Part shown: positions 1-40,286 of the stretch, one piece after another
How the letters are laid out: each line of letters opens with the position of its first letter
Position numbering within the stretch: the stretch's first letter is position 1
Virus record (IMG/VR): IMGVR_UViG_2541047822_000001
Location: 1-40,286 of that record
Length of the DNA: 40,286 nucleotides
Origin: a virus
Taxonomy: Duplodnaviria > Heunggongvirae > Uroviricota > Caudoviricetes
Reading direction: 5' to 3' (one strand)
Made by a program: the position numbers and the translations under genes
Notes under the pieces: generated by a model
The model's database searches: none
What the model saw: the letters and a program-made list of their open reading frames with translations, nothing else
Told to the model about the DNA's origin: nothing

Positions 1-1254
1 ATGCTGGAACAAATGGGCATTGCCGCGAAGCAAGCCTCGTATAAATTAGCGCAACTCTCCAGCCGCGAAAAAAATCGTGTGCTGGAAAAAATCGCCGATG
101 AACTGGAAGCACAAAGCGAAAGTATCCTCAACGCTAACGCGCAGGATGTTGCAGACGCGCGTGCCAATGGCCTTAGCGAAGCGATGCTTGACCGTCTGGC
201 ACTGACGCCCGCACGGCTGAAAGGCATTGCCGACGATGTGCGCCAGGTGTGCAATCTCGCCGATCCGGTGGGGCAGGTAATCGATGGCGGCGTACTGGAC
301 AGCGGCCTGCGTCTGGAGCGCCGTCGCGTGCCGCTGGGGGTGATTGGCGTGATTTATGAAGCGCGCCCGAACGTGACGGTTGATGTTGCTTCCCTGTGCC
401 TGAAAACCGGTAACGCGGTGATCCTGCGCGGCGGCAAAGAAACCTGTCGCACTAACGCTGCAACGGTAGCGGTGATTCAGGACGCCCTGAAATCCTGCAG
501 CTTACCGGCGGGTGCCGTGCAGGCGATTGATAATCCTGACCGCGCGCTGGTCAGTGAAATGCTGCGTATGGATAAATACATCGACATGCTGATCCCGCGC
601 GGTGGCGCTGGCCTGCATAAACTGTGCCGCGAACAGTCGACGATCCCGGTGATCACAGGTGGTATAGGCGTATGCCATATTTACGTTGATGAAAGTGCAG
701 AGATCGCTGAAGCCCTGAAAGTGATCGTCAACGCGAAAACTCAGCGACCGAGCACATGTAATACGGTTGAAACGTTGCTGGTGAATAAAAACATCGCCGA
801 TAGTTTCCTGCCCGCATTAAGCAAACAAATGGCGGAAAGTGGCGTGACGTTACACGCTGATGCAGGTGCACTGGCGCAGTTGCAGACAGGCCCCGCGAAG
901 GTGGTGGCGGTTAAAGCCGAAGAGTATGACGATGAGTTTCTGTCATTAGATTTGAACGTCAAAATCGTTAGCGATCTTGACGATGCCATCGCCCATATTC
1001 GTGAACACGGCACGCAACACTCCGATGCGATCCTGACCCGCGATATGCGCAACGCCCAGCGTTTTGTTAACGAAGTGGATTCCTCCGCTGTTTACGTTAA
1101 CGCCTCTACGCGTTTTACCGACGGCGGCCAGTTTGGACTGGGGGCGGAAGTTGCGGTAAGCACACAAAAACTCCACGCGCGCGGCCCAATGGGGCTGGAA
1201 GCACTGACCACTTATAAGTGGATCGGCATTGGTGATTACACCATTCGTGCGTAA
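1..1254 (+). CDS. proA: gamma-glutamyl phosphate reductase, complete 417 aa
   Basis: Full-length ORF from ATG at position 1 to TAA at 1252..1254; translation matches the E. coli ProA sequence as I remember it ([37 protein letters not shown]...). Host backbone gene. Confidence 0.95.
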
Positions 1255-1259
1255 ATAAA

Positions 1260-1322
1260 ACCGGGTGATGCAAAAGTAGCCATTTGATTCACAAGGCCAT
1301 TGACGCATCGCCCGGTTAGTTT
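1260..1322 (+). terminator. hairpin plus T-rich tail downstream of proA
   Basis: Inverted repeat ACCGGGTGATGC (1260..1271) / GCATCGCCCGGT (1305..1316), one G-U wobble, followed by AGTTTTAAC. The long loop makes this a weak call. Confidence 0.35.
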
Positions 1323-1368
1323 TAACCTTGTCCACCGTGATTCACGTTCGTGAACATGTCCTTTCAGG

Positions 1369-1444
1369 GCCGATATAGCTCAGTTGGTAGAGCAGCGCAT
1401 TCGTAATGCGAAGGTCGTAGGTTCGACTCCTATTATCGGCACCA
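1369..1444 (+). tRNA. thrW: tRNA-Thr, anticodon CGT
   Basis: 76 nt GCCGATATAGCTCAG...GGTTCGACTCCTATTATCGGCACCA; acceptor stem GCCGATA/TATCGGC, anticodon loop TTCGTAA, T-loop GGTTCGACTCC, 3' CCA encoded. Sits directly downstream of proA as thrW does in E. coli. Confidence 0.9.
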
Positions 1445-1458
1445 TTTAAATCAATAAG

Positions 1459-2622
1459 TTACACATCATTAGTACCTTCCTTATTTTTTGACTGGGACAA
1501 ATTTGGGACCGATGGGTTCAGGATCGAGTCTATTTGCCGTGCGTGTTCGGTAAGGTGATTAGGTGCAAGGTGAGCATATCGACGAACCATTTCGATAGAC
1601 TCCCAGCCTCCCATTTCCTGTAACACTGACAACGGGACTCCGGCTTGAACCAGCCAACTTGCCCAGGTGTGTCTCAAGTCGTGAAATCTGAAATCATCAA
1701 TACCAGCCCGTCTCAGCGCCGCTTTCCAGGCTGTGTTTGCGTCATACCGCATCTTCCTTACTGTTGGCGCTTTCGTTCCGTCTGGTTTGGTACAGCTTTC
1801 CTTGTACACAAATACCCAACGGTGATGATTCCCGATTTGTTTTTTCAAAACGCGACATGCAGTATCATTCAGCGCAACGCCGATTGCGCGGTTTGATTTA
1901 CTCTCTTCCGGGTTTATCCATGCCACCCGGCGCTGCATATCTATTTGTTGCCATTCAAGGTTGATGATGTTCGAGCGTCTTAAGCCTGTTGCCAGTGCAA
2001 ATTCAACAACAGACTTTAATGGCTCCGGACATTCATCAATCAGCCTTTGTGCTTCATGGGGCTCCAGCCAGCGGATCCGTTTATTCTTTGGTTGAGGCAC
2101 TTTAATAATTGGTGCCTTATCCAGCATTTTCCATTCACGCTCTGCGGCTCTTAGTAGGGCCTTTATAAATGAAAGATGCGTAGCCTTCGTTGCAACGGAC
2201 GCTGGTTTTGGCGTGTATTCTGGAACAGGTTTCCCTTTTTTTCTGCATGCTTCTGCCCTGAGTTTCCAGTTTTCCTCATGACGCCGGTTCGTCATTTTCT
2301 GCATTGCTGAATAAATTTTTGATTCAGTAATGTCTCTTAGTTGCATTCCTGCGAAATGTTGAAGCCAGAATCCGATCCGGCTTTTGTCATCGTCCAGTGA
2401 TTTTTTATGTGCTTTCTCTTCAAGCCACCTGACACACGCTTCCTCGAACGTTATATCAGGTATTTCACCAAGTTTGCTGACCCGCCATGCTTCAGCCTTT
2501 AGCTTGTCATGGAGTTCTGTCGCCTGCCTTTTGTCCTTTGTTCCAAGAGACTGTTTAAATCTTTTACCGTTCGGCAATGTGAAACTGGCGTACCATATTT
2601 CACCTCTGCGGAAGAGTGACAT
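1459..2622 (-). CDS. int: phage tyrosine integrase
   Basis: 387 aa; N-terminus [14 protein letters not shown]..., C-terminal catalytic region [39 protein letters not shown] (R..H..R..Y signature). Stop lies 14 bp from the tRNA 3' end, the usual int-next-to-att arrangement. Confidence 0.9.
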
Positions 2623-2849
2623 TTTCTTTCCTCTGTTATGCCATCACCCGCGCTCACCTGGACAGTATGCAGCGGAGACTGAAGAGCCGCAATGCAGGCT
2701 TGTCGTGTTGTGAGGTAAGGAGATTTATTCTTAGTGGGATCTTTGCGTGTTGCCTGAAGACGCCCTGTGCGTATCCAGTTAATGGCAGTCGGTCTGGATA
2801 TCTTGAGAAAATGACAGGCCTCATCGAGTGTGAGGCTGTATGGCTCCAT
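2499..2849 (-). CDS. xis: excisionase (P22/Sf6-type Xis, ~116 aa)
   Basis: Internal ATG at 2849 of track ORF 2499..2933 gives [37 protein letters not shown]..., a winged-helix excisionase-like N-terminus; overlaps int start as in P22-like phages. Start shares a TAATG overlap with the upstream gene. Confidence 0.7.
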
Positions 2850-3154
2850 TATTTCACCTCTTGCTGTGACATTGTTGAAAAATGGATACCTGCTCGTTGC
2901 TGCCAGACGATCCAACCGAGAGTCATATCCCATGCCATGTATTCGTTATCGCCGTTTTTTGCTCTCCGACGATCTACTAAGTCACCGAAACGCTTTTCCA
3001 TGAATAATTCATAAGCTTCGCGTTCATCTGGTTCTACTTCCAGAGATAGGAGTGCGATTTCATAAGCACGGCGCTCAATATCGTCTCGCACGTCAAGGCT
3101 GCTGATACGCTCTTTAATTTCTTTAATCAGTTCTTTGTCGGTAAAAGTGGTCAT
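2849..3154 (-). CDS. hypothetical early protein
   Basis: 101-aa ORF translationally coupled on both sides (ATGA/TAATG overlaps) inside the leftward early operon. Confidence 0.55.
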   Translation of the reverse strand: MTTFTDKELIKEIKERISSLDVRDDIERRAYEIALLSLEVEPDEREAYELFMEKRFGDLVDRRRAKNGDNEYMAWDMTLGWIVWQQRAGIHFSTMSQQEVK

Positions 3155-3516
3155 TATGCTCCAGCCTCCGGTGCTTTTGGCATTACTGCCCAGTGAGTGA
3201 TATTGACGTTTTCAAGGTCCCCGACCTGAAATGTCCACTGCCATTCTCCGGTTTCTTTTTGTCCCCAGGTGTACCAGAGAGAACGCCAGCCAATTAGCCA
3301 GCCTTCTCCGTTAGCATCGAATAACAAAACACTTTCATTTGCTGGTGGCAGTTCAGTTGACACTGGTATTACTTTGTTTTCCTGTGCTGCACATTTAGCT
3401 TCAAGCGCATCGAATTTACGCACCAGGTATTCAGCATCTGTTTCATTCACTTTCAGATCTCGCGGTACACATCTCCCACGAAGAAACCCTTCCATTTCGA
3501 AAACATTCATGCGCAT
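3154..3516 (-). CDS. DUF551-like phage protein
   Basis: 120 aa; C-terminal W-rich region ...GEGWLIGWRSLWYTWGQKETGEWQWTFQVGDLENVNITHWAVMPKAPE resembles DUF551 (ends in THW.P.P). GGAG sits 9 nt before the ATG. Confidence 0.6.
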   Translation of the reverse strand: MRMNVFEMEGFLRGRCVPRDLKVNETDAEYLVRKFDALEAKCAAQENKVIPVSTELPPANESVLLFDANGEGWLIGWRSLWYTWGQKETGEWQWTFQVGDLENVNITHWAVMPKAPEAGA

Positions 3517-4043
3517 TTGCGTAACTCCGATAACTCGTTAAAACGTTCCATAAACATCCCGTAGGCATGGCCCGGTGCCTGTGGAATCACTTTGAACATC
3601 TCTGTTGCCGGGATACCTTCCAGTACAGGCCAGAAAGAGCCATCATCAAGCCCGAGATCGCGGCGTTCGGTTGCCAGCATAATGAGATCGGCATATTTCA
3701 CTGGCGTGCTCATAATAGGAGGTAACCCGTATTTCTCACGGATTACGGCGTCTATTTTTTCTTCCATCCGTTTATAGTCAGGAAGAAGTCGTTTCAGTGG
3801 TGCGGGGATGTCCTGGCAATATGCTTCTGTTGCATCATGCATTAAAGCTTCAAAAGCAAATTCCTGTGGCACCAGCTGGCTGCAAAGCACCGCATGTTGG
3901 GCGACACTGTAGAAGTGTGAAAGATGTCCTGCAAAGCGACAGATATTTGAAAGGGAAACCGCGATATCGTTAATAACGATGTCGTCTTTATTTATCCTGT
4001 CATAATAAAAATGCTTCCCGGAAAAAGTTTTAATAAATGACAT
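3507..4043 (-). CDS. HD-domain phosphohydrolase
   Basis: H...HD metal-binding motifs (FAGHLSHFYSVAQHAVL, LMHDATEAY). Track ORF starts at a GTG at 4070, but the ATG at 4043 has a GGAGA Shine-Dalgarno 7 nt upstream, so I take 4043. Confidence 0.8.
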   Translation of the reverse strand: MSFIKTFSGKHFYYDRINKDDIVINDIAVSLSNICRFAGHLSHFYSVAQHAVLCSQLVPQEFAFEALMHDATEAYCQDIPAPLKRLLPDYKRMEEKIDAVIREKYGLPPIMSTPVKYADLIMLATERRDLGLDDGSFWPVLEGIPATEMFKVIPQAPGHAYGMFMERFNELSELRKCA

Positions 4044-4140
4044 TTTGTTCTCCACGTATATGCGCTGCACCGCGCTGAATTCGGGTAAAAGGAAGCCCTC
4101 ACCGTCCGGCGATTATTGAGTCAATTACATTTCCATAAAT

Positions 4141-4372
4141 GCCCCCGTAGGGGCGGTTAGTTTCTCCACAAAACAGAGAAGAACACCTGCGGTGGCAGCC
4201 GCCCGGATGGATTGGGTTATGAGCCCGTCGTCCGGTGATGCTCTTCTCTGTTTTGTAAAAAGGACGGTACCAGCCGGAAGCAAAGGTACAAGCTGGTACC
4301 GCCAAGACTACACACAGCATAAAGTTGTGGTGCCGGGTGCCTCCCGGTGCCTGGCGAAGGTTGCACACCAGG
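4141..4372. other. GC-rich structured non-coding block (candidate RNA element)
   Basis: No protein-like ORF across 4071..4556. Perfect 15-bp inverted repeat ACAAAACAGAGAAGA (4168..4182) / TCTTCTCTGTTTTGT (4242..4256); hairpins GCCCC-CGTA-GGGGC (4141..4154), GGTACCAGC...GCTGGTACC (4266..4300), CCTGG...CCAGG (4350..4372). Strand and function unknown. Confidence 0.3.
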
Positions 4373-4556
4373 CGGGTGGGTATCCACAGAAGGTCGACTG
4401 TCAGCCTCAACCTTAACCCGCGTGCGCTGAGCCGCATTCACCACAACGCTAAGGATTCTCTCTGGTTGAAAATACTTAGCTGTTATGTGCCTGTCTTTTC
4501 ACCACTTCAGGCTCGGTGGTATCCTTTTAAGCCCGTATACATAAAAGGAAAATCAA

Positions 4557-4802
4557 ATGACTTTTGATGAAAAAGAACTTGATAATGCAATTAATAAAAT
4601 CATCGTAACGTCGCTCTTTTCCTGTCTCAGCGACACTCAGCAAAAACAGTTCTACGAATCGGCTTTCAACATGATCGAGCGTTGTTGTTTCTGCGATGCC
4701 GACGAGTTACCTGAAAAAATCAGGAAACAGTTGGCTGATGCTCTTCGAGTGCGACTTTCTGACCAATTTTCTGAAATGTACTCTTCGAATTTGGACAAAT
4801 AG
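4557..4802 (+). CDS. hypothetical small protein (81 aa)
   Basis: AAGGA Shine-Dalgarno 8 nt before ATG; helical-looking sequence. The 3' end overlaps convergent ORF 4720..4995 by 83 nt, so one of the two may be spurious. Confidence 0.4.
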   Translation: MTFDEKELDNAINKIIVTSLFSCLSDTQQKQFYESAFNMIERCCFCDADELPEKIRKQLADALRVRLSDQFSEMYSSNLDK

Positions 4803-4995
4803 AAAAAGGCCATTTCCATTCAGGGTCTGATGGAAAGACTTCAGCCTGTTCTAAAGCACGGCGTAAAGAGAACACAACTCCAGCCATAATCTGATGTTTC
4901 CCATTGGTCCAGCTATCGCCGCTCTGATCTACAGGAGCGGCTATGTCGTATGACCAAACGACTTCACCACTATTGTTTAAAATCTGGACTTTCAT
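4720..4995 (-). CDS. hypothetical small protein (91 aa)
   Basis: GGAGG 10 nt upstream of ATG at 4995; follows the upstream gene on the same strand after a 9-nt gap. The C-terminal third overlaps 4557..4802. Confidence 0.45.
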   Translation of the reverse strand: MKVQILNNSGEVVWSYDIAAPVDQSGDSWTNGKHQIMAGVVFSLRRALEQAEVFPSDPEWKWPFSICPNSKSTFQKIGQKVALEEHQPTVS

Positions 4996-5003
4996 TTTGT
5001 TCT

Positions 5004-5207
5004 TTAACCTCCAGATTTCCGCGCATCTAAAGGCGCATTCTCATTTGGTGTGAACTGAATAGTTGTGCTGATATTGATTAATGCCCCGACACACAAGACT
5101 ACGCACTCAGAGCAGATAGCAACTTCATCTTTTCCGCCTTTGGCGATGATTTTTTTTGCCTGCAGCTCGTTTGCGCCACAAAACGAGCATGTGAAATAAC
5201 GGTTCAT
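5004..5207 (-). CDS. small protein with ClpX-type C4 zinc finger (~67 aa)
   Basis: MNRYFTCSFCGANELQAKKIIAKGGKDEVAICSECVVLCVGALI matches the N-terminal zinc-binding domain of ClpX (CSFCGK...KLIAG...ICDECVDLC). Second in-frame ATG at 5207 has an AAGAGAG Shine-Dalgarno. Confidence 0.6.
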   Translation of the reverse strand: MNRYFTCSFCGANELQAKKIIAKGGKDEVAICSECVVLCVGALINISTTIQFTPNENAPLDARKSGG

Positions 5208-5303
5208 TTGCGCTCTCTTACACATAGTATTTAACGAATCATCCGGTCATTCATACGCCACCGGCGGCTACTTCGTGGGCGTCCTGCCTGTTCGTTGTTT
5301 TAA

Positions 5304-5357
5304 CACCTTTAAGTTGTAATTTAGTTGTGGTTTTGAATGTTGTCAACAACTTTATGT
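5304..5357. promoter_or_regulatory. OL-like operator cluster
   Basis: CACCTTTAAGTTGTAAT (5304..5320) and ACAACTTTATGT (5346..5357) recur in the cI/cro intergenic region (CACCTAAAAGTTGTGAT at 7024..7040; ACAACTTTATGT at 6999..7010). Half-sites AAGTTGT/ACAACTT are reverse complements. Confidence 0.5.
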
Positions 5358-5409
5358 GGTTTGAACGAGTAGCCAAGGAGTGCAAGGATTATCAAAAAAA
5401 GGAGGTTGT

Positions 5410-6300
5410 ATGGAAGACGCGCTTTACGCTTTTAATTACACACAGAACCGGGACAAGTTATTTGCTAACTTGATTAGCATCATTGATGGAATTATTGCAG
5501 ATGGAGTTGTCCGTGAAGAGGAGGTTCTTTACTTAGATACATGGTTACTTGAAGCAAAGCAGATTATCAATAATGGAGTTATAAAAAGTCTATCAGCACG
5601 GGTGTCGGATATTCTTGCAGATGGAATAATCACATCAGAAGAACGTGATGACCTTAAAAATAGCCTTCTCCAAATACAGAGGGAAATTCTTGATATCCCT
5701 GAAATTGATTTTTACTCCAAGGATGTAGATGTCCATTTACTTAATGGACTATGTAAAGGATTAATTGCTGATCGGAACTTAACTCAAGAAGAAATAAGAT
5801 ATCTTAATTGGTGGCTTGAGCAAAATGGAGCTTTGAAGAACAACTACCCAGGAAAAAAACTTTATGCACTTGTAAAGGAAATTCTTAAAGATGGTGTTAT
5901 TACTGAAGATGAGAGTTTAACTCTACATAAGGCATTAGTAGACTTCACAGGATGTGACTTGGAAAGTGGAGTGGTGGATGGTTTGGCGACCAGGCTGCCT
6001 ATTGATGTAGGGGCTTCGATAGAGTTAGAGGGTAAAACCTATTGTCTTACAGGCACTTTTGTTGCAGGAAAGAGAGCCGTAGTTGAAAATTTGATTAAAA
6101 ATGCTGGTGGGAACATCAGTAGTGGAATTACTCAAAAGTTGGATTTTTTAGTAATTGGGACGCTTTCCTCCCGTGATTGGAAATTCTCAAGTCACGGAAG
6201 GAAGATCGAAAAGGCTATATCTTATAGGGATGATAATGGTGCAAAACTTAAAATTATTTCTGAAGAAATGCTTTTCGATGCATTACCAAGTTCGCGATGA
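5410..6300 (+). CDS. accessory protein: four TerB-like repeats plus C-terminal BRCT domain (296 aa)
   Basis: ATG at 5410 with AAAGGAGG Shine-Dalgarno (track begins at an upstream GTG). Repeats IADGVVREEEVLYLDTWL / LADGIITSEERDDLKNSL / IADRNLTQEEIRYLNWWL / LKDGVITEDESLTLHKAL; C-terminus LEGKTYCLTGTFVAGKRAVVENLIKNAGGNISSGITQKLDFLVIG...AKLKIISEEMLFDAL fits the BRCT pattern of NAD-ligase C-termini. Visibly AT-rich. Confidence 0.8.
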   Translation: MEDALYAFNYTQNRDKLFANLISIIDGIIADGVVREEEVLYLDTWLLEAKQIINNGVIKSLSARVSDILADGIITSEERDDLKNSLLQIQREILDIPEIDFYSKDVDVHLLNGLCKGLIADRNLTQEEIRYLNWWLEQNGALKNNYPGKKLYALVKEILKDGVITEDESLTLHKALVDFTGCDLESGVVDGLATRLPIDVGASIELEGKTYCLTGTFVAGKRAVVENLIKNAGGNISSGITQKLDFLVIGTLSSRDWKFSSHGRKIEKAISYRDDNGAKLKIISEEMLFDALPSSR

Positions 6301-6969
6301 CCAGAATACCCTACCTATAACATGAATTCTGGCTCGTCTATCTTCAAAGGTGAGTATTTCATCTGGGTACTCATCTTTGTTGAAGCTTCTAAGAATCAAG
6401 CCACCGTCAGGTAAGTTGATAAGTATTTTAACCCTTAGCAATACACCATCTCGTACGGCATAAAGATCGCCATCACGAATAGGAACGGTTTGAGAAATAT
6501 CAACGGCAACAAGATCTCCATTATTGAGAACCGGTAATAAACTGTTCCCCCATATTTTTACGATCTTGGCATTAGATGCACATACGCCAGATTTTCTCAA
6601 ATCTGCTCTTCTTAATGGAAACCAGTCAATAGCTGATTCAACTATTTCAGCCAGACATCCGTTACCTGCCGATAACTCGACATCTAAAACAGGAATGTTT
6701 ACGAAAATATCGGGGTCTAATGCGGTGCTTTCTGCTTCTTTTACAACAAGATCAGGTATGGATGCGTTGTCTTCAATACCAAGTTGTAACCACTTTTGTG
6801 ATACACCTAAAACTTTTGCAATTTCTTTAATTTTGCGCGGTTGTAGAGTTTCGCCATTCTCTATTTTGGCTACAGATTGTTGTGAAAGTCCAATTTTTTC
6901 AGCTAGTTGAGCTTGGCTCATGCCAGCTTTCTCTCTACCTATCTTTAATCGTTCTGCCAGTGTTTTCAC
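6283..6969 (-). CDS. cI: CI-like repressor (HTH_XRE + S24 LexA-like peptidase)
   Basis: N-terminal HTH (LAERLKIGREKAGMSQAQLAEKIGLSQQSVAKIENGE) and C-terminal S24 autocleavage domain (...GNSLLPVLNNGDLVAVD...). GTG start at 6969 preceded by GAGGG; diverges from cro across an operator-rich gap. Confidence 0.9.
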   Translation of the reverse strand: MKTLAERLKIGREKAGMSQAQLAEKIGLSQQSVAKIENGETLQPRKIKEIAKVLGVSQKWLQLGIEDNASIPDLVVKEAESTALDPDIFVNIPVLDVELSAGNGCLAEIVESAIDWFPLRRADLRKSGVCASNAKIVKIWGNSLLPVLNNGDLVAVDISQTVPIRDGDLYAVRDGVLLRVKILINLPDGGLILRSFNKDEYPDEILTFEDRRARIHVIGRVFWSSRTW

Positions 6970-6994
6970 AACATATCCCTCTCTTTTTTGATGA

Positions 6995-7082
6995 GGTTAC
7001 AACTTTATGTTTTAGCTTTCCAACACCTAAAAGTTGTGATAAAAGTTGTTAATGTTGTATTCTTGCAACTCGTAACAACTTA
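6995..7082. promoter_or_regulatory. OR-like operator/promoter region between cI and cro
   Basis: 135-bp divergent intergenic region with several AAGTTGT/ACAACTT half-sites (6999..7010, 7024..7040, 7041..7060, 7071..7082), sharing 12–17-mers with the 5304..5357 cluster. Confidence 0.6.
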
Positions 7083-7104
7083 ACTACCTAAAAAGGAGAA
7101 AGCT

Positions 7105-7353
7105 ATGACACCTGAGCAATTAGCCTTATCGGAGGCAATCGCTCTGGCTGGTGGTCAATCAGAATTGGCTCGGAAGCTCACAGCCAGCAGCGGTCATTTA
7201 GTAAAGCAACAACATGTCTGGAACTGGTTGAACAGAGAAAAGCGTCCCCCTGCAAAGCTCTCGATATTCATTGAAAAGACCACTGGCATATCAAAAGAAA
7301 AATTACGTCCAGATATTTTTCAAAAGATTAAAGATTCATCAGATGAAAAGTAA
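7105..7353 (+). CDS. cro: Cro-like HTH regulator
   Basis: 82 aa, AAAAGGAG Shine-Dalgarno, divergent from cI; HTH-like segment GGQSELARKLTASSGHLVKQQHVWNW. Confidence 0.75.
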   Translation: MTPEQLALSEAIALAGGQSELARKLTASSGHLVKQQHVWNWLNREKRPPAKLSIFIEKTTGISKEKLRPDIFQKIKDSSDEK

Positions 7354-7375
7354 CCACAGTTTTAAGGAGATAGCC

Positions 7376-7927
7376 GTGGGTAAGCATCACTGGAAAGTAG
7401 AAAAACAGCCTAAGTGGTACGTGAAAGCTGTCAGAAAAACTATCGCGGCGTTGCCGGGTGGTTACGCTGAAGCTGCTGACTGGCTGGATGTAACAGAGAA
7501 CGCATTATTTAACCGCCTTCGTGCCGATGGCGATCAGATTTTCCCGCTGGGATGGGCAATGGTTTTACAGCGCGCAGCTGGCACTCACTACATTGCGGAT
7601 GCTGTCGCACAGTCTGCTGGTGGGGTGTTCGTATCGCTTCCTGAAATTGAGGAAGTAGAGAACGCCGATATAAACCAGCGCCTGCTGGAAGTCATCGAAC
7701 AGATCGGGAGTTACTCAAAGCAGATTCGTTCGGCAATCGAAGATGGGGTAGTGGAGCCACACGAGCAGACAGCAATTAACGACGAGCTGTATCTCTCAAT
7801 TTCGAAGCTGCAGGAGCATGCAGCACTGGTCTACAAAATCTTTTGCATTTCAGAAAGTAATGACGCCCGCGAGTGTGCAGCTCCGGGCGCCGTGGCGTGT
7901 CGTGACTGTGGAGAAACTAACGCATGA
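7376..7927 (+). CDS. CII-like / early regulatory protein
   Basis: Position after cro. I favour the GTG at 7376 (AAGGAG 6 nt upstream) over the track start 7271 or the ATG at 7343 that overlaps the cro stop. Family name is from memory of similar prophage proteins (MGKHHWK...). Confidence 0.5.
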
Positions 7928-8262
7928 ACAGTTTAACAACACACTACCGTCGCTCGCAACTGATTGCGCTTCCTGTACCGGGTGGAAAAGCGAAGGTGGA
8001 GTATTGCTATGCAGTTAATGTACCTGGTGACAGGGAAATTGTAACCCACAGCTTTGCTGAGTGGGCTGTGGGTGATTTCAACCGGCAGAAGGAGACAGTC
8101 CTTTGCGACAAGTTAACCGCTGGTTCAAAGATCACTACGGAGTGCCCGTCAGAGTCATTCGTTGGGAGCCGGAAACACAACGAGTTATCTACCTCCGCGA
8201 AGGCTATGAGCATGAGTGCTTCAGCCCGCTCGAACAGTTTCGTCGTAAATTCAGGGAAATAG
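7924..8262 (+). CDS. hypothetical protein (possibly frameshifted, see findings)
   Basis: ATG at 7924 overlaps the upstream stop (ATGA). The first ~60 codons look protein-like; the rest is Ser/Ala-rich, while a second frame (8103..8282) reads better. Confidence 0.45.
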
Positions 8263-8271
8263 AGGTCGGTC

Positions 8272-9213
8272 ATGAGCACTAAATTAACCGGCTATGTATG
8301 GGATGGTTGCGCTGCATCAGGCATGAAATTATCCAGCGTGGCAATTATGGCCCGCCTGGCTGATTTCAGTAATGACGAAGGTGTGTGCTGGCCATCAATT
8401 GAAACTATTGCCCGTCAGATTGGCGCGGGGATGAGTACCGTCAGGACGGCTATCGCACGGCTGGAAGCAGAAGGCTGGTTAACGCGTAAGGCGCGTAGCC
8501 AGGGTAACCGCAATGCGTCGAATGTTTATCAGCTTAACGTTGCGAAGCTTCAGGCAGCGGCATTTTCTCAACTGTCAGATTCTGACCCGTCAAAATCTGA
8601 CGCATCAAAATCTGACCCGTCAAAATTTGATGCGTCGAAATCTGGCAAAAAAGCGGGTTTTCACCCGTCAGAATCTGGCGGGGATCCGTCAGTAAAATCA
8701 AAACATGATCCGTCAGATAAAAAACCTTCTCGTCCGGACGCTTCGCAACCGGACACGCAGACGGATGAACAGGATTTTTTAACTCGCCATCCTGATGCGG
8801 TTGTATTCAGCCCTAAAAAGCGCCAGTGGGGAACGCAGGATGATTTGACCTGCGCACAGTGGCTCTGGAAAAAAATCATCGCCCTGTACGAGCAAGCCGC
8901 CGAATGTGACGGCGAGGTGGTTCGTCCCAAAGAACCGAACTGGACAGCCTGGGCAAACGAAATTCGCCTGATGTGTGTGCAGGATGGTCGTACTCACAAA
9001 CAAATCTGCGAGATGTACAGCCACGTCAGCCGCGATCCGTTCTGGTGCCGTAACGTGCTCAGCCCGTCGAAGTTGCGGGAAAAATGGGATGAGCTTTCCC
9101 TGCGCTTATCACCGTCCGTCAGCACGTACACCGAAAAACGCGAAGACCCGTACTTCAAATCCAGTTACGACAACGTGGACTACAGCCAGATCCCGGCAGG
9201 ATTCAGGGGGTGA
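8272..9213 (+). CDS. replication initiator (HTH replication protein, lambda-O-like role) with internal origin repeats
   Basis: N-terminal HTH (...CWPSIETIARQIGAGMSTVRTAIARLEAEGWL...) followed by a repeat-encoded low-complexity linker (SDSDPSKSDASKSDPSKFDASKSG); GAGGT Shine-Dalgarno. Confidence 0.8.
   Translation: MSTKLTGYVWDGCAASGMKLSSVAIMARLADFSNDEGVCWPSIETIARQIGAGMSTVRTAIARLEAEGWLTRKARSQGNRNASNVYQLNVAKLQAAAFSQLSDSDPSKSDASKSDPSKFDASKSGKKAGFHPSESGGDPSVKSKHDPSDKKPSRPDASQPDTQTDEQDFLTRHPDAVVFSPKKRQWGTQDDLTCAQWLWKKIIALYEQAAECDGEVVRPKEPNWTAWANEIRLMCVQDGRTHKQICEMYSHVSRDPFWCRNVLSPSKLREKWDELSLRLSPSVSTYTEKREDPYFKSSYDNVDYSQIPAGFRG
8573..8725 (+). repeat. iteron-like direct repeats (putative replication origin) inside the initiator gene
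   Basis: About seven tandem ~15-bp units of the form TCA(A/G)AATCTGAC(C/G)CG between 8573 and 8725, then an A-rich tract. Mirrors lambda, where ori iterons lie within O. Confidence 0.6.
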
Positions 9214-9215
9214 TC

Positions 9216-9704
9216 ATGAGTCTTTTGAATGACGTTCAGAAATTCATTGAAGCCCATCCGGGGTGTACTTCCGGAGACATTGCGGATGCTTTTGCAGGTT
9301 ACTCACGGCAGCGCGTTCTGCAGTCAGCAAGCAAGTTACGTCAGAGTGGGCGTGTGGCTCACCGTTGTGAAGGGGATACACGCAGACATTTCCCGCGCCA
9401 GACAGAGATATCGCAGGAGGCGGAACCGCAACCAGTTCGTGAAACCAGACCTGTGCGCAATTTCTATGTCGGCACTAACGATCCCCGGGTGATTTTGTGC
9501 CTGACCCGCCAGGCGGAAGAACTGGAGTCGAGGGGCTTATACCGTCGTGCTGCAACCGTGTGGATGGCGGCATTCCGTGAAAGCCACTCCCAGCCAGAGC
9601 GAAACAATTTTCTTGCGCGTCGTGAGCGGTGTTTACGGAAAAGCAGCAAGCGCGCTGTACCGGGTGATGAGTGGTATCTGTCAGGGAATTACGTGGGGGC
9701 TTAA
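9216..9704 (+). CDS. hypothetical protein with PerC-like C-terminal region
   Basis: ATG at 9216 (AGGGGG Shine-Dalgarno) overlaps the upstream stop. C-terminal ...AEELESRGLYRRAATVWMAAFRESHSQPERNNFLARRERCLRK resembles the PerC/Pch activator motif as I remember it. Confidence 0.55.
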   Translation: MSLLNDVQKFIEAHPGCTSGDIADAFAGYSRQRVLQSASKLRQSGRVAHRCEGDTRRHFPRQTEISQEAEPQPVRETRPVRNFYVGTNDPRVILCLTRQAEELESRGLYRRAATVWMAAFRESHSQPERNNFLARRERCLRKSSKRAVPGDEWYLSGNYVGA

Positions 9705-10357
9705 TGAGTAATAAATATTGCCAGGCGCTGGTCGAACTGCGGAACAAACCAGCCCATGAACTGAAGGAAGTGGGCGATCAGTGGCGCACGCCGGATAACA
9801 TTTTCTTGGGAATTAACACCCTGTTTGGCCCGTTTGTTCTGGATCTGTTCACTGACGGTGATAACGCCAAATGTGCCGCGTATTACACGGCGGAAGACAA
9901 CGCGCTGGCGCATGACTGGTCAGAACGTCTTGCGGAGCTTAAAGGTGCTGCCTTTGGTAATCCCCCATACAGCCGCGCCAGTCAGCATGAGGGGCAATAC
10001 ATCACCGGCATGCGTTACATCATGAAGCATGCCAGTGCCATGCGTGATAAAGGCGGGCGCTATGTTTTCCTGATCAAAGCTGCCACCAGCGAAGTGTGGT
10101 GGCCGGAAGATGCAGATCATATTGCTTTTATTCGCGGGCGTATTGGTTTTGAACTGCCTGTCTGGTTTATCCCGAAAGACGAGAAGCAGGTACCGACAGG
10201 CGCTTTCTTCGCTGGTGCTATTGCTGTTTTCGACAAGACCTGGAAGGGACCGGCAATCAGCTACATCGGGCGCGATGAACTTGAGGCATGTGGTGAGGCC
10301 TTTCTGGCGCAGGTTCGCCAGCAGGCGGAAAAACTGGTCAGGGAGATGGCGGCATGA
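9704..10357 (+). CDS. phage N6-adenine DNA methyltransferase (Dam-like)
   Basis: Catalytic NPPY motif (AAFGNPPYSRA) and overall phage_N6A_met-like sequence; ATG at 9704 overlaps the upstream stop (TAATG). Confidence 0.85.
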   Translation: MSNKYCQALVELRNKPAHELKEVGDQWRTPDNIFLGINTLFGPFVLDLFTDGDNAKCAAYYTAEDNALAHDWSERLAELKGAAFGNPPYSRASQHEGQYITGMRYIMKHASAMRDKGGRYVFLIKAATSEVWWPEDADHIAFIRGRIGFELPVWFIPKDEKQVPTGAFFAGAIAVFDKTWKGPAISYIGRDELEACGEAFLAQVRQQAEKLVREMAA

Positions 10358-10680
10358 CGACGTTAACTCAATGCCAGCAGCAGGTGCTGGATATGCTGAT
10401 TTCTTACCAGAAAGAGCGTGGCTTTCCGCCAACCAATCAGGAGGTGGCAACCATGCTGGGATATCGTTCAGTGAATGCAGCGGTGGAGCATCTTCGCGCA
10501 CTGGAGAAAAAAGGCGTCATCACGATAAAGCGTGGTGTGGCCCGGGGGATAACGCTTCATACCGCGGTGAAGGACGACGACAGCGAGGCGGTCGGGATTA
10601 TCCGCTCACTGCTTGCCGGTGAGGAAAACGCCAGGCTGCGTGCAGCCCACTGGTTACATGAGAGGGGTCTGAAAGTATGA
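10354..10680 (+). CDS. LexA N-terminal DNA-binding-domain-only protein
   Basis: LTQCQQQVLDMLISYQKERGFPPTNQEVATMLGYRSVNAAVEHLRALEKKGVI matches the LexA winged-helix N-domain (LT.RQ.EVL..I......G.PPT..EIA..LG..S.NAA..HL.AL..KG.I); no S24 protease domain follows. Confidence 0.7.
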   Translation: MTTLTQCQQQVLDMLISYQKERGFPPTNQEVATMLGYRSVNAAVEHLRALEKKGVITIKRGVARGITLHTAVKDDDSEAVGIIRSLLAGEENARLRAAHWLHERGLKV

Positions 10681-11066
10681 AGCTGATCCTGCCTTTCCCG
10701 CCCAGCGTGAACACGTACTGGCGACACCCCAACAAAGGGGCGTTTGCAGGTAAGAGCCTGATAAGCGCGGCGGGGCGCAAATTCCAGAGCGCGGCGTGTG
10801 CAGCAATAGTTGAGCAGTTACGTCGTCTGCCAAAACCAACGTCGGCACCTGCTTCAGTGGAGATCGTGTTGTTTCCTCCGGATAACCGGATCCGCGATCT
10901 GGACAACTATAACAAGGCGCTGTTTGACGCCCTGACCCACGCGGGTGTGTGGGAAGACGACAGTCAGGTGAAAAGAATGCTGGTGGAGTGGGGACCGGTT
11001 ATCCCGGAAGGGAAGGTCGAGATCACTATCAGTAAGTACGAGAAAACGGCGGGTGCAGCCGCCTGA
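10677..11066 (+). CDS. rusA: Holliday-junction resolvase RusA
   Basis: MKLILPFPPSVNTYW... is the characteristic RusA N-terminus; size and catalytic Asp-containing C-terminal region fit. Confidence 0.9.
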   Translation: MKLILPFPPSVNTYWRHPNKGAFAGKSLISAAGRKFQSAACAAIVEQLRRLPKPTSAPASVEIVLFPPDNRIRDLDNYNKALFDALTHAGVWEDDSQVKRMLVEWGPVIPEGKVEITISKYEKTAGAAA

Positions 11067-11085
11067 GCAAGAGGAGAAACGAAGT

Positions 11086-11895
11086 ATGAATAATCTGATG
11101 GTCATTGATGGTATTGAAGTTCGTCGTGATGCTTATGGGCGTTACAGCCTGAACGATCTGCACAGGGCAGCCGGGGGAGAACAAAAAAACCGCCCGAAAT
11201 ACTGGCTCTCCAATAAGCAAACCTGTGAATTGATTGAACAACTTTTCACCGAGGGTGGAATTCCGCCTCTGGAACAAAATCAACCAGTTAGCGTCATTAA
11301 TGGCGGAAATAACCAGGGGACGTATGTCTGCAAAGAACTGGTGTATGCCTATGCAATGTGGATCAGCCCGTCATTCCATCTGAAGGTGATCCGTACTTTC
11401 GATATGGTAACCAGCGCATCGGAAAAATTATCCGGGCAGGCTGCTGACAAGATGCAGGCTGGAGTGATTCTGCTGGACTTTATGCGCAGGGAGTTAAACC
11501 TGTCTAACTCTTCAGTGCTTGGTGCCTGTCAGAAACTCCAGGAGGCTGTTGGCTTACCGAATCTGGCACCGCGCTATGCCATTGATGCTCCTGCTGATGC
11601 ACACGATGGCTCAAGTCGCCCGACACTGTCACTGAGTGCACTGCTGAAACAGTATGGTATCCGCCTGACGGCTAATCAGGCATATCACCAGATGGTGAAA
11701 CTGGGGATCGTCGAGCAGCGCGAACGATACAGCCGTACCGCGATTAACAACATCAAAAAATTCTGGTCGCTGACAGCGAAAGGTTGCATGTACGGCAAGA
11801 ACATCACCAGTCCCGCAAATCCGCGCGAGACGCAGCCGCATTTCTTCGAATCCCGATTCCCTGAGCTGTTAAAGCTGCTCGATACCGTTCATTGA
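11086..11895 (+). CDS. KilA-N domain protein (antirepressor-like)
   Basis: ATG at 11086 with GAGGAG Shine-Dalgarno; N-terminus MNNLMVIDGIEVRRDAYGRYSLNDLHRAAGGEQKNRPKYWL... fits KilA-N. Confidence 0.8.
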   Translation: MNNLMVIDGIEVRRDAYGRYSLNDLHRAAGGEQKNRPKYWLSNKQTCELIEQLFTEGGIPPLEQNQPVSVINGGNNQGTYVCKELVYAYAMWISPSFHLKVIRTFDMVTSASEKLSGQAADKMQAGVILLDFMRRELNLSNSSVLGACQKLQEAVGLPNLAPRYAIDAPADAHDGSSRPTLSLSALLKQYGIRLTANQAYHQMVKLGIVEQRERYSRTAINNIKKFWSLTAKGCMYGKNITSPANPRETQPHFFESRFPELLKLLDTVH

Positions 11896-11896
11896 G

Positions 11897-12892
11897 GTGA
11901 CCGTGAGAGCACTACTGACCCCTGAAATTGCCCCGCGTATGGGGATCGTATTGTTCAGGCCAGGTTCAGAGCTGATGCCCCTGTTTATGCAGGGGCGTGT
12001 CCTGCTGGAGCCTGAGCCGGAGCGTTATTCATCTTTCGCCAGTGGTGCCGTTCCGGCAGCATCACAACCGCTGGCGGATGATCCTGCCGTTCGGGCCGTG
12101 TTCCGCAATGAGGCAGTGATCCGTCGTGCTGGTGGCGTGGAATGTCTTGAAAGCTGGTTACTTCGTGAAAAAGGCTGCCAGTGGCCTCATTCCGACTGGC
12201 ACAGCGAGAACATGACCACAATGCGGCACGCGCCGGGCGCAATCCGTCTGTGCTGGCACTGCGATAACCAGTTGCGCGATCAGTTCACGGAACGGCTGGA
12301 ATCAATGGCAACGGATAACTGTGCCCGCTGGGTGTTATCTGTTGTGCGCCGTGATCTCGGTTTTGATGATAGTCACGTTGTGACAATGCCGGAACTGTGC
12401 TGGTGGCTGGTTCGTAATGACCTGGCGGATGCCTTACCGGAAAGTGCAGCCCGTAAGGCACTGAGATTACCGAAGCCTGTTGTGCCGTCTGTTACCCGGG
12501 AAAGTGACCTTGTGCCTTCGGTTCCTGCCACCAGCATCATCCAGGATAAAGCGAAAAAGGTGCTGGCGCTGAAAGTGGATCCGGAGTCGCCGGAGTCTTT
12601 TATGTTACGCCCAAAACGTCGCCGCTGGGTTAATGAAAAGTACACGCGCTGGGTTAAGACACAGCCGTGTGCATGTTGTGGAAAGCCTGCTGATGATCCC
12701 CACCACCTGATAGGTCACGGTCAGGGTGGAATGGGAACAAAAGCGCATGACCTCTTTGTGTTGCCTTTGTGCAGAAAGCATCACGACGAGCTGCATGCGG
12801 ATACCGTGGCATTTGAAGAGAAGTATGGCTCCCAGCTGGAGCTGATATTTCGTTTTATCGATCGTGCGCTGGCAATAGGCGTACTGGCGTAA
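11897..12892 (+). CDS. DUF968 domain protein
   Basis: C-terminal Cys/His cluster RWVKTQPCACCGKPADDPHHLIGHGQGGMGTKAHDLFVLPLCRKHHDELH is typical of DUF968 proteins found in lambdoid prophages. Confidence 0.8.
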   Translation: MTVRALLTPEIAPRMGIVLFRPGSELMPLFMQGRVLLEPEPERYSSFASGAVPAASQPLADDPAVRAVFRNEAVIRRAGGVECLESWLLREKGCQWPHSDWHSENMTTMRHAPGAIRLCWHCDNQLRDQFTERLESMATDNCARWVLSVVRRDLGFDDSHVVTMPELCWWLVRNDLADALPESAARKALRLPKPVVPSVTRESDLVPSVPATSIIQDKAKKVLALKVDPESPESFMLRPKRRRWVNEKYTRWVKTQPCACCGKPADDPHHLIGHGQGGMGTKAHDLFVLPLCRKHHDELHADTVAFEEKYGSQLELIFRFIDRALAIGVLA

Positions 12893-12905
12893 GTGGAGAA
12901 CGAGC

Positions 12906-13658
12906 ATGAACCTTGAAGCCTTACCAAAATATTACTCCCCAAAATCTCCAAAATTGAGTGATGACGCACCGGCGACAGGCTCGGGTGGTTTAACAATTAC
13001 AGATGTGATGGCTGCGCAGGGGATGGTGCAGTCGAAAGCACCGCTTGGGTTTGCCTTATTCCTGGCAAAAGTTGGTGTTCAGGATCCTCAGTTTGCGATT
13101 GAAGGTCTGCTCAATTACGCGATGGCACTGGATAACCCGACATTGAATAAATTGAGTGAAGAAACCCGGCTACAGATCATTCCTTACCTTGTGAATTTTG
13201 CCTTTGCTGATTATTCCAGATCTGCGGCAAGTAAGGCTCGCTGTGAGCATTGTGCAGGTACGGGATTTCATAATGTATTGCGCGAAGTGGTGAAACACTC
13301 CAGAAACGGGGAATCTGTTATCAAGGAAGAGTGGGTGAAGGAACTATGTCAGCATTGTCATGGTAAGGGAGAAGTCAGCACAGCGTGCAGAGGGTGTAAG
13401 GGTAAAGGTATTGTCCTGGATGAAAAAAGAACCCGGCTTCATGGCATGCCTGTTTATAAGATTTGTGGGCGTTGCAATGGAAACCGGTTTAGCCGTTTAC
13501 CAACCACACTGGCGCGGCATCATGTCCAGAAGCTGGTACCAGACCTGACGGATTATCAGTGGTACAAAGGATATGCAGATGTCATTGATAAACTGGTGAC
13601 AAAGTGCTGGCAGGAAGAAGCATATGCTGAGGCGCAATTAAGAAAAGTGACGAGATAA
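12906..13658 (+). CDS. late-gene antiterminator Q-like protein
   Basis: Cys-rich zinc-finger region (CEHCAGTG...CQHCHGKG...CRGCKGKG...CGRCNGN) and position just upstream of the late/lysis genes, followed by a promoter-plus-terminator arrangement. Confidence 0.65.
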   Translation: MNLEALPKYYSPKSPKLSDDAPATGSGGLTITDVMAAQGMVQSKAPLGFALFLAKVGVQDPQFAIEGLLNYAMALDNPTLNKLSEETRLQIIPYLVNFAFADYSRSAASKARCEHCAGTGFHNVLREVVKHSRNGESVIKEEWVKELCQHCHGKGEVSTACRGCKGKGIVLDEKRTRLHGMPVYKICGRCNGNRFSRLPTTLARHHVQKLVPDLTDYQWYKGYADVIDKLVTKCWQEEAYAEAQLRKVTR

Positions 13659-13689
13659 ATGATTTTCGCCGAATATAGCGACATGATTC

Positions 13690-13718
13690 TTGCATTTTTC
13701 AAAAAATCTGGTTAGGAT
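13690..13718 (+). promoter_or_regulatory. candidate late promoter (pR'-like)
   Basis: TTGCAT (13690..13695), 17-nt spacer, TAGGAT (13713..13718), about 30 nt after Q and ~50 nt before a terminator hairpin. Hexamer match only. Confidence 0.3.
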
Positions 13719-13768
13719 TTTCCTAACGATGGGCTTTGTATGTCTGCCGTTAACGAAATCATAACAAA

Positions 13769-13789
13769 CCTCGCTTCGGCGGGGTTTTT
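13769..13789 (+). terminator. intrinsic terminator (tR'-like)
   Basis: CCTCGC-TTCG-GCGGGG hairpin (one G-U pair, UUCG tetraloop) followed by TTTTT. Confidence 0.55.
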
Positions 13790-14130
13790 GCTTTTCTGGA
13801 GGGTAAGAAAATGCACCAGTAAACGGATAGACCGCAGCCGATAGGCAAATCCGCAGTCGTGATGCGGTCCCGAGTCTCCATGAGAGCCAGATGCAGGTAC
13901 GAACTGCAACACACACTGGTTAGGGTTAATAAAGAAGAGGTGTGCCGGTACTCCAGAACGATCGCCAATCGTTCTCCGGTTAGAGGTGAGGGATTCATGA
14001 GATACCCCTGACTACGGTCTCAAAGGCATGAGCGCGGCCACTGCGAGAGTGTGGTAAGCAACAGAATAGTAATTCACAGGCCCCTTATGTAAATGCTATA
14101 AAAGCGGACTATTGAAAAGGAGAGTTCGCT

Positions 14131-14772
14131 ATGTCAAAAACCTTTGAGCAAATGAAACTTAATTTTATTTATTTGCACGAATTATGGTTGTTAACTCATT
14201 CGATAAAAACACGCTGTGAAGAGCTCTTTCATGAGACACCACTTCCTGATGCTGGTTACTACTTTAAAATTGATTACAATATTCATATATTAATAAATAG
14301 CATTCTTTCAGATGCGGCTAACGTCAAGAAACTAATCGCAGTTCCTAAAAATAAGACTAGGGAAGAATCCCCTGAACAATTCAGATTGCATATTGAGCGA
14401 AGTAATTACCTTCAACAAAAAATAAAAGATATTGAAATTAAGGAAATTAATTCCGTGAGGGTGAGAAACACCTTGCAACACTTCGATGAGTATTTAGATC
14501 AGCTAAACATTGATGTTACAGCAGGGAAGATGAAAGGTCATGGTATTGCAGTTTATAATTTTGTGATCTCCCACTGGAAGGCAATCAACCCTAGGCCATA
14601 TCCGATAAGGTTATATGTTTGTGAGGAAAAAACATACTATAATATGAAGGCGTCAATTAACTTAGAAAAAGTTTACAATGAGGCTTTTCAGGTTAATGAG
14701 GTAATCCGTAAAGAAATAAATAAAGAAGCTGGTGCAGAGCCTGGTAGCTTTATGGTTCCTTTAAACTTTTAA
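14131..14772 (+). CDS. AT-rich moron protein, unknown function (213 aa; possible HEPN-like R-x4-H motif)
   Basis: AAGGAG Shine-Dalgarno; strongly AT-rich; sits between Q and the holin where lambdoid phages carry cargo; own terminator immediately downstream. Contains RNTLQH, an R-x4-H pattern. Confidence 0.75.
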   Translation: MSKTFEQMKLNFIYLHELWLLTHSIKTRCEELFHETPLPDAGYYFKIDYNIHILINSILSDAANVKKLIAVPKNKTREESPEQFRLHIERSNYLQQKIKDIEIKEINSVRVRNTLQHFDEYLDQLNIDVTAGKMKGHGIAVYNFVISHWKAINPRPYPIRLYVCEEKTYYNMKASINLEKVYNEAFQVNEVIRKEINKEAGAEPGSFMVPLNF

Positions 14773-14792
14773 ACTTTATAATTCTATTAACT

Positions 14793-14816
14793 GCCCCGTA
14801 ATAGCGGGGCTTTTTT
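14793..14816 (+). terminator. rho-independent terminator of the moron
   Basis: GCCCCG-TAATAG-CGGGGC hairpin followed by TTTTTT, 20 nt after the stop codon. Confidence 0.8.
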
Positions 14817-14932
14817 ATTTCAGGATCACGGGAATCATCCGTTACGTGCTTTGTTGATATATCCAGCCCGTGAAGCCTGAGCCTATTTCCCCTCATACCT
14901 GAGAGGACTCACAGCAATTAAGAGGGGGCTAA

Positions 14933-15319
14933 ATGTCCGATCCGATTTCCGGTACTGGGCTGGCTGGTGGTGCCCTGACGGGTGCCAGTGTTTATGGACT
15001 GCTGACCGGAACTGATTACGGCGTTGTATTTGGCGCATTTGCAGGGGCTGTATTCTACATAGCAACAGCAGCAGATCTGAGTGCATCGCGCCGACTGGCA
15101 TATTTTATCGTGTCATATATTGCCGGGATTCTTTGCTCTGGGTTGGTTGGCTCCAAGCTGGCGAACTTGACCGGATACAGTGATAAACCTCTGGATGCTA
15201 TTGGTGCCGTAATCGTCTCTGCTTTAGCCGTTAAAATCCTGACGTTCCTGAATAATCAGGATATCGGCTCGCTGGTGGCGCTCATAACGCGCCGGGGAGG
15301 TTCAGGTGGAGCTAAATGA
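14933..15319 (+). CDS. putative holin
   Basis: 128-aa Gly/Ala-rich membrane protein with 2–3 predicted transmembrane segments, first gene of the lysis cluster. Confidence 0.6.
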   Translation: MSDPISGTGLAGGALTGASVYGLLTGTDYGVVFGAFAGAVFYIATAADLSASRRLAYFIVSYIAGILCSGLVGSKLANLTGYSDKPLDAIGAVIVSALAVKILTFLNNQDIGSLVALITRRGGSGGAK

Positions 15320-15587
15320 CCCGACAGCAACTATAAATGCGCTGTTATGTGCTTGTGTTGTTATTACTCTGATGTTTTATCGTCGTGGTGATTCGCGGCA
15401 TCGTCCTTGGGTTTCACGTTTAGCCTGGCTGATTACTGTTACATACAGTGCTGTTCCGTTGGCCTATCTCTGTGGGATTTATCCCCATTCCTCATGGCCC
15501 ATTATCGTGGCGAACACTATTTTTCTTTCCGTGCTGGTGGCCGTCAGAGGCAACGTTGCACGTCTGATTGATCATCTGAGGCACTAA
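15306..15587 (+). CDS. putative holin/antiholin-like membrane protein
   Basis: 93 aa with hydrophobic segments; GTG start with GGAGG Shine-Dalgarno; overlaps the preceding gene and abuts the endolysin. Confidence 0.55.
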   Translation: MELNDPTATINALLCACVVITLMFYRRGDSRHRPWVSRLAWLITVTYSAVPLAYLCGIYPHSSWPIIVANTIFLSVLVAVRGNVARLIDHLRH

Positions 15588-16201
15588 TGAACCAACAATT
15601 ATTTCAAAAGGCGGCTGGTATTAGCGCCGAACTGGCTGCGCGCTGGTTTCCGCATATTGATGCGGCGATGAAGGAATTCGGCATTACAGCACCAGCGGAT
15701 CAGGCAATGTTTATCGCTCAGATAGGCCATGAGTCGATGGGGTTTAGCGCCGTAGTTGAAAATTTTAACTACACACCATCTGCGCTGGTGGCGACGTTCG
15801 GAAAGAGGATCACACAGCAGCAGGCTGATGCCCTTGGCAGAACATCCGGACATGCAGCTCGTCAGGATGCTATTGCCAATCTGGTGTATAGCAACCGACT
15901 GGGTAACAAAGCACCAGGTGATGGCTGGAAATATCGTGGTAGAGGATTAATTCAAATCACAGGCCTCCATAATTATCGCATCTGTGGCGCGGCGCTGAAG
16001 TTAGATCTGGTGACTTCACCTGAACAACTGGAACAGGAACTACAGGCGGCGCGCTCAGCTGCATGGTTCTACACCTCTAAAGGCTGCATGATCTACGGTG
16101 CCGATATTAACCGTGTTACGCGCATTATTAACGGCGGTCTGAACGGTATTGAGGATCGTAAGGTCCGATACAACAGGGCGCGGGCGGTGCTGCTGGTATG
16201 A
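15587..16201 (+). CDS. endolysin (GH19 chitinase-like lysozyme)
   Basis: Motifs QIGHESMGF ... GRGLIQITG..NY typical of GH19-type phage endolysins; TAATG overlap with the upstream gene. Confidence 0.85.
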   Translation: MNQQLFQKAAGISAELAARWFPHIDAAMKEFGITAPADQAMFIAQIGHESMGFSAVVENFNYTPSALVATFGKRITQQQADALGRTSGHAARQDAIANLVYSNRLGNKAPGDGWKYRGRGLIQITGLHNYRICGAALKLDLVTSPEQLEQELQAARSAAWFYTSKGCMIYGADINRVTRIINGGLNGIEDRKVRYNRARAVLLV

Positions 16202-16590
16202 AGATAAGTTATTTGGCGCTCATTTTAACGTTTATTGCTTGTGTTGCTGGTGGTCTTGTCTGGTCAGCGAATCACTATTATGGAAAGTTTCTGGAGGAGC
16301 AGAAGCGTGCTGACGCTGCGGAACAGCGAGCTGATTCTACTGAGGCTATCACCGAGAATGTTCTGCGTACTATGGCAATAACGAACATCATTCAGGAGGC
16401 GAATCAACATGCAAAACAGCAGATCGCACTGGAGTCACAGAGAACCCAGGAAGATATCAAAGTGGCTATTGCGAATGATGATTGCGCTTCACGTCCTGTG
16501 CCTGCTACCGCTGCTGACCGGTTGCGGAAGTACGCGGACAGTTTACGTGAATACACCGGCGGTACTACTGCCAACCAGCCTGACTTCTGA
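16198..16590 (+). CDS. i-spanin (Rz-like)
   Basis: N-terminal signal-anchor (MKISYLALILTFIACVAGGLVW) followed by a charged helical periplasmic domain; ATGA overlap with the endolysin stop. Confidence 0.75.
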   Translation: MKISYLALILTFIACVAGGLVWSANHYYGKFLEEQKRADAAEQRADSTEAITENVLRTMAITNIIQEANQHAKQQIALESQRTQEDIKVAIANDDCASRPVPATAADRLRKYADSLREYTGGTTANQPDF

Positions 16591-25497: not shown

Positions 25498-26977
25498 CAC
25501 CATTCCGTCGAATACGCTGGTTCCGTTGTTTTATGCGGAAATGGATAACCAGGCGGCGAATACTGCACAGGACAGCGGAGCATCGCTGCTGATTGGTCAT
25601 GTCAATAACGGTGCAGAGATTGTTGCCAACAGTCTGGTACTGATGCCGTCGGCAGACTATGCACGCCAGATTTGTGGTGCGGGAAGTCAGCTGGCGCGTA
25701 TGGTCGAGGCTTATCGCCAGACTGACCCGTTTGGCGAGCTGTATGTGATTGCCGTTCCTGAATCCACAGGCGCGGCGGCAACAGTTACGCTGACGGTGAC
25801 CGGGGCAGCAACCGAAACCGGCACGGTGAATGTTTATGTGGGACGTACCCGCGTGCAGGCACCGGTGACCAACGGCGATAACGTCGCGACGATTGCCAGC
25901 AGTATCAAAGATGCCATCAATGCCGTTCCGGCCCTGCCGTTTACGGCCTCATCTTCGGCTGGTGTGGTTACATTGACCGCTCGCCATAAGGGGCTTTGCG
26001 GGAATGAAATTCCTGTCAGCCTCAATTACTACGGCTTTGGTGGGGGCGAAGTGCTGCCAGCGGGCGTACAGATTGCCGTGGCGACGGGTACCGCCGGAAC
26101 GGGTGCTCCGGTTCTCACCGGCGCGGTGGCTGCAATGGCGGATGAGCCGTTTGATTATATCGGCCTGCCGTTCAACGACACGGCCTCCGTTAACACGCTG
26201 GTGACCGAGATGAACGATACCAGCGGTCGCTGGAGCTATGCGCGTCAGCTGTATGGTCATGTGTATACGGCAAAGATCGGCACGCTGTCAGAACTGGTGA
26301 CCGCAGGTGACCAGTTTAACCAGCAGCACATTACCCTGGCGGGGTACGAAAAAGAGACCCAGACGCCTGCCGACGAGCTGGCGGCAAGCCGTACCGCCCG
26401 CGCAGCGGTGTTTATCCGCAACGATCCGGCACGTCCCACGCAGACCGGTGAGCTGGTGGGTATGCTGCCTGCGCCGAAGGGGAAACGGTTCACGATGACC
26501 GAACAACAGACCCTGCTGTCTCATGGCGTGGCAACGGCGTATGTCGAAAGCGGGGTACTGCGCATTCAGCGTGATGTCACCACGTACAGGAAAAACGCTT
26601 ACGGGGTTGCGGATAACAGCTACCTCGACAGCGAGACGCTGCATACCAGTGCGTATGTACTGCGCAAACTGAAATCCGTCATTACCAGTAAGTACGGGCG
26701 TCACAAGCTTGCCAGCGACGGTACCCGCTTTGGTCCCGGTCAGGCGATTGTCACCCCGGCGGTGATCAAAGGGGAACTGCTGGCAACCTACCGTCAGCTT
26801 GAGCGTGCGGGGATCGTGGAAAACTACGAACTTTTTAAGCAGTACCTGGTTGTGGAGCGTGATGCCAGCGATCCGAACCGCCTGAACACGCTGTTCCCGC
26901 CTGACTATGTTAACCAGTTGCGTGTCTTTGCCGTGGTTAACCAGTTCCGTCTTCAGTATTCAGAGGAGTCCGCATAA
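25481..26977 (+). CDS. tail sheath protein (Mu gpL-like)
   Basis: 498 aa, immediately followed by the tube gene; overall Mu-like sheath-type sequence. Confidence 0.85.
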   Translation: MTISFNTIPSNTLVPLFYAEMDNQAANTAQDSGASLLIGHVNNGAEIVANSLVLMPSADYARQICGAGSQLARMVEAYRQTDPFGELYVIAVPESTGAAATVTLTVTGAATETGTVNVYVGRTRVQAPVTNGDNVATIASSIKDAINAVPALPFTASSSAGVVTLTARHKGLCGNEIPVSLNYYGFGGGEVLPAGVQIAVATGTAGTGAPVLTGAVAAMADEPFDYIGLPFNDTASVNTLVTEMNDTSGRWSYARQLYGHVYTAKIGTLSELVTAGDQFNQQHITLAGYEKETQTPADELAASRTARAAVFIRNDPARPTQTGELVGMLPAPKGKRFTMTEQQTLLSHGVATAYVESGVLRIQRDVTTYRKNAYGVADNSYLDSETLHTSAYVLRKLKSVITSKYGRHKLASDGTRFGPGQAIVTPAVIKGELLATYRQLERAGIVENYELFKQYLVVERDASDPNRLNTLFPPDYVNQLRVFAVVNQFRLQYSEESA

Positions 26978-27333
26978 TGGCCCGTATCGGGGGAACCTGT
27001 TATTTCAAAATTGACGGTCAGCAGCTATCGCTGACCGGCGGCATTGAGGTGCCCATGAACAGGACGGTCAATGATGACATCATCGGCCTGGACGGTTCAG
27101 TGGACCGCAAGGAAACTCACCGTGCGCCTTATGTTAAAGGGACCTTCAAGGTGCCGAAGAATTTTCCGGTGAGCAAAATCACCTCGTCTGATGAGATGAC
27201 CATCACAGCCGAGCTGGCGAACGGTCAGGTCTATGTACTGTCGTCTGCCTGGCTGCACGGCGAAGCAAACCATAATGCCGAAGAAGGGACGGTTGATCTT
27301 GAGTTCCACGGTGAAGAAGGGGATTACCAGTAA
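26977..27333 (+). CDS. tail tube protein (Mu gpM-like)
   Basis: 118 aa, ATGA-coupled to the sheath gene; standard sheath-tube-chaperone-tape measure order. Confidence 0.8.
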   Translation: MARIGGTCYFKIDGQQLSLTGGIEVPMNRTVNDDIIGLDGSVDRKETHRAPYVKGTFKVPKNFPVSKITSSDEMTITAELANGQVYVLSSAWLHGEANHNAEEGTVDLEFHGEEGDYQ

Positions 27334-27602
27334 TGAAAGAGCTTGAGTTAAAGAAACCGATTACCGCTCATGGCGAGACACTCTCCGTACTGGAGTTTGA
27401 TGAGCCCACCGGGAAAGATGTCCGCGAGCTGGGGTATCCCTACCAGATGAATCAGGATGAGTCCGTCAGACTTCTGGCGCATGTGGTATCGAAATACATT
27501 GTGCGGCTGGCGAAAGTGCCGCAAAGCTCTGTCGACCAGATGTCTCCGGCAGACCTGAATGCAGCGGCGTGGCTTGTGGCTGGTTTTTTCCTCCAGGCCT
27601 GA
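27333..27602 (+). CDS. tail assembly chaperone (short form)
   Basis: 89-aa ORF directly upstream of the tape measure gene, ending in a T-rich slippery tract. Confidence 0.75.
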   Translation: MKELELKKPITAHGETLSVLEFDEPTGKDVRELGYPYQMNQDESVRLLAHVVSKYIVRLAKVPQSSVDQMSPADLNAAAWLVAGFFLQA

Positions 27603-27751
27603 CGGCTGAATACCTCACTGATCGCTTCTTTGACTGCGCCAGTTACTGGCGCATTAATCCTTTCGAATTGCTGAATATGCCGATCAGTGAAATTCCCTTA
27701 CTGGTCAGTCAGGCAAACAGGATAGAGCAGGAGAAACGCACACATGGCTGA
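27333..27751 (+). CDS. tail assembly chaperone, long form via programmed -1 frameshift
   Basis: Canonical X_XXY_YYZ heptamer T_TTT_TTC at 27584..27590 in the zero frame, 4 codons before the stop; a -1 slip joins frame 27569..27751 (...FFPPGLTAEYLTDRFFDC...), which ends 8 nt into the tape measure gene. Analogous to lambda G/GT. Confidence 0.55.
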
Positions 27752-29579
27752 ATTTGAGCTTAAGGCGTTGATCACCGGTGTCGACAGGCTTTCTCCCGCG
27801 CTGTCGAAAATGCAAAAGAAAATCCGGGGATTTAAACGCCAGGCGGAAGAAGCGTCACAGGGTGGGCTGGCGCTTGGTGGCGGACTGGCAGCGGGTCTGA
27901 CGCTTTCCCTGAAATCTTATGCCGATCAGGAAAACGCCGCCACCGGGCTGAAAGTCGCTATGATGGATGCGAACGGCGAGATTGGAAAGCGCTTTCAGGA
28001 CATCAATAAACTGGCTATTGGCCTGGGTAACCAGCTACCCGGTACAACGGCTGATTTCCAGAACATGATGCAGATGCTGGTGCGTCAGGGGATCCCGGCA
28101 GAAAACATTCTGAGTGGTGTGGGTAAAGCGACAGCTTATCTTGCGGTACAACTGAAAAAAACACCGGAAGCGGCTGCTGAGTTTGCTGCAAAGATGCAGG
28201 ATGCTACCGGAACGGCGTCAGAAGACATGATGGGGCTGTTCGACACTATCCAGAAGGCGTTTTATCTGGGCGTGGACGATACCAACATGTTGTCCTTCTT
28301 CACTAAAACCAGCTCTGTTCTGAAGATGGTGAACAAGGACGGTCTTCAGGCTGCACAGAGCCTTGCCCCCATCAGCGTCATGATGGATCAGATGGGGATG
28401 AACGGGGAGTCGGCAGGTAACGCCCTGCGAAAAGTTATCCAGTCCGGATTAAGCGTTAAGAAAATCAGGGACGTCAATAAAATCATGGCCCGCCAGAAAC
28501 TCGGGGTACAGCTCGATTTTACTGACGGCAAAGGGAGTTTTGGCGGTCTTGATAACATGTTCAGGCAACTGGCAAAGCTGCGAAAACTGACCGACGTTAA
28601 ACGAACTGGTGTACTTAAGGCAATATTTGGTGATGATGCCGAAACCCTTCAGGTGGTCAATGCACTAATCGATAAAGGAAAGGATGGCTACGATCAGATC
28701 CAGCAGAAGATGAATAAACAGGCCAGCCTGAATAAACGTGTTCAGGCACAGCTTGGTACGCTGTCCAACCTGTGGGAGGCAATGACAGGGACCGCAACTA
28801 ACGGCCTTGCGGCTATTGGCGGCGCATTTTCTGGTGACGCTAAAAATATCACGCAATGGCTGGGGGAGTTGGGGGAGAAATTCACGAAGTTTGCGGATGA
28901 AAATCCCCGGGTTATTCGCGGCGTCGTCGGGCTTGCTGCTGGTCTTGCGATTCTGAAACTGGGATTGATGGGCGTTGGCGGTGCCATCAGTATTGTCAGC
29001 AGGATCATGTCGATGACACCGATTGGCATGATTGCGACGGCGATAGCCCTGGCTGCGGGATTAATTATCACTAACTGGGATGTTGTCGGACCTTATTTTA
29101 AGAAACTCTGGGAAACCATTGGTCCTTATTTTGAGGCTGGCTGGGAACTCCTTAAGAAAGTTTTTGCCTGGTCGCCGCTGGGGATGGTGATCAATAACTG
29201 GGGGCCGGTTGTTAAGTGGTTTCAGGATATGTGGGACAAGCTGAAGCCAATTATTGAGTGGTTTACCGACAGTTCCGGTGACACGGTCGATGCCATTAAC
29301 TCTGCGCAGTGGGGCGCGGGTGCTTATGATGCTTATGGGACGGGAATACCGGCGCGGGGATACACACCTTATCCGGCGGTAGATCCGGCTCAGTCAAACA
29401 ACGCCTCCGGTGCCACAGGCCCGAATCCCTTCATGATTAACAAAGCTTCTGCGCCAAAAGTTGATGGTGAGATCAAGGTCTCTTTTATGAATTCGCCTCC
29501 GGGTATGCGGGTTATGGAAACGCGATCCAGCGGTTTTGATGTCAGCCATGATGTTGGCTATACGCGCTTTGGCAGGTAA
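27744..29579 (+). CDS. tail tape measure protein
   Basis: 611 aa, helical N-terminal half, Gly/Ala-rich transmembrane-like central segment, position after the chaperone pair. Confidence 0.85.
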   Translation: MAEFELKALITGVDRLSPALSKMQKKIRGFKRQAEEASQGGLALGGGLAAGLTLSLKSYADQENAATGLKVAMMDANGEIGKRFQDINKLAIGLGNQLPGTTADFQNMMQMLVRQGIPAENILSGVGKATAYLAVQLKKTPEAAAEFAAKMQDATGTASEDMMGLFDTIQKAFYLGVDDTNMLSFFTKTSSVLKMVNKDGLQAAQSLAPISVMMDQMGMNGESAGNALRKVIQSGLSVKKIRDVNKIMARQKLGVQLDFTDGKGSFGGLDNMFRQLAKLRKLTDVKRTGVLKAIFGDDAETLQVVNALIDKGKDGYDQIQQKMNKQASLNKRVQAQLGTLSNLWEAMTGTATNGLAAIGGAFSGDAKNITQWLGELGEKFTKFADENPRVIRGVVGLAAGLAILKLGLMGVGGAISIVSRIMSMTPIGMIATAIALAAGLIITNWDVVGPYFKKLWETIGPYFEAGWELLKKVFAWSPLGMVINNWGPVVKWFQDMWDKLKPIIEWFTDSSGDTVDAINSAQWGAGAYDAYGTGIPARGYTPYPAVDPAQSNNASGATGPNPFMINKASAPKVDGEIKVSFMNSPPGMRVMETRSSGFDVSHDVGYTRFGR

Positions 29580-29639
29580 TGAAAAATTAATCTGTTAATG
29601 AGTCCCACTCCGGTGGGATTTTTTATGTACGGAGTTTAT

Positions 29640-30968
29640 ATGACGTGGAAAGACAGACTTCAGGACGCGTCATTTCGCGGTGTGCCGTTTAAGGTTGAAG
29701 AAGAAAGTGCGGGAACCGGTCGTCGTGTGGAAACGCACGAATACCCGAACCGCGACAAACCCTATACCGAAGACCTGGGGAAAATCACTTTCCGCCCGTC
29801 CATCACAGCTTATGTGGTGGGAGATGACTGCTTTGACCAGCGCGATCGCCTGATTGACGCGCTGAATAAACCCGGTCCCGGCACGCTTGTCCATCCGACT
29901 TACGGTGAGCTGAAAGTCTGTGTTGACGGGGAAGTTCGGGTCAGCACATCGAAGAGTGAAGGGCGTATTGTCCGCTTTGACCTGAAGTTTGTCGAAGCGG
30001 GAGAACTCTCTTACCCCACTTCAGGTGCGGCGACGGCGCAGACGCTGATGTCATCCTGTTCTGCACTGGATGACTGCATCAGTGACAGCTTCAGTGGTTT
30101 CAGTATCGATGGCGTGGCAGATTTTGTGCAGAACGACGTCGTCGGTAATGTCAGCACAATGCTTGGGTATGTTTCTGATGCGATGAAAGTGGTGGATTCT
30201 GCCGTATCGGATGCCGCCAGGCTGTTGCAGGGGGATATCTCGGTACTTCTGCCGCCGCCATCGTCAGGCAAAAATTTCGTTGAGCAGGTGCAGAAAATGT
30301 GGCGTACCGGGAAACGCCTTTATGGTAACGCCAGCGACCTGGTCACCATGATCAAAACGCTTTCCGGTGTCAGCCTCGGCAGCGATCTGCAACCGCGCGG
30401 CGTCTGGAAAACGGACAGTAAAACCAACGCCACGGCGACGCAGCAGCGTAACGTGGTTGCCAGCACCCTTCGTACGACCGCAATCAGCGAAGCGGCGTAT
30501 GCCGTCACACGATTGCCTGCGCCCACAACTTCCGCGGTGATGCAGAATGCCACAATGGGGCAGTCAACAACACCCGCGCAGAGCACCGGCTGGCCTTCTG
30601 TCACGCATCCGGCACTGAACAATGCACCGGCGGTGAAAAACACGGTTGACCTGCCAACGTGGGAAGAACTGACCGACATTCGCGACACACTGAATACGGC
30701 AATTGATAAGGAGTTGTCCCGTACAACCAGTGATGCGCTGTTTCTGGCGCTGCGCCGGGTGAAAGCAGATCTGAATGCGGATATCAACACGCGCCTTGAA
30801 CAGTCTGCACGGATCATTCAGCGCACGCCGGATGAGGTTTTACCCGCGCTGGTGCTGGCGGCGACCTTGTTTGATAACGCGGCGCGTGACGCGGACATTA
30901 TCCGGCGTAATGCCATTACGCATCCCGGCTTTGTGCCGGTGATCCCTCTGAAGGTGCCAGTGCAATGA
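29640..30968 (+). CDS. Mu N-like DNA circularisation / tail protein
   Basis: ATG at 29640 (GGAG Shine-Dalgarno) gives MTWKDRLQDASFRGVPFKVEEE..., as in Mu gpN-like proteins. Confidence 0.8.
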   Translation: MTWKDRLQDASFRGVPFKVEEESAGTGRRVETHEYPNRDKPYTEDLGKITFRPSITAYVVGDDCFDQRDRLIDALNKPGPGTLVHPTYGELKVCVDGEVRVSTSKSEGRIVRFDLKFVEAGELSYPTSGAATAQTLMSSCSALDDCISDSFSGFSIDGVADFVQNDVVGNVSTMLGYVSDAMKVVDSAVSDAARLLQGDISVLLPPPSSGKNFVEQVQKMWRTGKRLYGNASDLVTMIKTLSGVSLGSDLQPRGVWKTDSKTNATATQQRNVVASTLRTTAISEAAYAVTRLPAPTTSAVMQNATMGQSTTPAQSTGWPSVTHPALNNAPAVKNTVDLPTWEELTDIRDTLNTAIDKELSRTTSDALFLALRRVKADLNADINTRLEQSARIIQRTPDEVLPALVLAATLFDNAARDADIIRRNAITHPGFVPVIPLKVPVQ

Positions 30969-32050
30969 ACGACAATGTCACGCTACGGGTAAATGGCCGG
31001 GAGTGGAATGGCTGGACATCGGTGCGCATCGGTGCCGGTGTTGAACGACTGGCGCGGGATTTCAGTGTGGAGATCACCCGCCAGTGGCCGGGAGATGAGG
31101 GTATTACCACGCTTCAGTCGCGCATTAAAAACGGTTCAAAAGTGGAGGTGCTGATTGGTGATGAGCTGGTGATCACCGGCTGGGTGGAGGCGACGCCCGT
31201 TCGTTACGATGCCCGTTCGGTCAGCACCGGTATTGCCGGACGTAGTCTGACGGCTGACCTGATTGACTGTGCAGCCGAACCGACACAGTTTAACGGACGC
31301 TCGCTGGTGCAGATTGCGCAGGCGCTTGCTGCGCCTTTCGGCATTGAGGTGGTGAACAGCGGTGCGCCGTCGGGTGTTATTCCTGATGTTCAGCCTGATC
31401 ACGGTGAAACGGTGATTGAGGTAATCAACAAAATACTCGGTCAGCAGCAGGCACTGGCTTACGACGACCCGCACGGCAGGCTGGTGATTGGCGGTATTGG
31501 CTCAACGCGGGCACATACTGCGCTGGTACTCGGGGAAAACATCCTTTCCTGTGATACGGAGAAGAGTATCCGGGAGCGGTTTTCTGTTTACCAGGTGGCG
31601 GGGCAGCGTGCCGGAAACGACGATGATTTCGGTGAGGCCACCACCACCGCGCTGCGGGCCCGCACAGAGGACGCATTTATTGCCCGTTACCGTCCGATGT
31701 ATATCAGGCAGACAGGGCAGGCTACGGGGGCAGGCTGTATTGCCCGTGCGGACTTTGAAGCCAGACAACGGGCGGCGCGGACGGATGAAACCACCTATGT
31801 GGTGCAGGGCTGGCGACAGGGTAACGGTACGCTGTGGCAGCCCAACCAGCGGGTGATTGTCTTTGATCCGGTCTGTGGTTTCGACAATACCGAACTGCTT
31901 GTTTCGGAAGTCACGTTTACTCAGGACCAGAACGGCACCCTGACGGAAATCCGTGTCGGCCCACCTGATGCTTATCTGCCTGAACCCGAAGCCCCCGGCG
32001 CGCGAAAAAAGCCAGAGTACAGGAGGACCCGTTCTGATGAGGACGATTGA
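30965..32050 (+). CDS. Mu P-like tail/baseplate hub protein
   Basis: 361 aa, coupled to the upstream gene, in the Mu gpP position. Confidence 0.75.
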   Translation: MNDNVTLRVNGREWNGWTSVRIGAGVERLARDFSVEITRQWPGDEGITTLQSRIKNGSKVEVLIGDELVITGWVEATPVRYDARSVSTGIAGRSLTADLIDCAAEPTQFNGRSLVQIAQALAAPFGIEVVNSGAPSGVIPDVQPDHGETVIEVINKILGQQQALAYDDPHGRLVIGGIGSTRAHTALVLGENILSCDTEKSIRERFSVYQVAGQRAGNDDDFGEATTTALRARTEDAFIARYRPMYIRQTGQATGAGCIARADFEARQRAARTDETTYVVQGWRQGNGTLWQPNQRVIVFDPVCGFDNTELLVSEVTFTQDQNGTLTEIRVGPPDAYLPEPEAPGARKKPEYRRTRSDEDD

Positions 32051-32585
32051 AGCCATGCAGCGACAACTCCTCGGCCTGATTGGGCGGGCCGTGGTGAAAA
32101 GCATCAGTGCCGCCACGAAATGTCAGACCGTGGATGTGTCCCTGATTGCCGGTGAACCCAAAGCCGGGGTTGAACATCTTGAACCCTACGGTTTTACCGC
32201 AAGGGCAAACAGCGGTGCGGAAGCGGTGGTGTTGTTTCCGGATGGCGACCGTTCTCATGCGGTGGTTGTTACGGTGTCGGACCGTCGCTACCGCCTGAAA
32301 GGGCTGCAGACGGGTGAGGTGGCTGTCTATGACGATCAGGGGCAGTCCGTGACGCTGACCCGGGAGGGGATCGTGGTGGACGGTGCAGGTAAAACGATCA
32401 CGTTTCGCAATGCACCTGAAGCACGTTTTGAAATGGACCTGGAAGTGACCGGACAGGTGAAAGACCTGTGCGACTCCGGCGGCACCACCATGTCAGCGAT
32501 GCGGCTTGCCTATAACGGGCATCGTCACAGAGAGAACGGTCAGGGCAGTAACACCGACAAACCGGATAAAGCGATGGAGGCATGA
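32037..32585 (+). CDS. baseplate assembly protein V-like (Mu gp45-like)
   Basis: ATG at 32037 with AGGAGG Shine-Dalgarno (track ORF begins earlier at 31953). Confidence 0.75.
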   Translation: MRTIEAMQRQLLGLIGRAVVKSISAATKCQTVDVSLIAGEPKAGVEHLEPYGFTARANSGAEAVVLFPDGDRSHAVVVTVSDRRYRLKGLQTGEVAVYDDQGQSVTLTREGIVVDGAGKTITFRNAPEARFEMDLEVTGQVKDLCDSGGTTMSAMRLAYNGHRHRENGQGSNTDKPDKAMEA

Positions 32586-33010
32586 TGGAACTGTGGCTGA
32601 CGGTGAACGGTAAACGCACCTGCGCCAGCGCACCGCTGGATCCGCTGACCCGCGCCGTGGTGATTTCCCTGTTTACCTGGCGGCGGGCGGAGCCTGATGA
32701 CAACGCCGACGTCCCGATGGGATGGTGGGGGGATACCTGGCCTGCGGTACAGAATGACCGTTACGGCTCCCGACTGTGGCTGCTTCAGCGCAGCAAACTG
32801 ACCAATCAGCTGGTGCAGACAGTAAGGGGGTATATCCGCGAATGCCTGCAATGGATGATTGATGACGGCGTGGTGTCCCGTATTGATCTGGATATCCGCC
32901 GCACCGGGATTAATGAGCTGGGTAACAGTATCACCCTCTGGCGTCGTGACGGACCGGTAATGATTTCTTTTGATGATCTGTGGAGTGCGATAACGCATGG
33001 CGGACAGTGA
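32582..33010 (+). CDS. baseplate protein W-like (Mu gp46-like)
   Basis: 142 aa, ATGA-coupled; position between the V-like and J-like baseplate genes. Confidence 0.7.
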   Translation: MMELWLTVNGKRTCASAPLDPLTRAVVISLFTWRRAEPDDNADVPMGWWGDTWPAVQNDRYGSRLWLLQRSKLTNQLVQTVRGYIRECLQWMIDDGVVSRIDLDIRRTGINELGNSITLWRRDGPVMISFDDLWSAITHGGQ

Positions 33011-34055
33011 ATTTCAGCGCCCGACGCTGGCAGAAAATATCAGTATGCTCCGTAACGATTTATTCGCCAGGCTGGACGTCAGCGACACGCTCCGGCGCAT
33101 GGATGAAGACGTGCGGGCAAAGGTGTATGCGGCGGCGCTGCATACGGTTTACGGTTACATCGATTATCTGGCAATGAACATGCTGCCTGACCTGTGCGAT
33201 GAGTCCTGGCTGGCGCGACATGCTGCGATGAAACGGTGTCCGCGCAAGGGGGCCACGGCTGCCAGCGGGTATATGCGCTGGGAAGGTGTCAGCGATGGCC
33301 TGAAGGTGACCGCCGGGAGCGTGATTCAGCGCGATGACCTGGTTCAGTACACGGCAACTGCTGATGCAACCAGCTCCGGTGGTGTCCTGCGCGTGCCGAT
33401 CGCCTGCTCAAGTGCAGGCGCGGTCGGTAACGCTGACGACGGTACGGCATTAATCCTGGTCACGCCGGTGAATGGTCTGCCGTCTTCCGGTGTTGCAGAT
33501 ACCCTGACTGGCGGATTCGATACTGAAGATCTGGAAACGTGGCGCGCCCGCGTCATTGAGCGGTATTACTGGACGCCGCAGGGCGGGGCTGACGGGGACT
33601 ATGTCGTCTGGGCTAAAGAAGTGCCTGGCATTACCCGCGCATGGACATACCGACACTGGATGGGAACGGGGACTGTCGGTGTGATGATTGCCAGCAGTGA
33701 CCTGATTAATCCCATTCCGGAAGAATCAACGGAAACGGCGGCAAGACAATATATCGGGCCACTGGCCCCGGTGGCAGGCTCTGATTTGTATGTGTTCAGG
33801 CCGGTGGCACATACGGTGGATTTTCATATCCGTGTGACGCCGGACACACCGGAAATACGGGCTGCCATCACCGCGGAGTTGCGTTCGTTCCTGCTGCGTG
33901 ATGGTTATCCGCAGGGAGAACTGAAGGTGTCACGTATCAGTGAAGCGATTTCCGGTGCGAACGGGGAATACAGCCATCAGTTGCTTGCACCGGCGGACAA
34001 TATCACCATTGCGAAAAATGAACTGGCGGTTCTGGGGGCGATTTCATGGACGTGA
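32997..34055 (+). CDS. baseplate J-like protein (Mu gp47-like)
   Basis: 352 aa; conserved baseplate-J position and size. Confidence 0.8.
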
Positions 34056-34630
34056 CAAACGATGATTACATCCGTCTGTTGTCAGCACTGTTGCCGCCCG
34101 GTCCGGCGTGGTCAGCCAGCGATCCGGCGATTGCCGGTGCGGCACCGTCATTAACCCGTGTTCATCAGCGTGCGGATGCCCTGATGCAGGAGCTGGATCC
34201 GCGCACCACCACCGAACTGATAAACCGCTGGGAGCGTCTGTGCGGCCTGCCGGATGAATGTATTCCGGCAGGGACGCAGACCCTTCGCCAGCGTCAGCAA
34301 CGGCTGGATGCGAAGGTTAACCTGGCGGGCGGCATCAATGAGGATTTTTATCTTGCACAGCTTGCTGCCCTGGGCAGACCAGACGCCACCATCACGCGAT
34401 ACGACAAAAGCACGTTCACCTGCTCATCGGCCTGTACTGACGCGGTGAATGCGCCGGAATGGCGGTATTACTGGCAGGTCAACATGCCAGCCGCCACCAA
34501 CACCACCTGGATGACATGTGGCAATCCCTGTGATTCCGCGCTGCGCTTCTGGGGGGACACCGTTGTCGAGTGTGTTCTTAACAAACTCTGCCCGTCGCAT
34601 ACCTATGTGATTTTTAAATATCCGGAGTAA
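34046..34630 (+). CDS. tail protein (Mu gp48-like, DUF2313-like)
   Basis: 194 aa with Cys-rich C-terminus, directly upstream of the tail fibre gene. Confidence 0.7.
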
Positions 34631-34633
34631 TCC

Positions 34634-35242
34634 ATGCATCGTATAGACACGAAAACCGCGCAGAAGGATAAGTTCGGCGCGGGTAAGAACGGTTTTACCC
34701 GTGGTAACCCCCAGACCGGCACGCCTGCCACCGATCTGGATGATGACTACTTTGACATGTTGCAGGAGGAGCTTTGCAGCGTTGTGGAGGCATCCGGTGC
34801 CAGCCTGGAGAAGGGGCGGCACGACCAGTTGCTTACCGCGCTTCGTGCGCTGCTGTTAAGCCGCAAGAATCCGTTTGGTGATATCAAATCGGATGGCACG
34901 GTGAAAACGGCTCTCGAAAACCTTGGTTTGGGAGAAGCGGCAAAACGGAATGTGGGAACAGGGGAAAATCAGATACCTAGTATGTCAGAATGGACATCTG
35001 GGACAGGATGGAATAGAGACCCGTCGGGGAGAATAATACAGCGGGGATTTGCTATGACATCAAGTCAAACTAACATTTTATTCCCGATACCATTTCCGTA
35101 TGACGATTTCGAAGTTATCGTTTGTGCAGCAGATACAGGAGCAAATAAAGGGGCCGTAAATGTGTTGCGAAAATCGAGGCAGGGGTTTTCTGTTTCACAG
35201 GTTGGAAGTATGCCAGTCGCATACAGATGGATAGCGGGGTGA
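34634..35242 (+). CDS. tail fibre protein (constant N-terminus plus currently expressed variable C-terminus)
   Basis: Conserved N-terminus [47 protein letters not shown]...; composition turns AT-rich after the crossover site at ~34917..34937, marking the variable part. Confidence 0.8.
34917..34937. repeat. left crossover site of the invertible segment (gix/hix-like)
   Basis: GAAAACCTTGGTTTGGGAGAAG; the 15-mer TTGGTTTGGGAGAAG (34923..34937) recurs inverted at 36705..36719. Resembles remembered Hin/Gin sites with an AAACC..GGTTT core. Confidence 0.6.
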
Positions 35243-35247
35243 TTGAA

Positions 35248-35685
35248 ATGTATAAATTTGATCCAAAGAATGCATTATTCTATCCTGCTGCGTCAATTTC
35301 CGATTATAAATTGAGCGAAGATGAAATCGCCACATTCACTGATATTAGCGAGGAGGATGCAACCGAGTTTTTAGGATTCCCGCCGACTGGAAAAATCAGA
35401 GGGTCGGACGGTTATGGCAATCCTGCATGGGTTGAAATACCTCCACCATCACATGAGGAACTTATTGAACAGGCCGAATCAGAGAGGCAATTATTGATTA
35501 ACCATGCCAACGAATACATGAACAGTAAACAATGGCCTGGTAAAGCGGCTATTGGTCGTCTGAATGGTGAGGAACTGGCGCAATATAATTTGTGGCTGGA
35601 TTATCTGAACGCACTGGAACTGGTTGATACCTCCAGTCCGCCAGATATTGAATGGCCTACGCCTCCGGCAGTTCAGGCCAGATGA
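35248..35685 (+). CDS. tail fibre assembly protein (Tfa)
   Basis: ATG at 35248; C-terminal ...LWLDYLNALELVDTSSPPDIEWPTPP is the typical Tfa ending. Confidence 0.8.
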   Translation: MYKFDPKNALFYPAASISDYKLSEDEIATFTDISEEDATEFLGFPPTGKIRGSDGYGNPAWVEIPPPSHEELIEQAESERQLLINHANEYMNSKQWPGKAAIGRLNGEELAQYNLWLDYLNALELVDTSSPPDIEWPTPPAVQAR

Positions 35686-36259
35686 CATCCGGCGCGGTGC
35701 TGGTATCTGTTGCCGTCACCGCGTCAATGTAATCCAGCACAGCGTTAAGTCGGGTGGTTTCTGCCTGCGTCAGTTTACGTCCGGCCTGCAATTTCAGTTG
35801 AATCAGACTGATGGAAGCCATTGCAGTATCAATCAGCGACTGGCGCTGTGCTTCTGCTGCATCTACTGCGGCGCTATGCTGTGCCCCGGTATCCGTCACC
35901 CATTTCTCACCATCCCATTTATCATATGGCGTTAACGGGGCGATAGTGGTTGTATTTTCAGGGTAATCACCCGGAGCTGTGATTTCTTTCGATTCTCCTG
36001 TTTCGGTGCTATAGATGATTTCACCGCGATGGTCTGGCACATATTCCCATGAGTTAAAATCTGCAGAACGGCAGATTGCATAACCAGCTTTGTATGCGCC
36101 TGGATCATCTAAACAGGAACATGCCGGAATGCCGACACCCACAGCAAGATATTCAGTTGATGTGGAAATATATTCCCGCGTTTCACCATCATAGTTATAA
36201 ACCGTAATATTTCCTGCTTGGGTGGCGATAAATTCGTTATTTAATACAGCGTAATCCAT
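35657..36259 (-). CDS. alternative tail fibre assembly protein (inverted copy)
   Basis: Convergent with the first Tfa; C-terminal ...LNAVLDYIDAVTATDTSTAPDVIWPELPEA parallels the Tfa motif. Confidence 0.8.
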   Translation of the reverse strand: MDYAVLNNEFIATQAGNITVYNYDGETREYISTSTEYLAVGVGIPACSCLDDPGAYKAGYAICRSADFNSWEYVPDHRGEIIYSTETGESKEITAPGDYPENTTTIAPLTPYDKWDGEKWVTDTGAQHSAAVDAAEAQRQSLIDTAMASISLIQLKLQAGRKLTQAETTRLNAVLDYIDAVTATDTSTAPDVIWPELPEA

Positions 36260-36759
36260 TATGCAGCCCTCACGATATAATTAAAGGCAATGTTTCGAGG
36301 CCTGTTCTCACTTGCCGTTGGAACGGAATTAGAAGCATTAAAAGTCACCTGTTTGGCAAATCCCGTTCCGGCGCTATCTCCTGATGCTGAACCAAGATTA
36401 ACCATTTTGAATGCCCCGTTTGCTGCCGCAGAAGGGTTGAACCTCACATCTGTAATGGCACCATTAATATTGCGAATTGCATCTCCTTGTGACGAAAGCA
36501 AGATACGGTTAGTATCTATTCCTCTTCCGTCATCCCAGCCGCGAATAAACTCACCACGTAAATCAGGCAATTTATTTGTCGGATAAGCCTTTGCCAGTTC
36601 CGGGTATTCTTCAGCAGAAAAAGCTGCACCGTTGCATTTCAGCCAGCCTGTCGGCGGAGTGGCGGAAGGCCATGGAACAGGGACACCAACAGGTAATGCC
36701 GAACCTTCTCCCAAACCAACGTTTATGAAAATGCAGAAATAACGAGCAAAAGGCATCAT
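36259..36759 (-). CDS. alternative tail fibre variable C-terminal segment (needs inversion to be expressed)
   Basis: Minus-strand frame encodes a tail-collar-like domain (WLKCNGAAFSAEEYPELAKAYP...LPDLRGEFIRGWDDGRGID); its 5' end carries the inverted crossover site and has no promoter or conserved N-terminus of its own. Confidence 0.7.
   Translation of the reverse strand: MMPFARYFCIFINVGLGEGSALPVGVPVPWPSATPPTGWLKCNGAAFSAEEYPELAKAYPTNKLPDLRGEFIRGWDDGRGIDTNRILLSSQGDAIRNINGAITDVRFNPSAAANGAFKMVNLGSASGDSAGTGFAKQVTFNASNSVPTASENRPRNIAFNYIVRAA
36705..36725. repeat. right crossover site of the invertible segment
   Basis: CTTCTCCCAAACCAACGTTTATG on the + strand is the reverse complement of the left site (perfect 15-mer plus partly matching flank), about 60 bp upstream of the invertase start. 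Confidence 0.6.
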
Positions 36760-36785
36760 TCCTGCTTTTGTCAGGGGGAGCTACC

Positions 36786-36914
36786 ATGCTTATTGGCTAT
36801 GTACGCGTATCAACAAATGACCAGAACACCGATCTACAACGTAATGCGTTGAGCTGTGCAGGATGCGAGCTGATTTTTGAAGACAAGATAAGCGGTACAA
36901 AGTCCGAAACCTAG
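36786..36914 (+). pseudogene. DNA invertase (Gin/Pin/Hin serine recombinase), truncated after 42 codons
   Basis: MLIGYVRVSTNDQNTDLQRNALSCAGCELIFEDKISGTKSET then stop. This is the invertase N-terminus, including the catalytic-Ser region (VRVST), but the remaining ~140 codons are absent; an unrelated AT-rich sequence follows. Confidence 0.8.
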
Positions 36915-36962
36915 GGCTGACACTGCTGTTCTTGTTGCAAATTAAAGGATTTAATAGTGAGT

Positions 36963-36988
36963 AGCGGCCTTACTAATGTAAGGCCGCT
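36963..36988. terminator. hairpin downstream of the GmrSD-like gene
   Basis: Perfect 10-bp stem AGCGGCCTTA / TAAGGCCGCT with loop CTAATG, 22 bp beyond the minus-strand gene's stop; T-rich on the plus side (ATAATCATTTTATT). Confidence 0.45.
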
Positions 36989-37009
36989 ATAATCATTTTA
37001 TTAATTGCA

Positions 37010-38899
37010 TTAATCGTGTTTTGGCCATACTTTCAATGCAATTTCCCCCAACTTTTTACCCCGCTCCAGGATTTCATCCTCATCCCATTTATCCTTAACT
37101 ATAAGTGGAATGTTCAGTCGTAGATTGGTGTGGACGATGAGAGCATCACGTTTTTTCAGAAATACAGCATTCTGAACAGAACGGTTTACGCTAAGGTTAA
37201 GCAAAGTTAGATTTCCCAACGTAGCTATCGCTTGTTGCCGTTTCCTTACCAGTAGCTGCTCAGGGGTAAGATCTGTTCCAGACAGAACAATTTGGTTCAA
37301 TACCGTTGCATCTGAATTTGTCACCATATGACCATTTTCGAGAGGCCAACAGGAATACCAACTTTGAGGCATAAGATGATCGATATCGAGATTGGAAAGA
37401 TTTGGAACATCAGGCTTCTCTGTCTTCACTTGGCGACAAAGTTCTCTTTCAAGTTCCGTTAACATTGAGCGCATTTTCGGTGCGTCGAGCCTGCCAGGAT
37501 AAAGTGGAGCATTGATGCAAGCATTGAGAAATTCTGAGTCACCAGGCCAACGTGAGGCTTCGCCATTTAAGCTATTGAGGATATTACGTAACTCAACACT
37601 GGAAATTTCCGTTTTAGACAAGTGCCGCAATACATTCATAAATACATTGTTGTAATTCTTTGGCGTCAGGCCACATACGGCTCTTCGTACTACGTAGGAG
37701 ACAAGATCATTATACATGGCTGCTTTCTCATCATCGGCGATGTTAGCTATCGAAATGAACAAAGCAAGCGGATAAAGTGTCGTCACATCATAGGCTGCGA
37801 TGCGATGTCCAAAGTGTGAGATGGGGGTTGTGCCAAAACCACCAACCAATTCTTTATATTGTGATGCATATTGTTTGAGGCGCTTTACTTGCAGATCAGC
37901 TCGTTGTGAAGGCAAGTCCTTACTTACATAATCACGATACTCATTGTAAAGACGAGACAGATCAATTTCACGTTGCCTTTCTGATTGCAATGTCGCATGC
38001 ACTAGCCACTCCATGCGTGGTTTATTAATACGTCCACGGCGTTGCCTTTCCGACCAGTATGTATCTTCAAAGCTCTTCCACTCATTTTCATATAATTCAA
38101 TAGCATTAATATTTTCATGCTCAGCGCACATAAAGATGTAGTTGCGAATAAGATCCGTGGCATGAAGTTCCGCCCCTCGGCCATTTAATGTTTCAAAAAT
38201 TATTTGGGCATCATCTTCAGCTTCGAGAAATATGCTTACCAGTTTCAGATCCGTCAAGACAGCCTCAATTAGTGCTACAGCATTTTCATGTGGTGAGTAC
38301 TTTTCTATTTTAATCCATTTTATAAAGGCTTCAGTAAAAAACCATAATGCCTCTAGTGACGGCGGGTGGTTGAAATGTTTACGTAACGTACCATGTTGCG
38401 TGAAGCTATCAGAAAATACATCACGGAGATCGTCAATGTTTTCAACGTTAAAACTTTGAATAAAATGAGTTTGGTCTCGAAAAGTTGGCCACAGTTTGAA
38501 GCATTCTACCTTTTTATTTCGCATAGTTGCTTCGTTTGTATTTTTCAAGCAAGTCAATACTAACCCTTCCAAATCAGAAAGGCCTGTAGCACGCAATGAT
38601 AATCGAATGGATGCCAGAATATATTGAAGAGTGGTTAAACGTTGCTGGCCGTCAATAATATGTATGGTATCTACACCTAACAAGCTGTTTTTGAGTTGAG
38701 GTTCCAGCACCACCGCGCCAAGGAAATGGGGAGTTGGTTTTGTTCCCAAAAGTCGGCTATGTGCTTTTTCGAAGATATCCTCCAGCAAAGCTGACCATTG
38801 GTTTTGTTGCGTCCATACGTAGGCACGTTGATAGAATGGAACACGATATTGTCGTTGATTTTGGAAAAGTTGCTGGATGGTTAGCGTTTCGGATTTCAT
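37010..38899 (-). CDS. GmrSD-family nuclease (DUF262 ParB-like N-domain + DUF1524 His-Me C-domain), likely type IV restriction enzyme
   Basis: 629 aa; N-terminal ...QRQYRVPFYQRAYVWTQQNQW... (DUF262 signature, IDGQQR downstream) and C-terminal ...LSNLDIDHLMPQSW...LGNLTLLNLSVNRS... (DUF1524 signature). Markedly AT-rich; lies between the truncated invertase and IS5. Confidence 0.85.
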   Translation of the reverse strand: MKSETLTIQQLFQNQRQYRVPFYQRAYVWTQQNQWSALLEDIFEKAHSRLLGTKPTPHFLGAVVLEPQLKNSLLGVDTIHIIDGQQRLTTLQYILASIRLSLRATGLSDLEGLVLTCLKNTNEATMRNKKVECFKLWPTFRDQTHFIQSFNVENIDDLRDVFSDSFTQHGTLRKHFNHPPSLEALWFFTEAFIKWIKIEKYSPHENAVALIEAVLTDLKLVSIFLEAEDDAQIIFETLNGRGAELHATDLIRNYIFMCAEHENINAIELYENEWKSFEDTYWSERQRRGRINKPRMEWLVHATLQSERQREIDLSRLYNEYRDYVSKDLPSQRADLQVKRLKQYASQYKELVGGFGTTPISHFGHRIAAYDVTTLYPLALFISIANIADDEKAAMYNDLVSYVVRRAVCGLTPKNYNNVFMNVLRHLSKTEISSVELRNILNSLNGEASRWPGDSEFLNACINAPLYPGRLDAPKMRSMLTELERELCRQVKTEKPDVPNLSNLDIDHLMPQSWYSCWPLENGHMVTNSDATVLNQIVLSGTDLTPEQLLVRKRQQAIATLGNLTLLNLSVNRSVQNAVFLKKRDALIVHTNLRLNIPLIVKDKWDEDEILERGKKLGEIALKVWPKHD

Positions 38900-39237
38900 T
38901 GTTTACCTATAAGTGACATTCCACAAGAGTAAGAAATTCATCTGAGTCAGAATAATCATTTTTATGTAGTCATGATACAGTGTATTTGTTGCTGGTGAAG
39001 TAAAAACGAGAAATCCCGCTTTTGAATGCTGACGTGCTACGGCTTCATTGGATATTCTCTTTTGTCTGTTCTCCATTGCGTCGGTGTTTTGTCGAGATTG
39101 TTAGCACATTGTTTCTGCTGTTTTTTTATCCAAGCGCTGCTAAATCATTGTAGATGGCACTATCGGGTATTGAAGCTGCAGACATGTCGTATACAATAGT
39201 CAGCTACGGCTGGCTGGTGAATTTCCGATAGTGCTAG

Positions 39238-40286
<1,049 letters not shown>

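Follow-up and report, generated by a model that had tools for sequence, protein, structure and literature searches.

A P22/Sf-type prophage at thrW with attL mapped to the base and attR apparently deleted beside IS5

Introduction

One and the same 46-mer has been printed as the att core of the phages SfI, SfII, SfV, SfX and P22 (PMC3636060), and the att core of SfIV is identical to it (PMC3851460). In the free SfIV sequence, attP is ordered as P arm, core (ATTCGTAATGCGAAGGTCGTAGGTTCGACTCCTATTATCGGCACCA, from L003 7199), P' arm and int. SfIV (KC814930) shares with SfV, SfI and SfII both this 46-bp core and the chromosomal site, the tRNA gene thrW beside proA. The gene is a common target. CP4-6 of E. 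coli K-12 starts inside thrW, and in B2-type strains thrW is followed by a degenerate P4-like integrase remnant and vat. The position of the vat island adjacent to thrW is known from Parreira and Gyles (2003), as that work is cited in PMC7332727.

Here, we analyse a DNA window of 40,286 nucleotides (by window we mean this whole stretch) that begins in proA, passes through thrW and runs through a prophage into an IS5 element. The locus very probably records the integration of an SfV/SfIV-family prophage at thrW, which later lost its attR beside the IS5 and was left stranded and defective. The left boundary can be fixed to the base, whereas the right boundary lies outside the window and in the source genome is apparently deleted. 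Comparing the window with free SfIV, with complete genomes that share its right part and with prophage-free thrW sites, we describe the two ends of the element in turn, and then its body and cargo.

Results

The thrW gene and attL

ARAGORN identified a single tRNA gene in the window, an intact tRNA-Thr gene (anticodon CGT/CGU) at 1369-1444 on the plus strand, which is identical to thrW of E. coli K-12 at 76 of 76 positions. The proA gene (1-1254) lies upstream of it, in the arrangement seen in K-12. The SfIV attP core is matched exactly at 1399-1444 on the plus strand, and this stretch is also the published 46-mer of SfI, SfII, SfV, SfX and P22. Within the tRNA gene, it extends from tRNA position 31, one base 5' of the anticodon loop, to the CCA end, and it occurs only once in the window. 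The first base of homology between the window and SfIV attP is 1399; that is, the break falls exactly at the edge of the core. From this base onwards, window 1399-2700 aligns without gaps to SfIV (L003 7199-8500) at 99.7% identity, with 4 mismatches in 1302 bases, and the match takes in the core, the P' arm, int and the start of xis. In this alignment, the 14-bp spacer behind the tRNA gene (1445-1458) is where the phage P' arm begins, the arm extending further into the 3' end of int. The left end is therefore built as in other members of the group: an intact thrW whose last 46 nucleotides are the attP core, then the P' arm and int. The tRNA gene stays intact because the phage core equals its 3' part. 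By sequence comparison, the predicted attL is mapped to single-base precision, with its core at 1399-1444.

At position 1447, the window has T in place of A (ACCATTTAAATC in the window, ACCATTAAAATC in both SfIV attP and K-12). The difference lies in the P' arm, two bases past the core and directly after the CCA of the tRNA, and has no obvious consequence.

The integrase gene (int, 1459-2622, minus strand) encodes a P22/SfIV-type tyrosine integrase of 387 aa. Its product matches the Phage_integrase profile (PF00589) over positions 1-171 of 172 (E = 3e-48), and its amino-acid identity is 100% to Int of Shigella phage SfIV and 89.9% to P22 Int. The stop codon occupies 1459-1461, exactly 14 bases (1445-1458) from the end of the tRNA gene. 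The excisionase gene xis, taken as its longest ORF (2499-2933, minus strand; HTH_17, E = 3e-8), overlaps the start of int; in relatives, PGAP places a helix-turn-helix CDS of 116 aa beside int at 2499-2849, and the SfIV counterpart is SfIV_29, annotated as 'excisionase'. Of 5,426 complete E. coli genomes, 845 contain the int-xis block at a coverage of at least 80% of window 1200-4200.

A preliminary description of this DNA had proposed a prophage integrated at thrW, with attL in the 3' end of the tRNA gene and an integrase stop codon 14 bp away from it. Integration at thrW is borne out by an Int identical to that of SfIV, an exact core and a precise prophage-free site (see below). The expected attL proved to be the published SfI/SfIV/SfV/P22 core at 1399-1444, and the 14-bp distance was confirmed to the base.

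The prophage-free site and the vat island

A comparison with an empty proA-thrW locus had been suggested in the same description. For this purpose, an empty site was reconstructed by joining window 945-1444 (the end of proA and thrW) to the first 500 bases beyond attR in the complete genome 22AR0750 (L001 14097-14596). Nissle 1917, ATCC 25922, clone D i2 and others contain the reconstructed junction without interruption and at 100% identity, and at least 80% of it is covered in 707 complete E. coli genomes; in related genomes without the prophage, thrW adjoins the DNA beyond attR directly. At the sequence level, the prophage is thus seen to have entered precisely between thrW and the vat island. 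In the genome from which the window derives, thrW carries two stacked elements, an SfIV-like prophage and then the vat island, the latter being merely the downstream neighbour of the former.

The two elements could instead be regarded as one composite mobile unit with its right boundary near yagU. The source genome has no copy of the core between the prophage and the vat island, and a remnant of a P' arm and int 3' end, 92.6% identical to window 1442-1616, adjoins yagU, as such a unit might lead one to expect. However, the vat island stands alone at thrW in the 707 genomes (at least 80% coverage of the junction) and corresponds to a described island (Parreira and Gyles 2003, in the form cited in PMC7332727). 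In the sister genomes, moreover, a copy of the core separates the two elements, and the remnant beside yagU is coreless and has the orientation of attL, not of attR. A composite unit is thus extremely improbable, and we retain the reading of two separate elements stacked at thrW.

The remnant beside yagU is a relic of 176 bp at the far end of the vat island (window-equivalent 46303-46478), comprising P' arm and int 3' end. We considered it as a displaced attR and rejected it on account of the missing core and the attL orientation. To judge from its content, it is a trace of an earlier P22/Sf-type prophage at the thrW hotspot.

attR in the window and in sister genomes

Searches of the window with the last 32 and the last 18 nucleotides of thrW, allowing up to 3 mismatches on either strand, gave no further copy of the tRNA 3' end; the only matches were in the tRNA gene itself. 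Likewise, a direct-repeat scan of 1300-40286 returned no family that includes 1399-1444. A direct repeat of the core together with a P arm at the right end, as carried by other members of the group, is absent from both the window and, up to yagU/ykgJ, its source assembly.

Two complete genomes, 22AR0750 and E371, share the left junction of the IS5 with the window, whose right part they match at 99.86-100% identity; over window 36700-39420, which includes this junction, they are 100% identical. Approximately 277 further genomes match at least 80% of the 36700-39420 query, and among the matches listed the alignment ends at 39237, the last base before IS5. Both sister genomes retain attR, about 1.46 kb past the end of the window. 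In 22AR0750, the attR core is located at L001 14051-14096 (window-equivalent 41750-41795); the 125 bp before it match the SfIV P arm, and arm and core together (L001 13926-14098) are 97.7% identical to SfIV, the homology to attP breaking off at the edge of the core on this side as well. Combining the attL of the window with the attR of the sister genome reconstitutes SfIV attP exactly. Downstream of attR, 22AR0750 has a truncated P4-like integrase gene, a marR-like gene and vat. At thrW of isolate F829 (L002), a prophage with another type of tail has an attR that is followed directly by backbone.

The sister genomes do not resemble the window along its whole length. 22AR0750 differs from it over 4-17 kb, in the early region, E371 has a left end unlike that of the window joined to the same right half, and no full-length match to the early region 4000-17400 was found in complete genomes; both were for these reasons rejected as the source of the window. 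Such differences might suggest that the two ends of the window prophage have separate origins: int would be a relic of an older element, the rest would have arrived by homologous recombination between prophages, and a matching attR would never have existed. The strong mosaicism of the family, including the early region without a full-length match, the exchange of left ends exemplified by E371 and the second, older int remnant beside yagU are all compatible with this scenario. It is countered by the sister genomes, in which the int end and the far P arm and core reconstitute SfIV attP exactly, and by the precision of the prophage-free junction. Furthermore, recombination within an integrated prophage alters its content but not its att ends. 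We consider separate origins very improbable, and retain the reading of one integration event that gave rise to both att sites.

IS5 and the deletion beside it

The window ends in an IS5 element (ISKpn26-like, annotated by PGAP), of which it contains the left end and the transposase gene (39238-40286, plus strand); the element extends in full to window-equivalent 40432, and the window stops at the transposase stop codon. In relatives, the IS5 is 1195 bp long, its transposase has the Pfam domain DDE_Tnp_1 and PGAP assigns it as IS5-like, ISKpn26 family. The CTAG target lies immediately to the left of the element (39234-39237), and in relatives that lack the IS the match to the window ends at 39237.

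Exact matches of encoded proteins identified the source of the window as the scaffold-level, short-read assembly GCA_000458825.1 (scaffold KE700731.1:321046-361331); KE700731.1 and the window are 100.000% identical over 4131-24772 and 27010-40286. In this assembly, the right end of IS5 is joined directly to the interior of the marR-like gene, with ...CGCACCTTCC on the IS5 side of the junction and CTAATATATAAG on the other. About 2,680 bp that follow the IS5 in 22AR0750 are missing. In 22AR0750, this segment of roughly 2.7 kb contains the attR core and its P arm, a gene of 266 aa, the P4-like integrase remnant and the beginning (5' end) of the marR-like gene. Measured against the IS-free relative L010, the source assembly lacks 3,035 bp, and 22AR0750 itself lacks 352 bp beside the same IS5. 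A search downstream for the repeat, which the preliminary description had proposed, gave no copy of the core after IS5, even at 3 mismatches, in the 8.6 kb to yagU/ykgJ (up to window-equivalent 48899) of the source assembly. The left flank of the IS5 is CTAG, and the right flank is CTAA in the source assembly and ATAA in 22AR0750, so that no 4-bp target duplication is present, which fits an IS5-associated deletion. In the source genome, attR was apparently deleted next to IS5, and either a one-ended adjacent deletion or recombination between two IS5 copies may have been responsible.

Among close relatives, the locus occurs in four states: without IS5, with IS5 at another position (L009), with IS5 at CTAG and 352 bp missing, and with IS5 at CTAG and 3,035 bp missing, the last being the state of the source. 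In this last state, the marR-like regulator gene upstream of vat has been cut short by the deletion, and the expression of vat might be altered as a result.

Two short-read scaffold assemblies are the basis for the loss of attR, and the collapse of two direct IS5 copies would mimic a deletion. If the deletion were such an assembly artefact of the IS5 repeat, attR would be intact about 1.46 kb past the window end, as it is in 22AR0750 and E371. That these genomes keep attR behind an identical IS5 left junction (99.86-100% in the right part) speaks for an artefact, as does the occurrence of the IS5/marR junction in 0 of 5,426 complete genomes, the source assembly being at scaffold level. On the other hand, the source scaffold is continuous, with no runs of N across the IS5 and both of its flanks, and the same junction is present in the independent assembly GCA_001030505.1, which agrees at 99.97%. 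The junction also falls at CTAA, an IS5-type target, inside the marR-like gene, as a real IS5-associated event predicts. An artefact is therefore unlikely, and a genuine deletion of attR remains the preferred reading.

With regard to the right end, the preliminary description had reported no second copy of the tRNA 3' segment in the window and had supposed the boundary to lie beyond it or to be lost. The k-mer and direct-repeat searches, which found the tRNA only, agree with the former, and both halves of the latter apply: the boundary is beyond the window in the sister genomes and deleted in the source assembly. The further statement that cargo and IS5 disrupt the right end survives for the IS5, together with its flanking deletion, but not for the cargo, since the GmrSD gene described below sits in the normal slot.

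Prophage body and cargo

The body of the prophage (2934-36785), delimited by the annotation of near-identical relatives, comprises a lambdoid early region, lysis genes, a P27-type terminase, an HK97-type head, a Mu-like contractile tail and an invertible tail-fibre segment. The phages vB_EcoM-720R4 and SfV cover 57-68% of window 1445-26000 at 97% identity. The major capsid gene (22092-23297) is interrupted in frame by a TAA codon at 22719-22721, which leaves ORFs of 209 aa and 134 aa, whereas relatives encode an intact major capsid protein of 401 aa; the prophage is probably unable to form heads.

Two further features of the body are recorded here. Iteron-like tandem repeats of 15 nt (TCAAAATCTGACNCR) are located at 8560-8682, within the replication initiator gene (8272-9213), and are probably the phage origin. 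Between the Q antiterminator and holin genes, a 213-aa ORF (14131-14772, plus strand) that is common to many related prophages occupies the position of a classic late-promoter moron site; no family was assigned to it in Pfam or PADLOC.

Inverted repeats of 20 nt (34918-34937 and 36705-36724) delimit the invertible tail-fibre segment (34918-36724), in which there are two alternative pairs of fibre-tip and assembly genes. The segment is followed by a truncated Pin/Gin-type DNA invertase gene of 41 codons (36786-36908, plus strand), annotated by PGAP as 'recombinase family protein, incomplete'; the 42-aa product of the fragment matches the Pfam family Resolvase, and an intact gene of 184 aa is present in the relative L025. 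In the near-identical relatives L012 and L017, the segment has the opposite orientation despite the truncated invertase gene next to it. The inversion would either predate the truncation or have been catalysed in trans by another invertase.

The cargo gene (37010-38899, minus strand) encodes a GmrSD-family type IV methyl-directed restriction enzyme of 629 aa with the Pfam domains GmrSD_N and GmrSD_C, and PADLOC assigns it to mREase_IV with 1479 bits over 1-629 of 629 positions. It occupies the attP-proximal slot, which in SfIV holds gtrA-gtrB-gtrIV. The same GmrSD cassette ends the prophage of different tail type at thrW in isolate F829 (L002), and the relative L025 has a GIY-YIG gene in this slot instead. 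The attP-proximal slot looks like an exchangeable position for defence genes.

Discussion

The proposed history starts with a temperate phage of the SfV/SfIV family, with lambdoid early genes and a Mu-like tail, that would have entered thrW. Recombination by its P22-type tyrosine integrase would have taken place between the 46-bp attP core and the last 46 nucleotides of the tRNA gene, which are identical to it. The crossover is likely to have taken place in the anticodon-loop region, because identity starts at tRNA position 31. The expected product is an intact thrW made of the bacterial 5' part and the core, followed by the phage P' arm (attL) with int and xis directly behind, and a second copy of the core (attR) would be expected at the opposite end, beyond the cargo slot. 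The vat island was presumably at thrW already, in which case the prophage came to lie between thrW and the island. At a later time, IS5 would have inserted at CTAG (39234-39237), and approximately 2.7-3.0 kb after the IS5 would then have been lost together with the P arm and the attR core, possibly through the action of the IS5 itself.

With Int and Xis deprived of a partner site, the prophage would be unable to excise precisely, and it appears stranded. The nonsense codon in the capsid gene would render it defective in any case, independently of the loss of attR. The absence of attR is a secondary loss and is no argument against membership in the group of P22/SfV-type prophages at thrW. We also advance, tentatively and with more doubt than conviction, that the loss of attR is more than decay: the IS5-linked deletion would have fixed the GmrSD prophage directly beside the vat toxin island, and the lineage would retain it for the benefit of its defence gene. 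If this is true, the locus would offer a datable case of prophage domestication, the element having become a defence island at the thrW hotspot. In practical terms, tools that define prophage boundaries by direct repeats will fail at this locus, and annotation should score the prophage as defective and non-excisable, yet as delivering a GmrSD-type defence gene.

Deletions adjacent to insertion sequences are known to strand prophages, and this locus has the corresponding features: an IS5 left junction that is unchanged, a right flank that varies between relatives and no 4-bp duplication. The vat pathogenicity island of APEC/ExPEC and CP4-6 use the same tRNA gene but have another type of integrase, with an Arm-DNA-bind_3 N-terminus, and are not phages.

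P22 is a podovirus, and its virion module is different from that of the window prophage. Its integration system is nevertheless close to the one described here, with the same 46-bp core (PMC3636060), an Int of 89.9% identity and an int gene that adjoins attP and is convergent with the tRNA gene. The closest counterpart is SfIV: the two Int proteins are identical in amino-acid sequence, and the DNA from the core through the P' arm and int to xis agrees at 99.7%. The two prophages also share the overall architecture of a lambdoid early region, a Mu-like tail, tail-fibre genes and an attP-proximal cargo slot. They differ in several respects. The early region of the window is a different mosaic, its host is an E. 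coli with a vat island, attR is deleted and the capsid gene contains a stop codon. Neither gtrA-gtrB-gtr(type) nor oac, the mark of serotype-converting phages, stands beside attP; the slot is taken by a GmrSD-type type IV restriction enzyme, and the window prophage has the Sf backbone without being a serotype-converting phage. As a whole, the element belongs to the well-described group of P22/Sf-type prophages that integrate at thrW, in which it will come as no surprise to the specialist.

Follow-up and report, generated by a model that had tools for sequence, protein, structure and literature searches.

Positions 4044 to 4556 of the window (the whole 40,286-nucleotide stretch of viral DNA that was analyzed) form a real non-coding block with two separately conserved RNA structures on the minus strand, an STnc100-like RNA that ends in an intrinsic terminator and a long-stem three-way junction. 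The block is not one element but a mosaic of independently distributed modules with a deletion scar. The prophage is SfII/SfV-like. Our best explanation, in which we place middling confidence, is that 4044–4556 would serve as the leftward untranslated leader of the early genes and as a cassette for sRNA release and RNase III processing.

In this explanation, the leader would have been assembled from portable RNA modules, and transcripts probably begin at a repressor-controlled, pL-like promoter some 0.8 kb upstream. The multi-helix STnc100-like RNA would be made first, ending at a strong intrinsic terminator. Polymerase stopping at this terminator would release a small RNA of approximately 220 to 270 nt, which RNase E may then cut to a shorter, DicF-like 3′ fragment; the released RNA would work through Hfq on other mRNAs, as EcOnc27 and PasD do. 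Polymerase reading through would at once transcribe the next helix, 20 bp long and extendable to 25 bp, which closes the three-way junction. We propose that RNase III cuts this helix, parting the upstream ncRNA from the downstream mRNA (normally yfdP-yfdQ-yfdR and onward; in the window, yfdR-yfdS-yfdT-xis-int), and that the cut would govern how stable this mRNA is or how well it is translated.

Extent, strand, and coding status of the block

The block begins at 4044 and not at 4071, where the initial annotation had placed its start, because the start codon of yfdR (a 5′-deoxynucleotidase gene that starts at 4043 in the PGAP gene coordinates) is most likely the ATG at 4043 and not the GTG at 4070. 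Its G+C content is 52 to 57%, compared with 41 to 46% in the flanks, in agreement with the earlier description of the block as GC-rich. The perfect 15-bp inverted repeat reported there (arms 4168–4182 and 4242–4256, with 59 nt between the arms) was found again, and a repeat finder widens it to 25 nt at 84% identity (4168–4192 and 4232–4256). The shorter perfect stems are likewise present, with lengths of 10 bp (4265–4274/4292–4301), 9 bp (4324–4332/4439–4447), and 8 bp (4522–4529/4542–4549), together with a G+C hairpin at 4140–4155. Folded as minus-strand RNA, 4130–4262 reached −63.2 kcal/mol (z = −7.0), a value equaled or bettered by none of 200 shuffles, while the plus-strand fold had z = −4.8. 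The corresponding z scores for 4250–4490 were −4.5 (minus strand) and −2.4 (plus strand). We placed the RNA on the minus strand because of its wobble pairs, these folding energies, and the score of a covariance model of the long hairpin (R1), which was 116.7 bits on the minus strand of the window versus 42.3 bits on the plus strand. The RNA is therefore not a structured leader of the plus-strand gene at 4557, as had been considered; it lies opposite that gene, and its structures lead into the leftward genes. Two other options raised at that time, an sRNA and a processing site, are those favored by the evidence, and the broader proposal of a functional RNA rather than spacer is borne out by a match to a curated sRNA family and by covarying structure across many genera.

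The block had also been called free of ORFs. This is correct functionally, in that no coding signature was seen, but not literally, since mechanical ORFs of 112, 80, 75, 74, and 52 aa overlie it. A protein-coding block would rely on either the ORF of 112 aa on the minus strand (SfII_35) or that of 74 aa on the plus strand (phrog_3651), both of which are annotated in some phage records; the latter matches a PHROG family with E = 3e-49, whereas the former has no Pfam or PHROG match. Variable sites are spread over the three codon positions as 55/56/47 in the 112-aa ORF and 33/43/35 in the 74-aa ORF, without the third-position excess that neighboring real genes display as expected (14/7/31, 20/9/39, and 117/91/174). 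Indels are mostly frame-breaking, with 96 that are not multiples of three versus 16 that are in the 112-aa ORF, and 53 versus 11 in the 74-aa ORF. Moreover, several close relatives have stops or frameshifts in these ORFs (five stops in ST64B), the ORFs span both the terminator and the deletion junction, and one overlying ORF, annotated as hypothetical protein SfII_35, is called a frameshifted pseudogene by PGAP in O157:H7. Based on codon-position pattern, indels, stops, and the Pfam and PHROG searches, we rejected the coding interpretation, to which we attach next to no probability. A coding signature is present in the plus-strand 81-aa ORF.

The mosaic character of the block is apparent from its matches to related phages. 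Positions 4044–4154 match the spacer that separates yfdQ from yfdR in SfV and in K-12 CPS-53, and 4143–4556 match the region 5′ of yfdP (orf32) in SfV. The window lacks yfdP–yfdQ, which have been deleted, so that the long hairpin precedes yfdR; the junction is marked by the small minus-strand G+C hairpin GCCCC-UAC-GGGGC (4140..4155), which comes from the 3′ side of yfdQ. The 5′ untranslated leader of yfdR (4044..4139, minus strand) is 94% identical to the K-12 and SfV yfdQ–yfdR spacer. CPS-53 was considered as the source of the long hairpin and discarded, only the yfdR leader being common to both. At the other end of the block, an A+T-rich spacer (4526..4556) with the 8-bp hairpin 4522–4529/4542–4549 (repeat I17) adjoins the plus-strand 81-aa gene at its start. 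This hairpin is annotated as “putative terminator” in SfV, and a T-run is absent after it on both strands. The assignment to an early-left operon stands, given a pL-like promoter at 5346..5318 (a promoter-like site matching at 10 of 12 positions, beside the repressor gene), a cI-like repressor gene at 6283–6969, and downstream genes that are all on the minus strand.

The STnc100-like RNA and its terminator

An Rfam scan, which the initial annotation had suggested, gave a significant full-length match. In a search of 901 nt against all 4227 families, RF02076 (STnc100) aligned over model positions 1 to 206 with 43.4 bits (E = 6e-8), a score below the curated gathering score of 47 bits. Annotation pipelines that apply the threshold would therefore miss this RNA, and the PGAP record shows no ncRNA at the locus. 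The same model scored 39.5 bits on the SfV homolog, 35.1 bits on ST64B, and 34.4 bits on the K-12 dicF–dicB spacer. Together with the fold described above (z = −4.5), the match identifies minus-strand 4477..4254 as a diverged, sub-threshold relative of the prophage sRNA family STnc100 (EcOnc27/PasD), belonging to what we regard as an early-operon subtype that was found in SfV, ST64B, a Klebsiella phage, Buttiauxella, and the K-12 dicF–dicB spacer. Within the widespread STnc100/PasD family of prophage sRNAs, early operons harbor a sub-threshold branch that includes this well-studied spacer.

The RNA has the hallmark order of STnc100, in which a helix-closed core is followed by GGUGAAU and then by a terminal CCGGGAGGCACCCGG hairpin. 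Supported by repeat I9, the Rfam alignment, and the fold, the multi-helix core (4324..4447, minus strand) is closed by a 9-bp helix (4447..4439/4332..4324; GUUGUGGUG/CACCACAAC) that occurs in four sequence versions, all still pairing (SfV type, canonical STnc100, Klebsiella phage, and Qin). GGUGAAU and the hairpin motif CACCGGGAGGCACCCGGCACCA are invariant, and in the CCGGGAGGCACCCGG hairpin CCGGG/CCCGG is replaced by CCUGG/CCAGG in Qin. The intrinsic terminator (4257..4303, minus strand; −23 kcal/mol) consists of a 13-bp stem (4303..4291/4275..4263) and a U5 tract (4261..4257) and coincides with the Rho-independent terminator at the 3′ end of the STnc100 alignment. At the corresponding site in ST64B the sequence is different, with hairpin and U-run retained. 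Although the 5′ arm of the terminator is weakly DicF-like (UCUUGGCGGUACCAGCUU), the DicF model RF00039 scored only 19.3 bits at 4262–4316 on the minus strand (E = 0.17), below its 48-bit threshold, versus 76.7 bits for true DicF, and the 3′ half of the stretch is unlike that of DicF, which uses its 3′ region to pair with the ftsZ ribosome-binding site.

The window RNA is prophage-borne, as is STnc100 (also known as EcOnc27 and sRNA103, and related to PasD; bioRxiv 10.64898/2026.05.13.724894), and differs from it in several respects. Hairpin 1 is GCGGCUCAGCGCACGC in the window and CCCCCUGUGCGGAGGGG in STnc100. The window RNA also carries an additional 46-nt 5′ module (4480..4525, minus strand), which folds as a hairpin, ACCAC(10-nt loop)GUGGU, followed by the A-rich single strand GAAAAGACAGGCACAUAACAG. 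This module is approximately 95% identical in Klebsiella phages, one of which has it immediately 5′ of the STnc100-like core in the same orientation; a putative promoter or 5′ UTR belonging to the plus-strand 81-aa gene may overlap it. Finally, the window RNA is encoded in the early-left operon, with the pL-like promoter on one side and yfdR on the other, unlike canonical STnc100, which occupies the late-region moron/stx position 3′ of PR′, convergent with AgvB/AsxR-type RNAs (PMC4104026). EcOnc27 is Hfq-crosslinked and appears at approximately 235/247 nt on Northern blots (PMC4104026 supplement; PMC12711010), and one STnc100 copy in EDL933 was confirmed by Northern blot (PMC5331693).

These properties bear on the alternative that the locus is a free-standing sRNA gene with its own promoter, expressed in the lysogen and acting in trans via Hfq, to which the long hairpin would be incidental. 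Canonical family members are abundant and Hfq-bound in uninduced lysogens, the RNA ends in a strong intrinsic terminator, and the A-rich single-stranded 5′ module is of the Hfq-binding type. However, no sigma-70 consensus was found directly 5′ of the RNA on the minus strand, where a promoter-like site is absent, and the upstream sequence is not common to E. coli, ST64B, and the Klebsiella phage. In addition, the related dicBF operon lacks an internal promoter, several phages carry the core without the terminator, and the hairpin is independently conserved. We consider the free-standing gene possible but unlikely. A sigma-70 promoter for the 81-aa gene was also sought at consensus level, with the same outcome. 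Since some phages have the core without a terminator, continuing directly into the next gene, the core may act in cis instead of as a released sRNA. In line with the leader interpretation, STnc100-type RNAs could be seen as processed parts of polycistronic leaders and not solely as stand-alone sRNA genes.

Published tables were searched for the window locus. The novel-ncRNA table for EDL933 does not list it, and the Sakai Hfq-CRAC sRNA table has no entry labeled Sp1; both refer to uninduced cultures of strains that may not carry the locus. The EDL933 RNA-seq/Ribo-seq tables and the Sakai Hfq-CRAC tables hold nothing for it, and we found no paper on sRNAs at the corresponding position in ST64B or SfV.

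The long-stem three-way junction

The second structure (4160..4259, minus strand) was defined by covariance model R1 and by compensatory changes, and no Rfam family matches it. Its parts are an outer stem of 20 bp (4256..4237 with 4187..4168), hairpins A (4235..4203) and B (4202..4189), and a conserved tail, GGAGAAAC, at 4167..4160. Covariation across related prophages had been proposed as a check, and pairing is indeed kept by compensatory changes: across 46 variants 96.2% of pairs are formed, and 10 pairs show double changes compared with at most 3 in shifted controls. These changes also speak to a DNA-level palindrome, be it an operator, a recombination site, or the remnant of a repeat element. 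The structure is a long inverted repeat within a mosaic junction region, as such a palindrome might be, but its arms vary by compensatory substitution and are not fixed, its numerous minus-strand G-U pairs would become A-C mismatches on the opposite strand or in DNA, and the model score is strongly strand-asymmetric. The hairpin occurs once in the window, and E. coli genomes have a median of one, which also speaks against such a palindrome; origin from a known repeat element had been named earlier as an argument against function. A DNA-level role is thus highly implausible.

The position of the hairpin is also conserved. In more than 20 genera of Enterobacterales it is found approximately 40 nt 5′ of yfdP (or of an rdgC-like gene), with 30 to 44 nt to the start codon of the first gene, which encodes YfdP at 86 loci, YfdR at 12, and an RdgC-like protein at about 14. 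In 23 of the 25 genera examined, it follows immediately 3′ of the terminator U-run. The stem measures approximately 17 to 25 bp in all genera while the inner sequences vary, and the inner hairpins are not kept outside Enterobacteriaceae. In the window, 20 pairs are contiguous; pairing between the U-run and GGAGA would raise this to 25. Based on this distribution, we regard the hairpin as a previously undescribed RNA motif that is found across enteric bacteria where the early phage genes begin. A first estimate put an STnc100-like neighbor at one third of the hairpin loci, which is probably an undercount because searching strictly for the motif misses diverged cores and tRNA-like versions in Serratia, Yersinia, and Proteus.

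Most likely, the hairpin serves as an RNase III cutting site. Its outer stem offers a duplex of about two helical turns (~20–22 bp), and its location between the terminator and the first early gene would fit an intercistronic site if the two are co-transcribed, as we infer. Phage RNase III processing hairpins include those of the lambda N leader and sib and the early intercistronic sites of T7. Like these, the window hairpin has at least 20 bp, would belong to a polycistronic early transcript, and lies just 5′ of a gene and beside a terminator; as in lambda sib, its formation would depend on read-through. It differs from them in its unrelated sequence, its branched interior with a conserved loop, and its GGAGAA tail, and its cutting is a prediction. 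The duplex length agrees with the approximately 22 bp that RNase III accommodates (PMC6212723).

We also considered a cis-acting processive antiterminator like HK022 put, in which the two inner hairpins would bind RNA polymerase and allow it past terminators further along. Both are cis RNAs of a leftward early operon, in a lambdoid phage lacking N, with two side-by-side stem-loops; here, the two hairpins are adjacent inside the junction. No conserved N-like gene separates pL from the early genes, ST64B has approximately 750 nt that contain no ORF, and terminator-like hairpins (e.g., the yfdQ 3′ hairpin) lie downstream. In contrast to put sites, which are promoter-proximal (PMC9378689), the window hairpin directly follows a terminator approximately 1.06 kb 3′ of the pL-like promoter and has its stem-loops enclosed by a long stem. 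Furthermore, the inner hairpins are unconserved beyond Enterobacteriaceae, R1 found no match in HK022 24000–32000 (8 kb fetched to cover the immunity region), and a separate, much better placed candidate lies directly after pL. An antiterminator function is very improbable for the hairpin. Homology to put, of either the pL leader or the hairpin, was tried by BLAST and model search, without a match.

A plain RNase III site leaves the near-invariant apical loop and the invariant GGAGAA tail unexplained. The apex of hairpin A, CGGGCUCAUAACCC (4214..4227, minus strand), reproduces exactly the anticodon stem-loop of initiator tRNA (metZWV, metY) in E. coli: 14 nt match metZ exactly, corresponding to the C28–C41 stem-loop with its CAU anticodon, and the local alignment score was reached by 1 of 5000 shuffles. 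By our own count, CUCAU is retained in 22 of 24 strong, synteny-derived Enterobacteriaceae homologs. Unlike initiator tRNA, the hairpin has no cloverleaf, T arm, or D arm. ARAGORN found no tRNA in 3900–4700, and the only match of the Rfam tRNA model in the window is a tRNA-Thr at 1369–1441, so a tRNA gene in the block was dismissed.

The hairpin might instead be a mimic of the initiator-tRNA anticodon arm, with the long stem only a scaffold, acting as a decoy that would divert a tRNA-fMet-recognizing factor (for example, MetRS, a VapC-type nuclease, or IF3 with the 30S P site). The identity includes the three characteristic G-C pairs of initiator tRNA, and the apical loop is nearly invariant in comparison with the covarying outer stem. 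With the Rfam tRNA model, the modules at the equivalent upstream place reach 40.3 bits in Yersinia and 35.9 bits in Proteus, one of them holding GGUUCAUAACC, and enteric VapC toxins cut tRNA-fMet (PMC7180214). Against this, the resemblance was spotted post hoc, the GGG/CCC stem is invariant and its pairing is thus not open to a covariation test, and the two pairs beneath it are mismatches. The motif is absent from the hairpins of Serratia, Yersinia, Proteus, and Morganella, which retain stem and position, ARAGORN called no tRNA, and we found no paper describing such a decoy. We therefore consider the decoy improbable; as a concrete, bench-testable hypothesis on tRNA mimicry by temperate phages, the anticodon-arm copy may nevertheless be of interest. 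A wider version, also of low probability, is that early-left leaders carry tRNA-derived RNA domains, the anticodon-arm mimic being a working one and STnc100-type cores being degenerate tRNA-like structures. Under that version, the mimic would be a decoy for tRNA-fMet-cleaving VapC-type toxins or a ligand of the P site with IF3 or of MetRS, and the Proteus and Yersinia copies would be those that still score as tRNA.

Two further ideas about the hairpin were set aside. A leader peptide initiated from the conserved GUG/AUG of GUGGAGAAAC would range from 3 to more than 20 codons, with neither frame nor stop conserved, and the metY–rimP spacer has no homology to the hairpin except in the anticodon arm of metY itself.

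Comparison with the dicBF operon of Qin

The arrangement proposed for the leader resembles that of the E. coli K-12 dicBF operon in prophage Qin, in which the early-operon subtype of STnc100 occupies the dicF–dicB spacer. Both are early operons repressed by a cI-like protein, with a terminator-bearing sRNA between genes, and in both the downstream genes interfere with host division or replication. DicF, whose processing involves RNase III and RNase E, is excised from a polycistronic transcript for which an internal promoter was not found, RNase III generating the 5′ end of its 190-nt form and the 3′ end of its 72-nt form (PMC5069750; bioRxiv 10.1101/2023.04.14.536235). Our own mapping from the published fragment lengths would put one of these cuts in the 3′ arm of a hairpin of approximately 20 bp (L211 2173–2258) and another in a 21-bp helix that closes the STnc100-like domain, which begins 7 nt past the DicF terminator; in K-12 coordinates, this placement concerns 1649172–1649257 and 1649442–1649600. 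Qin combines a closing helix of approximately 21 bp right after a terminator with a separate hairpin of approximately 20 bp, as the window has its long hairpin. The order of parts differs, with hairpin, DicF, STnc100-like core, and dicB in Qin compared with STnc100-like core, terminator, hairpin, and gene in the window. The long hairpins of the two give only a marginal model match (14 bits), and cleavage is documented in Qin alone and predicted in the window.

The long-stem junction lies at the head of genes that halt host replication and division (YfdR, DicB, and Kil), and it is therefore likely to be a control point for the timing of toxic prophage genes. YfdR binds DnaA (PMC4776307). At least part of the block is present in 2788 of 5426 complete E. 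coli genomes, about half, where it is unannotated or recorded as a hypothetical protein.

Two structured RNA modules within a mosaic non-coding block

The non-coding block (4044-4556) belongs to an SfII/SfV-like prophage inserted beside tRNA-Thr (1369-1441), whose minus-strand genes int (1459-2622), xis, yfdT, yfdS, and yfdR (3507-4043) are accompanied by a cI-like repressor gene at 6283-6969. The block shares 98.6-98.7% identity with phages SKA5 and SfII. Of the 5426 complete E. coli genomes searched, 2788 contain at least some of it, and in 678 of these the match spans at least 80% of its length. In public records it is left blank, is called a hypothetical protein, or appears as a frameshifted pseudogene.

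Two pieces make up this mosaic block: 4044-4154, which corresponds to the spacer between yfdQ and yfdR in SfV and in the K-12 prophage CPS-53, and 4143-4556, which corresponds to the SfV region upstream of yfdP (orf32). Sub-segments of the latter piece differ from one another in phage distribution. Since the two pieces match separate SfV regions, yfdP and yfdQ have been lost from this prophage; compared with the SfV locus (L001, 1098-2500), this loss fused a long hairpin to the yfdR leader at a junction in 4143-4154. Both genes are also missing from SfII, SKA5, and the O157:H7 thrW prophage and are carried by SfV, mEp460, ST64B, and CPS-53.

The initial annotation described 4071-4556 as ORF-free and hairpin-rich, and the features that it listed (a perfect 15-bp inverted repeat, 4168..4182 / 4242..4256, its loop, and shorter stems) are all present. 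The folding energy lies far beyond that of shuffled sequence and is better for the minus than for the plus strand, both in the hairpin region (z = -7.0 vs -4.8) and in the upstream part of the block (z = -4.5 vs -2.4). Mechanical ORFs, the longest of 112 aa, overlie the block; those of 112 and 74 aa were rejected as genes, being without third-position bias and having frame-breaking indels, and the same codon-position test gave clear coding patterns for the flanking yfdR and for ORFs of 81, 91, and 73 aa. The structure is a functional RNA, and among the roles that had been proposed for it, sRNA and processing site are favored, whereas a leader for the gene starting at 4557 would lie on the wrong strand.

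That 81-aa gene (phrog_3311, 4557-4802, plus strand) is antisense to the early-left transcript and converges with the 91-aa ORF (phrog_3195, 4720-4995, minus strand), with an 83-nt overlap. Both genes look real because they show a third-position substitution excess and clear coding patterns. The first leftward ORF encodes a 73-aa ClpX-type zinc-finger protein (5004-5225, minus strand).

The first module, an STnc100-like RNA (4477..4254, minus strand), gave a full-length match to that family in an E-value Rfam scan (43.4 bits, E = 6e-8); a default scan misses it because the score is just below the gathering score of 47 bits. Its minus-strand fold comprises a 9-bp closing helix, the invariant family motifs GGUGAAU and CACCGGGAGGCACCCGGCACCA, four inner hairpins, and a terminator with a 13-bp stem and U5. 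The closing helix exists in four unrelated sequence versions, with pairing kept in all. Relatives of the same subtype, marked by a hairpin 1 reading GCGGCU.AGCGCACGCGG, were found in SfV (39.5 bits), ST64B (35.1 bits), Buttiauxella, and the dicF–dicB spacer of E. coli K-12; in a Klebsiella phage, the same 46-nt 5' module precedes the core, which lacks a terminator and is continuous with the genes upstream of kil. Sequence upstream of the module varies from phage to phage, and a promoter scan found no promoter consensus there. The canonical STnc100 RNA is EcOnc27, an Hfq-bound sRNA of ~235/247 nt encoded downstream of stx2B (PMC12711010; PMC4104026 supplement), and none of the 11 copies annotated in EDL933 lies at this locus (PMC5331693). 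A recent preprint ties PasD to the family (bioRxiv 10.64898/2026.05.13.724894). Within this known sRNA family, the module is a new variant that scores below threshold and occurs in a context new for the family.

A long-stem three-way junction upstream of early genes

The second module (4259..4160, minus strand) has a 20-bp stem with the 15-bp repeat as its core; the stem encloses two hairpins and extends to 25 bp if the terminator U-run pairs with GGAGA. The window holds one copy of this module according to the model search, and the E-value scan returned no Rfam match for it. A pattern search of viral contigs yielded 120 loci with 68 hairpin variants, of which 46 distinct trimmed variants were aligned. 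In this alignment, pairing is kept in 96.2% of cells, 10 pairs show double compensatory changes (at most three when partners were shifted), and the covariation score was matched by no shuffle. G-U pairs are frequent (for example, U-G in 42 of the 46 variants at one position) and favor the minus strand, because the same positions would be mismatches on the other strand.

A sample independent of the pattern was obtained by fetching 80 loci via the neighboring protein YfdP and searching them with a covariance model. The module was found 30-44 nt upstream of the yfdP start, invariably on the gene's strand (up to 117 bits, vs ~43 on the opposite strand), in Escherichia, Shigella, Leclercia, Kosakonia, Enterobacter, Phytobacter, Klebsiella, Buttiauxella, Mangrovibacter, Citrobacter, Mixta, Pseudocitrobacter, Atlantibacter, Izhakiella, Superficieibacter, and Scandinavium, with weaker scores in Serratia, Chania, Yersinia, Proteus, Morganella, and Symbiopectobacterium. 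By folding, the layout was also seen in Providencia, Xenorhabdus, and Rahnella and was absent from Marinobacter and other non-enteric relatives. Covariation of the outer stem is seen throughout.

A terminator U-run stands immediately 5' of the stem in 23 of 25 genera. On the 3' side, a near-invariant GUGGAGAAAC or GUAUGGAGAA tail is followed by a small covarying hairpin and the Shine-Dalgarno sequence of the next gene. This gene encodes YfdP at 86 loci, YfdR at 12 (the deletion form, as in the window), and an RdgC-like protein at about 14; the module therefore marks the entrance to the early gene block and is not tied to any single gene. As an RNA motif it is widely conserved but undescribed, and there is good precedent for its most likely role. 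The GGAGAA tail does not begin a conserved leader peptide.

In many genera, the large loop of the terminator preceding the long hairpin carries the motif GAAGAUAAUGUUCUG, often with AGGAGG 5' of it, ~20-40 nt before the U-run (fetched loci L131, L160, L163-L165, L170, L172, L173, L191, and others). The motif is missing in E. coli.

RNA processing in the Qin dicBF operon and a proposed counterpart in the block

Among studied systems, the nearest is the Qin prophage's dicBF operon, under the control of a cI-like repressor. DicF is cut out of the polycistronic dicBF transcript, for which no internal promoter was found; RNase E generates the 5' end of the 53-nt form and RNase III that of the 190-nt form, and the 3' end arises at the terminator (53 nt) or where RNase III cleaves read-through RNA (72 nt) (PMC5069750; bioRxiv 10.1101/2023.04.14.536235). 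When these published lengths are placed on the K-12 sequence, the 72-nt 3' end falls within a 21-bp helix that starts 7 nt past the DicF terminator and closes an unannotated STnc100-like domain ahead of dicB (the dicF–dicB spacer, L211 2433-2642, MG1655 1649432-1649641; 34.4 bits, E = 1e-5). The 190-nt 5' end maps to the 3' arm of a ~20-bp hairpin that matches our long-hairpin covariance model marginally (14 bits, E about 0.01). Because these ends map into their helices, RNase III appears to act on both module types in Qin, judging from the fragment lengths.

The window shares this logic in another order: an STnc100-like core, a weakly DicF-like terminator, the long helix, and then the gene. 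In Kluyvera and Buttiauxella, an STnc100-like core occupies the long hairpin's slot, immediately before the GGAGA tail, which supports the view that the two helix-closed domains are equivalent in function. By analogy, we infer a mechanism in which termination after the STnc100-like core would release an sRNA, whereas read-through RNA would be cut in the long helix, uncoupling the non-coding part from the early mRNA. The conserved stem length fits this proposal, since RNase III needs a duplex of ~22 bp (PMC6212723). RNase III processing leaves the invariant GGAGAA tail unexplained.

A promoter-like (pL-like) site lies at 5346..5318, and the ~65-nt leader that follows it is near-invariant across many genera and phage types. 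The leader RNA (5234-5296, minus strand) consists of CGAACAGGCAGGACGCCCACGAAGUAGCCGCC, a stem-loop, and GAUGAUUCG; it has 80 variants among the fetched loci, with compensatory changes in three pairs of the inner stem, and is present as well in phages of Escherichia, Salmonella, Shigella, Pectobacterium, Yersinia, Klebsiella, Providencia, and Aeromonas. It matched no Rfam family at gathering threshold and showed no similarity to HK022 put, and no conserved N-like gene was found between the promoter-like site and the early genes. The leader is a candidate antitermination signal, a better one than any part of the block, and would account for how polymerase gets past the terminator at 4303..4257. 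Between the promoter-like site and the repressor gene lies a plus-strand gene (5380-6300) whose 306-aa product (phrog_3989) has a BRCT domain at its C terminus.

Likeness to initiator tRNA

The apex (4227..4214) of the inner hairpin at 4235..4203 in the long-stem module reproduces 14 nt of the initiator-tRNA anticodon stem-loop exactly. The surrounding stem drifts, yet by our count 22 of 24 independent Enterobacteriaceae homologs keep CUCAU; more distant hairpins lack it. Together with the tRNA-scoring modules described below, this likeness is a hint of mimicry or of descent from a tRNA. In Shigella and Salmonella, tRNA-fMet is a cleavage target of VapC toxins (PMC7180214). A functional tRNA mimic is unlikely, and RNase III processing does not explain the anticodon-arm copy.

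Modules scoring above the Rfam tRNA threshold lie just upstream of the long hairpin in Yersinia massiliensis (L188 2169-2296, 40.3 bits) and Proteus terrae (L176 2275-2343, 35.9 bits); ARAGORN rejects both as tRNA. The Yersinia module contains GGUUCAUAACC, and the Proteus module is nested within an STnc100-type closing helix (GAUUGGUGAAU...CCACCAAUC). This nesting suggests a tRNA origin for STnc100 cores. In the host metY-nusA-infB operon, the parts come in the same order, namely initiator tRNA, a ~20-bp long hairpin, and terminators (metY–rimP spacer, L212 700-915, minus strand). This K-12 hairpin, a known RNase III site, has no detectable homology to the phage long hairpin.

In the rightward operon of Salmonella phage ST64B, we also observed a clear match to the sRNA isrK (L007 5232-5308, plus strand; 64.3 bits vs a 50-bit threshold), where the sole overlapping annotation in the phage record is a transcriptional-regulator CDS.

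Follow-up and report, generated by a model that had tools for sequence, protein, structure and literature searches.

The gene at positions 5410 to 6300 of the window, by which we mean the whole 40,286-nucleotide stretch of E. coli prophage DNA analysed here, encodes a cytoplasmic, non-catalytic protein that combines two acidic four-helix modules with a carboxy-terminal BRCT domain of the LigA/RFC1 class. The protein belongs to a large and uncharacterised family (PHROG 3989 / K139 Orf2), which many temperate phages keep in their lysogeny or immunity module. Given the repressor-side position of the family, the acidic modules and the ligase-type BRCT domain, sensing of DNA ends in the lysogen is a good candidate function of the protein. 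We tentatively favour a lysogen-expressed, non-catalytic binder of phosphate-bearing DNA, with superinfection exclusion or defence as its putative leading role. The locus is organised as follows.

5004..5225, - strand: gene for a 73-residue ClpX-type C4 zinc-finger protein (zf-C4_ClpX, E 1.4e-10, Pfam; phrog_5259)
5297..5366, no strand: OL-like operator block, from the promoter scan and the repeats common to the cI-cro region
5399..5405, + strand: Shine-Dalgarno sequence AAGGAGG, 4 nt ahead of the ATG at 5410 and kept in relatives
5410..6300, + strand: coding sequence of the BRCT protein, 296 residues, from the open reading frame list
5410..5709, + strand: helical module 1 (residues 1-100), hairpins R1 and R2, with the motifs IADGVVREEE and LADGIITSEE
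5710..6009, + strand: helical module 2 (residues 101-200), hairpins R3 and R4, from AF2 helices
6022..6282, + strand: BRCT domain (residues ~205-291), LigA/RFC1 class, with T214-G215, R222 and K243 conserved
6283..6969, - strand: cI-like repressor gene, HTH_3 plus Peptidase_S24 (Pfam, PHROG), convergent with the BRCT gene
6995..7085, no strand: OR-like operator region between cI and the cro-like gene, sharing the ACAACTTTATG and AACACCTAAAAGTTGT elements
7105..7353, + strand: cro-like YdaS-family HTH gene, which opens the rightward operon (open reading frame and annotation of the identical prophage)

A preliminary description of the locus had placed the gene close to cI and beside OL-like operators, and the open reading frame list and the operator repeats bear out both the gene and its position. 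The same frame offers an alternative GTG start at 5380, while the ATG at 5410, which yields the 296-residue product, is preceded by a strong Shine-Dalgarno sequence. The convergent overlap with cI that had been described follows from the coordinates, as the BRCT gene ends at 6300 and the repressor gene on the opposite strand reaches down to 6283, giving an 18-bp overlap of the 3' ends. The zinc-finger gene is the first of the leftward operon and diverges from the BRCT gene. The neighbours of the gene in the window are phage regulatory genes, and neither the open reading frame list nor the annotation of the identical prophage contains ter genes nearby. The gene had also been described as AT-rich against a GC-richer backbone. 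Its GC content is indeed low, at 0.377 compared with 0.517 for the window outside 5226-7353, and only 1.3% of windows of equal size are as low. However, the gene is not special in this respect, as AT-richness extends over the entire immunity region (5226-7353, GC 0.389), with cI itself at 0.399.

The operators on the two sides of the BRCT-cI pair are related. Exact copies of ACAACTTTATG lie at 5346 and 6999, with five matches at one mismatch or fewer against 0.71 expected, and AACACCTnnAAGTTGT is mirrored at 5302 and 7022. A leftward PL-like promoter on the - strand (5346->5318) reads TTGACA-17-TAAATT, with the -35 TTGACA at 5346-5341 and the -10 TAAATT at 5323-5318. The OL-like block is near-invariant, most positions being the same in all ten aligned loci, whose proteins have diverged to 58%. 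A consensus scan of the + strand upstream found no sigma-70 promoter for the BRCT gene itself, and we speculate that a conserved TGCAAGGAT about 25 nt ahead of the ATG may serve as a weak extended -10 element. LexA boxes (CTGT-N8-ACAG) were absent between -300 and +150 of the start in 268 family loci and from the entire window, and direct SOS control of the gene was rejected on the basis of these loci. An Rfam scan of the region gave no matches.

The window protein is identical to RefSeq WP_000389078.1, a "BRCT domain-containing protein", and matches phrog_3989, annotated "function unknown", over residues 2-295 of 296 (E 1.5e-128). Identical annotated coding sequences occur in 47 E. coli genomes, all within the same prophage type, with no chromosomal copy among the 47 occurrences; in at least one E. 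coli lineage an internally deleted copy sits beside an intact cI. When the locus was compared by megablast with 50,697 phage records, no match emerged, and relatives surfaced by tblastn only, including Orf2 of Vibrio phage K139 (33% identity over 95% of the length, E 1e-38). At E<=1e-10 the family comprises 1,596 clusters at 50% identity, spread over Gamma-, Delta- and Alphaproteobacteria, Hymenobacter and Scalindua. Its database names are often wrong, being DNA ligase or polymerase, and we found no study of the family in the literature searched.

The carboxy-terminal BRCT fold that had been proposed is well founded. PF00533 matches residues 206-290 at 29 bits against a cut-off of 21.3 (E 1.3e-6) and was found in 95 of 99 and 101 of 122 family members; the domain has the BRCT alpha/beta fold, and the BFVD viral fold library returned ligase and BRCT proteins only. 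With the domain alone, the top PDB sequence match was the BRCT domain of RFC1, whose T-G, Arg and Lys positions align with T214-G215, R222 and K243. We take these positions in RFC1 to bind the 5' phosphate on DNA. The positions of the BRCT phosphate-binding pocket, with S/T-G after strand 1 and basic residues in helices 1 and 2, are present in the alignments, where T/S214 is kept in 99/99 members, G215 in 98/99 and R222 in 99/99, and a lysine at 242 or 243 in part. The family also carries its own insertion motif in the domain, SRDW-x-FSSHGRKIE. NCBIfam LigA models match residues ~203-255 to their carboxy-terminal ~50 positions, at 20-28 bits against cut-offs of 369-1051. No Pfam domain besides BRCT was detected and the adenylation, OB-fold, Zn-finger and HhH domains of LigA are absent, so the window protein is no ligase despite its many database names. 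The identification as an NAD+-dependent ligase in several records was ruled out on these grounds.

The amino-terminal 200 residues form two tandem, acidic four-helix modules, each consisting of two helix-[A/L]DG-x5-E-helix hairpins, and the protein carries a net charge of -16. AF2 helices span residues 2-29, 36-52, 56-69 and 76-94 in module 1 and 104-118, 126-144, 148-159 and 166-180 in module 2; a single-sequence AF2 model (pLDDT 45.7) was set aside as unusable. Using hhalign with a 99-sequence alignment, residues 1-100 matched residues 101-200 at 99.4% probability (E 1e-21), and the hairpins paired as R1 with R3 and R2 with R4 at 98% each, R2 with R3 at 91%, R3 with R4 at 90% and R1 with R2 at just 23%. 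All four hairpins hold a near-invariant Asp followed by a Glu seven residues on (D31/E38, D71/E78, D121/E128 and D161/E168), and the four repeats originally noted are thereby upheld. Relatives of ~210 residues match residues ~105-290, and the unit that they share with the PADLOC candidate PDC-S48 is module 2 plus BRCT. The family profile gave no credible PDB match for the amino-terminal half, the hits being BRCT domains only. A weak NCBIfam YmfL match (residues 58-92, E 1.6e-4) was dropped, since the protein has no BLASTP similarity to the window's own YmfL.

The same repeats had been likened to TerB, and here the resemblance stands at the level of the motif only, with DG-x5-E in register with both TerB motifs. 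TerB (PF05099) is also the best non-BRCT Pfam family, matching 19 of 99 and 7 of 122 members with a best E of 9.5e-5, and DUF533, which we take to be a TerB-related family, matches 3 of 99 and 1 of 122. However, the Pfam scores are sub-threshold: the family consensus reached 19.6 bits (E 0.0012, ~35 residues covered) against a cut-off of 24.4, and the window protein had no hit at E<=1. Profile-profile comparison was not significant either, hhalign against canonical TerB giving a probability of at most 4% and E of at least 0.01, compared with 0.085-0.7 for reversed controls. Defence systems are known to contain TerB domains (bioRxiv 10.1101/2025.09.30.679545), and the PADLOC models of the TerB-containing SngA and BnzA gave no match at E<=1. 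On these comparisons the TerB link of the helical modules is weak. A TerB-type sensor of metal or tellurite stress, in which the conserved Asp/Glu pairs could bind metal, is very improbable given these scores and the lack of ter genes in the neighbourhood.

One check proposed earlier was whether homologues recur beside phage repressors, and they do so in several phage lineages. Lambdoid, P2-like and Pseudomonas Detrevirus phages carry them in the lysogeny module, and a Sulfurimonas phage in its immunity region. All 80 enterobacterial IMG/VR loci place the gene convergent with an S24 cI, and across 83 enterobacterial loci adjacent to S24 cI the 3' ends overlap by 9-18 bp. K139 has its homologue in an operon annotated as lysogenic, PL->cI-orf2-glo-int, that of Pseudomonas phage phi1 starts 29 nt behind the repressor, and P2-like prophages of Aeromonas, Aliivibrio and Oceanimonas have the order cI->BRCT->...->int. 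Of 47 distant IMG/VR loci, 31 have a repressor-like ORF upstream and in the same orientation and 27 have an integrase downstream, and in many phages other genes separate the repressor from the BRCT gene, which instead abuts int (loci L132-L138). Identity falls in step for the BRCT protein and cI, from 100/100% to 57/62% and to ~35/30% in Aeromonas and Aliivibrio, and in K139-like phages the BRCT gene stays beside cI while the neighbouring cargo varies. With this co-divergence and fixed position the gene is not a freely swapped 'moron'.

Non-phage copies adjoin a KAP NTPase/DUF2806 or an LlaJI-type restriction-modification system on small integrase/resolvase islands. Vibrionaceae carry chromosomal members, with the order ppiC->gene in V. 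harveyi and Enterovibrio (72% identity), and at least ten marine gammaproteobacterial MAGs hold syntenic chromosomal loci with conserved neighbours. Of 80 species-representative loci, 53 showed neither an integrase nor a repressor nor a resolvase within 7 kb on either side, and the chromosomal members without mobile-element markers are apparently inherited vertically. These chromosomal members partly bear out what had been named as counting against the first interpretation, namely homologues scattered without association with prophages or defence islands. The unit of helical module plus BRCT also occurs in fusions, with a DEDDh exonuclease, with HhH and in a 2042-residue PDC-S37/MkoA-like helicase-REase. 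PADLOC returned for the window protein the candidate PDC-S48 and nothing else at E<=1, and it matches no named defence system; the architecture had earlier not been recognised as a named defence protein. The match joins residues 119-251 to profile positions 239-377 of 411 (E 2.4e-7), and K139 Orf2 matches the same profile at E 3e-8. Two relatives (P0306 and P0342) have the complete PDC-S48 architecture with the exonuclease at positions 1-~165; this DEDDh domain is absent from the window protein, which has no RNase_T hit in Pfam.

How might such a protein act? In the reading that we tentatively favour it would be made in the lysogen and would act by binding, the BRCT domain docking on phosphate-bearing DNA such as a 5'-phosphorylated nick, a recessed end or a cohesive end. 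The acidic helical modules may gate this binding, oligomerise or recruit a partner, and the outcome would be that incoming or replicating foreign DNA is blocked or flagged. The window protein would then be a sensor without an effector of its own, the effector-less counterpart of its exonuclease- and helicase-fused relatives. The conserved RFC1-like pocket, the lysogenic and repressor-side positions from enterobacterial to distant loci, the module-BRCT unit in the PDC-S48, helicase-REase and HhH proteins, and the island copies beside NTPase or restriction-modification genes are all consistent with this, as is a published report that the stretch between cI and int in K139-like phages is a hotspot for defence (PMC9122126). 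Exclusion or defence fits less well with the lack of an effector domain, with the co-divergence with cI and constant place beside it, unlike typical swapped defence cargo, and with the chromosomal, apparently vertically inherited members, the missing + strand sigma-70 consensus and the deleted E. coli copy. The co-divergence would also fit a long-standing partner of LexA-like (S24) repressors that modulates the lysogeny switch or induction, a possibility to which we give some credence without favouring it. The protein would bind either the repressor or damaged DNA, such as gaps at their 5' junction, where RecA loading starts, and so tune RecA-dependent cI cleavage and thereby spontaneous or SOS induction. 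In its favour, BRCT is a DNA-damage-response domain, the upstream OL block is near-invariant, the gene adjoins S24 cI in the 83 enterobacterial loci, and in K139, phi1 and the Aeromonas, Aliivibrio and Oceanimonas phages it comes directly after the repressor, with the later genes varying. Yet the parallel divergence may be mere linkage in one mosaic module, in many phages other genes intervene and the BRCT gene abuts int, island and chromosomal copies exist without any repressor, no LexA box was found at the 268 loci, and the deleted copy persists beside an intact cI.

The chromosomal orthologues, syntenic in Vibrionaceae (ppiC) and the marine MAGs, also raise the question of whether the family arose in bacteria as an adaptor for general DNA maintenance in the cell and was later acquired by phages, with no anti-phage role, the prophage copy aiding damage tolerance or repair in the lysogen or the phage's own DNA transactions. 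The spread to Hymenobacter and Scalindua, fusion partners that are DNA enzymes (DEDDh exonuclease and HhH) and a BRCT domain nearest to LigA and RFC1 would suit such an adaptor. We consider it rather unlikely, as the gene shows a strongly non-random preference for lysogeny modules and for islands that bear defence genes, models of defence candidates match related fusions, the LexA box was not found, and E. coli has the gene only in the prophage type (47/47 occurrences). Phages commonly carry truncated homologues of host immune proteins, and the confinement of the PDC-S48 match to module plus BRCT, with the DEDDh domain missing, could point to an anti-defence decoy that occupies the DNA signal of PDC-S48-type exonucleases or helicase-nucleases and so shields phage DNA. 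This is improbable: in K139 and other phages the gene shares the lysogenic operon of cI and int and is not one of the early lytic genes, the chromosomal and island copies would go unexplained, and PDC-S48 is itself only a candidate. A bolder synthesis, which we regard as doubtful, would make the family an ancient dedicated partner of LexA-like repressors, a non-enzymatic sensor of 5'-phosphate lesions or ends that tunes induction, excludes superinfecting DNA, or both. Its extension across lambdoid, P2-like and D3-like phages, with the acidic TerB-like hairpins as a metal- or partner-gated switch, is similarly doubtful.

Genes on the repressor side are where the lysogen-expressed exclusion systems rexAB and bstA came to light, and the family described here by far exceeds most such genes in spread and conservation, extending over several temperate-phage lineages. 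The window protein has no enzyme domain, and its sensor-like unit turns up again in fusions with effectors of the exonuclease and helicase-nuclease kinds. Should this unit recognise phosphate-bearing DNA ends or nicks, it would be a reusable DNA-sensing module for bacterial immunity and possibly a new input into prophage induction. Were the dedicated-partner reading true, the protein would link the state of the DNA to the decision on lysogeny and represent a lysogeny-module factor of a new class.

Among known systems, lambda rexAB, P22 sieB and Salmonella BTP1 bstA are lysogen-expressed exclusion genes beside cI, and the window gene likewise sits on the repressor side within a temperate phage's immunity region. 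It has no sequence or domain similarity to them, however, is convergent rather than co-transcribed with cI, and is conserved along with cI instead of being lineage-specific. TerB and the defence proteins Shango SngA, Bunzi BnzA and Dionysus DinB have paired helix-DG-x5-E-helix hairpins as in the window protein, which differs in having no significant profile or structure match to them and no helicase, ATPase or pore-forming partner genes. The BRCT domains of LigA and RFC1 are nearest in sequence and fold to the carboxy-terminal domain, with T-G, Arg and Lys conserved; the window domain is set apart by its SRDW-x-FSSHGRKIE insertion and by the missing adenylation, OB, Zn and HhH domains. PDC-S48, an unvalidated candidate, has module plus BRCT in common with the window protein, which carries a second helical module in place of the exonuclease. 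K139 is a P2-like phage whose orf2 is co-directional with cI and co-transcribed from an annotated lysogenic promoter, whereas the window prophage is lambdoid and its convergent gene needs a promoter of its own. K139 Orf2, together with kappa kp3, is nevertheless like the window protein in its two modules plus BRCT, its length class, its place on the repressor side and its temperate phage host.

The window is a segment of the E. coli chromosome carrying a lambdoid prophage inserted at tRNA-Thr(CGU), adjoining proA. The BRCT gene and its surroundings comprise the following features:

5004..5225, minus strand: ClpX-type C4 zinc-finger gene, 73 aa (phrog_5259, function unknown), the first of the leftward early operon
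5346 to 5318, minus strand: PL-like promoter, TTGACA-17-TAAATT
5399-5405, plus strand: Shine-Dalgarno AAGGAGG, upstream of the ATG at 5410
5380/5410..6300, plus strand: BRCT gene; the ORF read from the ATG at 5410 gives 296 aa
6283..6969, minus strand: cI-like gene, 228 aa, HTH_3 plus Peptidase_S24

The two domains encoded by 6283..6969 identify its product as a cI/LexA-type repressor. The BRCT gene and the leftward early operon are divergent, and the 184-bp intergenic space between them holds the PL-like promoter and elements that the cI-cro region repeats in mirror order, with ACAACTTTATG at 5346 and 6999 (five matches with at most one mismatch, against 0.71 expected) and AACACCTnnAAGTTGT at 5302 and 7022. 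The promoter and mirrored repeats show that the preliminary description was correct in placing the gene between OL-like operators and cI, and the ORF coordinates bear out the convergence on cI with an 18-bp overlap of the 3' ends. The gene is AT-rich, as had been noted (GC 0.377, where the remainder of the window has 0.517), but an equal AT-richness marks cI (0.399) and the entire tract 5226-7353 (0.389). We aligned the upstream region of the window with nine others (L004, L041, L056, L067, L073, L082, L083, L093 and L094). The OL/PL block (AACA-CTTTAAG-TGTAATTTAGTTGTG ... TGTCAACAACTTTATGTGGTTTGAT, window 5297-5375) is near-invariant, most positions being the same in all ten sequences, despite divergence of the BRCT and cI proteins on either side to ~58-67% identity. 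About 25 nt before the ATG, a short conserved TGCAAGGAT might be an extended -10 element of the BRCT gene.

Several further observations concern the prophage itself. The product of 5004-5225 is a ClpX-type zinc finger alone, which might interfere with substrate or adaptor binding by ClpX. A third exact copy of ACAACTTTATG lies at 4318-4328 (minus strand), inside a GC-richer stretch (4070-4556, 0.54) without a convincing ORF, and ~1.3 kb that sister prophages have in the left arm (yfdQ/yfdP region) is missing from the window. An AT-rich 213-aa ORF at 14131-14772 (plus strand) lies where the GC of the window is lowest (0.366), with the Q-like antiterminator (12906-13658) on one side and the holin genes on the other, the classic late-operon accessory (moron) position. 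Its product matched PADLOC models only weakly (CasR, E 0.004; Cas12f, E 0.07), and L001, a sister prophage, carries another gene, of 85 aa, in this slot.

Using A1, a 99-sequence alignment built from two homolog searches, AlphaFold2 returned a confident model of the window protein (pLDDT 86.5, pTM 0.74), with the following elements:

aa 2-29, 36-52, 56-69 and 76-94: helices of module 1
aa 104-118, 126-144, 148-159 and 166-180: helices of module 2
aa 205-291: alpha/beta domain

Profile comparison of alignment slices related aa 1-100 to aa 101-200 at 99.4% (E 1e-21), which we interpret as a tandem duplication. Each half contains two hairpins, related more weakly than the halves (R1 with R3 and R2 with R4 98%, R2 with R3 91%, R3 with R4 90%, R1 with R2 23%), so that the four repeats reported previously are real and form duplicated modules. 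Every hairpin carries a near-invariant aspartate with a glutamate seven residues on (D31/E38, D71/E78, D121/E128 and D161/E168). The N-terminal 200 residues have a net charge of -16 and the C-terminal domain +3. One hairpin repeat (aa 58-92 and 34-90) also weakly matched NCBIfam YmfL (E 1.6e-4) and phrog_6499, "transcriptional regulator" (E 6e-5). BLASTP against the prophage's own YmfL (7376-7927), which bears a motif of 11 residues, showed no similarity, and kinship with YmfL was rejected.

Every test identified the C-terminal domain as a BRCT domain, as had been proposed from its conserved positions: it scored 29 bits against the Pfam cut-off of 21.3, 95 of the 99 relatives gave the same match, and Foldseek matched it to LigA and RFC1. 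Searched alone, its best PDB sequence match was the human RFC1 BRCT (E 0.0015), with T214-G215, R222 and K243 aligned to the T-G, R and K that we take to contact the DNA 5' phosphate in RFC1 and LigA. T/S214, G215 and R222 are essentially invariant across the family, as is a family-specific motif, SRDW-x-FSSHGRKIE. We found no catalytic domain in the window protein.

The likeness of the repeats to TerB fared less well. Pfam gave no TerB match in the window protein at E ≤ 1. Among relatives TerB was the commonest non-BRCT family (at E ≤ 1 it matched 19 of 99; at E ≤ 0.01, 7 of 122 diverse representatives, with a best E of 9.5e-5). It was also the top match of the family consensus over ~35 residues, scoring 19.6 bits where the cut-off is 24.4. 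Using hhalign against an alignment of 16 real TerB proteins, the DG-x5-E motifs of both align in register, but with a probability of 0.4-4% and E of 0.01-0.34 (reversed controls 0.085-0.7). Membership of the TerB family was rejected, no threshold having been reached. The likeness appears to be at the level of the motif, possibly reflecting remote homology; the label "TerB-BRCT defence protein" overstates the evidence, and we regard a TerB-type stress sensor as very improbable.

The window protein is identical to RefSeq WP_000389078.1, "BRCT domain-containing protein", found in 47 of 5,426 complete E. coli genomes and always within this prophage, and belongs over its full length to PHROG 3989, function unknown. 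An exhaustive HMMER search of 1.84 billion cluster representatives returned 1,596 clusters at E ≤ 1e-10; at E ≤ 1e-30 the number falls to 137. Two architectures dominate, one of ~295 aa with two modules and the BRCT, the other of ~210 aa with a single module, aligning to aa ~105-290. In longer relatives the module-BRCT unit is placed after DEDDh exonucleases or before HhH2 and a second BRCT (P0306 and P0336, 456 and 471 aa; P0279 and P0324, 499 and 473 aa). In P0351 (2042 aa) it is C-terminal, behind SF1 helicase, REase_MTES_1575 (restriction-endonuclease-like) and DUF3320, and this protein matches the PADLOC models PDC-S37, MkoA and Hhe. The sole PADLOC match of the window protein was the candidate PDC-S48, partial (E 2.4e-7), and full identity was rejected. 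Scanning the relatives showed PDC-S48 to be exonuclease, module and BRCT; by domain content, the window protein is a form of it that lacks the effector and has one more helical module.

Homologs recur in the cI-proximal slot: in all 80 enterobacterial IMG/VR loci returned (57-100% identity), as in Citrobacter genomes, the BRCT gene and an S24 cI are convergent. Nearly all the enterobacterial loci have 3' ends overlapping by 9-18 bp; four have gaps of 29-326 nt, three of these with a truncated BRCT ORF. BRCT protein and cI diverge in step, their identities falling together from 100/100% to 57/62%. In Vibrio phage K139 the homolog, Orf2, belongs to the lysogenic operon PL-cI-orf2-glo-int, whose transcription start is mapped in the GenBank record. 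Related P2-like prophages place it between cI and int, followed by a 232-aa protein in Aeromonas, a K+ channel in Aliivibrio and GmrSD/HEPN/methylase in Oceanimonas. The cI-int interval of K139-like phages has been described as a defence hotspot (Rousset et al., PMC9122126). In the K139-like examples the BRCT gene is constant beside cI and the genes after it are variable cargo. A 216-aa form starts 29 nt after the repressor in Pseudomonas phage phi1, and the immunity region of Sulfurimonas phage SNW-1 has one of 207 aa, followed by an SNase gene. Among 47 distant IMG/VR loci, a repressor-like ORF lies upstream on the same strand in 31 (15 within 300 nt) and is convergent in 7; an integrase follows on the same strand in 27, some abutting directly.

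A ~240-aa voltage-gated-type K+ channel (Ion_trans, TVGYGD selectivity filter) adjoins the family gene in the Aliivibrio prophage, in Litorivivens (channel first, 8-bp overlap) and in a Porticoccus MAG (channel second); the positions are L014:6894-7658, L101:4283-5008 (same locus as L197) and, in L193, ~25 nt downstream of the BRCT gene. The two may form a sensor and membrane-effector pair.

Other members occur in small integrase/resolvase islands of V. parahaemolyticus, Alteromonas (beside KAP NTPase and DUF2806) and Salinivibrio (beside an LlaJI-type RM system). A seed-based search, one genome per species, detected no integrase, repressor or resolvase in 53 of 80 loci; since detection of such genes is limited, 27/80 is a lower bound for mobile elements. 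V. harveyi and Enterovibrio share a ppiC-gene arrangement (72% and 88% identity respectively; L104/L105 and L187), and at least 10 marine gammaproteobacterial MAGs have conserved neighbours including an SPFH/NfeD-like pair, a hydrolase and a TonB-receptor-like gene (L200-L215, L222). These conserved positions, at which neither integrase nor repressor was detected, suggest vertically inherited cellular copies in Vibrionaceae and marine MAGs. The prophage association proposed previously holds for the many homologs beside phage repressors, and these copies partly count against it.

The related cI type is present in 71 E. coli genomes. Megablast found no BRCT gene match in the 23 with an 84%-identical cI variant, and the one inspected, E. 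coli 20Ec-P-124 (L097:3165-3500, corresponding to window 5233-6300), has an internal deletion of ~714 bp: window 5233-5442 and 6157-7400 align with the middle missing, leaving, besides the promoter, ~11 codons at the start of the gene and ~145 bp at its end. A 75%-identity cI variant has an intact BRCT gene. Judging from the deleted copy in a resident prophage, the gene is dispensable for prophage retention in the chromosome.

We count as established the LigA/RFC1-class BRCT with its conserved phosphate pocket, the acidic duplicated helical modules, the lysogeny-module placement in several temperate phage lineages and the fusion of the module-BRCT unit to nucleases and helicases elsewhere. The window protein would be produced in the lysogen and would act by occupancy or recruitment at DNA structures that bear a phosphate, for example nicks, 5'-recessed ends or cohesive ends, with the helical modules gating, oligomerising or recruiting. 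Superinfection exclusion or defence sensing is our first-ranked role, tentatively held: long co-inheritance with cI and the lack of an effector speak against a simple defence reading, and the chromosomal orthologs temper it. Tuning of RecA-dependent induction jointly with the S24 cI ranks second and is possible, if rather doubtful, as there are family copies without any repressor, the spacing from cI is variable and LexA boxes are absent across 268 family loci. We consider it unlikely that the protein is a general DNA-maintenance adaptor of cellular origin, the third in rank, and improbable that it is an anti-defence decoy, the fourth; the TerB-type sensor falls below these. The earlier observation is confirmed and its interpretation partly supported; a role as an exclusion gene or DNA-damage-linked sensor is plausible.

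Many relatives are publicly named "NAD-dependent DNA ligase" or "DNA polymerase"; having only the BRCT part of those enzymes, they are misannotated. For the window protein ligase identity was rejected, since LigA models match the BRCT tail only (20-28 bits against cut-offs of 369-1051). PADLOC gave no match to Shango or Bunzi, and the literature searched yielded no study of the family. The position of the gene resembles that of rexAB, sieB and bstA, a likeness of position without homology. The family is catalogued yet uncharacterised, and the window protein is a widespread, conserved and testable lysogeny-module protein, kin to BRCT-based DNA-binding modules and PDC-S48-like candidates.

Follow-up and report, generated by a model that had tools for sequence, protein, structure and literature searches.

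Organization of the invertible segment

The DNA analysed here is a stretch of 40,286 nucleotides (the window) in which a phage tail-fibre gene and two assembly genes lie next to the remnant of an invertase gene. The question that this locus raises is whether a fibre switch that has lost its own recombinase is dead or may still be turned by other means. The surrounding prophage is apparently a complete member of the e14/SfV family with a Mu-type baseplate and a contractile tail, and an integrase, terminase, sheath, tape measure and baseplate are all recognizable. It adjoins tRNA-Thr(CGT), following a proA-like ORF, and is integrated at thrW, which rules out an insertion in icd as for e14. The locus itself is an ordinary variant of the known e14/SfV-type tail-fibre switch, and its parts are the following.

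34634-35242, plus strand: tail-fibre ORF of 202 aa with a Gp53-like_C domain (Pfam)
34634..34922, plus strand: constant 5' part of the fibre (Sc), outside the segment, aa 1 to ~97, ending in ...TALENLG (from the ORF; joins either variable end in frame)
34911-34936, plus strand: left 26-bp crossover site (pix-type), CTCTCGAAAACC-TT-GGTTTGGGAGAA, 26/26 against the left site of K-12 e14
34923..35242, plus strand: currently expressed variable end (Sv), Gp53-like C-terminal domain (Pfam PF21882, E=5e-8, aa 128-201)
35249..35685 (longest ORF from 35227), plus strand: tail-fibre assembly gene (tfa) cognate to Sv (Pfam Caudo_TAP, E=4e-30)
35657..36259, minus strand: tfaE-like assembly gene cognate to the silent end (Pfam Caudo_TAP, E=2e-32)
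36259..36759, minus strand: silent alternative fibre end (Sv'), 166 aa, Collar domain (Pfam Collar, E=1e-15)
36706-36731, plus strand: right 26-bp crossover site, TTCTCCCAAACC-AA-CGTTTATGAAAA, 26/26 against the right site of K-12 e14

The Sc region is 96% identical to K-12 ymfQ-stfP at the nucleotide level up to position 34946, and the tfaE-like gene is 91% identical to K-12 tfaE. In strain 22AR0750, the assembly gene of Sv is annotated as tfa, with a product of 145 aa. The two Caudo_TAP genes are convergent and overlap by 29 bp. The Sv' ORF lies inside the segment from 36719 leftwards, and its 18-codon leader, with an ATG of its own (36759), lies outside. Inversion in silico produces an in-frame Sc-Sv' fusion of 247 aa, which is also the length of the annotated fused protein of UTI89 (WP_000554665.1). 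As in the Din-family systems, inversion swaps in-frame fibre C-termini, each with its cognate assembly gene.

The original prediction, in which the fibre gene, two convergent tfa genes and an alternative fibre end were bracketed by inverted crossover sites as in a G-segment-type switch, is upheld by the Pfam gene content (including both Caudo_TAP genes), by the sites and by the in-frame fusion. The bracketing, however, applies to the 3' two-thirds of the fibre gene, codons 1 to ~97 being outside the segment. The alternative end, which was predicted to be promoterless, starts at an ATG outside the segment, and a sigma-70 consensus scan upstream of this ATG gave no hit but was uninformative.

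Crossover sites

A 20-nt inverted repeat with one mismatch (34918-34937 versus 36705-36724) is present in these two copies only within the 40-kb window, and 100 dinucleotide-preserving shuffles of the window gave no match for it. A window scan with the core pattern AAAC[CG]WW[CG]GTTT, allowing ≤ 1 mismatch, returned the same two sites only. Mu gix and the published consensus served as references for the window sites. Read on the plus strand, the central dinucleotides of these sites are TT and AA, which represent one dinucleotide in inverted orientation, and two inverted 26-bp sites with an AAACC-NN-GGTTT-type core and matching central dinucleotides are what is expected of the Din family. The repeat scan and the identity with the e14 sites thus confirm that inverted copies of a Hin/Gin-like crossover site flank the segment.

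When ≤ 2 mismatches were allowed, one extra match appeared at 36907 (AAACCTAGGGCT), located at the pin truncation junction. It is treated as a chance match because its half-sites match poorly; neither a third crossover site, as in a multi-inversion system, nor quasi-site recombination as the source of the pin truncation is proposed.

Truncation of pin and the adjoining cassette

To the right of the segment, the following features are found.

36786-36914, plus strand: pin stub, a 42-codon ORF (Pfam Resolvase, profile positions 2-48 of 145)
36805..36872: predicted Fis-dependent recombinational enhancer inside the pin stub (homology)
36807-36821: putative 15-bp Fis core 1, GTATCAACAAATGAC, 15/15 against the same positions of Mu gin
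36856-36870: putative 15-bp Fis core 2, GTGCAGGATGCGAGC, 13/15 against the same positions of Mu gin
36910..37009: start of the replacing cassette (homology break)
36961-36990: hairpin terminator with a 13-bp stem (terminator scan)
37010..38899, minus strand: single-chain GmrSD type IV restriction enzyme (DUF262/DUF1524), 629 aa (Pfam GmrSD_N and GmrSD_C)

The stub, annotated as a pseudogene in RefSeq, retains 124 nt (41 codons) of homology, with 40 of the 41 amino acids identical to PinE and the catalytic Ser9 included. In the alignment to intact pinE the homology stops at 36909, followed by a foreign Thr codon and TAG. In place of a complete adjacent serine invertase there is a stub that has little of the catalytic domain and no HTH domain, and the claim that the invertase is reduced to a 42-codon stump holds in both the Pfam and the pinE alignments. 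A frameshifted, diverged invertase remnant past 36909 was considered on the basis of weak MAFFT similarity, but rejected, the local alignment of 36910-36960 with four invertase genes scoring no better than shuffles.

The exact 15-bp cores at 36807-36821 and 36856-36870 are those that we take to be the Fis sites from the hin/gin literature. The distance between the crossover centre and the centres of the cores is ~95 and ~144 bp. This putative spacing fits the published enhancer geometry, in which a 65-bp enhancer that has a Fis site at each end is situated ~100 bp away from hix (PMC3798978), and Fis sites are located within the gin coding region (PMC3378877). From this homology, the stub may keep a Fis enhancer in cis. 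Third-codon-position identity of the stub to gin is in slight excess (0.54 in codons 1-41 versus 0.43), and the excess is absent in comparison with the P2-like gene; synonymous-site conservation over the enhancer was judged too weak to serve as evidence.

The GmrSD cassette displaced the 3' three-quarters of pin, and the same pin-stub/GmrSD junction is present in the sequences L003, L005, L006, L007 and L008. The enzyme is recognized by PADLOC as mREase_IV (1479 bits, 629/629 positions) and belongs to the UTI89_C2960/Eco94GmrSD family (PMC4437046). It is a type IV restriction gene of the kind active against T-even phages. In related prophages the invertase/GmrSD slot holds different defence genes.

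This neighbourhood brings up a reading in which the main role of the segment in the lysogen is defence: inversion would fuse the 36759 leader to the Gp53-like end, producing a StfE2-like block of T-even adsorption alongside GmrSD. In K-12, inversion of e14 makes StfE2, for which a block of T2 adsorption has been reported (PMC12529663), and the window contains a homologous leader (MMPFARYFCIFINVGLGEG versus MPFACYFFIFINVGLGEG in K-12) in addition to the neighbouring anti-T-even gene. However, StfE2 activity is not transferable by homology, because the variable end differs from K-12 StfP, with no nucleotide similarity over 34947-35580. Moreover, a sigma-70 consensus scan of the minus strand upstream of 36759 detected no promoter-like site, overall counts being below the shuffle mean, and virion fibre function is the default because the prophage looks complete. 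Defence as the main role is considered quite improbable. It is compatible with, and not exclusive of, the explanation preferred below.

Orientation of the segment in related prophages

Of 5426 complete E. coli genomes, 298 have the pin-stub/GmrSD junction. Among these 298 carriers, 67 have the Collar end beside the stub, as in the window, and 78 have the opposite, UTI89-type orientation. UTI89 and IHE3034, both with the stub only, differ by an exact flip: the flanks of 3135 bp and 5431 bp (8.6 kb) have no mismatches, while the 1929-bp segment of one is exactly reverse-complemented in the other, the breakpoints falling on the central dinucleotides. Apart from this clean inversion, the two sequences do not differ over 10.5 kb. 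APEC O1 exhibits the same segment flip relative to UTI89.

The original prediction held that the switch had been frozen by the loss of its invertase, a claim on which segment orientation among sequenced relatives should bear. Contrary to it, both states are found with the stub/GmrSD junction. Since identical prophages in other strains show a flipped segment, the switch is better regarded as dependent than as dead.

Candidate invertases acting in trans

The near-identical strains 22AR0750 and E371 both match window positions 28607-40286 at 99.93%, and in both the segment has the same orientation as in the window. Each of them also carries a P2-like prophage encoding a compatible, intact 197-aa invertase, and the invertible segment of this prophage matches window positions 34918-36324 at 97%. 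The P2-like enzyme of 22AR0750 is WP_000905106.1. In 22AR0750, the invertase-proximal site of the P2-like prophage is identical (26/26) to the right site of the window. The Tfa protein WP_032252818.1 is common to both phage families (e14-type and P2-like), between which cassettes have clearly been exchanged.

Dependence on a trans-acting invertase, which had been proposed as the alternative to loss of switching, is favoured by this intact member of the Pin/Gin/Hin family and its 97%-identical segment. The suggested donor, e14 Pin, is not, since no second pin-type 5' region was detected at the megablast level in 22AR0750 and E371. The likely donor in these best-matching genomes, judging from the sequences, is the co-resident P2-like prophage. 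In several ST95 stub genomes (S88, PMV-1 and others) no second Din-type chromosomal invertase was found at blastn sensitivity, and in strains of this type the segment may for that reason now be static. In UTI89 and IHE3034, a chimeric anchor-plus-invertase query matched a second place, a result in counts only that may not represent an invertase.

The P2-like copy also bears on a different origin of the two orientations, namely RecA-dependent events, either inversion between the short repeats or gene conversion or cassette exchange with a near-identical segment. Such a segment is available in the same genome, and the shared Tfa points to cassette exchange between the families. Site-specific and homologous exchange inside the identical repeat core are, moreover, indistinguishable by sequence, because any exchange within the identical ~16-20 bp gives the same product. 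The repeats, however, share only ~20 bp, which is under the length for efficient RecA-dependent recombination in E. coli, and the inversion between UTI89 and IHE3034 has its breakpoints at bona fide inversion-permissive sites and is free of any other change. A RecA-dependent origin is regarded as highly improbable.

It is also unlikely, though less so, that the segment is truly frozen here, with only the Gp53-like-C fibre being made and the polymorphism elsewhere being historical. The severity of the truncation, the common orientation in 22AR0750 and E371, and the stub carriers that lack another detectable Din invertase would all agree with a frozen state. So would the K-12 pinE deletion mutant, in which the P segment is locked despite the presence of PinQ and PinR (PMC12529663) and which indicates that native trans-inversion can be inefficient; this deletion presumably also removes the enhancer. 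Against a frozen state stand the exact flip between two strains having the stub only and the flipping already published for EC958 in spite of a truncated invertase. A further point against it is that the best-matching genomes encode an intact invertase whose prophage has an identical crossover site and a segment 97% identical to that of the window.

Taken together, the locus is probably a P-type invertible fibre segment that is cis-competent and, after the loss of pin, trans-dependent. Through the 26-bp site, Sc is joined to either of two variable C-termini, which have separate assembly chaperones encoded behind them, and inversion swaps the Gp53-like-C fibre and its tfa (the current state) for the Collar-domain fibre and tfaE. 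The GmrSD restriction cassette replaced all of pin past nucleotide 124, destroying the cognate serine invertase. What survives in cis is the pair of crossover sites and, judging from homology, the Fis enhancer, which Din-family invertase genes carry within their first ~90 nt; with all of these retained and pin destroyed, the segment would be competent in cis and reliant on an enzyme supplied in trans. A compatible Din-family invertase from elsewhere, most plausibly that of the co-resident P2-like prophage, would flip the segment, which would stay put wherever no such invertase is present. Flipping in this particular strain, and the P2-like enzyme as its agent, are suggested by the genome comparisons.

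Comparison with known systems

In experiments, PinE inverts the P segment of K-12 e14 at TTGGTTTGGGAGAAGG / CCTTCTCCCAAACCAA, and PinQ, which a different prophage encodes, does so in trans (PMC12529663). The window and e14 agree in their 26-bp sites (26/26) and in the order of their genes (ymfQ, stf, tfa, tfaE on the minus strand, stf' on the minus strand, pin). Their nucleotide identity is 91-96% in tfaE, in the constant part of the fibre and around the site and pin. They differ in that the window pin is cut to 124 nt, GmrSD occupies the mcrA position, the variable-end alleles are others (no similarity over 34947-35580 and 36292-36511), and the segment is 32 bp shorter. In contrast to the apparently complete window prophage at thrW, e14 is cryptic and located at icd, with mcrA downstream of pin.

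The invertase of prophage Phi4 in EC958 (ST131) is severely truncated, but both orientations of the segment were seen in PacBio reads, which the authors put down to an invertase supplied in trans (Forde et al. 2014, PMC4134206). Common to the two cases are the truncated invertase and a near-identical site pair in a co-resident prophage with an intact invertase. Phi4 is, however, a different prophage, with the site sequence TTATCGAATACCTC GGTTTACAGGAA and a 3106-bp segment; its flipping was read directly, whereas here it is deduced from genome comparison, and the paper names no GmrSD cassette in the truncation of the EC958 invertase.

The Mu G segment with Gin and the P1 C segment with Cin share with the window the Sc/Sv-U/U'-Sv' layout, the place of the invertase gene next to the segment, immediately behind it, and 26-bp sites with the AAACC-NN-GGTTT core. 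Their Fis sites lie within the 5' end of the invertase gene, as the putative Fis cores do here. Codons 1-41 of Mu gin are 88, 93 and 54% identical to the stub region at codon positions 1, 2 and 3, respectively. Unlike these systems, the window has a central dinucleotide TT (TC in Mu), other outer half-sites, a much shorter fibre and an invertase that is not intact.

Fin of Fels-2 is described as acting on the Salmonella H segment (Kutsukake 2006). PinQ of Qin on e14 and Fin on the H segment resemble the proposed case in that a prophage-encoded invertase flips a segment elsewhere in the genome. The target's own invertase is intact in both, whereas the window target would be wholly reliant on a foreign enzyme.

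Implications

Trans-inversion of e14 (Kirigo 2025) and flipping despite a truncated invertase (Forde 2014) are already published, and the understanding of Din-family inversion is unchanged by the present case. The displacement of a phage recombinase gene by an anti-T-even restriction gene is a widespread event (298/5426 genomes). A more speculative idea, and a rather doubtful one, is that the 124-nt stub is kept in ~5% of complete E. coli genomes for its Fis enhancer, GmrSD having taken the invertase slot while the switch stays cis-competent and its flipping is outsourced to the invertases of co-resident or superinfecting phages. If true, outsourced switching would tie together the host-range states of unrelated prophages that share a cell.

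For annotation, a neighbouring 'pseudogene recombinase' is no reason to score a fibre switch as dead. Because the comparative record shows flips after the loss of the invertase, the host range of a prophage can depend on co-resident phages, and the StfE2-like adsorption-blocking effects reported for K-12 may likewise depend on the phages that share the cell.

Crossover sites and genes of the invertible segment

The repeat finder places two inverted arms of 20 nt, 95% complementary, at 34918-34937 and 36705-36724, and a pattern search with the 20-mer, allowing up to two mismatches, gives 2 copies in the 40-kb window against 0 in 100 shuffles. The repeats can be extended to the 26-bp format of the Din family. 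The inner half-sites of the two resulting sites are complementary at 12 of 12 positions and the outer half-sites are unlike; the central dinucleotides (TT and AA) correspond to an inverted orientation. A looser core pattern run over the whole window yielded no third crossover site.

Features of the segment and its prophage
1459-2622, minus strand: integrase
34634-35242: fibre ORF, 202 aa, with a Gp53-like C-terminal domain
34911-34936: left 26-bp crossover site, CTCTCGAAAACC-TT-GGTTTGGGAGAA
35227/35249-35685: Caudo_TAP assembly gene
35657-36259: second Caudo_TAP gene, opposite strand, convergent with the first
36259-36759, minus strand: Collar-domain fragment, 166 aa
36706-36731: right 26-bp crossover site, TTCTCCCAAACC-AA-CGTTTATGAAAA
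36786-36914: 42-codon ORF (the pin stub), matching the first third of the Resolvase domain only
37010-38899, minus strand: full-length single-chain GmrSD, which displaced pin (junction at 36910)

The anatomy described in the original prediction, a fibre gene, two convergent tfa genes and an alternative fibre end bracketed by Hin/Gin-like sites, is correct except that the fibre gene does not lie wholly inside: the segment takes in only its 3' two-thirds. When the segment is inverted in silico at the central dinucleotides, the constant 5' part of the gene runs on in frame into the Collar end, giving a protein of 247 aa, which is also the length of the annotated fibre protein in genomes of the opposite orientation.

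On its sequence, the region is orthologous to the P segment of e14, a cryptic prophage of K-12. Both have their genes in the order ymfQ-stfP-tfaP-tfaE-stfE-pinE, both 26-bp sites are identical (26/26), identity is 91-96% in the constant portion of the fibre gene, in tfaE and over the site/pin region, and the stub shares 40 of 41 residues with PinE, including the catalytic serine. In contrast, the two variable ends differ in allele, which is normal among fibre mosaics, and the prophage is integrated not at icd but at tRNA-Thr(CGT) (1369-1444), with a proA-like ORF of the aldehyde-dehydrogenase family upstream. Besides the integrase it encodes a large terminase, tail sheath, tape measure and a Mu-type baseplate (gp44, gp46, gp47 and gp48/YmfQ homologues); the sequenced phages to which it is related are the Shigella/E. 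coli phages SfIV, SfI and the like.

Truncation of pin by a GmrSD cassette

Homology to intact pinE genes ends at 36909, beyond which similarity to invertase genes is no better than that of shuffled sequence. The cassette from 36910 consists of a strong hairpin terminator (36961-36990) and the minus-strand gene, whose 629-aa product has GmrSD_N and GmrSD_C domains and matches the PADLOC type IV methyl-directed restriction enzyme model end to end (1479 bits). The enzyme belongs to the single-chain GmrSD group with UTI89_C2960 and Eco94GmrSD. Both of these restrict T-even phages, Eco94GmrSD cuts glucosyl-hydroxymethylcytosine (T4-type) DNA, and their genes had already been seen to lie directly downstream of tail-fibre genes in prophages (PMC4437046). 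Because different defence-type genes follow pin in related prophages (mcrA in K-12 e14, a GIY-YIG gene after intact pinE in 2009C-3133, GmrSD and GIY-YIG in UTI89), this position behaves as a variable defence slot.

The truncation might also be ascribed to the invertase itself, recombining at a quasi-site: the junction at 36907-36918 (AAACC-TA-GGGCT) weakly resembles the crossover core, but its half-sites match poorly, and the likeness is therefore probably due to chance.

An IS5-family (ISKpn26-like) transposase gene (39306-40286) is cut by the window end; in genomes 22AR0750 and E371 it lies between GmrSD and the remaining right end of the prophage, and it is absent there in UTI89.

Inversion among carriers of the truncated gene

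The identical stub/GmrSD junction is found in 298 of 5426 complete E. coli genomes. The original prediction held that the switch was frozen by loss of its invertase, and proposed comparing orientation among sequenced relatives; both orientations are found. The Collar end adjoins the stub, as in the window, in 67 junction carriers, and is fused to the constant part, with tfaE on the forward strand (the UTI89-type arrangement), in 78; the rest have other variable alleles beside the stub. The near-identical genomes 22AR0750 and E371 both carry the orientation of the window.

Between UTI89 and IHE3034, the left flank (3135 bp) and right flank (5431 bp) show zero differences, while their 1929-bp segments are exact reverse complements of each other, and the breakpoints fall at the central dinucleotides. 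The same flip is seen in APEC O1. Since both the UTI89 and the IHE3034 loci contain the stub only, the segment has inverted after the truncation of pin, unless the same junction arose twice. Homologous recombination could yield the same product by exchange anywhere within the ~16-20 identical repeat bases, with no distinction in sequence, but a repeat this short makes it an unlikely source of the flip.

Assemblies of strain 2020N21-246 contain stand-alone P-type-segment contigs of ~3.1 kb (NZ_JBQJRR010000008.1 and NZ_JBQJRQ010000007.1); their resemblance to the alternative-orientation contigs of EC958 would suggest a population of mixed orientation. Some members of the stub-carrying family are decaying further, e.g. 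strain 127 (locus L005, 2980-5105), in which the left side is disrupted, with stfP truncated, a glycine-rich ORF and one tfa partial.

Candidate invertase and predicted enhancer

Over 28607-40286 the genomes 22AR0750 and E371 are 99.93% identical to the window, with 1 mismatch (29018) and one 7-nt gap; the window would thus come from a very close relative and not from one of these two deposited sequences. Each also has a P2-like prophage whose Din-family invertase (197 aa) is intact and beside which a 97%-identical copy of 34918-36324 (L004 4069-5475 in 22AR0750; L011 1569-2975 in E371) spans almost the whole invertible segment. In 22AR0750 the invertase-proximal site is identical to the right site of the window (26/26). 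On the strength of this site and the segment match, the enzyme flipping the P2-like segment should recognise that of the window. With both orientations among junction carriers, the exact UTI89/IHE3034 flip and an intact compatible invertase in the best-matching genomes, the description of the switch as frozen is unsupported, at any rate over evolutionary time. The Tfa protein WP_032252818.1 occurs both in the P2-like segment and in the e14-like segment of 2009C-3133, and fibre cassettes are passing between unrelated prophage families.

A search at blastn sensitivity, with a chimeric query in which a GmrSD anchor was combined with C-terminal portions of two invertase genes, matched one place only in several ST95 chromosomes, among them both orientations (e.g. 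S88 and PMV-1); therefore, some stub carriers may now be without any chromosomal Din invertase. For the flip in the ST95 lineage, candidate enzyme sources are a lost prophage, a plasmid or a superinfecting phage.

Aligned with gin, the stub keeps the sequence corresponding to the Fis-site region. The 15-mers GTATCAACAAATGAC (36807-36821, identical to gin) and GTGCAGGATGCGAGC (36856-36870, unlike gin at 2 of 15 positions) are the putative Fis cores, assigned from homology and the hin/gin literature. The centre of the crossover is ~95 and ~144 bp away from theirs, and the putative enhancer ends ~37 nt ahead of the truncation point. [quoted passage not shown] A K-12 mutant deleted for pinE is reported to stay locked even though it has PinQ and PinR (PMC12529663). 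That deletion presumably removes the enhancer too, whereas the natural truncation in the window does not.

Relation to known systems

Knowledge of the e14 P segment and Pin goes back to 1985 (Plasterk and van de Putte), and phase variation of the segment in culture has been quantified (PMC4272514). In 2025, PinQ of prophage Qin was reported to invert it in trans, giving a chimeric StfE2 that blocks T2 adsorption (PMC12529663). In EC958, the fibre segment of prophage Phi4 flips despite its own severely truncated invertase, which was credited to the enzyme of a co-resident prophage (PMC4134206). The feature is real and its outline was correctly recognised; both the system and this type of defect were known before. 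What is added here is a specific truncation allele, widespread and created by a GmrSD cassette, evidence from genome comparison that this allele still flips, and a truncation that spares the presumed enhancer.

Follow-up and report, generated by a model that had tools for sequence, protein, structure and literature searches.

Near one end of a stretch of viral DNA of 40,286 nucleotides (the window: IMG/VR record IMGVR_UViG_2541047822_000001), the gene for a tail-fibre invertase is broken, and a DUF262/DUF1524 gene and an IS5 element follow it. This raises the questions of what the gene is, how it came to lie there, and whether IS5 took part. The segment is very probably the well-known prophage-borne Type IV gene gmrSD, in an old cassette that replaced the invertase, with IS5 as a later arrival.

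37010–38899, minus strand: gmrSD, a 629-aa open reading frame for a single-chain Type IV (modification-dependent) restriction endonuclease.

As the original prediction had stated, there is one 629-aa DUF262/DUF1524 gene on the strand opposite to the invertase, and the proposed GmrSD-type modification-dependent nuclease is borne out by the domain matches and intact motifs. Pfam searches with the 629-aa protein show GmrSD_N (DUF262) at residues 8–256 (E-value = 6.1e-34) and GmrSD_C (DUF1524) at residues 451–619 (E-value = 4.4e-20). The PADLOC model mREase_IV covers residues 1–629 of 629 at 1479 bits. The N-terminal region displays the sequence IIDGQQRLTTL, with DGQQR at residue 83; (I/V)(I/V)DGQQRLTT is the defining DUF262 (GmrS, ParB/Srx-like) motif of GmrSD (PMC4619093). 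The C-terminal DUF1524 (GmrD) region has a His-Me finger of the (E/D)-H...N...N type (DIDHLMPQ), with D507, H508, C517, N522, N528 and N535 retained; seven cysteines are kept. In Eco94GmrSD the mutants D507A, H508A and N522A are inactive (PMC4437046), and mutations of C517, N528 and N535 lower GmrSD activity (PMC4437046, PMC4619093). Loss of catalytic residues had been named as evidence against the assignment; on alignment none is missing from either domain. The DUF262 motif, the DUF1524 residues and the close kinship to an enzyme of demonstrated activity place the protein in the GmrSD family.

Sequences of characterised GmrSD proteins for comparison were those of Fig. S1 of PMC4437046. Eco94GmrSD (E. 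coli STEC_94C, WP_000834395) and EcoCT596GmrSD, the founding Type IV glc-hmC-dependent enzymes, are 629 aa long like the window protein, which is identical to both at 609 of 629 positions (96.8%) without gaps. They share DGQQR, D507-H508-N522-N528-N535 and the seven cysteines, and in all of them the gene comes directly after the tail-fibre genes, on an SfII-like prophage. Unlike the Eco94 and CT596 copies, the window gene has an IS5 element 338 bp upstream. The possibility of a divergent GmrSD subtype is not upheld at this level of identity. By these alignments the window carries an allele almost identical to the founding GmrSD, whose biochemistry has been characterised; the gene is already known and ordinary.

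The 20 differences from Eco94 (window residue first) are L11I, Q32R, H47Q, L51S, D109E, F150L, E153D, D160N, K200N, Y201H, H204Q, S276I, T280K, R285K, R316H, A407S, L534M, V601L, D608S and H628Y. Position 280 (K in Eco94, T in the window) is within the ExEx4ExK motif, which was flagged by the authors of the Eco94/CT596 work (PMC4437046). Eight of these positions (H47, L51, D109, K200, Y201, H204, T280 and R285) differ from the UTI89 protein as well, and the three substitutions clustered at 200–204 are confined to the allele group of the window.

GmrSD of UTI89 (UTI89_C2960) has 590 of 629 residues identical to the window protein (93.8%), and the two open reading frames are of equal length and without frameshifts. 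The dN/dS ratio between the two alleles is 0.15. The N-terminal 210 codons are mosaic, with a far higher divergence (dS 0.61) than the remainder (dS 0.07). In this variable N-terminal third dN/dS is 0.13 and positive selection was not found; thus the region displays mosaicism only.

Other proteins with the two-domain DUF262/DUF1524 layout are BrxU and SspE. SspE models of PADLOC match only residues ~7–106 of the window protein, at 52 bits or less. An identity with BrxU or SspE was rejected: their matches are far weaker than those of GmrSD, and the BREX (brxA-L, pglX/Z) or sspABCD partners are absent nearby. The neighbours of gmrSD are tail-fibre genes, the invertase remnant, IS5 and an open reading frame of unknown function. 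An NCBIfam search of the 629-aa protein gave no family match, and a PDB sequence search yielded distant DUF262 proteins only (9jfl, E-value = 5.6e-7) and no structure of a close relative. In a tblastn search of 50,697 deposited phage genomes no close GmrSD was found, the top match being 24.7% identical; the gene is thus known from prophages and not from the isolated phages of that set.

36786–36931, plus strand: remnant of a Pin-family serine DNA invertase gene, nt 1–147 of 555, with TAG at 36912–36914.

34918–34937: left crossover-site repeat of the invertible tail-fibre segment (AAACCTTGGTTTGGGAGAAG), inside the tail-fibre open reading frame 34634–35242.

36705–36724: right crossover-site repeat of this segment, a 20-nt inverted repeat 95% complementary to 34918–34937.

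The invertase frame begins with ATG at 36786 and ends at the TAG after 42 codons, as had been predicted along with the loss of most of the invertase. The stub matches positions 2–48 of 145 of the Pfam Resolvase model (E-value = 4e-9). As far as about position 36931 its DNA shares 92%–94% identity with the intact pinE of APEC 102026 and with the vB_EcoM-689R6 phage invertase; beyond this the sequence is unrelated to intact invertases, and the homology thus outruns the stop codon by about 20 nt. The stop at codon 43 stems from a 1-nt deletion in the remnant, and alleles without the deletion read to 61 codons. The YVRVS serine region is retained, with nothing past residue ~49, and the complete catalytic domain and C-terminal helix-turn-helix of a Pin/Gin/Cin/Hin invertase (about 184 aa) are missing. 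Between the two repeats, tail-fibre assembly genes converge and an alternative tip for the fibre is encoded (Caudo_TAP and Collar domains). The repeats are the substrate of the lost invertase and, since the stub is non-functional, inversion of the tail-fibre segment depends on another invertase working in trans.

36932–39179: gmrSD cassette, 2,248 bp with a single gene, GC 0.409.

36961–36990: GC-rich hairpin where the pin stub and gmrSD converge, with a perfect stem of 12–13 bp and a loop of 4.

38900–39237, minus strand: gmrSD upstream region, 338 bp, intact; its last 58 bp (39180–39237) are conserved prophage flank.

The proposed comparison with a prophage that keeps its invertase gives the limits of the insertion, which replaces most of pinE. 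Homology to an intact-pinE prophage (L006) breaks at 36931 and restarts at 39180; the cassette occupies the place of the last 408 nt of pinE and of a PD-T4-3 defence gene. The conserved right flank is marked by the sequence GCTACGACTGGCTGGTGAACTTCCGATAGTGC. The predicted switch to an AT-rich segment after the stub was found: the cassette has a GC content of 0.409, whereas the window as a whole has 0.51 and its structural genes 0.554. The GC content is already lower (0.468) in the invertible tail-fibre segment, so that the switch at 36914, though genuine, is a small one.

As RNA the hairpin is predicted to fold at -27.1 kcal/mol (z = -6.8), a value that none of 200 shuffled sequences matched, and it is conserved in the copies of JNEC-KY203 and UTI89. 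It is likely a terminator. The idea that it is gmrSD's own holds in that a strong hairpin is present, but the plus strand offers a better T-rich tail than does the gmrSD strand. The upstream region is 98.7% identical, up to 39237, to that of the IS-free JNEC-KY203. It contains a weak promoter-like site at 38999–38972 with a 9/12 match, nine such sites being found against 6.3 expected.

The window matches E. coli chromosomes, in which the prophage spans from tRNA-Thr (1369–1444) to a 48-bp att repeat past IS5. The element that carries gmrSD is a myovirus prophage of the e14/SfII-like kind, with the tRNA gene thrW as its integration site. The closest genome has a frameshift in the large terminase gene. 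The gene is not at the very end of the prophage, as first thought: in the two closest genomes a further open reading frame and attR follow IS5. The location of gmrSD on SfII-like prophages beside tail-fibre assembly and invertase genes was already published in 2015 (PMC4437046, PMC4619093), and PMC4619093 cites the original CT596 report for this neighbourhood.

In a set of 5,426 complete E. coli genomes, gmrSD occurs in 306 and the pin stub/gmrSD junction in 303. A copy of the gene beside an intact invertase, which would point to an ancestral gene and not an insertion, was looked for in the same genomes and not found. UTI89 has the same stub with the 1-nt deletion and TAG, the same hairpin and the same junction, but its prophage is at ssrA, unlike the window prophage at thrW. 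With the junction common to 303 genomes and to two attachment sites, the replacement is old and inherited, not local. Thus the proposed insertion of gmrSD with loss of the invertase stands as regards the cassette, but not as an event in this genome; it travels with the prophage module. A low-GC cassette of 2.25 kb replaced the last three quarters of the invertase gene and the DNA behind it once, long ago. Whether gmrSD replaced PD-T4-3 or the reverse is read solely from the truncation of the invertase.

39238–40286, plus strand: IS5 (ISKpn26-family), the first 1,049 of 1,195 bp, starting GGAAGGTGCGAACAAG and continuing past the end of the window.

39306–40286, plus strand: IS5 transposase open reading frame (Pfam DDE_Tnp_1, E-value = 4.5e-35, and DUF772), transcribed away from gmrSD.

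The IS5 element does follow gmrSD, as had been noted, but it is not the boundary of the cargo: the cassette ends at about 39179 and IS5 lies 58 bp further, in conserved flank. A genome of 100% identity has the full 1,195-bp copy with its terminal repeats. The element is flanked there by CTAG and ATAA, so that a 4-bp target-site duplication is absent, and 352 bp of the IS-free strain PT62 are missing at the site. Together these indicate that IS5 did not simply insert, but that adjacent DNA was deleted as well. IS5 is at this locus in only two complete E. coli genomes; strains 22AR0750 and E371 have it, and PT62 and JNEC-KY203 lack it. It came later in the lineage of the window, as a separate event 338 bp upstream of gmrSD, and its arrival deleted the 352 bp, including the start of the adjoining unknown open reading frame, leaving gmrSD and its upstream region untouched. 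The 300-aa open reading frame past IS5 has no Pfam or PADLOC match and one PHROG match, of unknown function.

Enzymes near-identical to the window allele cleave T4 and T4gt DNA with stimulation by ATP, restrict T4 lacking ip1 about 10^6-fold, and are inhibited by IPI* (PMC4437046). NTP-stimulated cleavage of hmC and glc-hmC DNA, with restriction of T-even phages, has been shown for Eco94 and CT596 only (PMC4437046). By analogy with these two, the N-terminal DUF262 (ParB/Srx-like, DGQQR) domain would use NTP, and the DUF1524 His-Me finger (D507-H508-N522) would cut DNA with 5-hydroxymethylcytosine or glucosyl-hmC. The window allele is thus predicted to be a modification-dependent nuclease against hmC/glc-hmC phage DNA, and it would shield a lysogen against T-even phages, except those that inject an inhibitor such as T4 IPI*. 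In vitro the enzyme of UTI89, which is 93% identical to Eco94, was inactive on all substrates; it does not restrict T4 and is reported to be IPI*-immune, whereas restriction of other T-even phages in vivo is reported for the UTI89 strain (PMC4437046). Since the UTI89 enzyme is inactive in vitro and does not restrict T4 despite its closeness, the specificity and the IPI* sensitivity of the window allele cannot be read from its sequence.

An alternative is a GmrSD allele with altered or lost activity, one that, like the UTI89 enzyme, does not restrict T4-type phages, that targets another modification, or that is decaying while carried along by a defective prophage. The 20 substitutions including K280T, three of them unique to the allele group at 200–204, are in keeping with this, as are the UTI89 results, the mosaic N-terminal third and the frameshifted terminase gene of the closest genome. 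A decayed gene is however difficult to reconcile with a full-length open reading frame that has all tested catalytic residues and low dN/dS values, both overall and in the variable third. The exact protein is present on 134 contigs, the T280 group is intact in several unrelated strains, and for the UTI89 strain, restriction of other T-even phages in vivo is reported. This alternative appears rather unlikely.

Two other explanations concern the rearrangement itself, and both are highly improbable. One is that IS5 delivered or mobilised gmrSD as cargo, in a transposon-like insertion that truncated the invertase; in its favour, IS5 adjoins the cassette at 39238. About 300 genomes, however, have the identical junction and upstream region without IS5, against two complete genomes with it, and these IS-free relatives refute IS5 as the carrier. 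There is also one IS copy only, with none on the invertase side; it lies outside the cassette, and it is associated with a deletion and not with a target duplication. The other explanation, no more credible, is an aberrant inversion that split the invertase and carried its 3′ part past gmrSD in reverse orientation, without any DNA being lost. The broken gene is indeed an invertase with cargo on the opposite strand, and the PD-T4-3 homologue has opposite orientations in UTI89 and APEC 102026. In tblastn searches with full-length PinE, however, the 3′ part was not found in 3.3–10.7 kb beyond the stub at six loci; the matches are limited to PinE residues 1–44 to 1–61 (window, JNEC-KY203, 22AR0750, UTI89, PT62), and the inversion model is thus unsupported. 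An old cassette replacement, followed by IS5, is the preferred reading.

The place behind the invertase is occupied by other nucleases in related elements. In phage vB_EcoM-689R6 and at the pinE-mcrA end of the e14-type prophage (pinE-mcrA being the gene order of e14 in K-12), the late region ends with the tail-fibre invertase followed immediately by a Type IV modification-dependent nuclease, as at the gmrSD locus. Unlike that locus, the invertase is intact, and the nuclease is McrA (HNH, 5mC/hmC-specific), on the same strand and unrelated in sequence. In APEC 102026 the anti-T4 defence gene PD-T4-3 (GIY-YIG, LEM-3-like) is in the slot of gmrSD between matching flanks, with the 5′ end of pin to the left and the conserved sequence to the right; its nuclease fold is other than that of GmrSD, and pinE is complete. 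A 281-aa open reading frame behind another truncated invertase has no Pfam or PADLOC match. An uncatalogued site of exchange for the anti-phage nucleases GmrSD, McrA and PD-T4-3 may thus lie behind the invertase of e14/SfII-like prophages, with the invertase sometimes lost in the exchange. The allele group, with its 20 differences and mosaic N-terminal third, may differ from the CT/Eco94 and UT enzymes in phage range or IPI*-type sensitivity. Both of these suggestions are tentative.

Little of this is new, GmrSD being a textbook Type IV enzyme against glucosyl-hmC phages with a published prophage neighbourhood. Useful additions are the exact bounds of the cassette, the broken invertase shared by the gmrSD copies of complete E. 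coli genomes (303 with the junction against 306 with the gene), and the presence of McrA or PD-T4-3 in the slot of relatives. In practice, the locus may help in predicting the susceptibility of E. coli strains to T-even phages, e.g. for phage therapy, and the slot behind the invertase may be mined for more defence genes.

Bases 36600-39400 of the window are 100% identical to E. coli strains 22AR0750 and E371; over the 23 kb at its right-hand end, identity to 22AR0750 is 99.86%. The window is E. coli chromosome and carries a ~40-kb prophage of the e14/SfII-like myovirus type. The prophage end in 22AR0750, which lies outside the window, is a 48-bp exact repeat of the 3′ end of the tRNA-Thr gene. 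The features concerned are as follows, and include the whole layout of the original prediction, from the 42-codon invertase frame to IS5. The invertible tail-fibre segment and what follows it occupy the distal end of the late region.

1369-1444, tRNA-Thr, proA side; the prophage start adjoins it
34918-34937 and 36705-36724, 20-nt inverted repeats bordering the invertible tail-fibre segment
36786-36914, + strand, 42-codon open reading frame matching the first 48 positions of Pfam Resolvase
36961-36990, hairpin with a perfect 12-13-bp stem (z = -6.8)
37010-38899, - strand, gmrSD, 629-aa open reading frame with GmrSD_N/DUF262 (6e-34) and GmrSD_C/DUF1524 (4e-20)
between gmrSD and IS5, 338 bp of non-coding DNA
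39238 to the window end, IS5

In 22AR0750 the prophage and a vat (vacuolating autotransporter) island stand in tandem at thrW (L003, the 22AR0750 locus, 1-2521, outside the window). Beyond attR come a partial integrase, a MarR regulator and a frameshifted vat. The two otherwise near-identical prophages differ at window positions 13754-16395, from the antiterminator gene to the lysis genes. In 22AR0750 this stretch encodes a 406-aa ATP-binding protein. In the window it contains a 213-aa open reading frame (14131-14772), for which Pfam, PADLOC and PHROG gave no match, and the lysis genes also differ, comprising two families of holin and a Glyco_hydro_19-like endolysin.

The PADLOC mREase_IV model covers the gmrSD product end to end (1479 bits), which pointed to a catalogued enzyme. 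Eco94GmrSD is a 629-aa protein with catalytic residues D507-H508-N522 (PMC4437046). The reference sequences of Eco94GmrSD, CT596GmrSD and UTI89GmrSD were taken from the supplement of that paper and compared residue by residue in an ungapped alignment. The window protein is identical to Eco94GmrSD and to CT596GmrSD at 609/629 positions each (96.8%), and to the UTI89 enzyme at 590/629 (93.8%). The GmrSD-type assignment was thus correct, and the identity to characterised enzymes rules out a divergent subtype. The motif DGQQR (83-87), residues D507, H508, N522, N528 and N535, and all seven cysteines are conserved, so that the catalytic DUF262/DUF1524 residues, whose loss would have spoken against the assignment, are all kept; the protein also fits the motifs as Machnicka et al. 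define them (PMC4619093). The exact protein occurs on 134 contigs in public databases, and its 90%-identity cluster has 1,185 members. The window gene represents a third group of alleles of the founding GmrSD. With a dN/dS of 0.15 against the UTI89 allele, it is under purifying selection.

By analogy with these near-identical enzymes, the C-terminal His-Me finger would cut hmC and glucosyl-hmC DNA in an NTP-stimulated, Mg-dependent reaction, T4 lacking ip1 would be restricted ~10^6-fold, and the injected T4 protein IPI* would inhibit the enzyme. Expression is plausible because the upstream region is retained; the sole promoter-like match there is weak. DNA upstream of gmrSD in UTI89 (L007, 8496-8713) has a frameshifted DinI-like pseudogene. 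The window's own upstream stretch, 38900-39237, reaches just 71% identity to the neighbouring UTI89 sequence and shows no evident DinI frame.

Window GmrSD differs from Eco94GmrSD at 20 sites, including a cluster at 200-204 and K280T, which lies within a motif flagged by the Eco94GmrSD authors (PMC4437046). Against the UTI89 allele, dS is 0.61 in codons 1-210 and 0.07 in codons 211-629, yet dN/dS is about 0.13-0.15 in both parts and no excess of amino acid changes was found in the first 210 codons. The alleles are therefore mosaic, a pattern which suggests that old alleles have recombined within the DUF262 part. The UTI89 enzyme departs from the CT596 and Eco94 enzymes both in the phages it restricts and in its response to IPI*, and it was inactive in vitro (PMC4437046), so exactly which phages the window allele would restrict is not predictable.

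The invertase stub was aligned with the intact invertases of phage vB_EcoM-689R6 (L005) and APEC 102026 (pinE; L006). Homology ends at ~36931, nt 147 of 555, its final ~20 nt being degraded, and L006 homology restarts at 39180. This comparison with an intact-invertase prophage places the cassette at 36932-39179 (2,248 bp, one gene), and most of the invertase has been lost to the GmrSD-type gene, as had been proposed. Inversion was considered as the origin and rejected: no 3′ part of the invertase was found nearby, in the 3.3-10.7 kb past the stub at each of six loci, and the event was therefore a replacement. The TAG at codon 43 arises from a 1-nt deletion; in JNEC-KY203 and PT62, which do not have it, the stub reads to 61 codons. 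As the stub lacks the DNA-binding domain and most of the catalytic domain, the tail-fibre segment would stay locked in the absence of another Pin-family invertase acting in trans. The cassette is AT-rich, as predicted (GC 0.409 versus 0.51 for the window), but this real shift is gradual, the invertible segment being already at 0.468.

At the megablast level gmrSD is found in 306 of 5,426 complete E. coli genomes, in every case on the chromosome, and 303 have the stub-hairpin-gmrSD junction; none was found to carry the gene beside an intact invertase, an arrangement that would have indicated an ancestral position. Stub, 1-nt deletion and hairpin are all shared by the UTI89 copy, although its prophage adjoins ssrA, not thrW. 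The truncation thus occurred once, and recombination later carried the stub-plus-gmrSD module from prophage to prophage. The proposed insertion at the prophage end in the window lineage is accordingly replaced by inheritance of the module. The gmrSD neighbourhood has already been noted in the published record, a known enzyme in a known context.

IS5 is found at this spot only in 22AR0750 and E371, the two genomes 100% identical to the window here. The full copy (1,195 bp) is flanked by CTAG (left) and ATAA (right), with no 4-bp target duplication. In PT62 (L008), where the flanks show 98.7% identity or more, the place of IS5 is taken by 352 bp that contain the first codons of a 300-aa open reading frame diverging from gmrSD. 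IS5 thus came in late, and its insertion was accompanied by a deletion alongside. It is 58 bp away from the cassette edge and, on the upstream side, 338 bp away from the gmrSD start. Contrary to what had been supposed, it does not bound the cargo; it does not explain the cargo either and is incidental to it. Nor is gmrSD the last prophage gene in the closest genomes. The 300-aa frame stands between gmrSD and attR, beyond the window (PT62, 3429-4331; comparison locus L002, 11864-12664). Neither Pfam nor PADLOC matches it, and its sole match is to a PHROG of unknown function (30874). In the window lineage IS5 took away the first 24 codons, and in JNEC-KY203 just a fragment of the frame is left. 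The frame may be another piece of prophage cargo.

In vB_EcoM-611R5 (L004, ON470588.1 5001-6165) the invertase is truncated differently, to 105 aa, and is followed by an opposite-strand 281-aa open reading frame of unknown function. The equivalent interval in APEC 102026 (NZ_CP087290.1) is 1,438 bp and holds the remainder of pinE and an opposite-strand GIY-YIG protein, PD-T4-3 (4112-4885; PADLOC 2.4e-140), and in vB_EcoM-689R6 (ON470584.1 684-1517) McrA follows an intact invertase. A parallel is e14 in K-12, which has pinE and mcrA at its end. Because related elements carry PD-T4-3 or McrA in this slot, the position behind the tail-fibre invertase looks like an exchange place for anti-phage nucleases.
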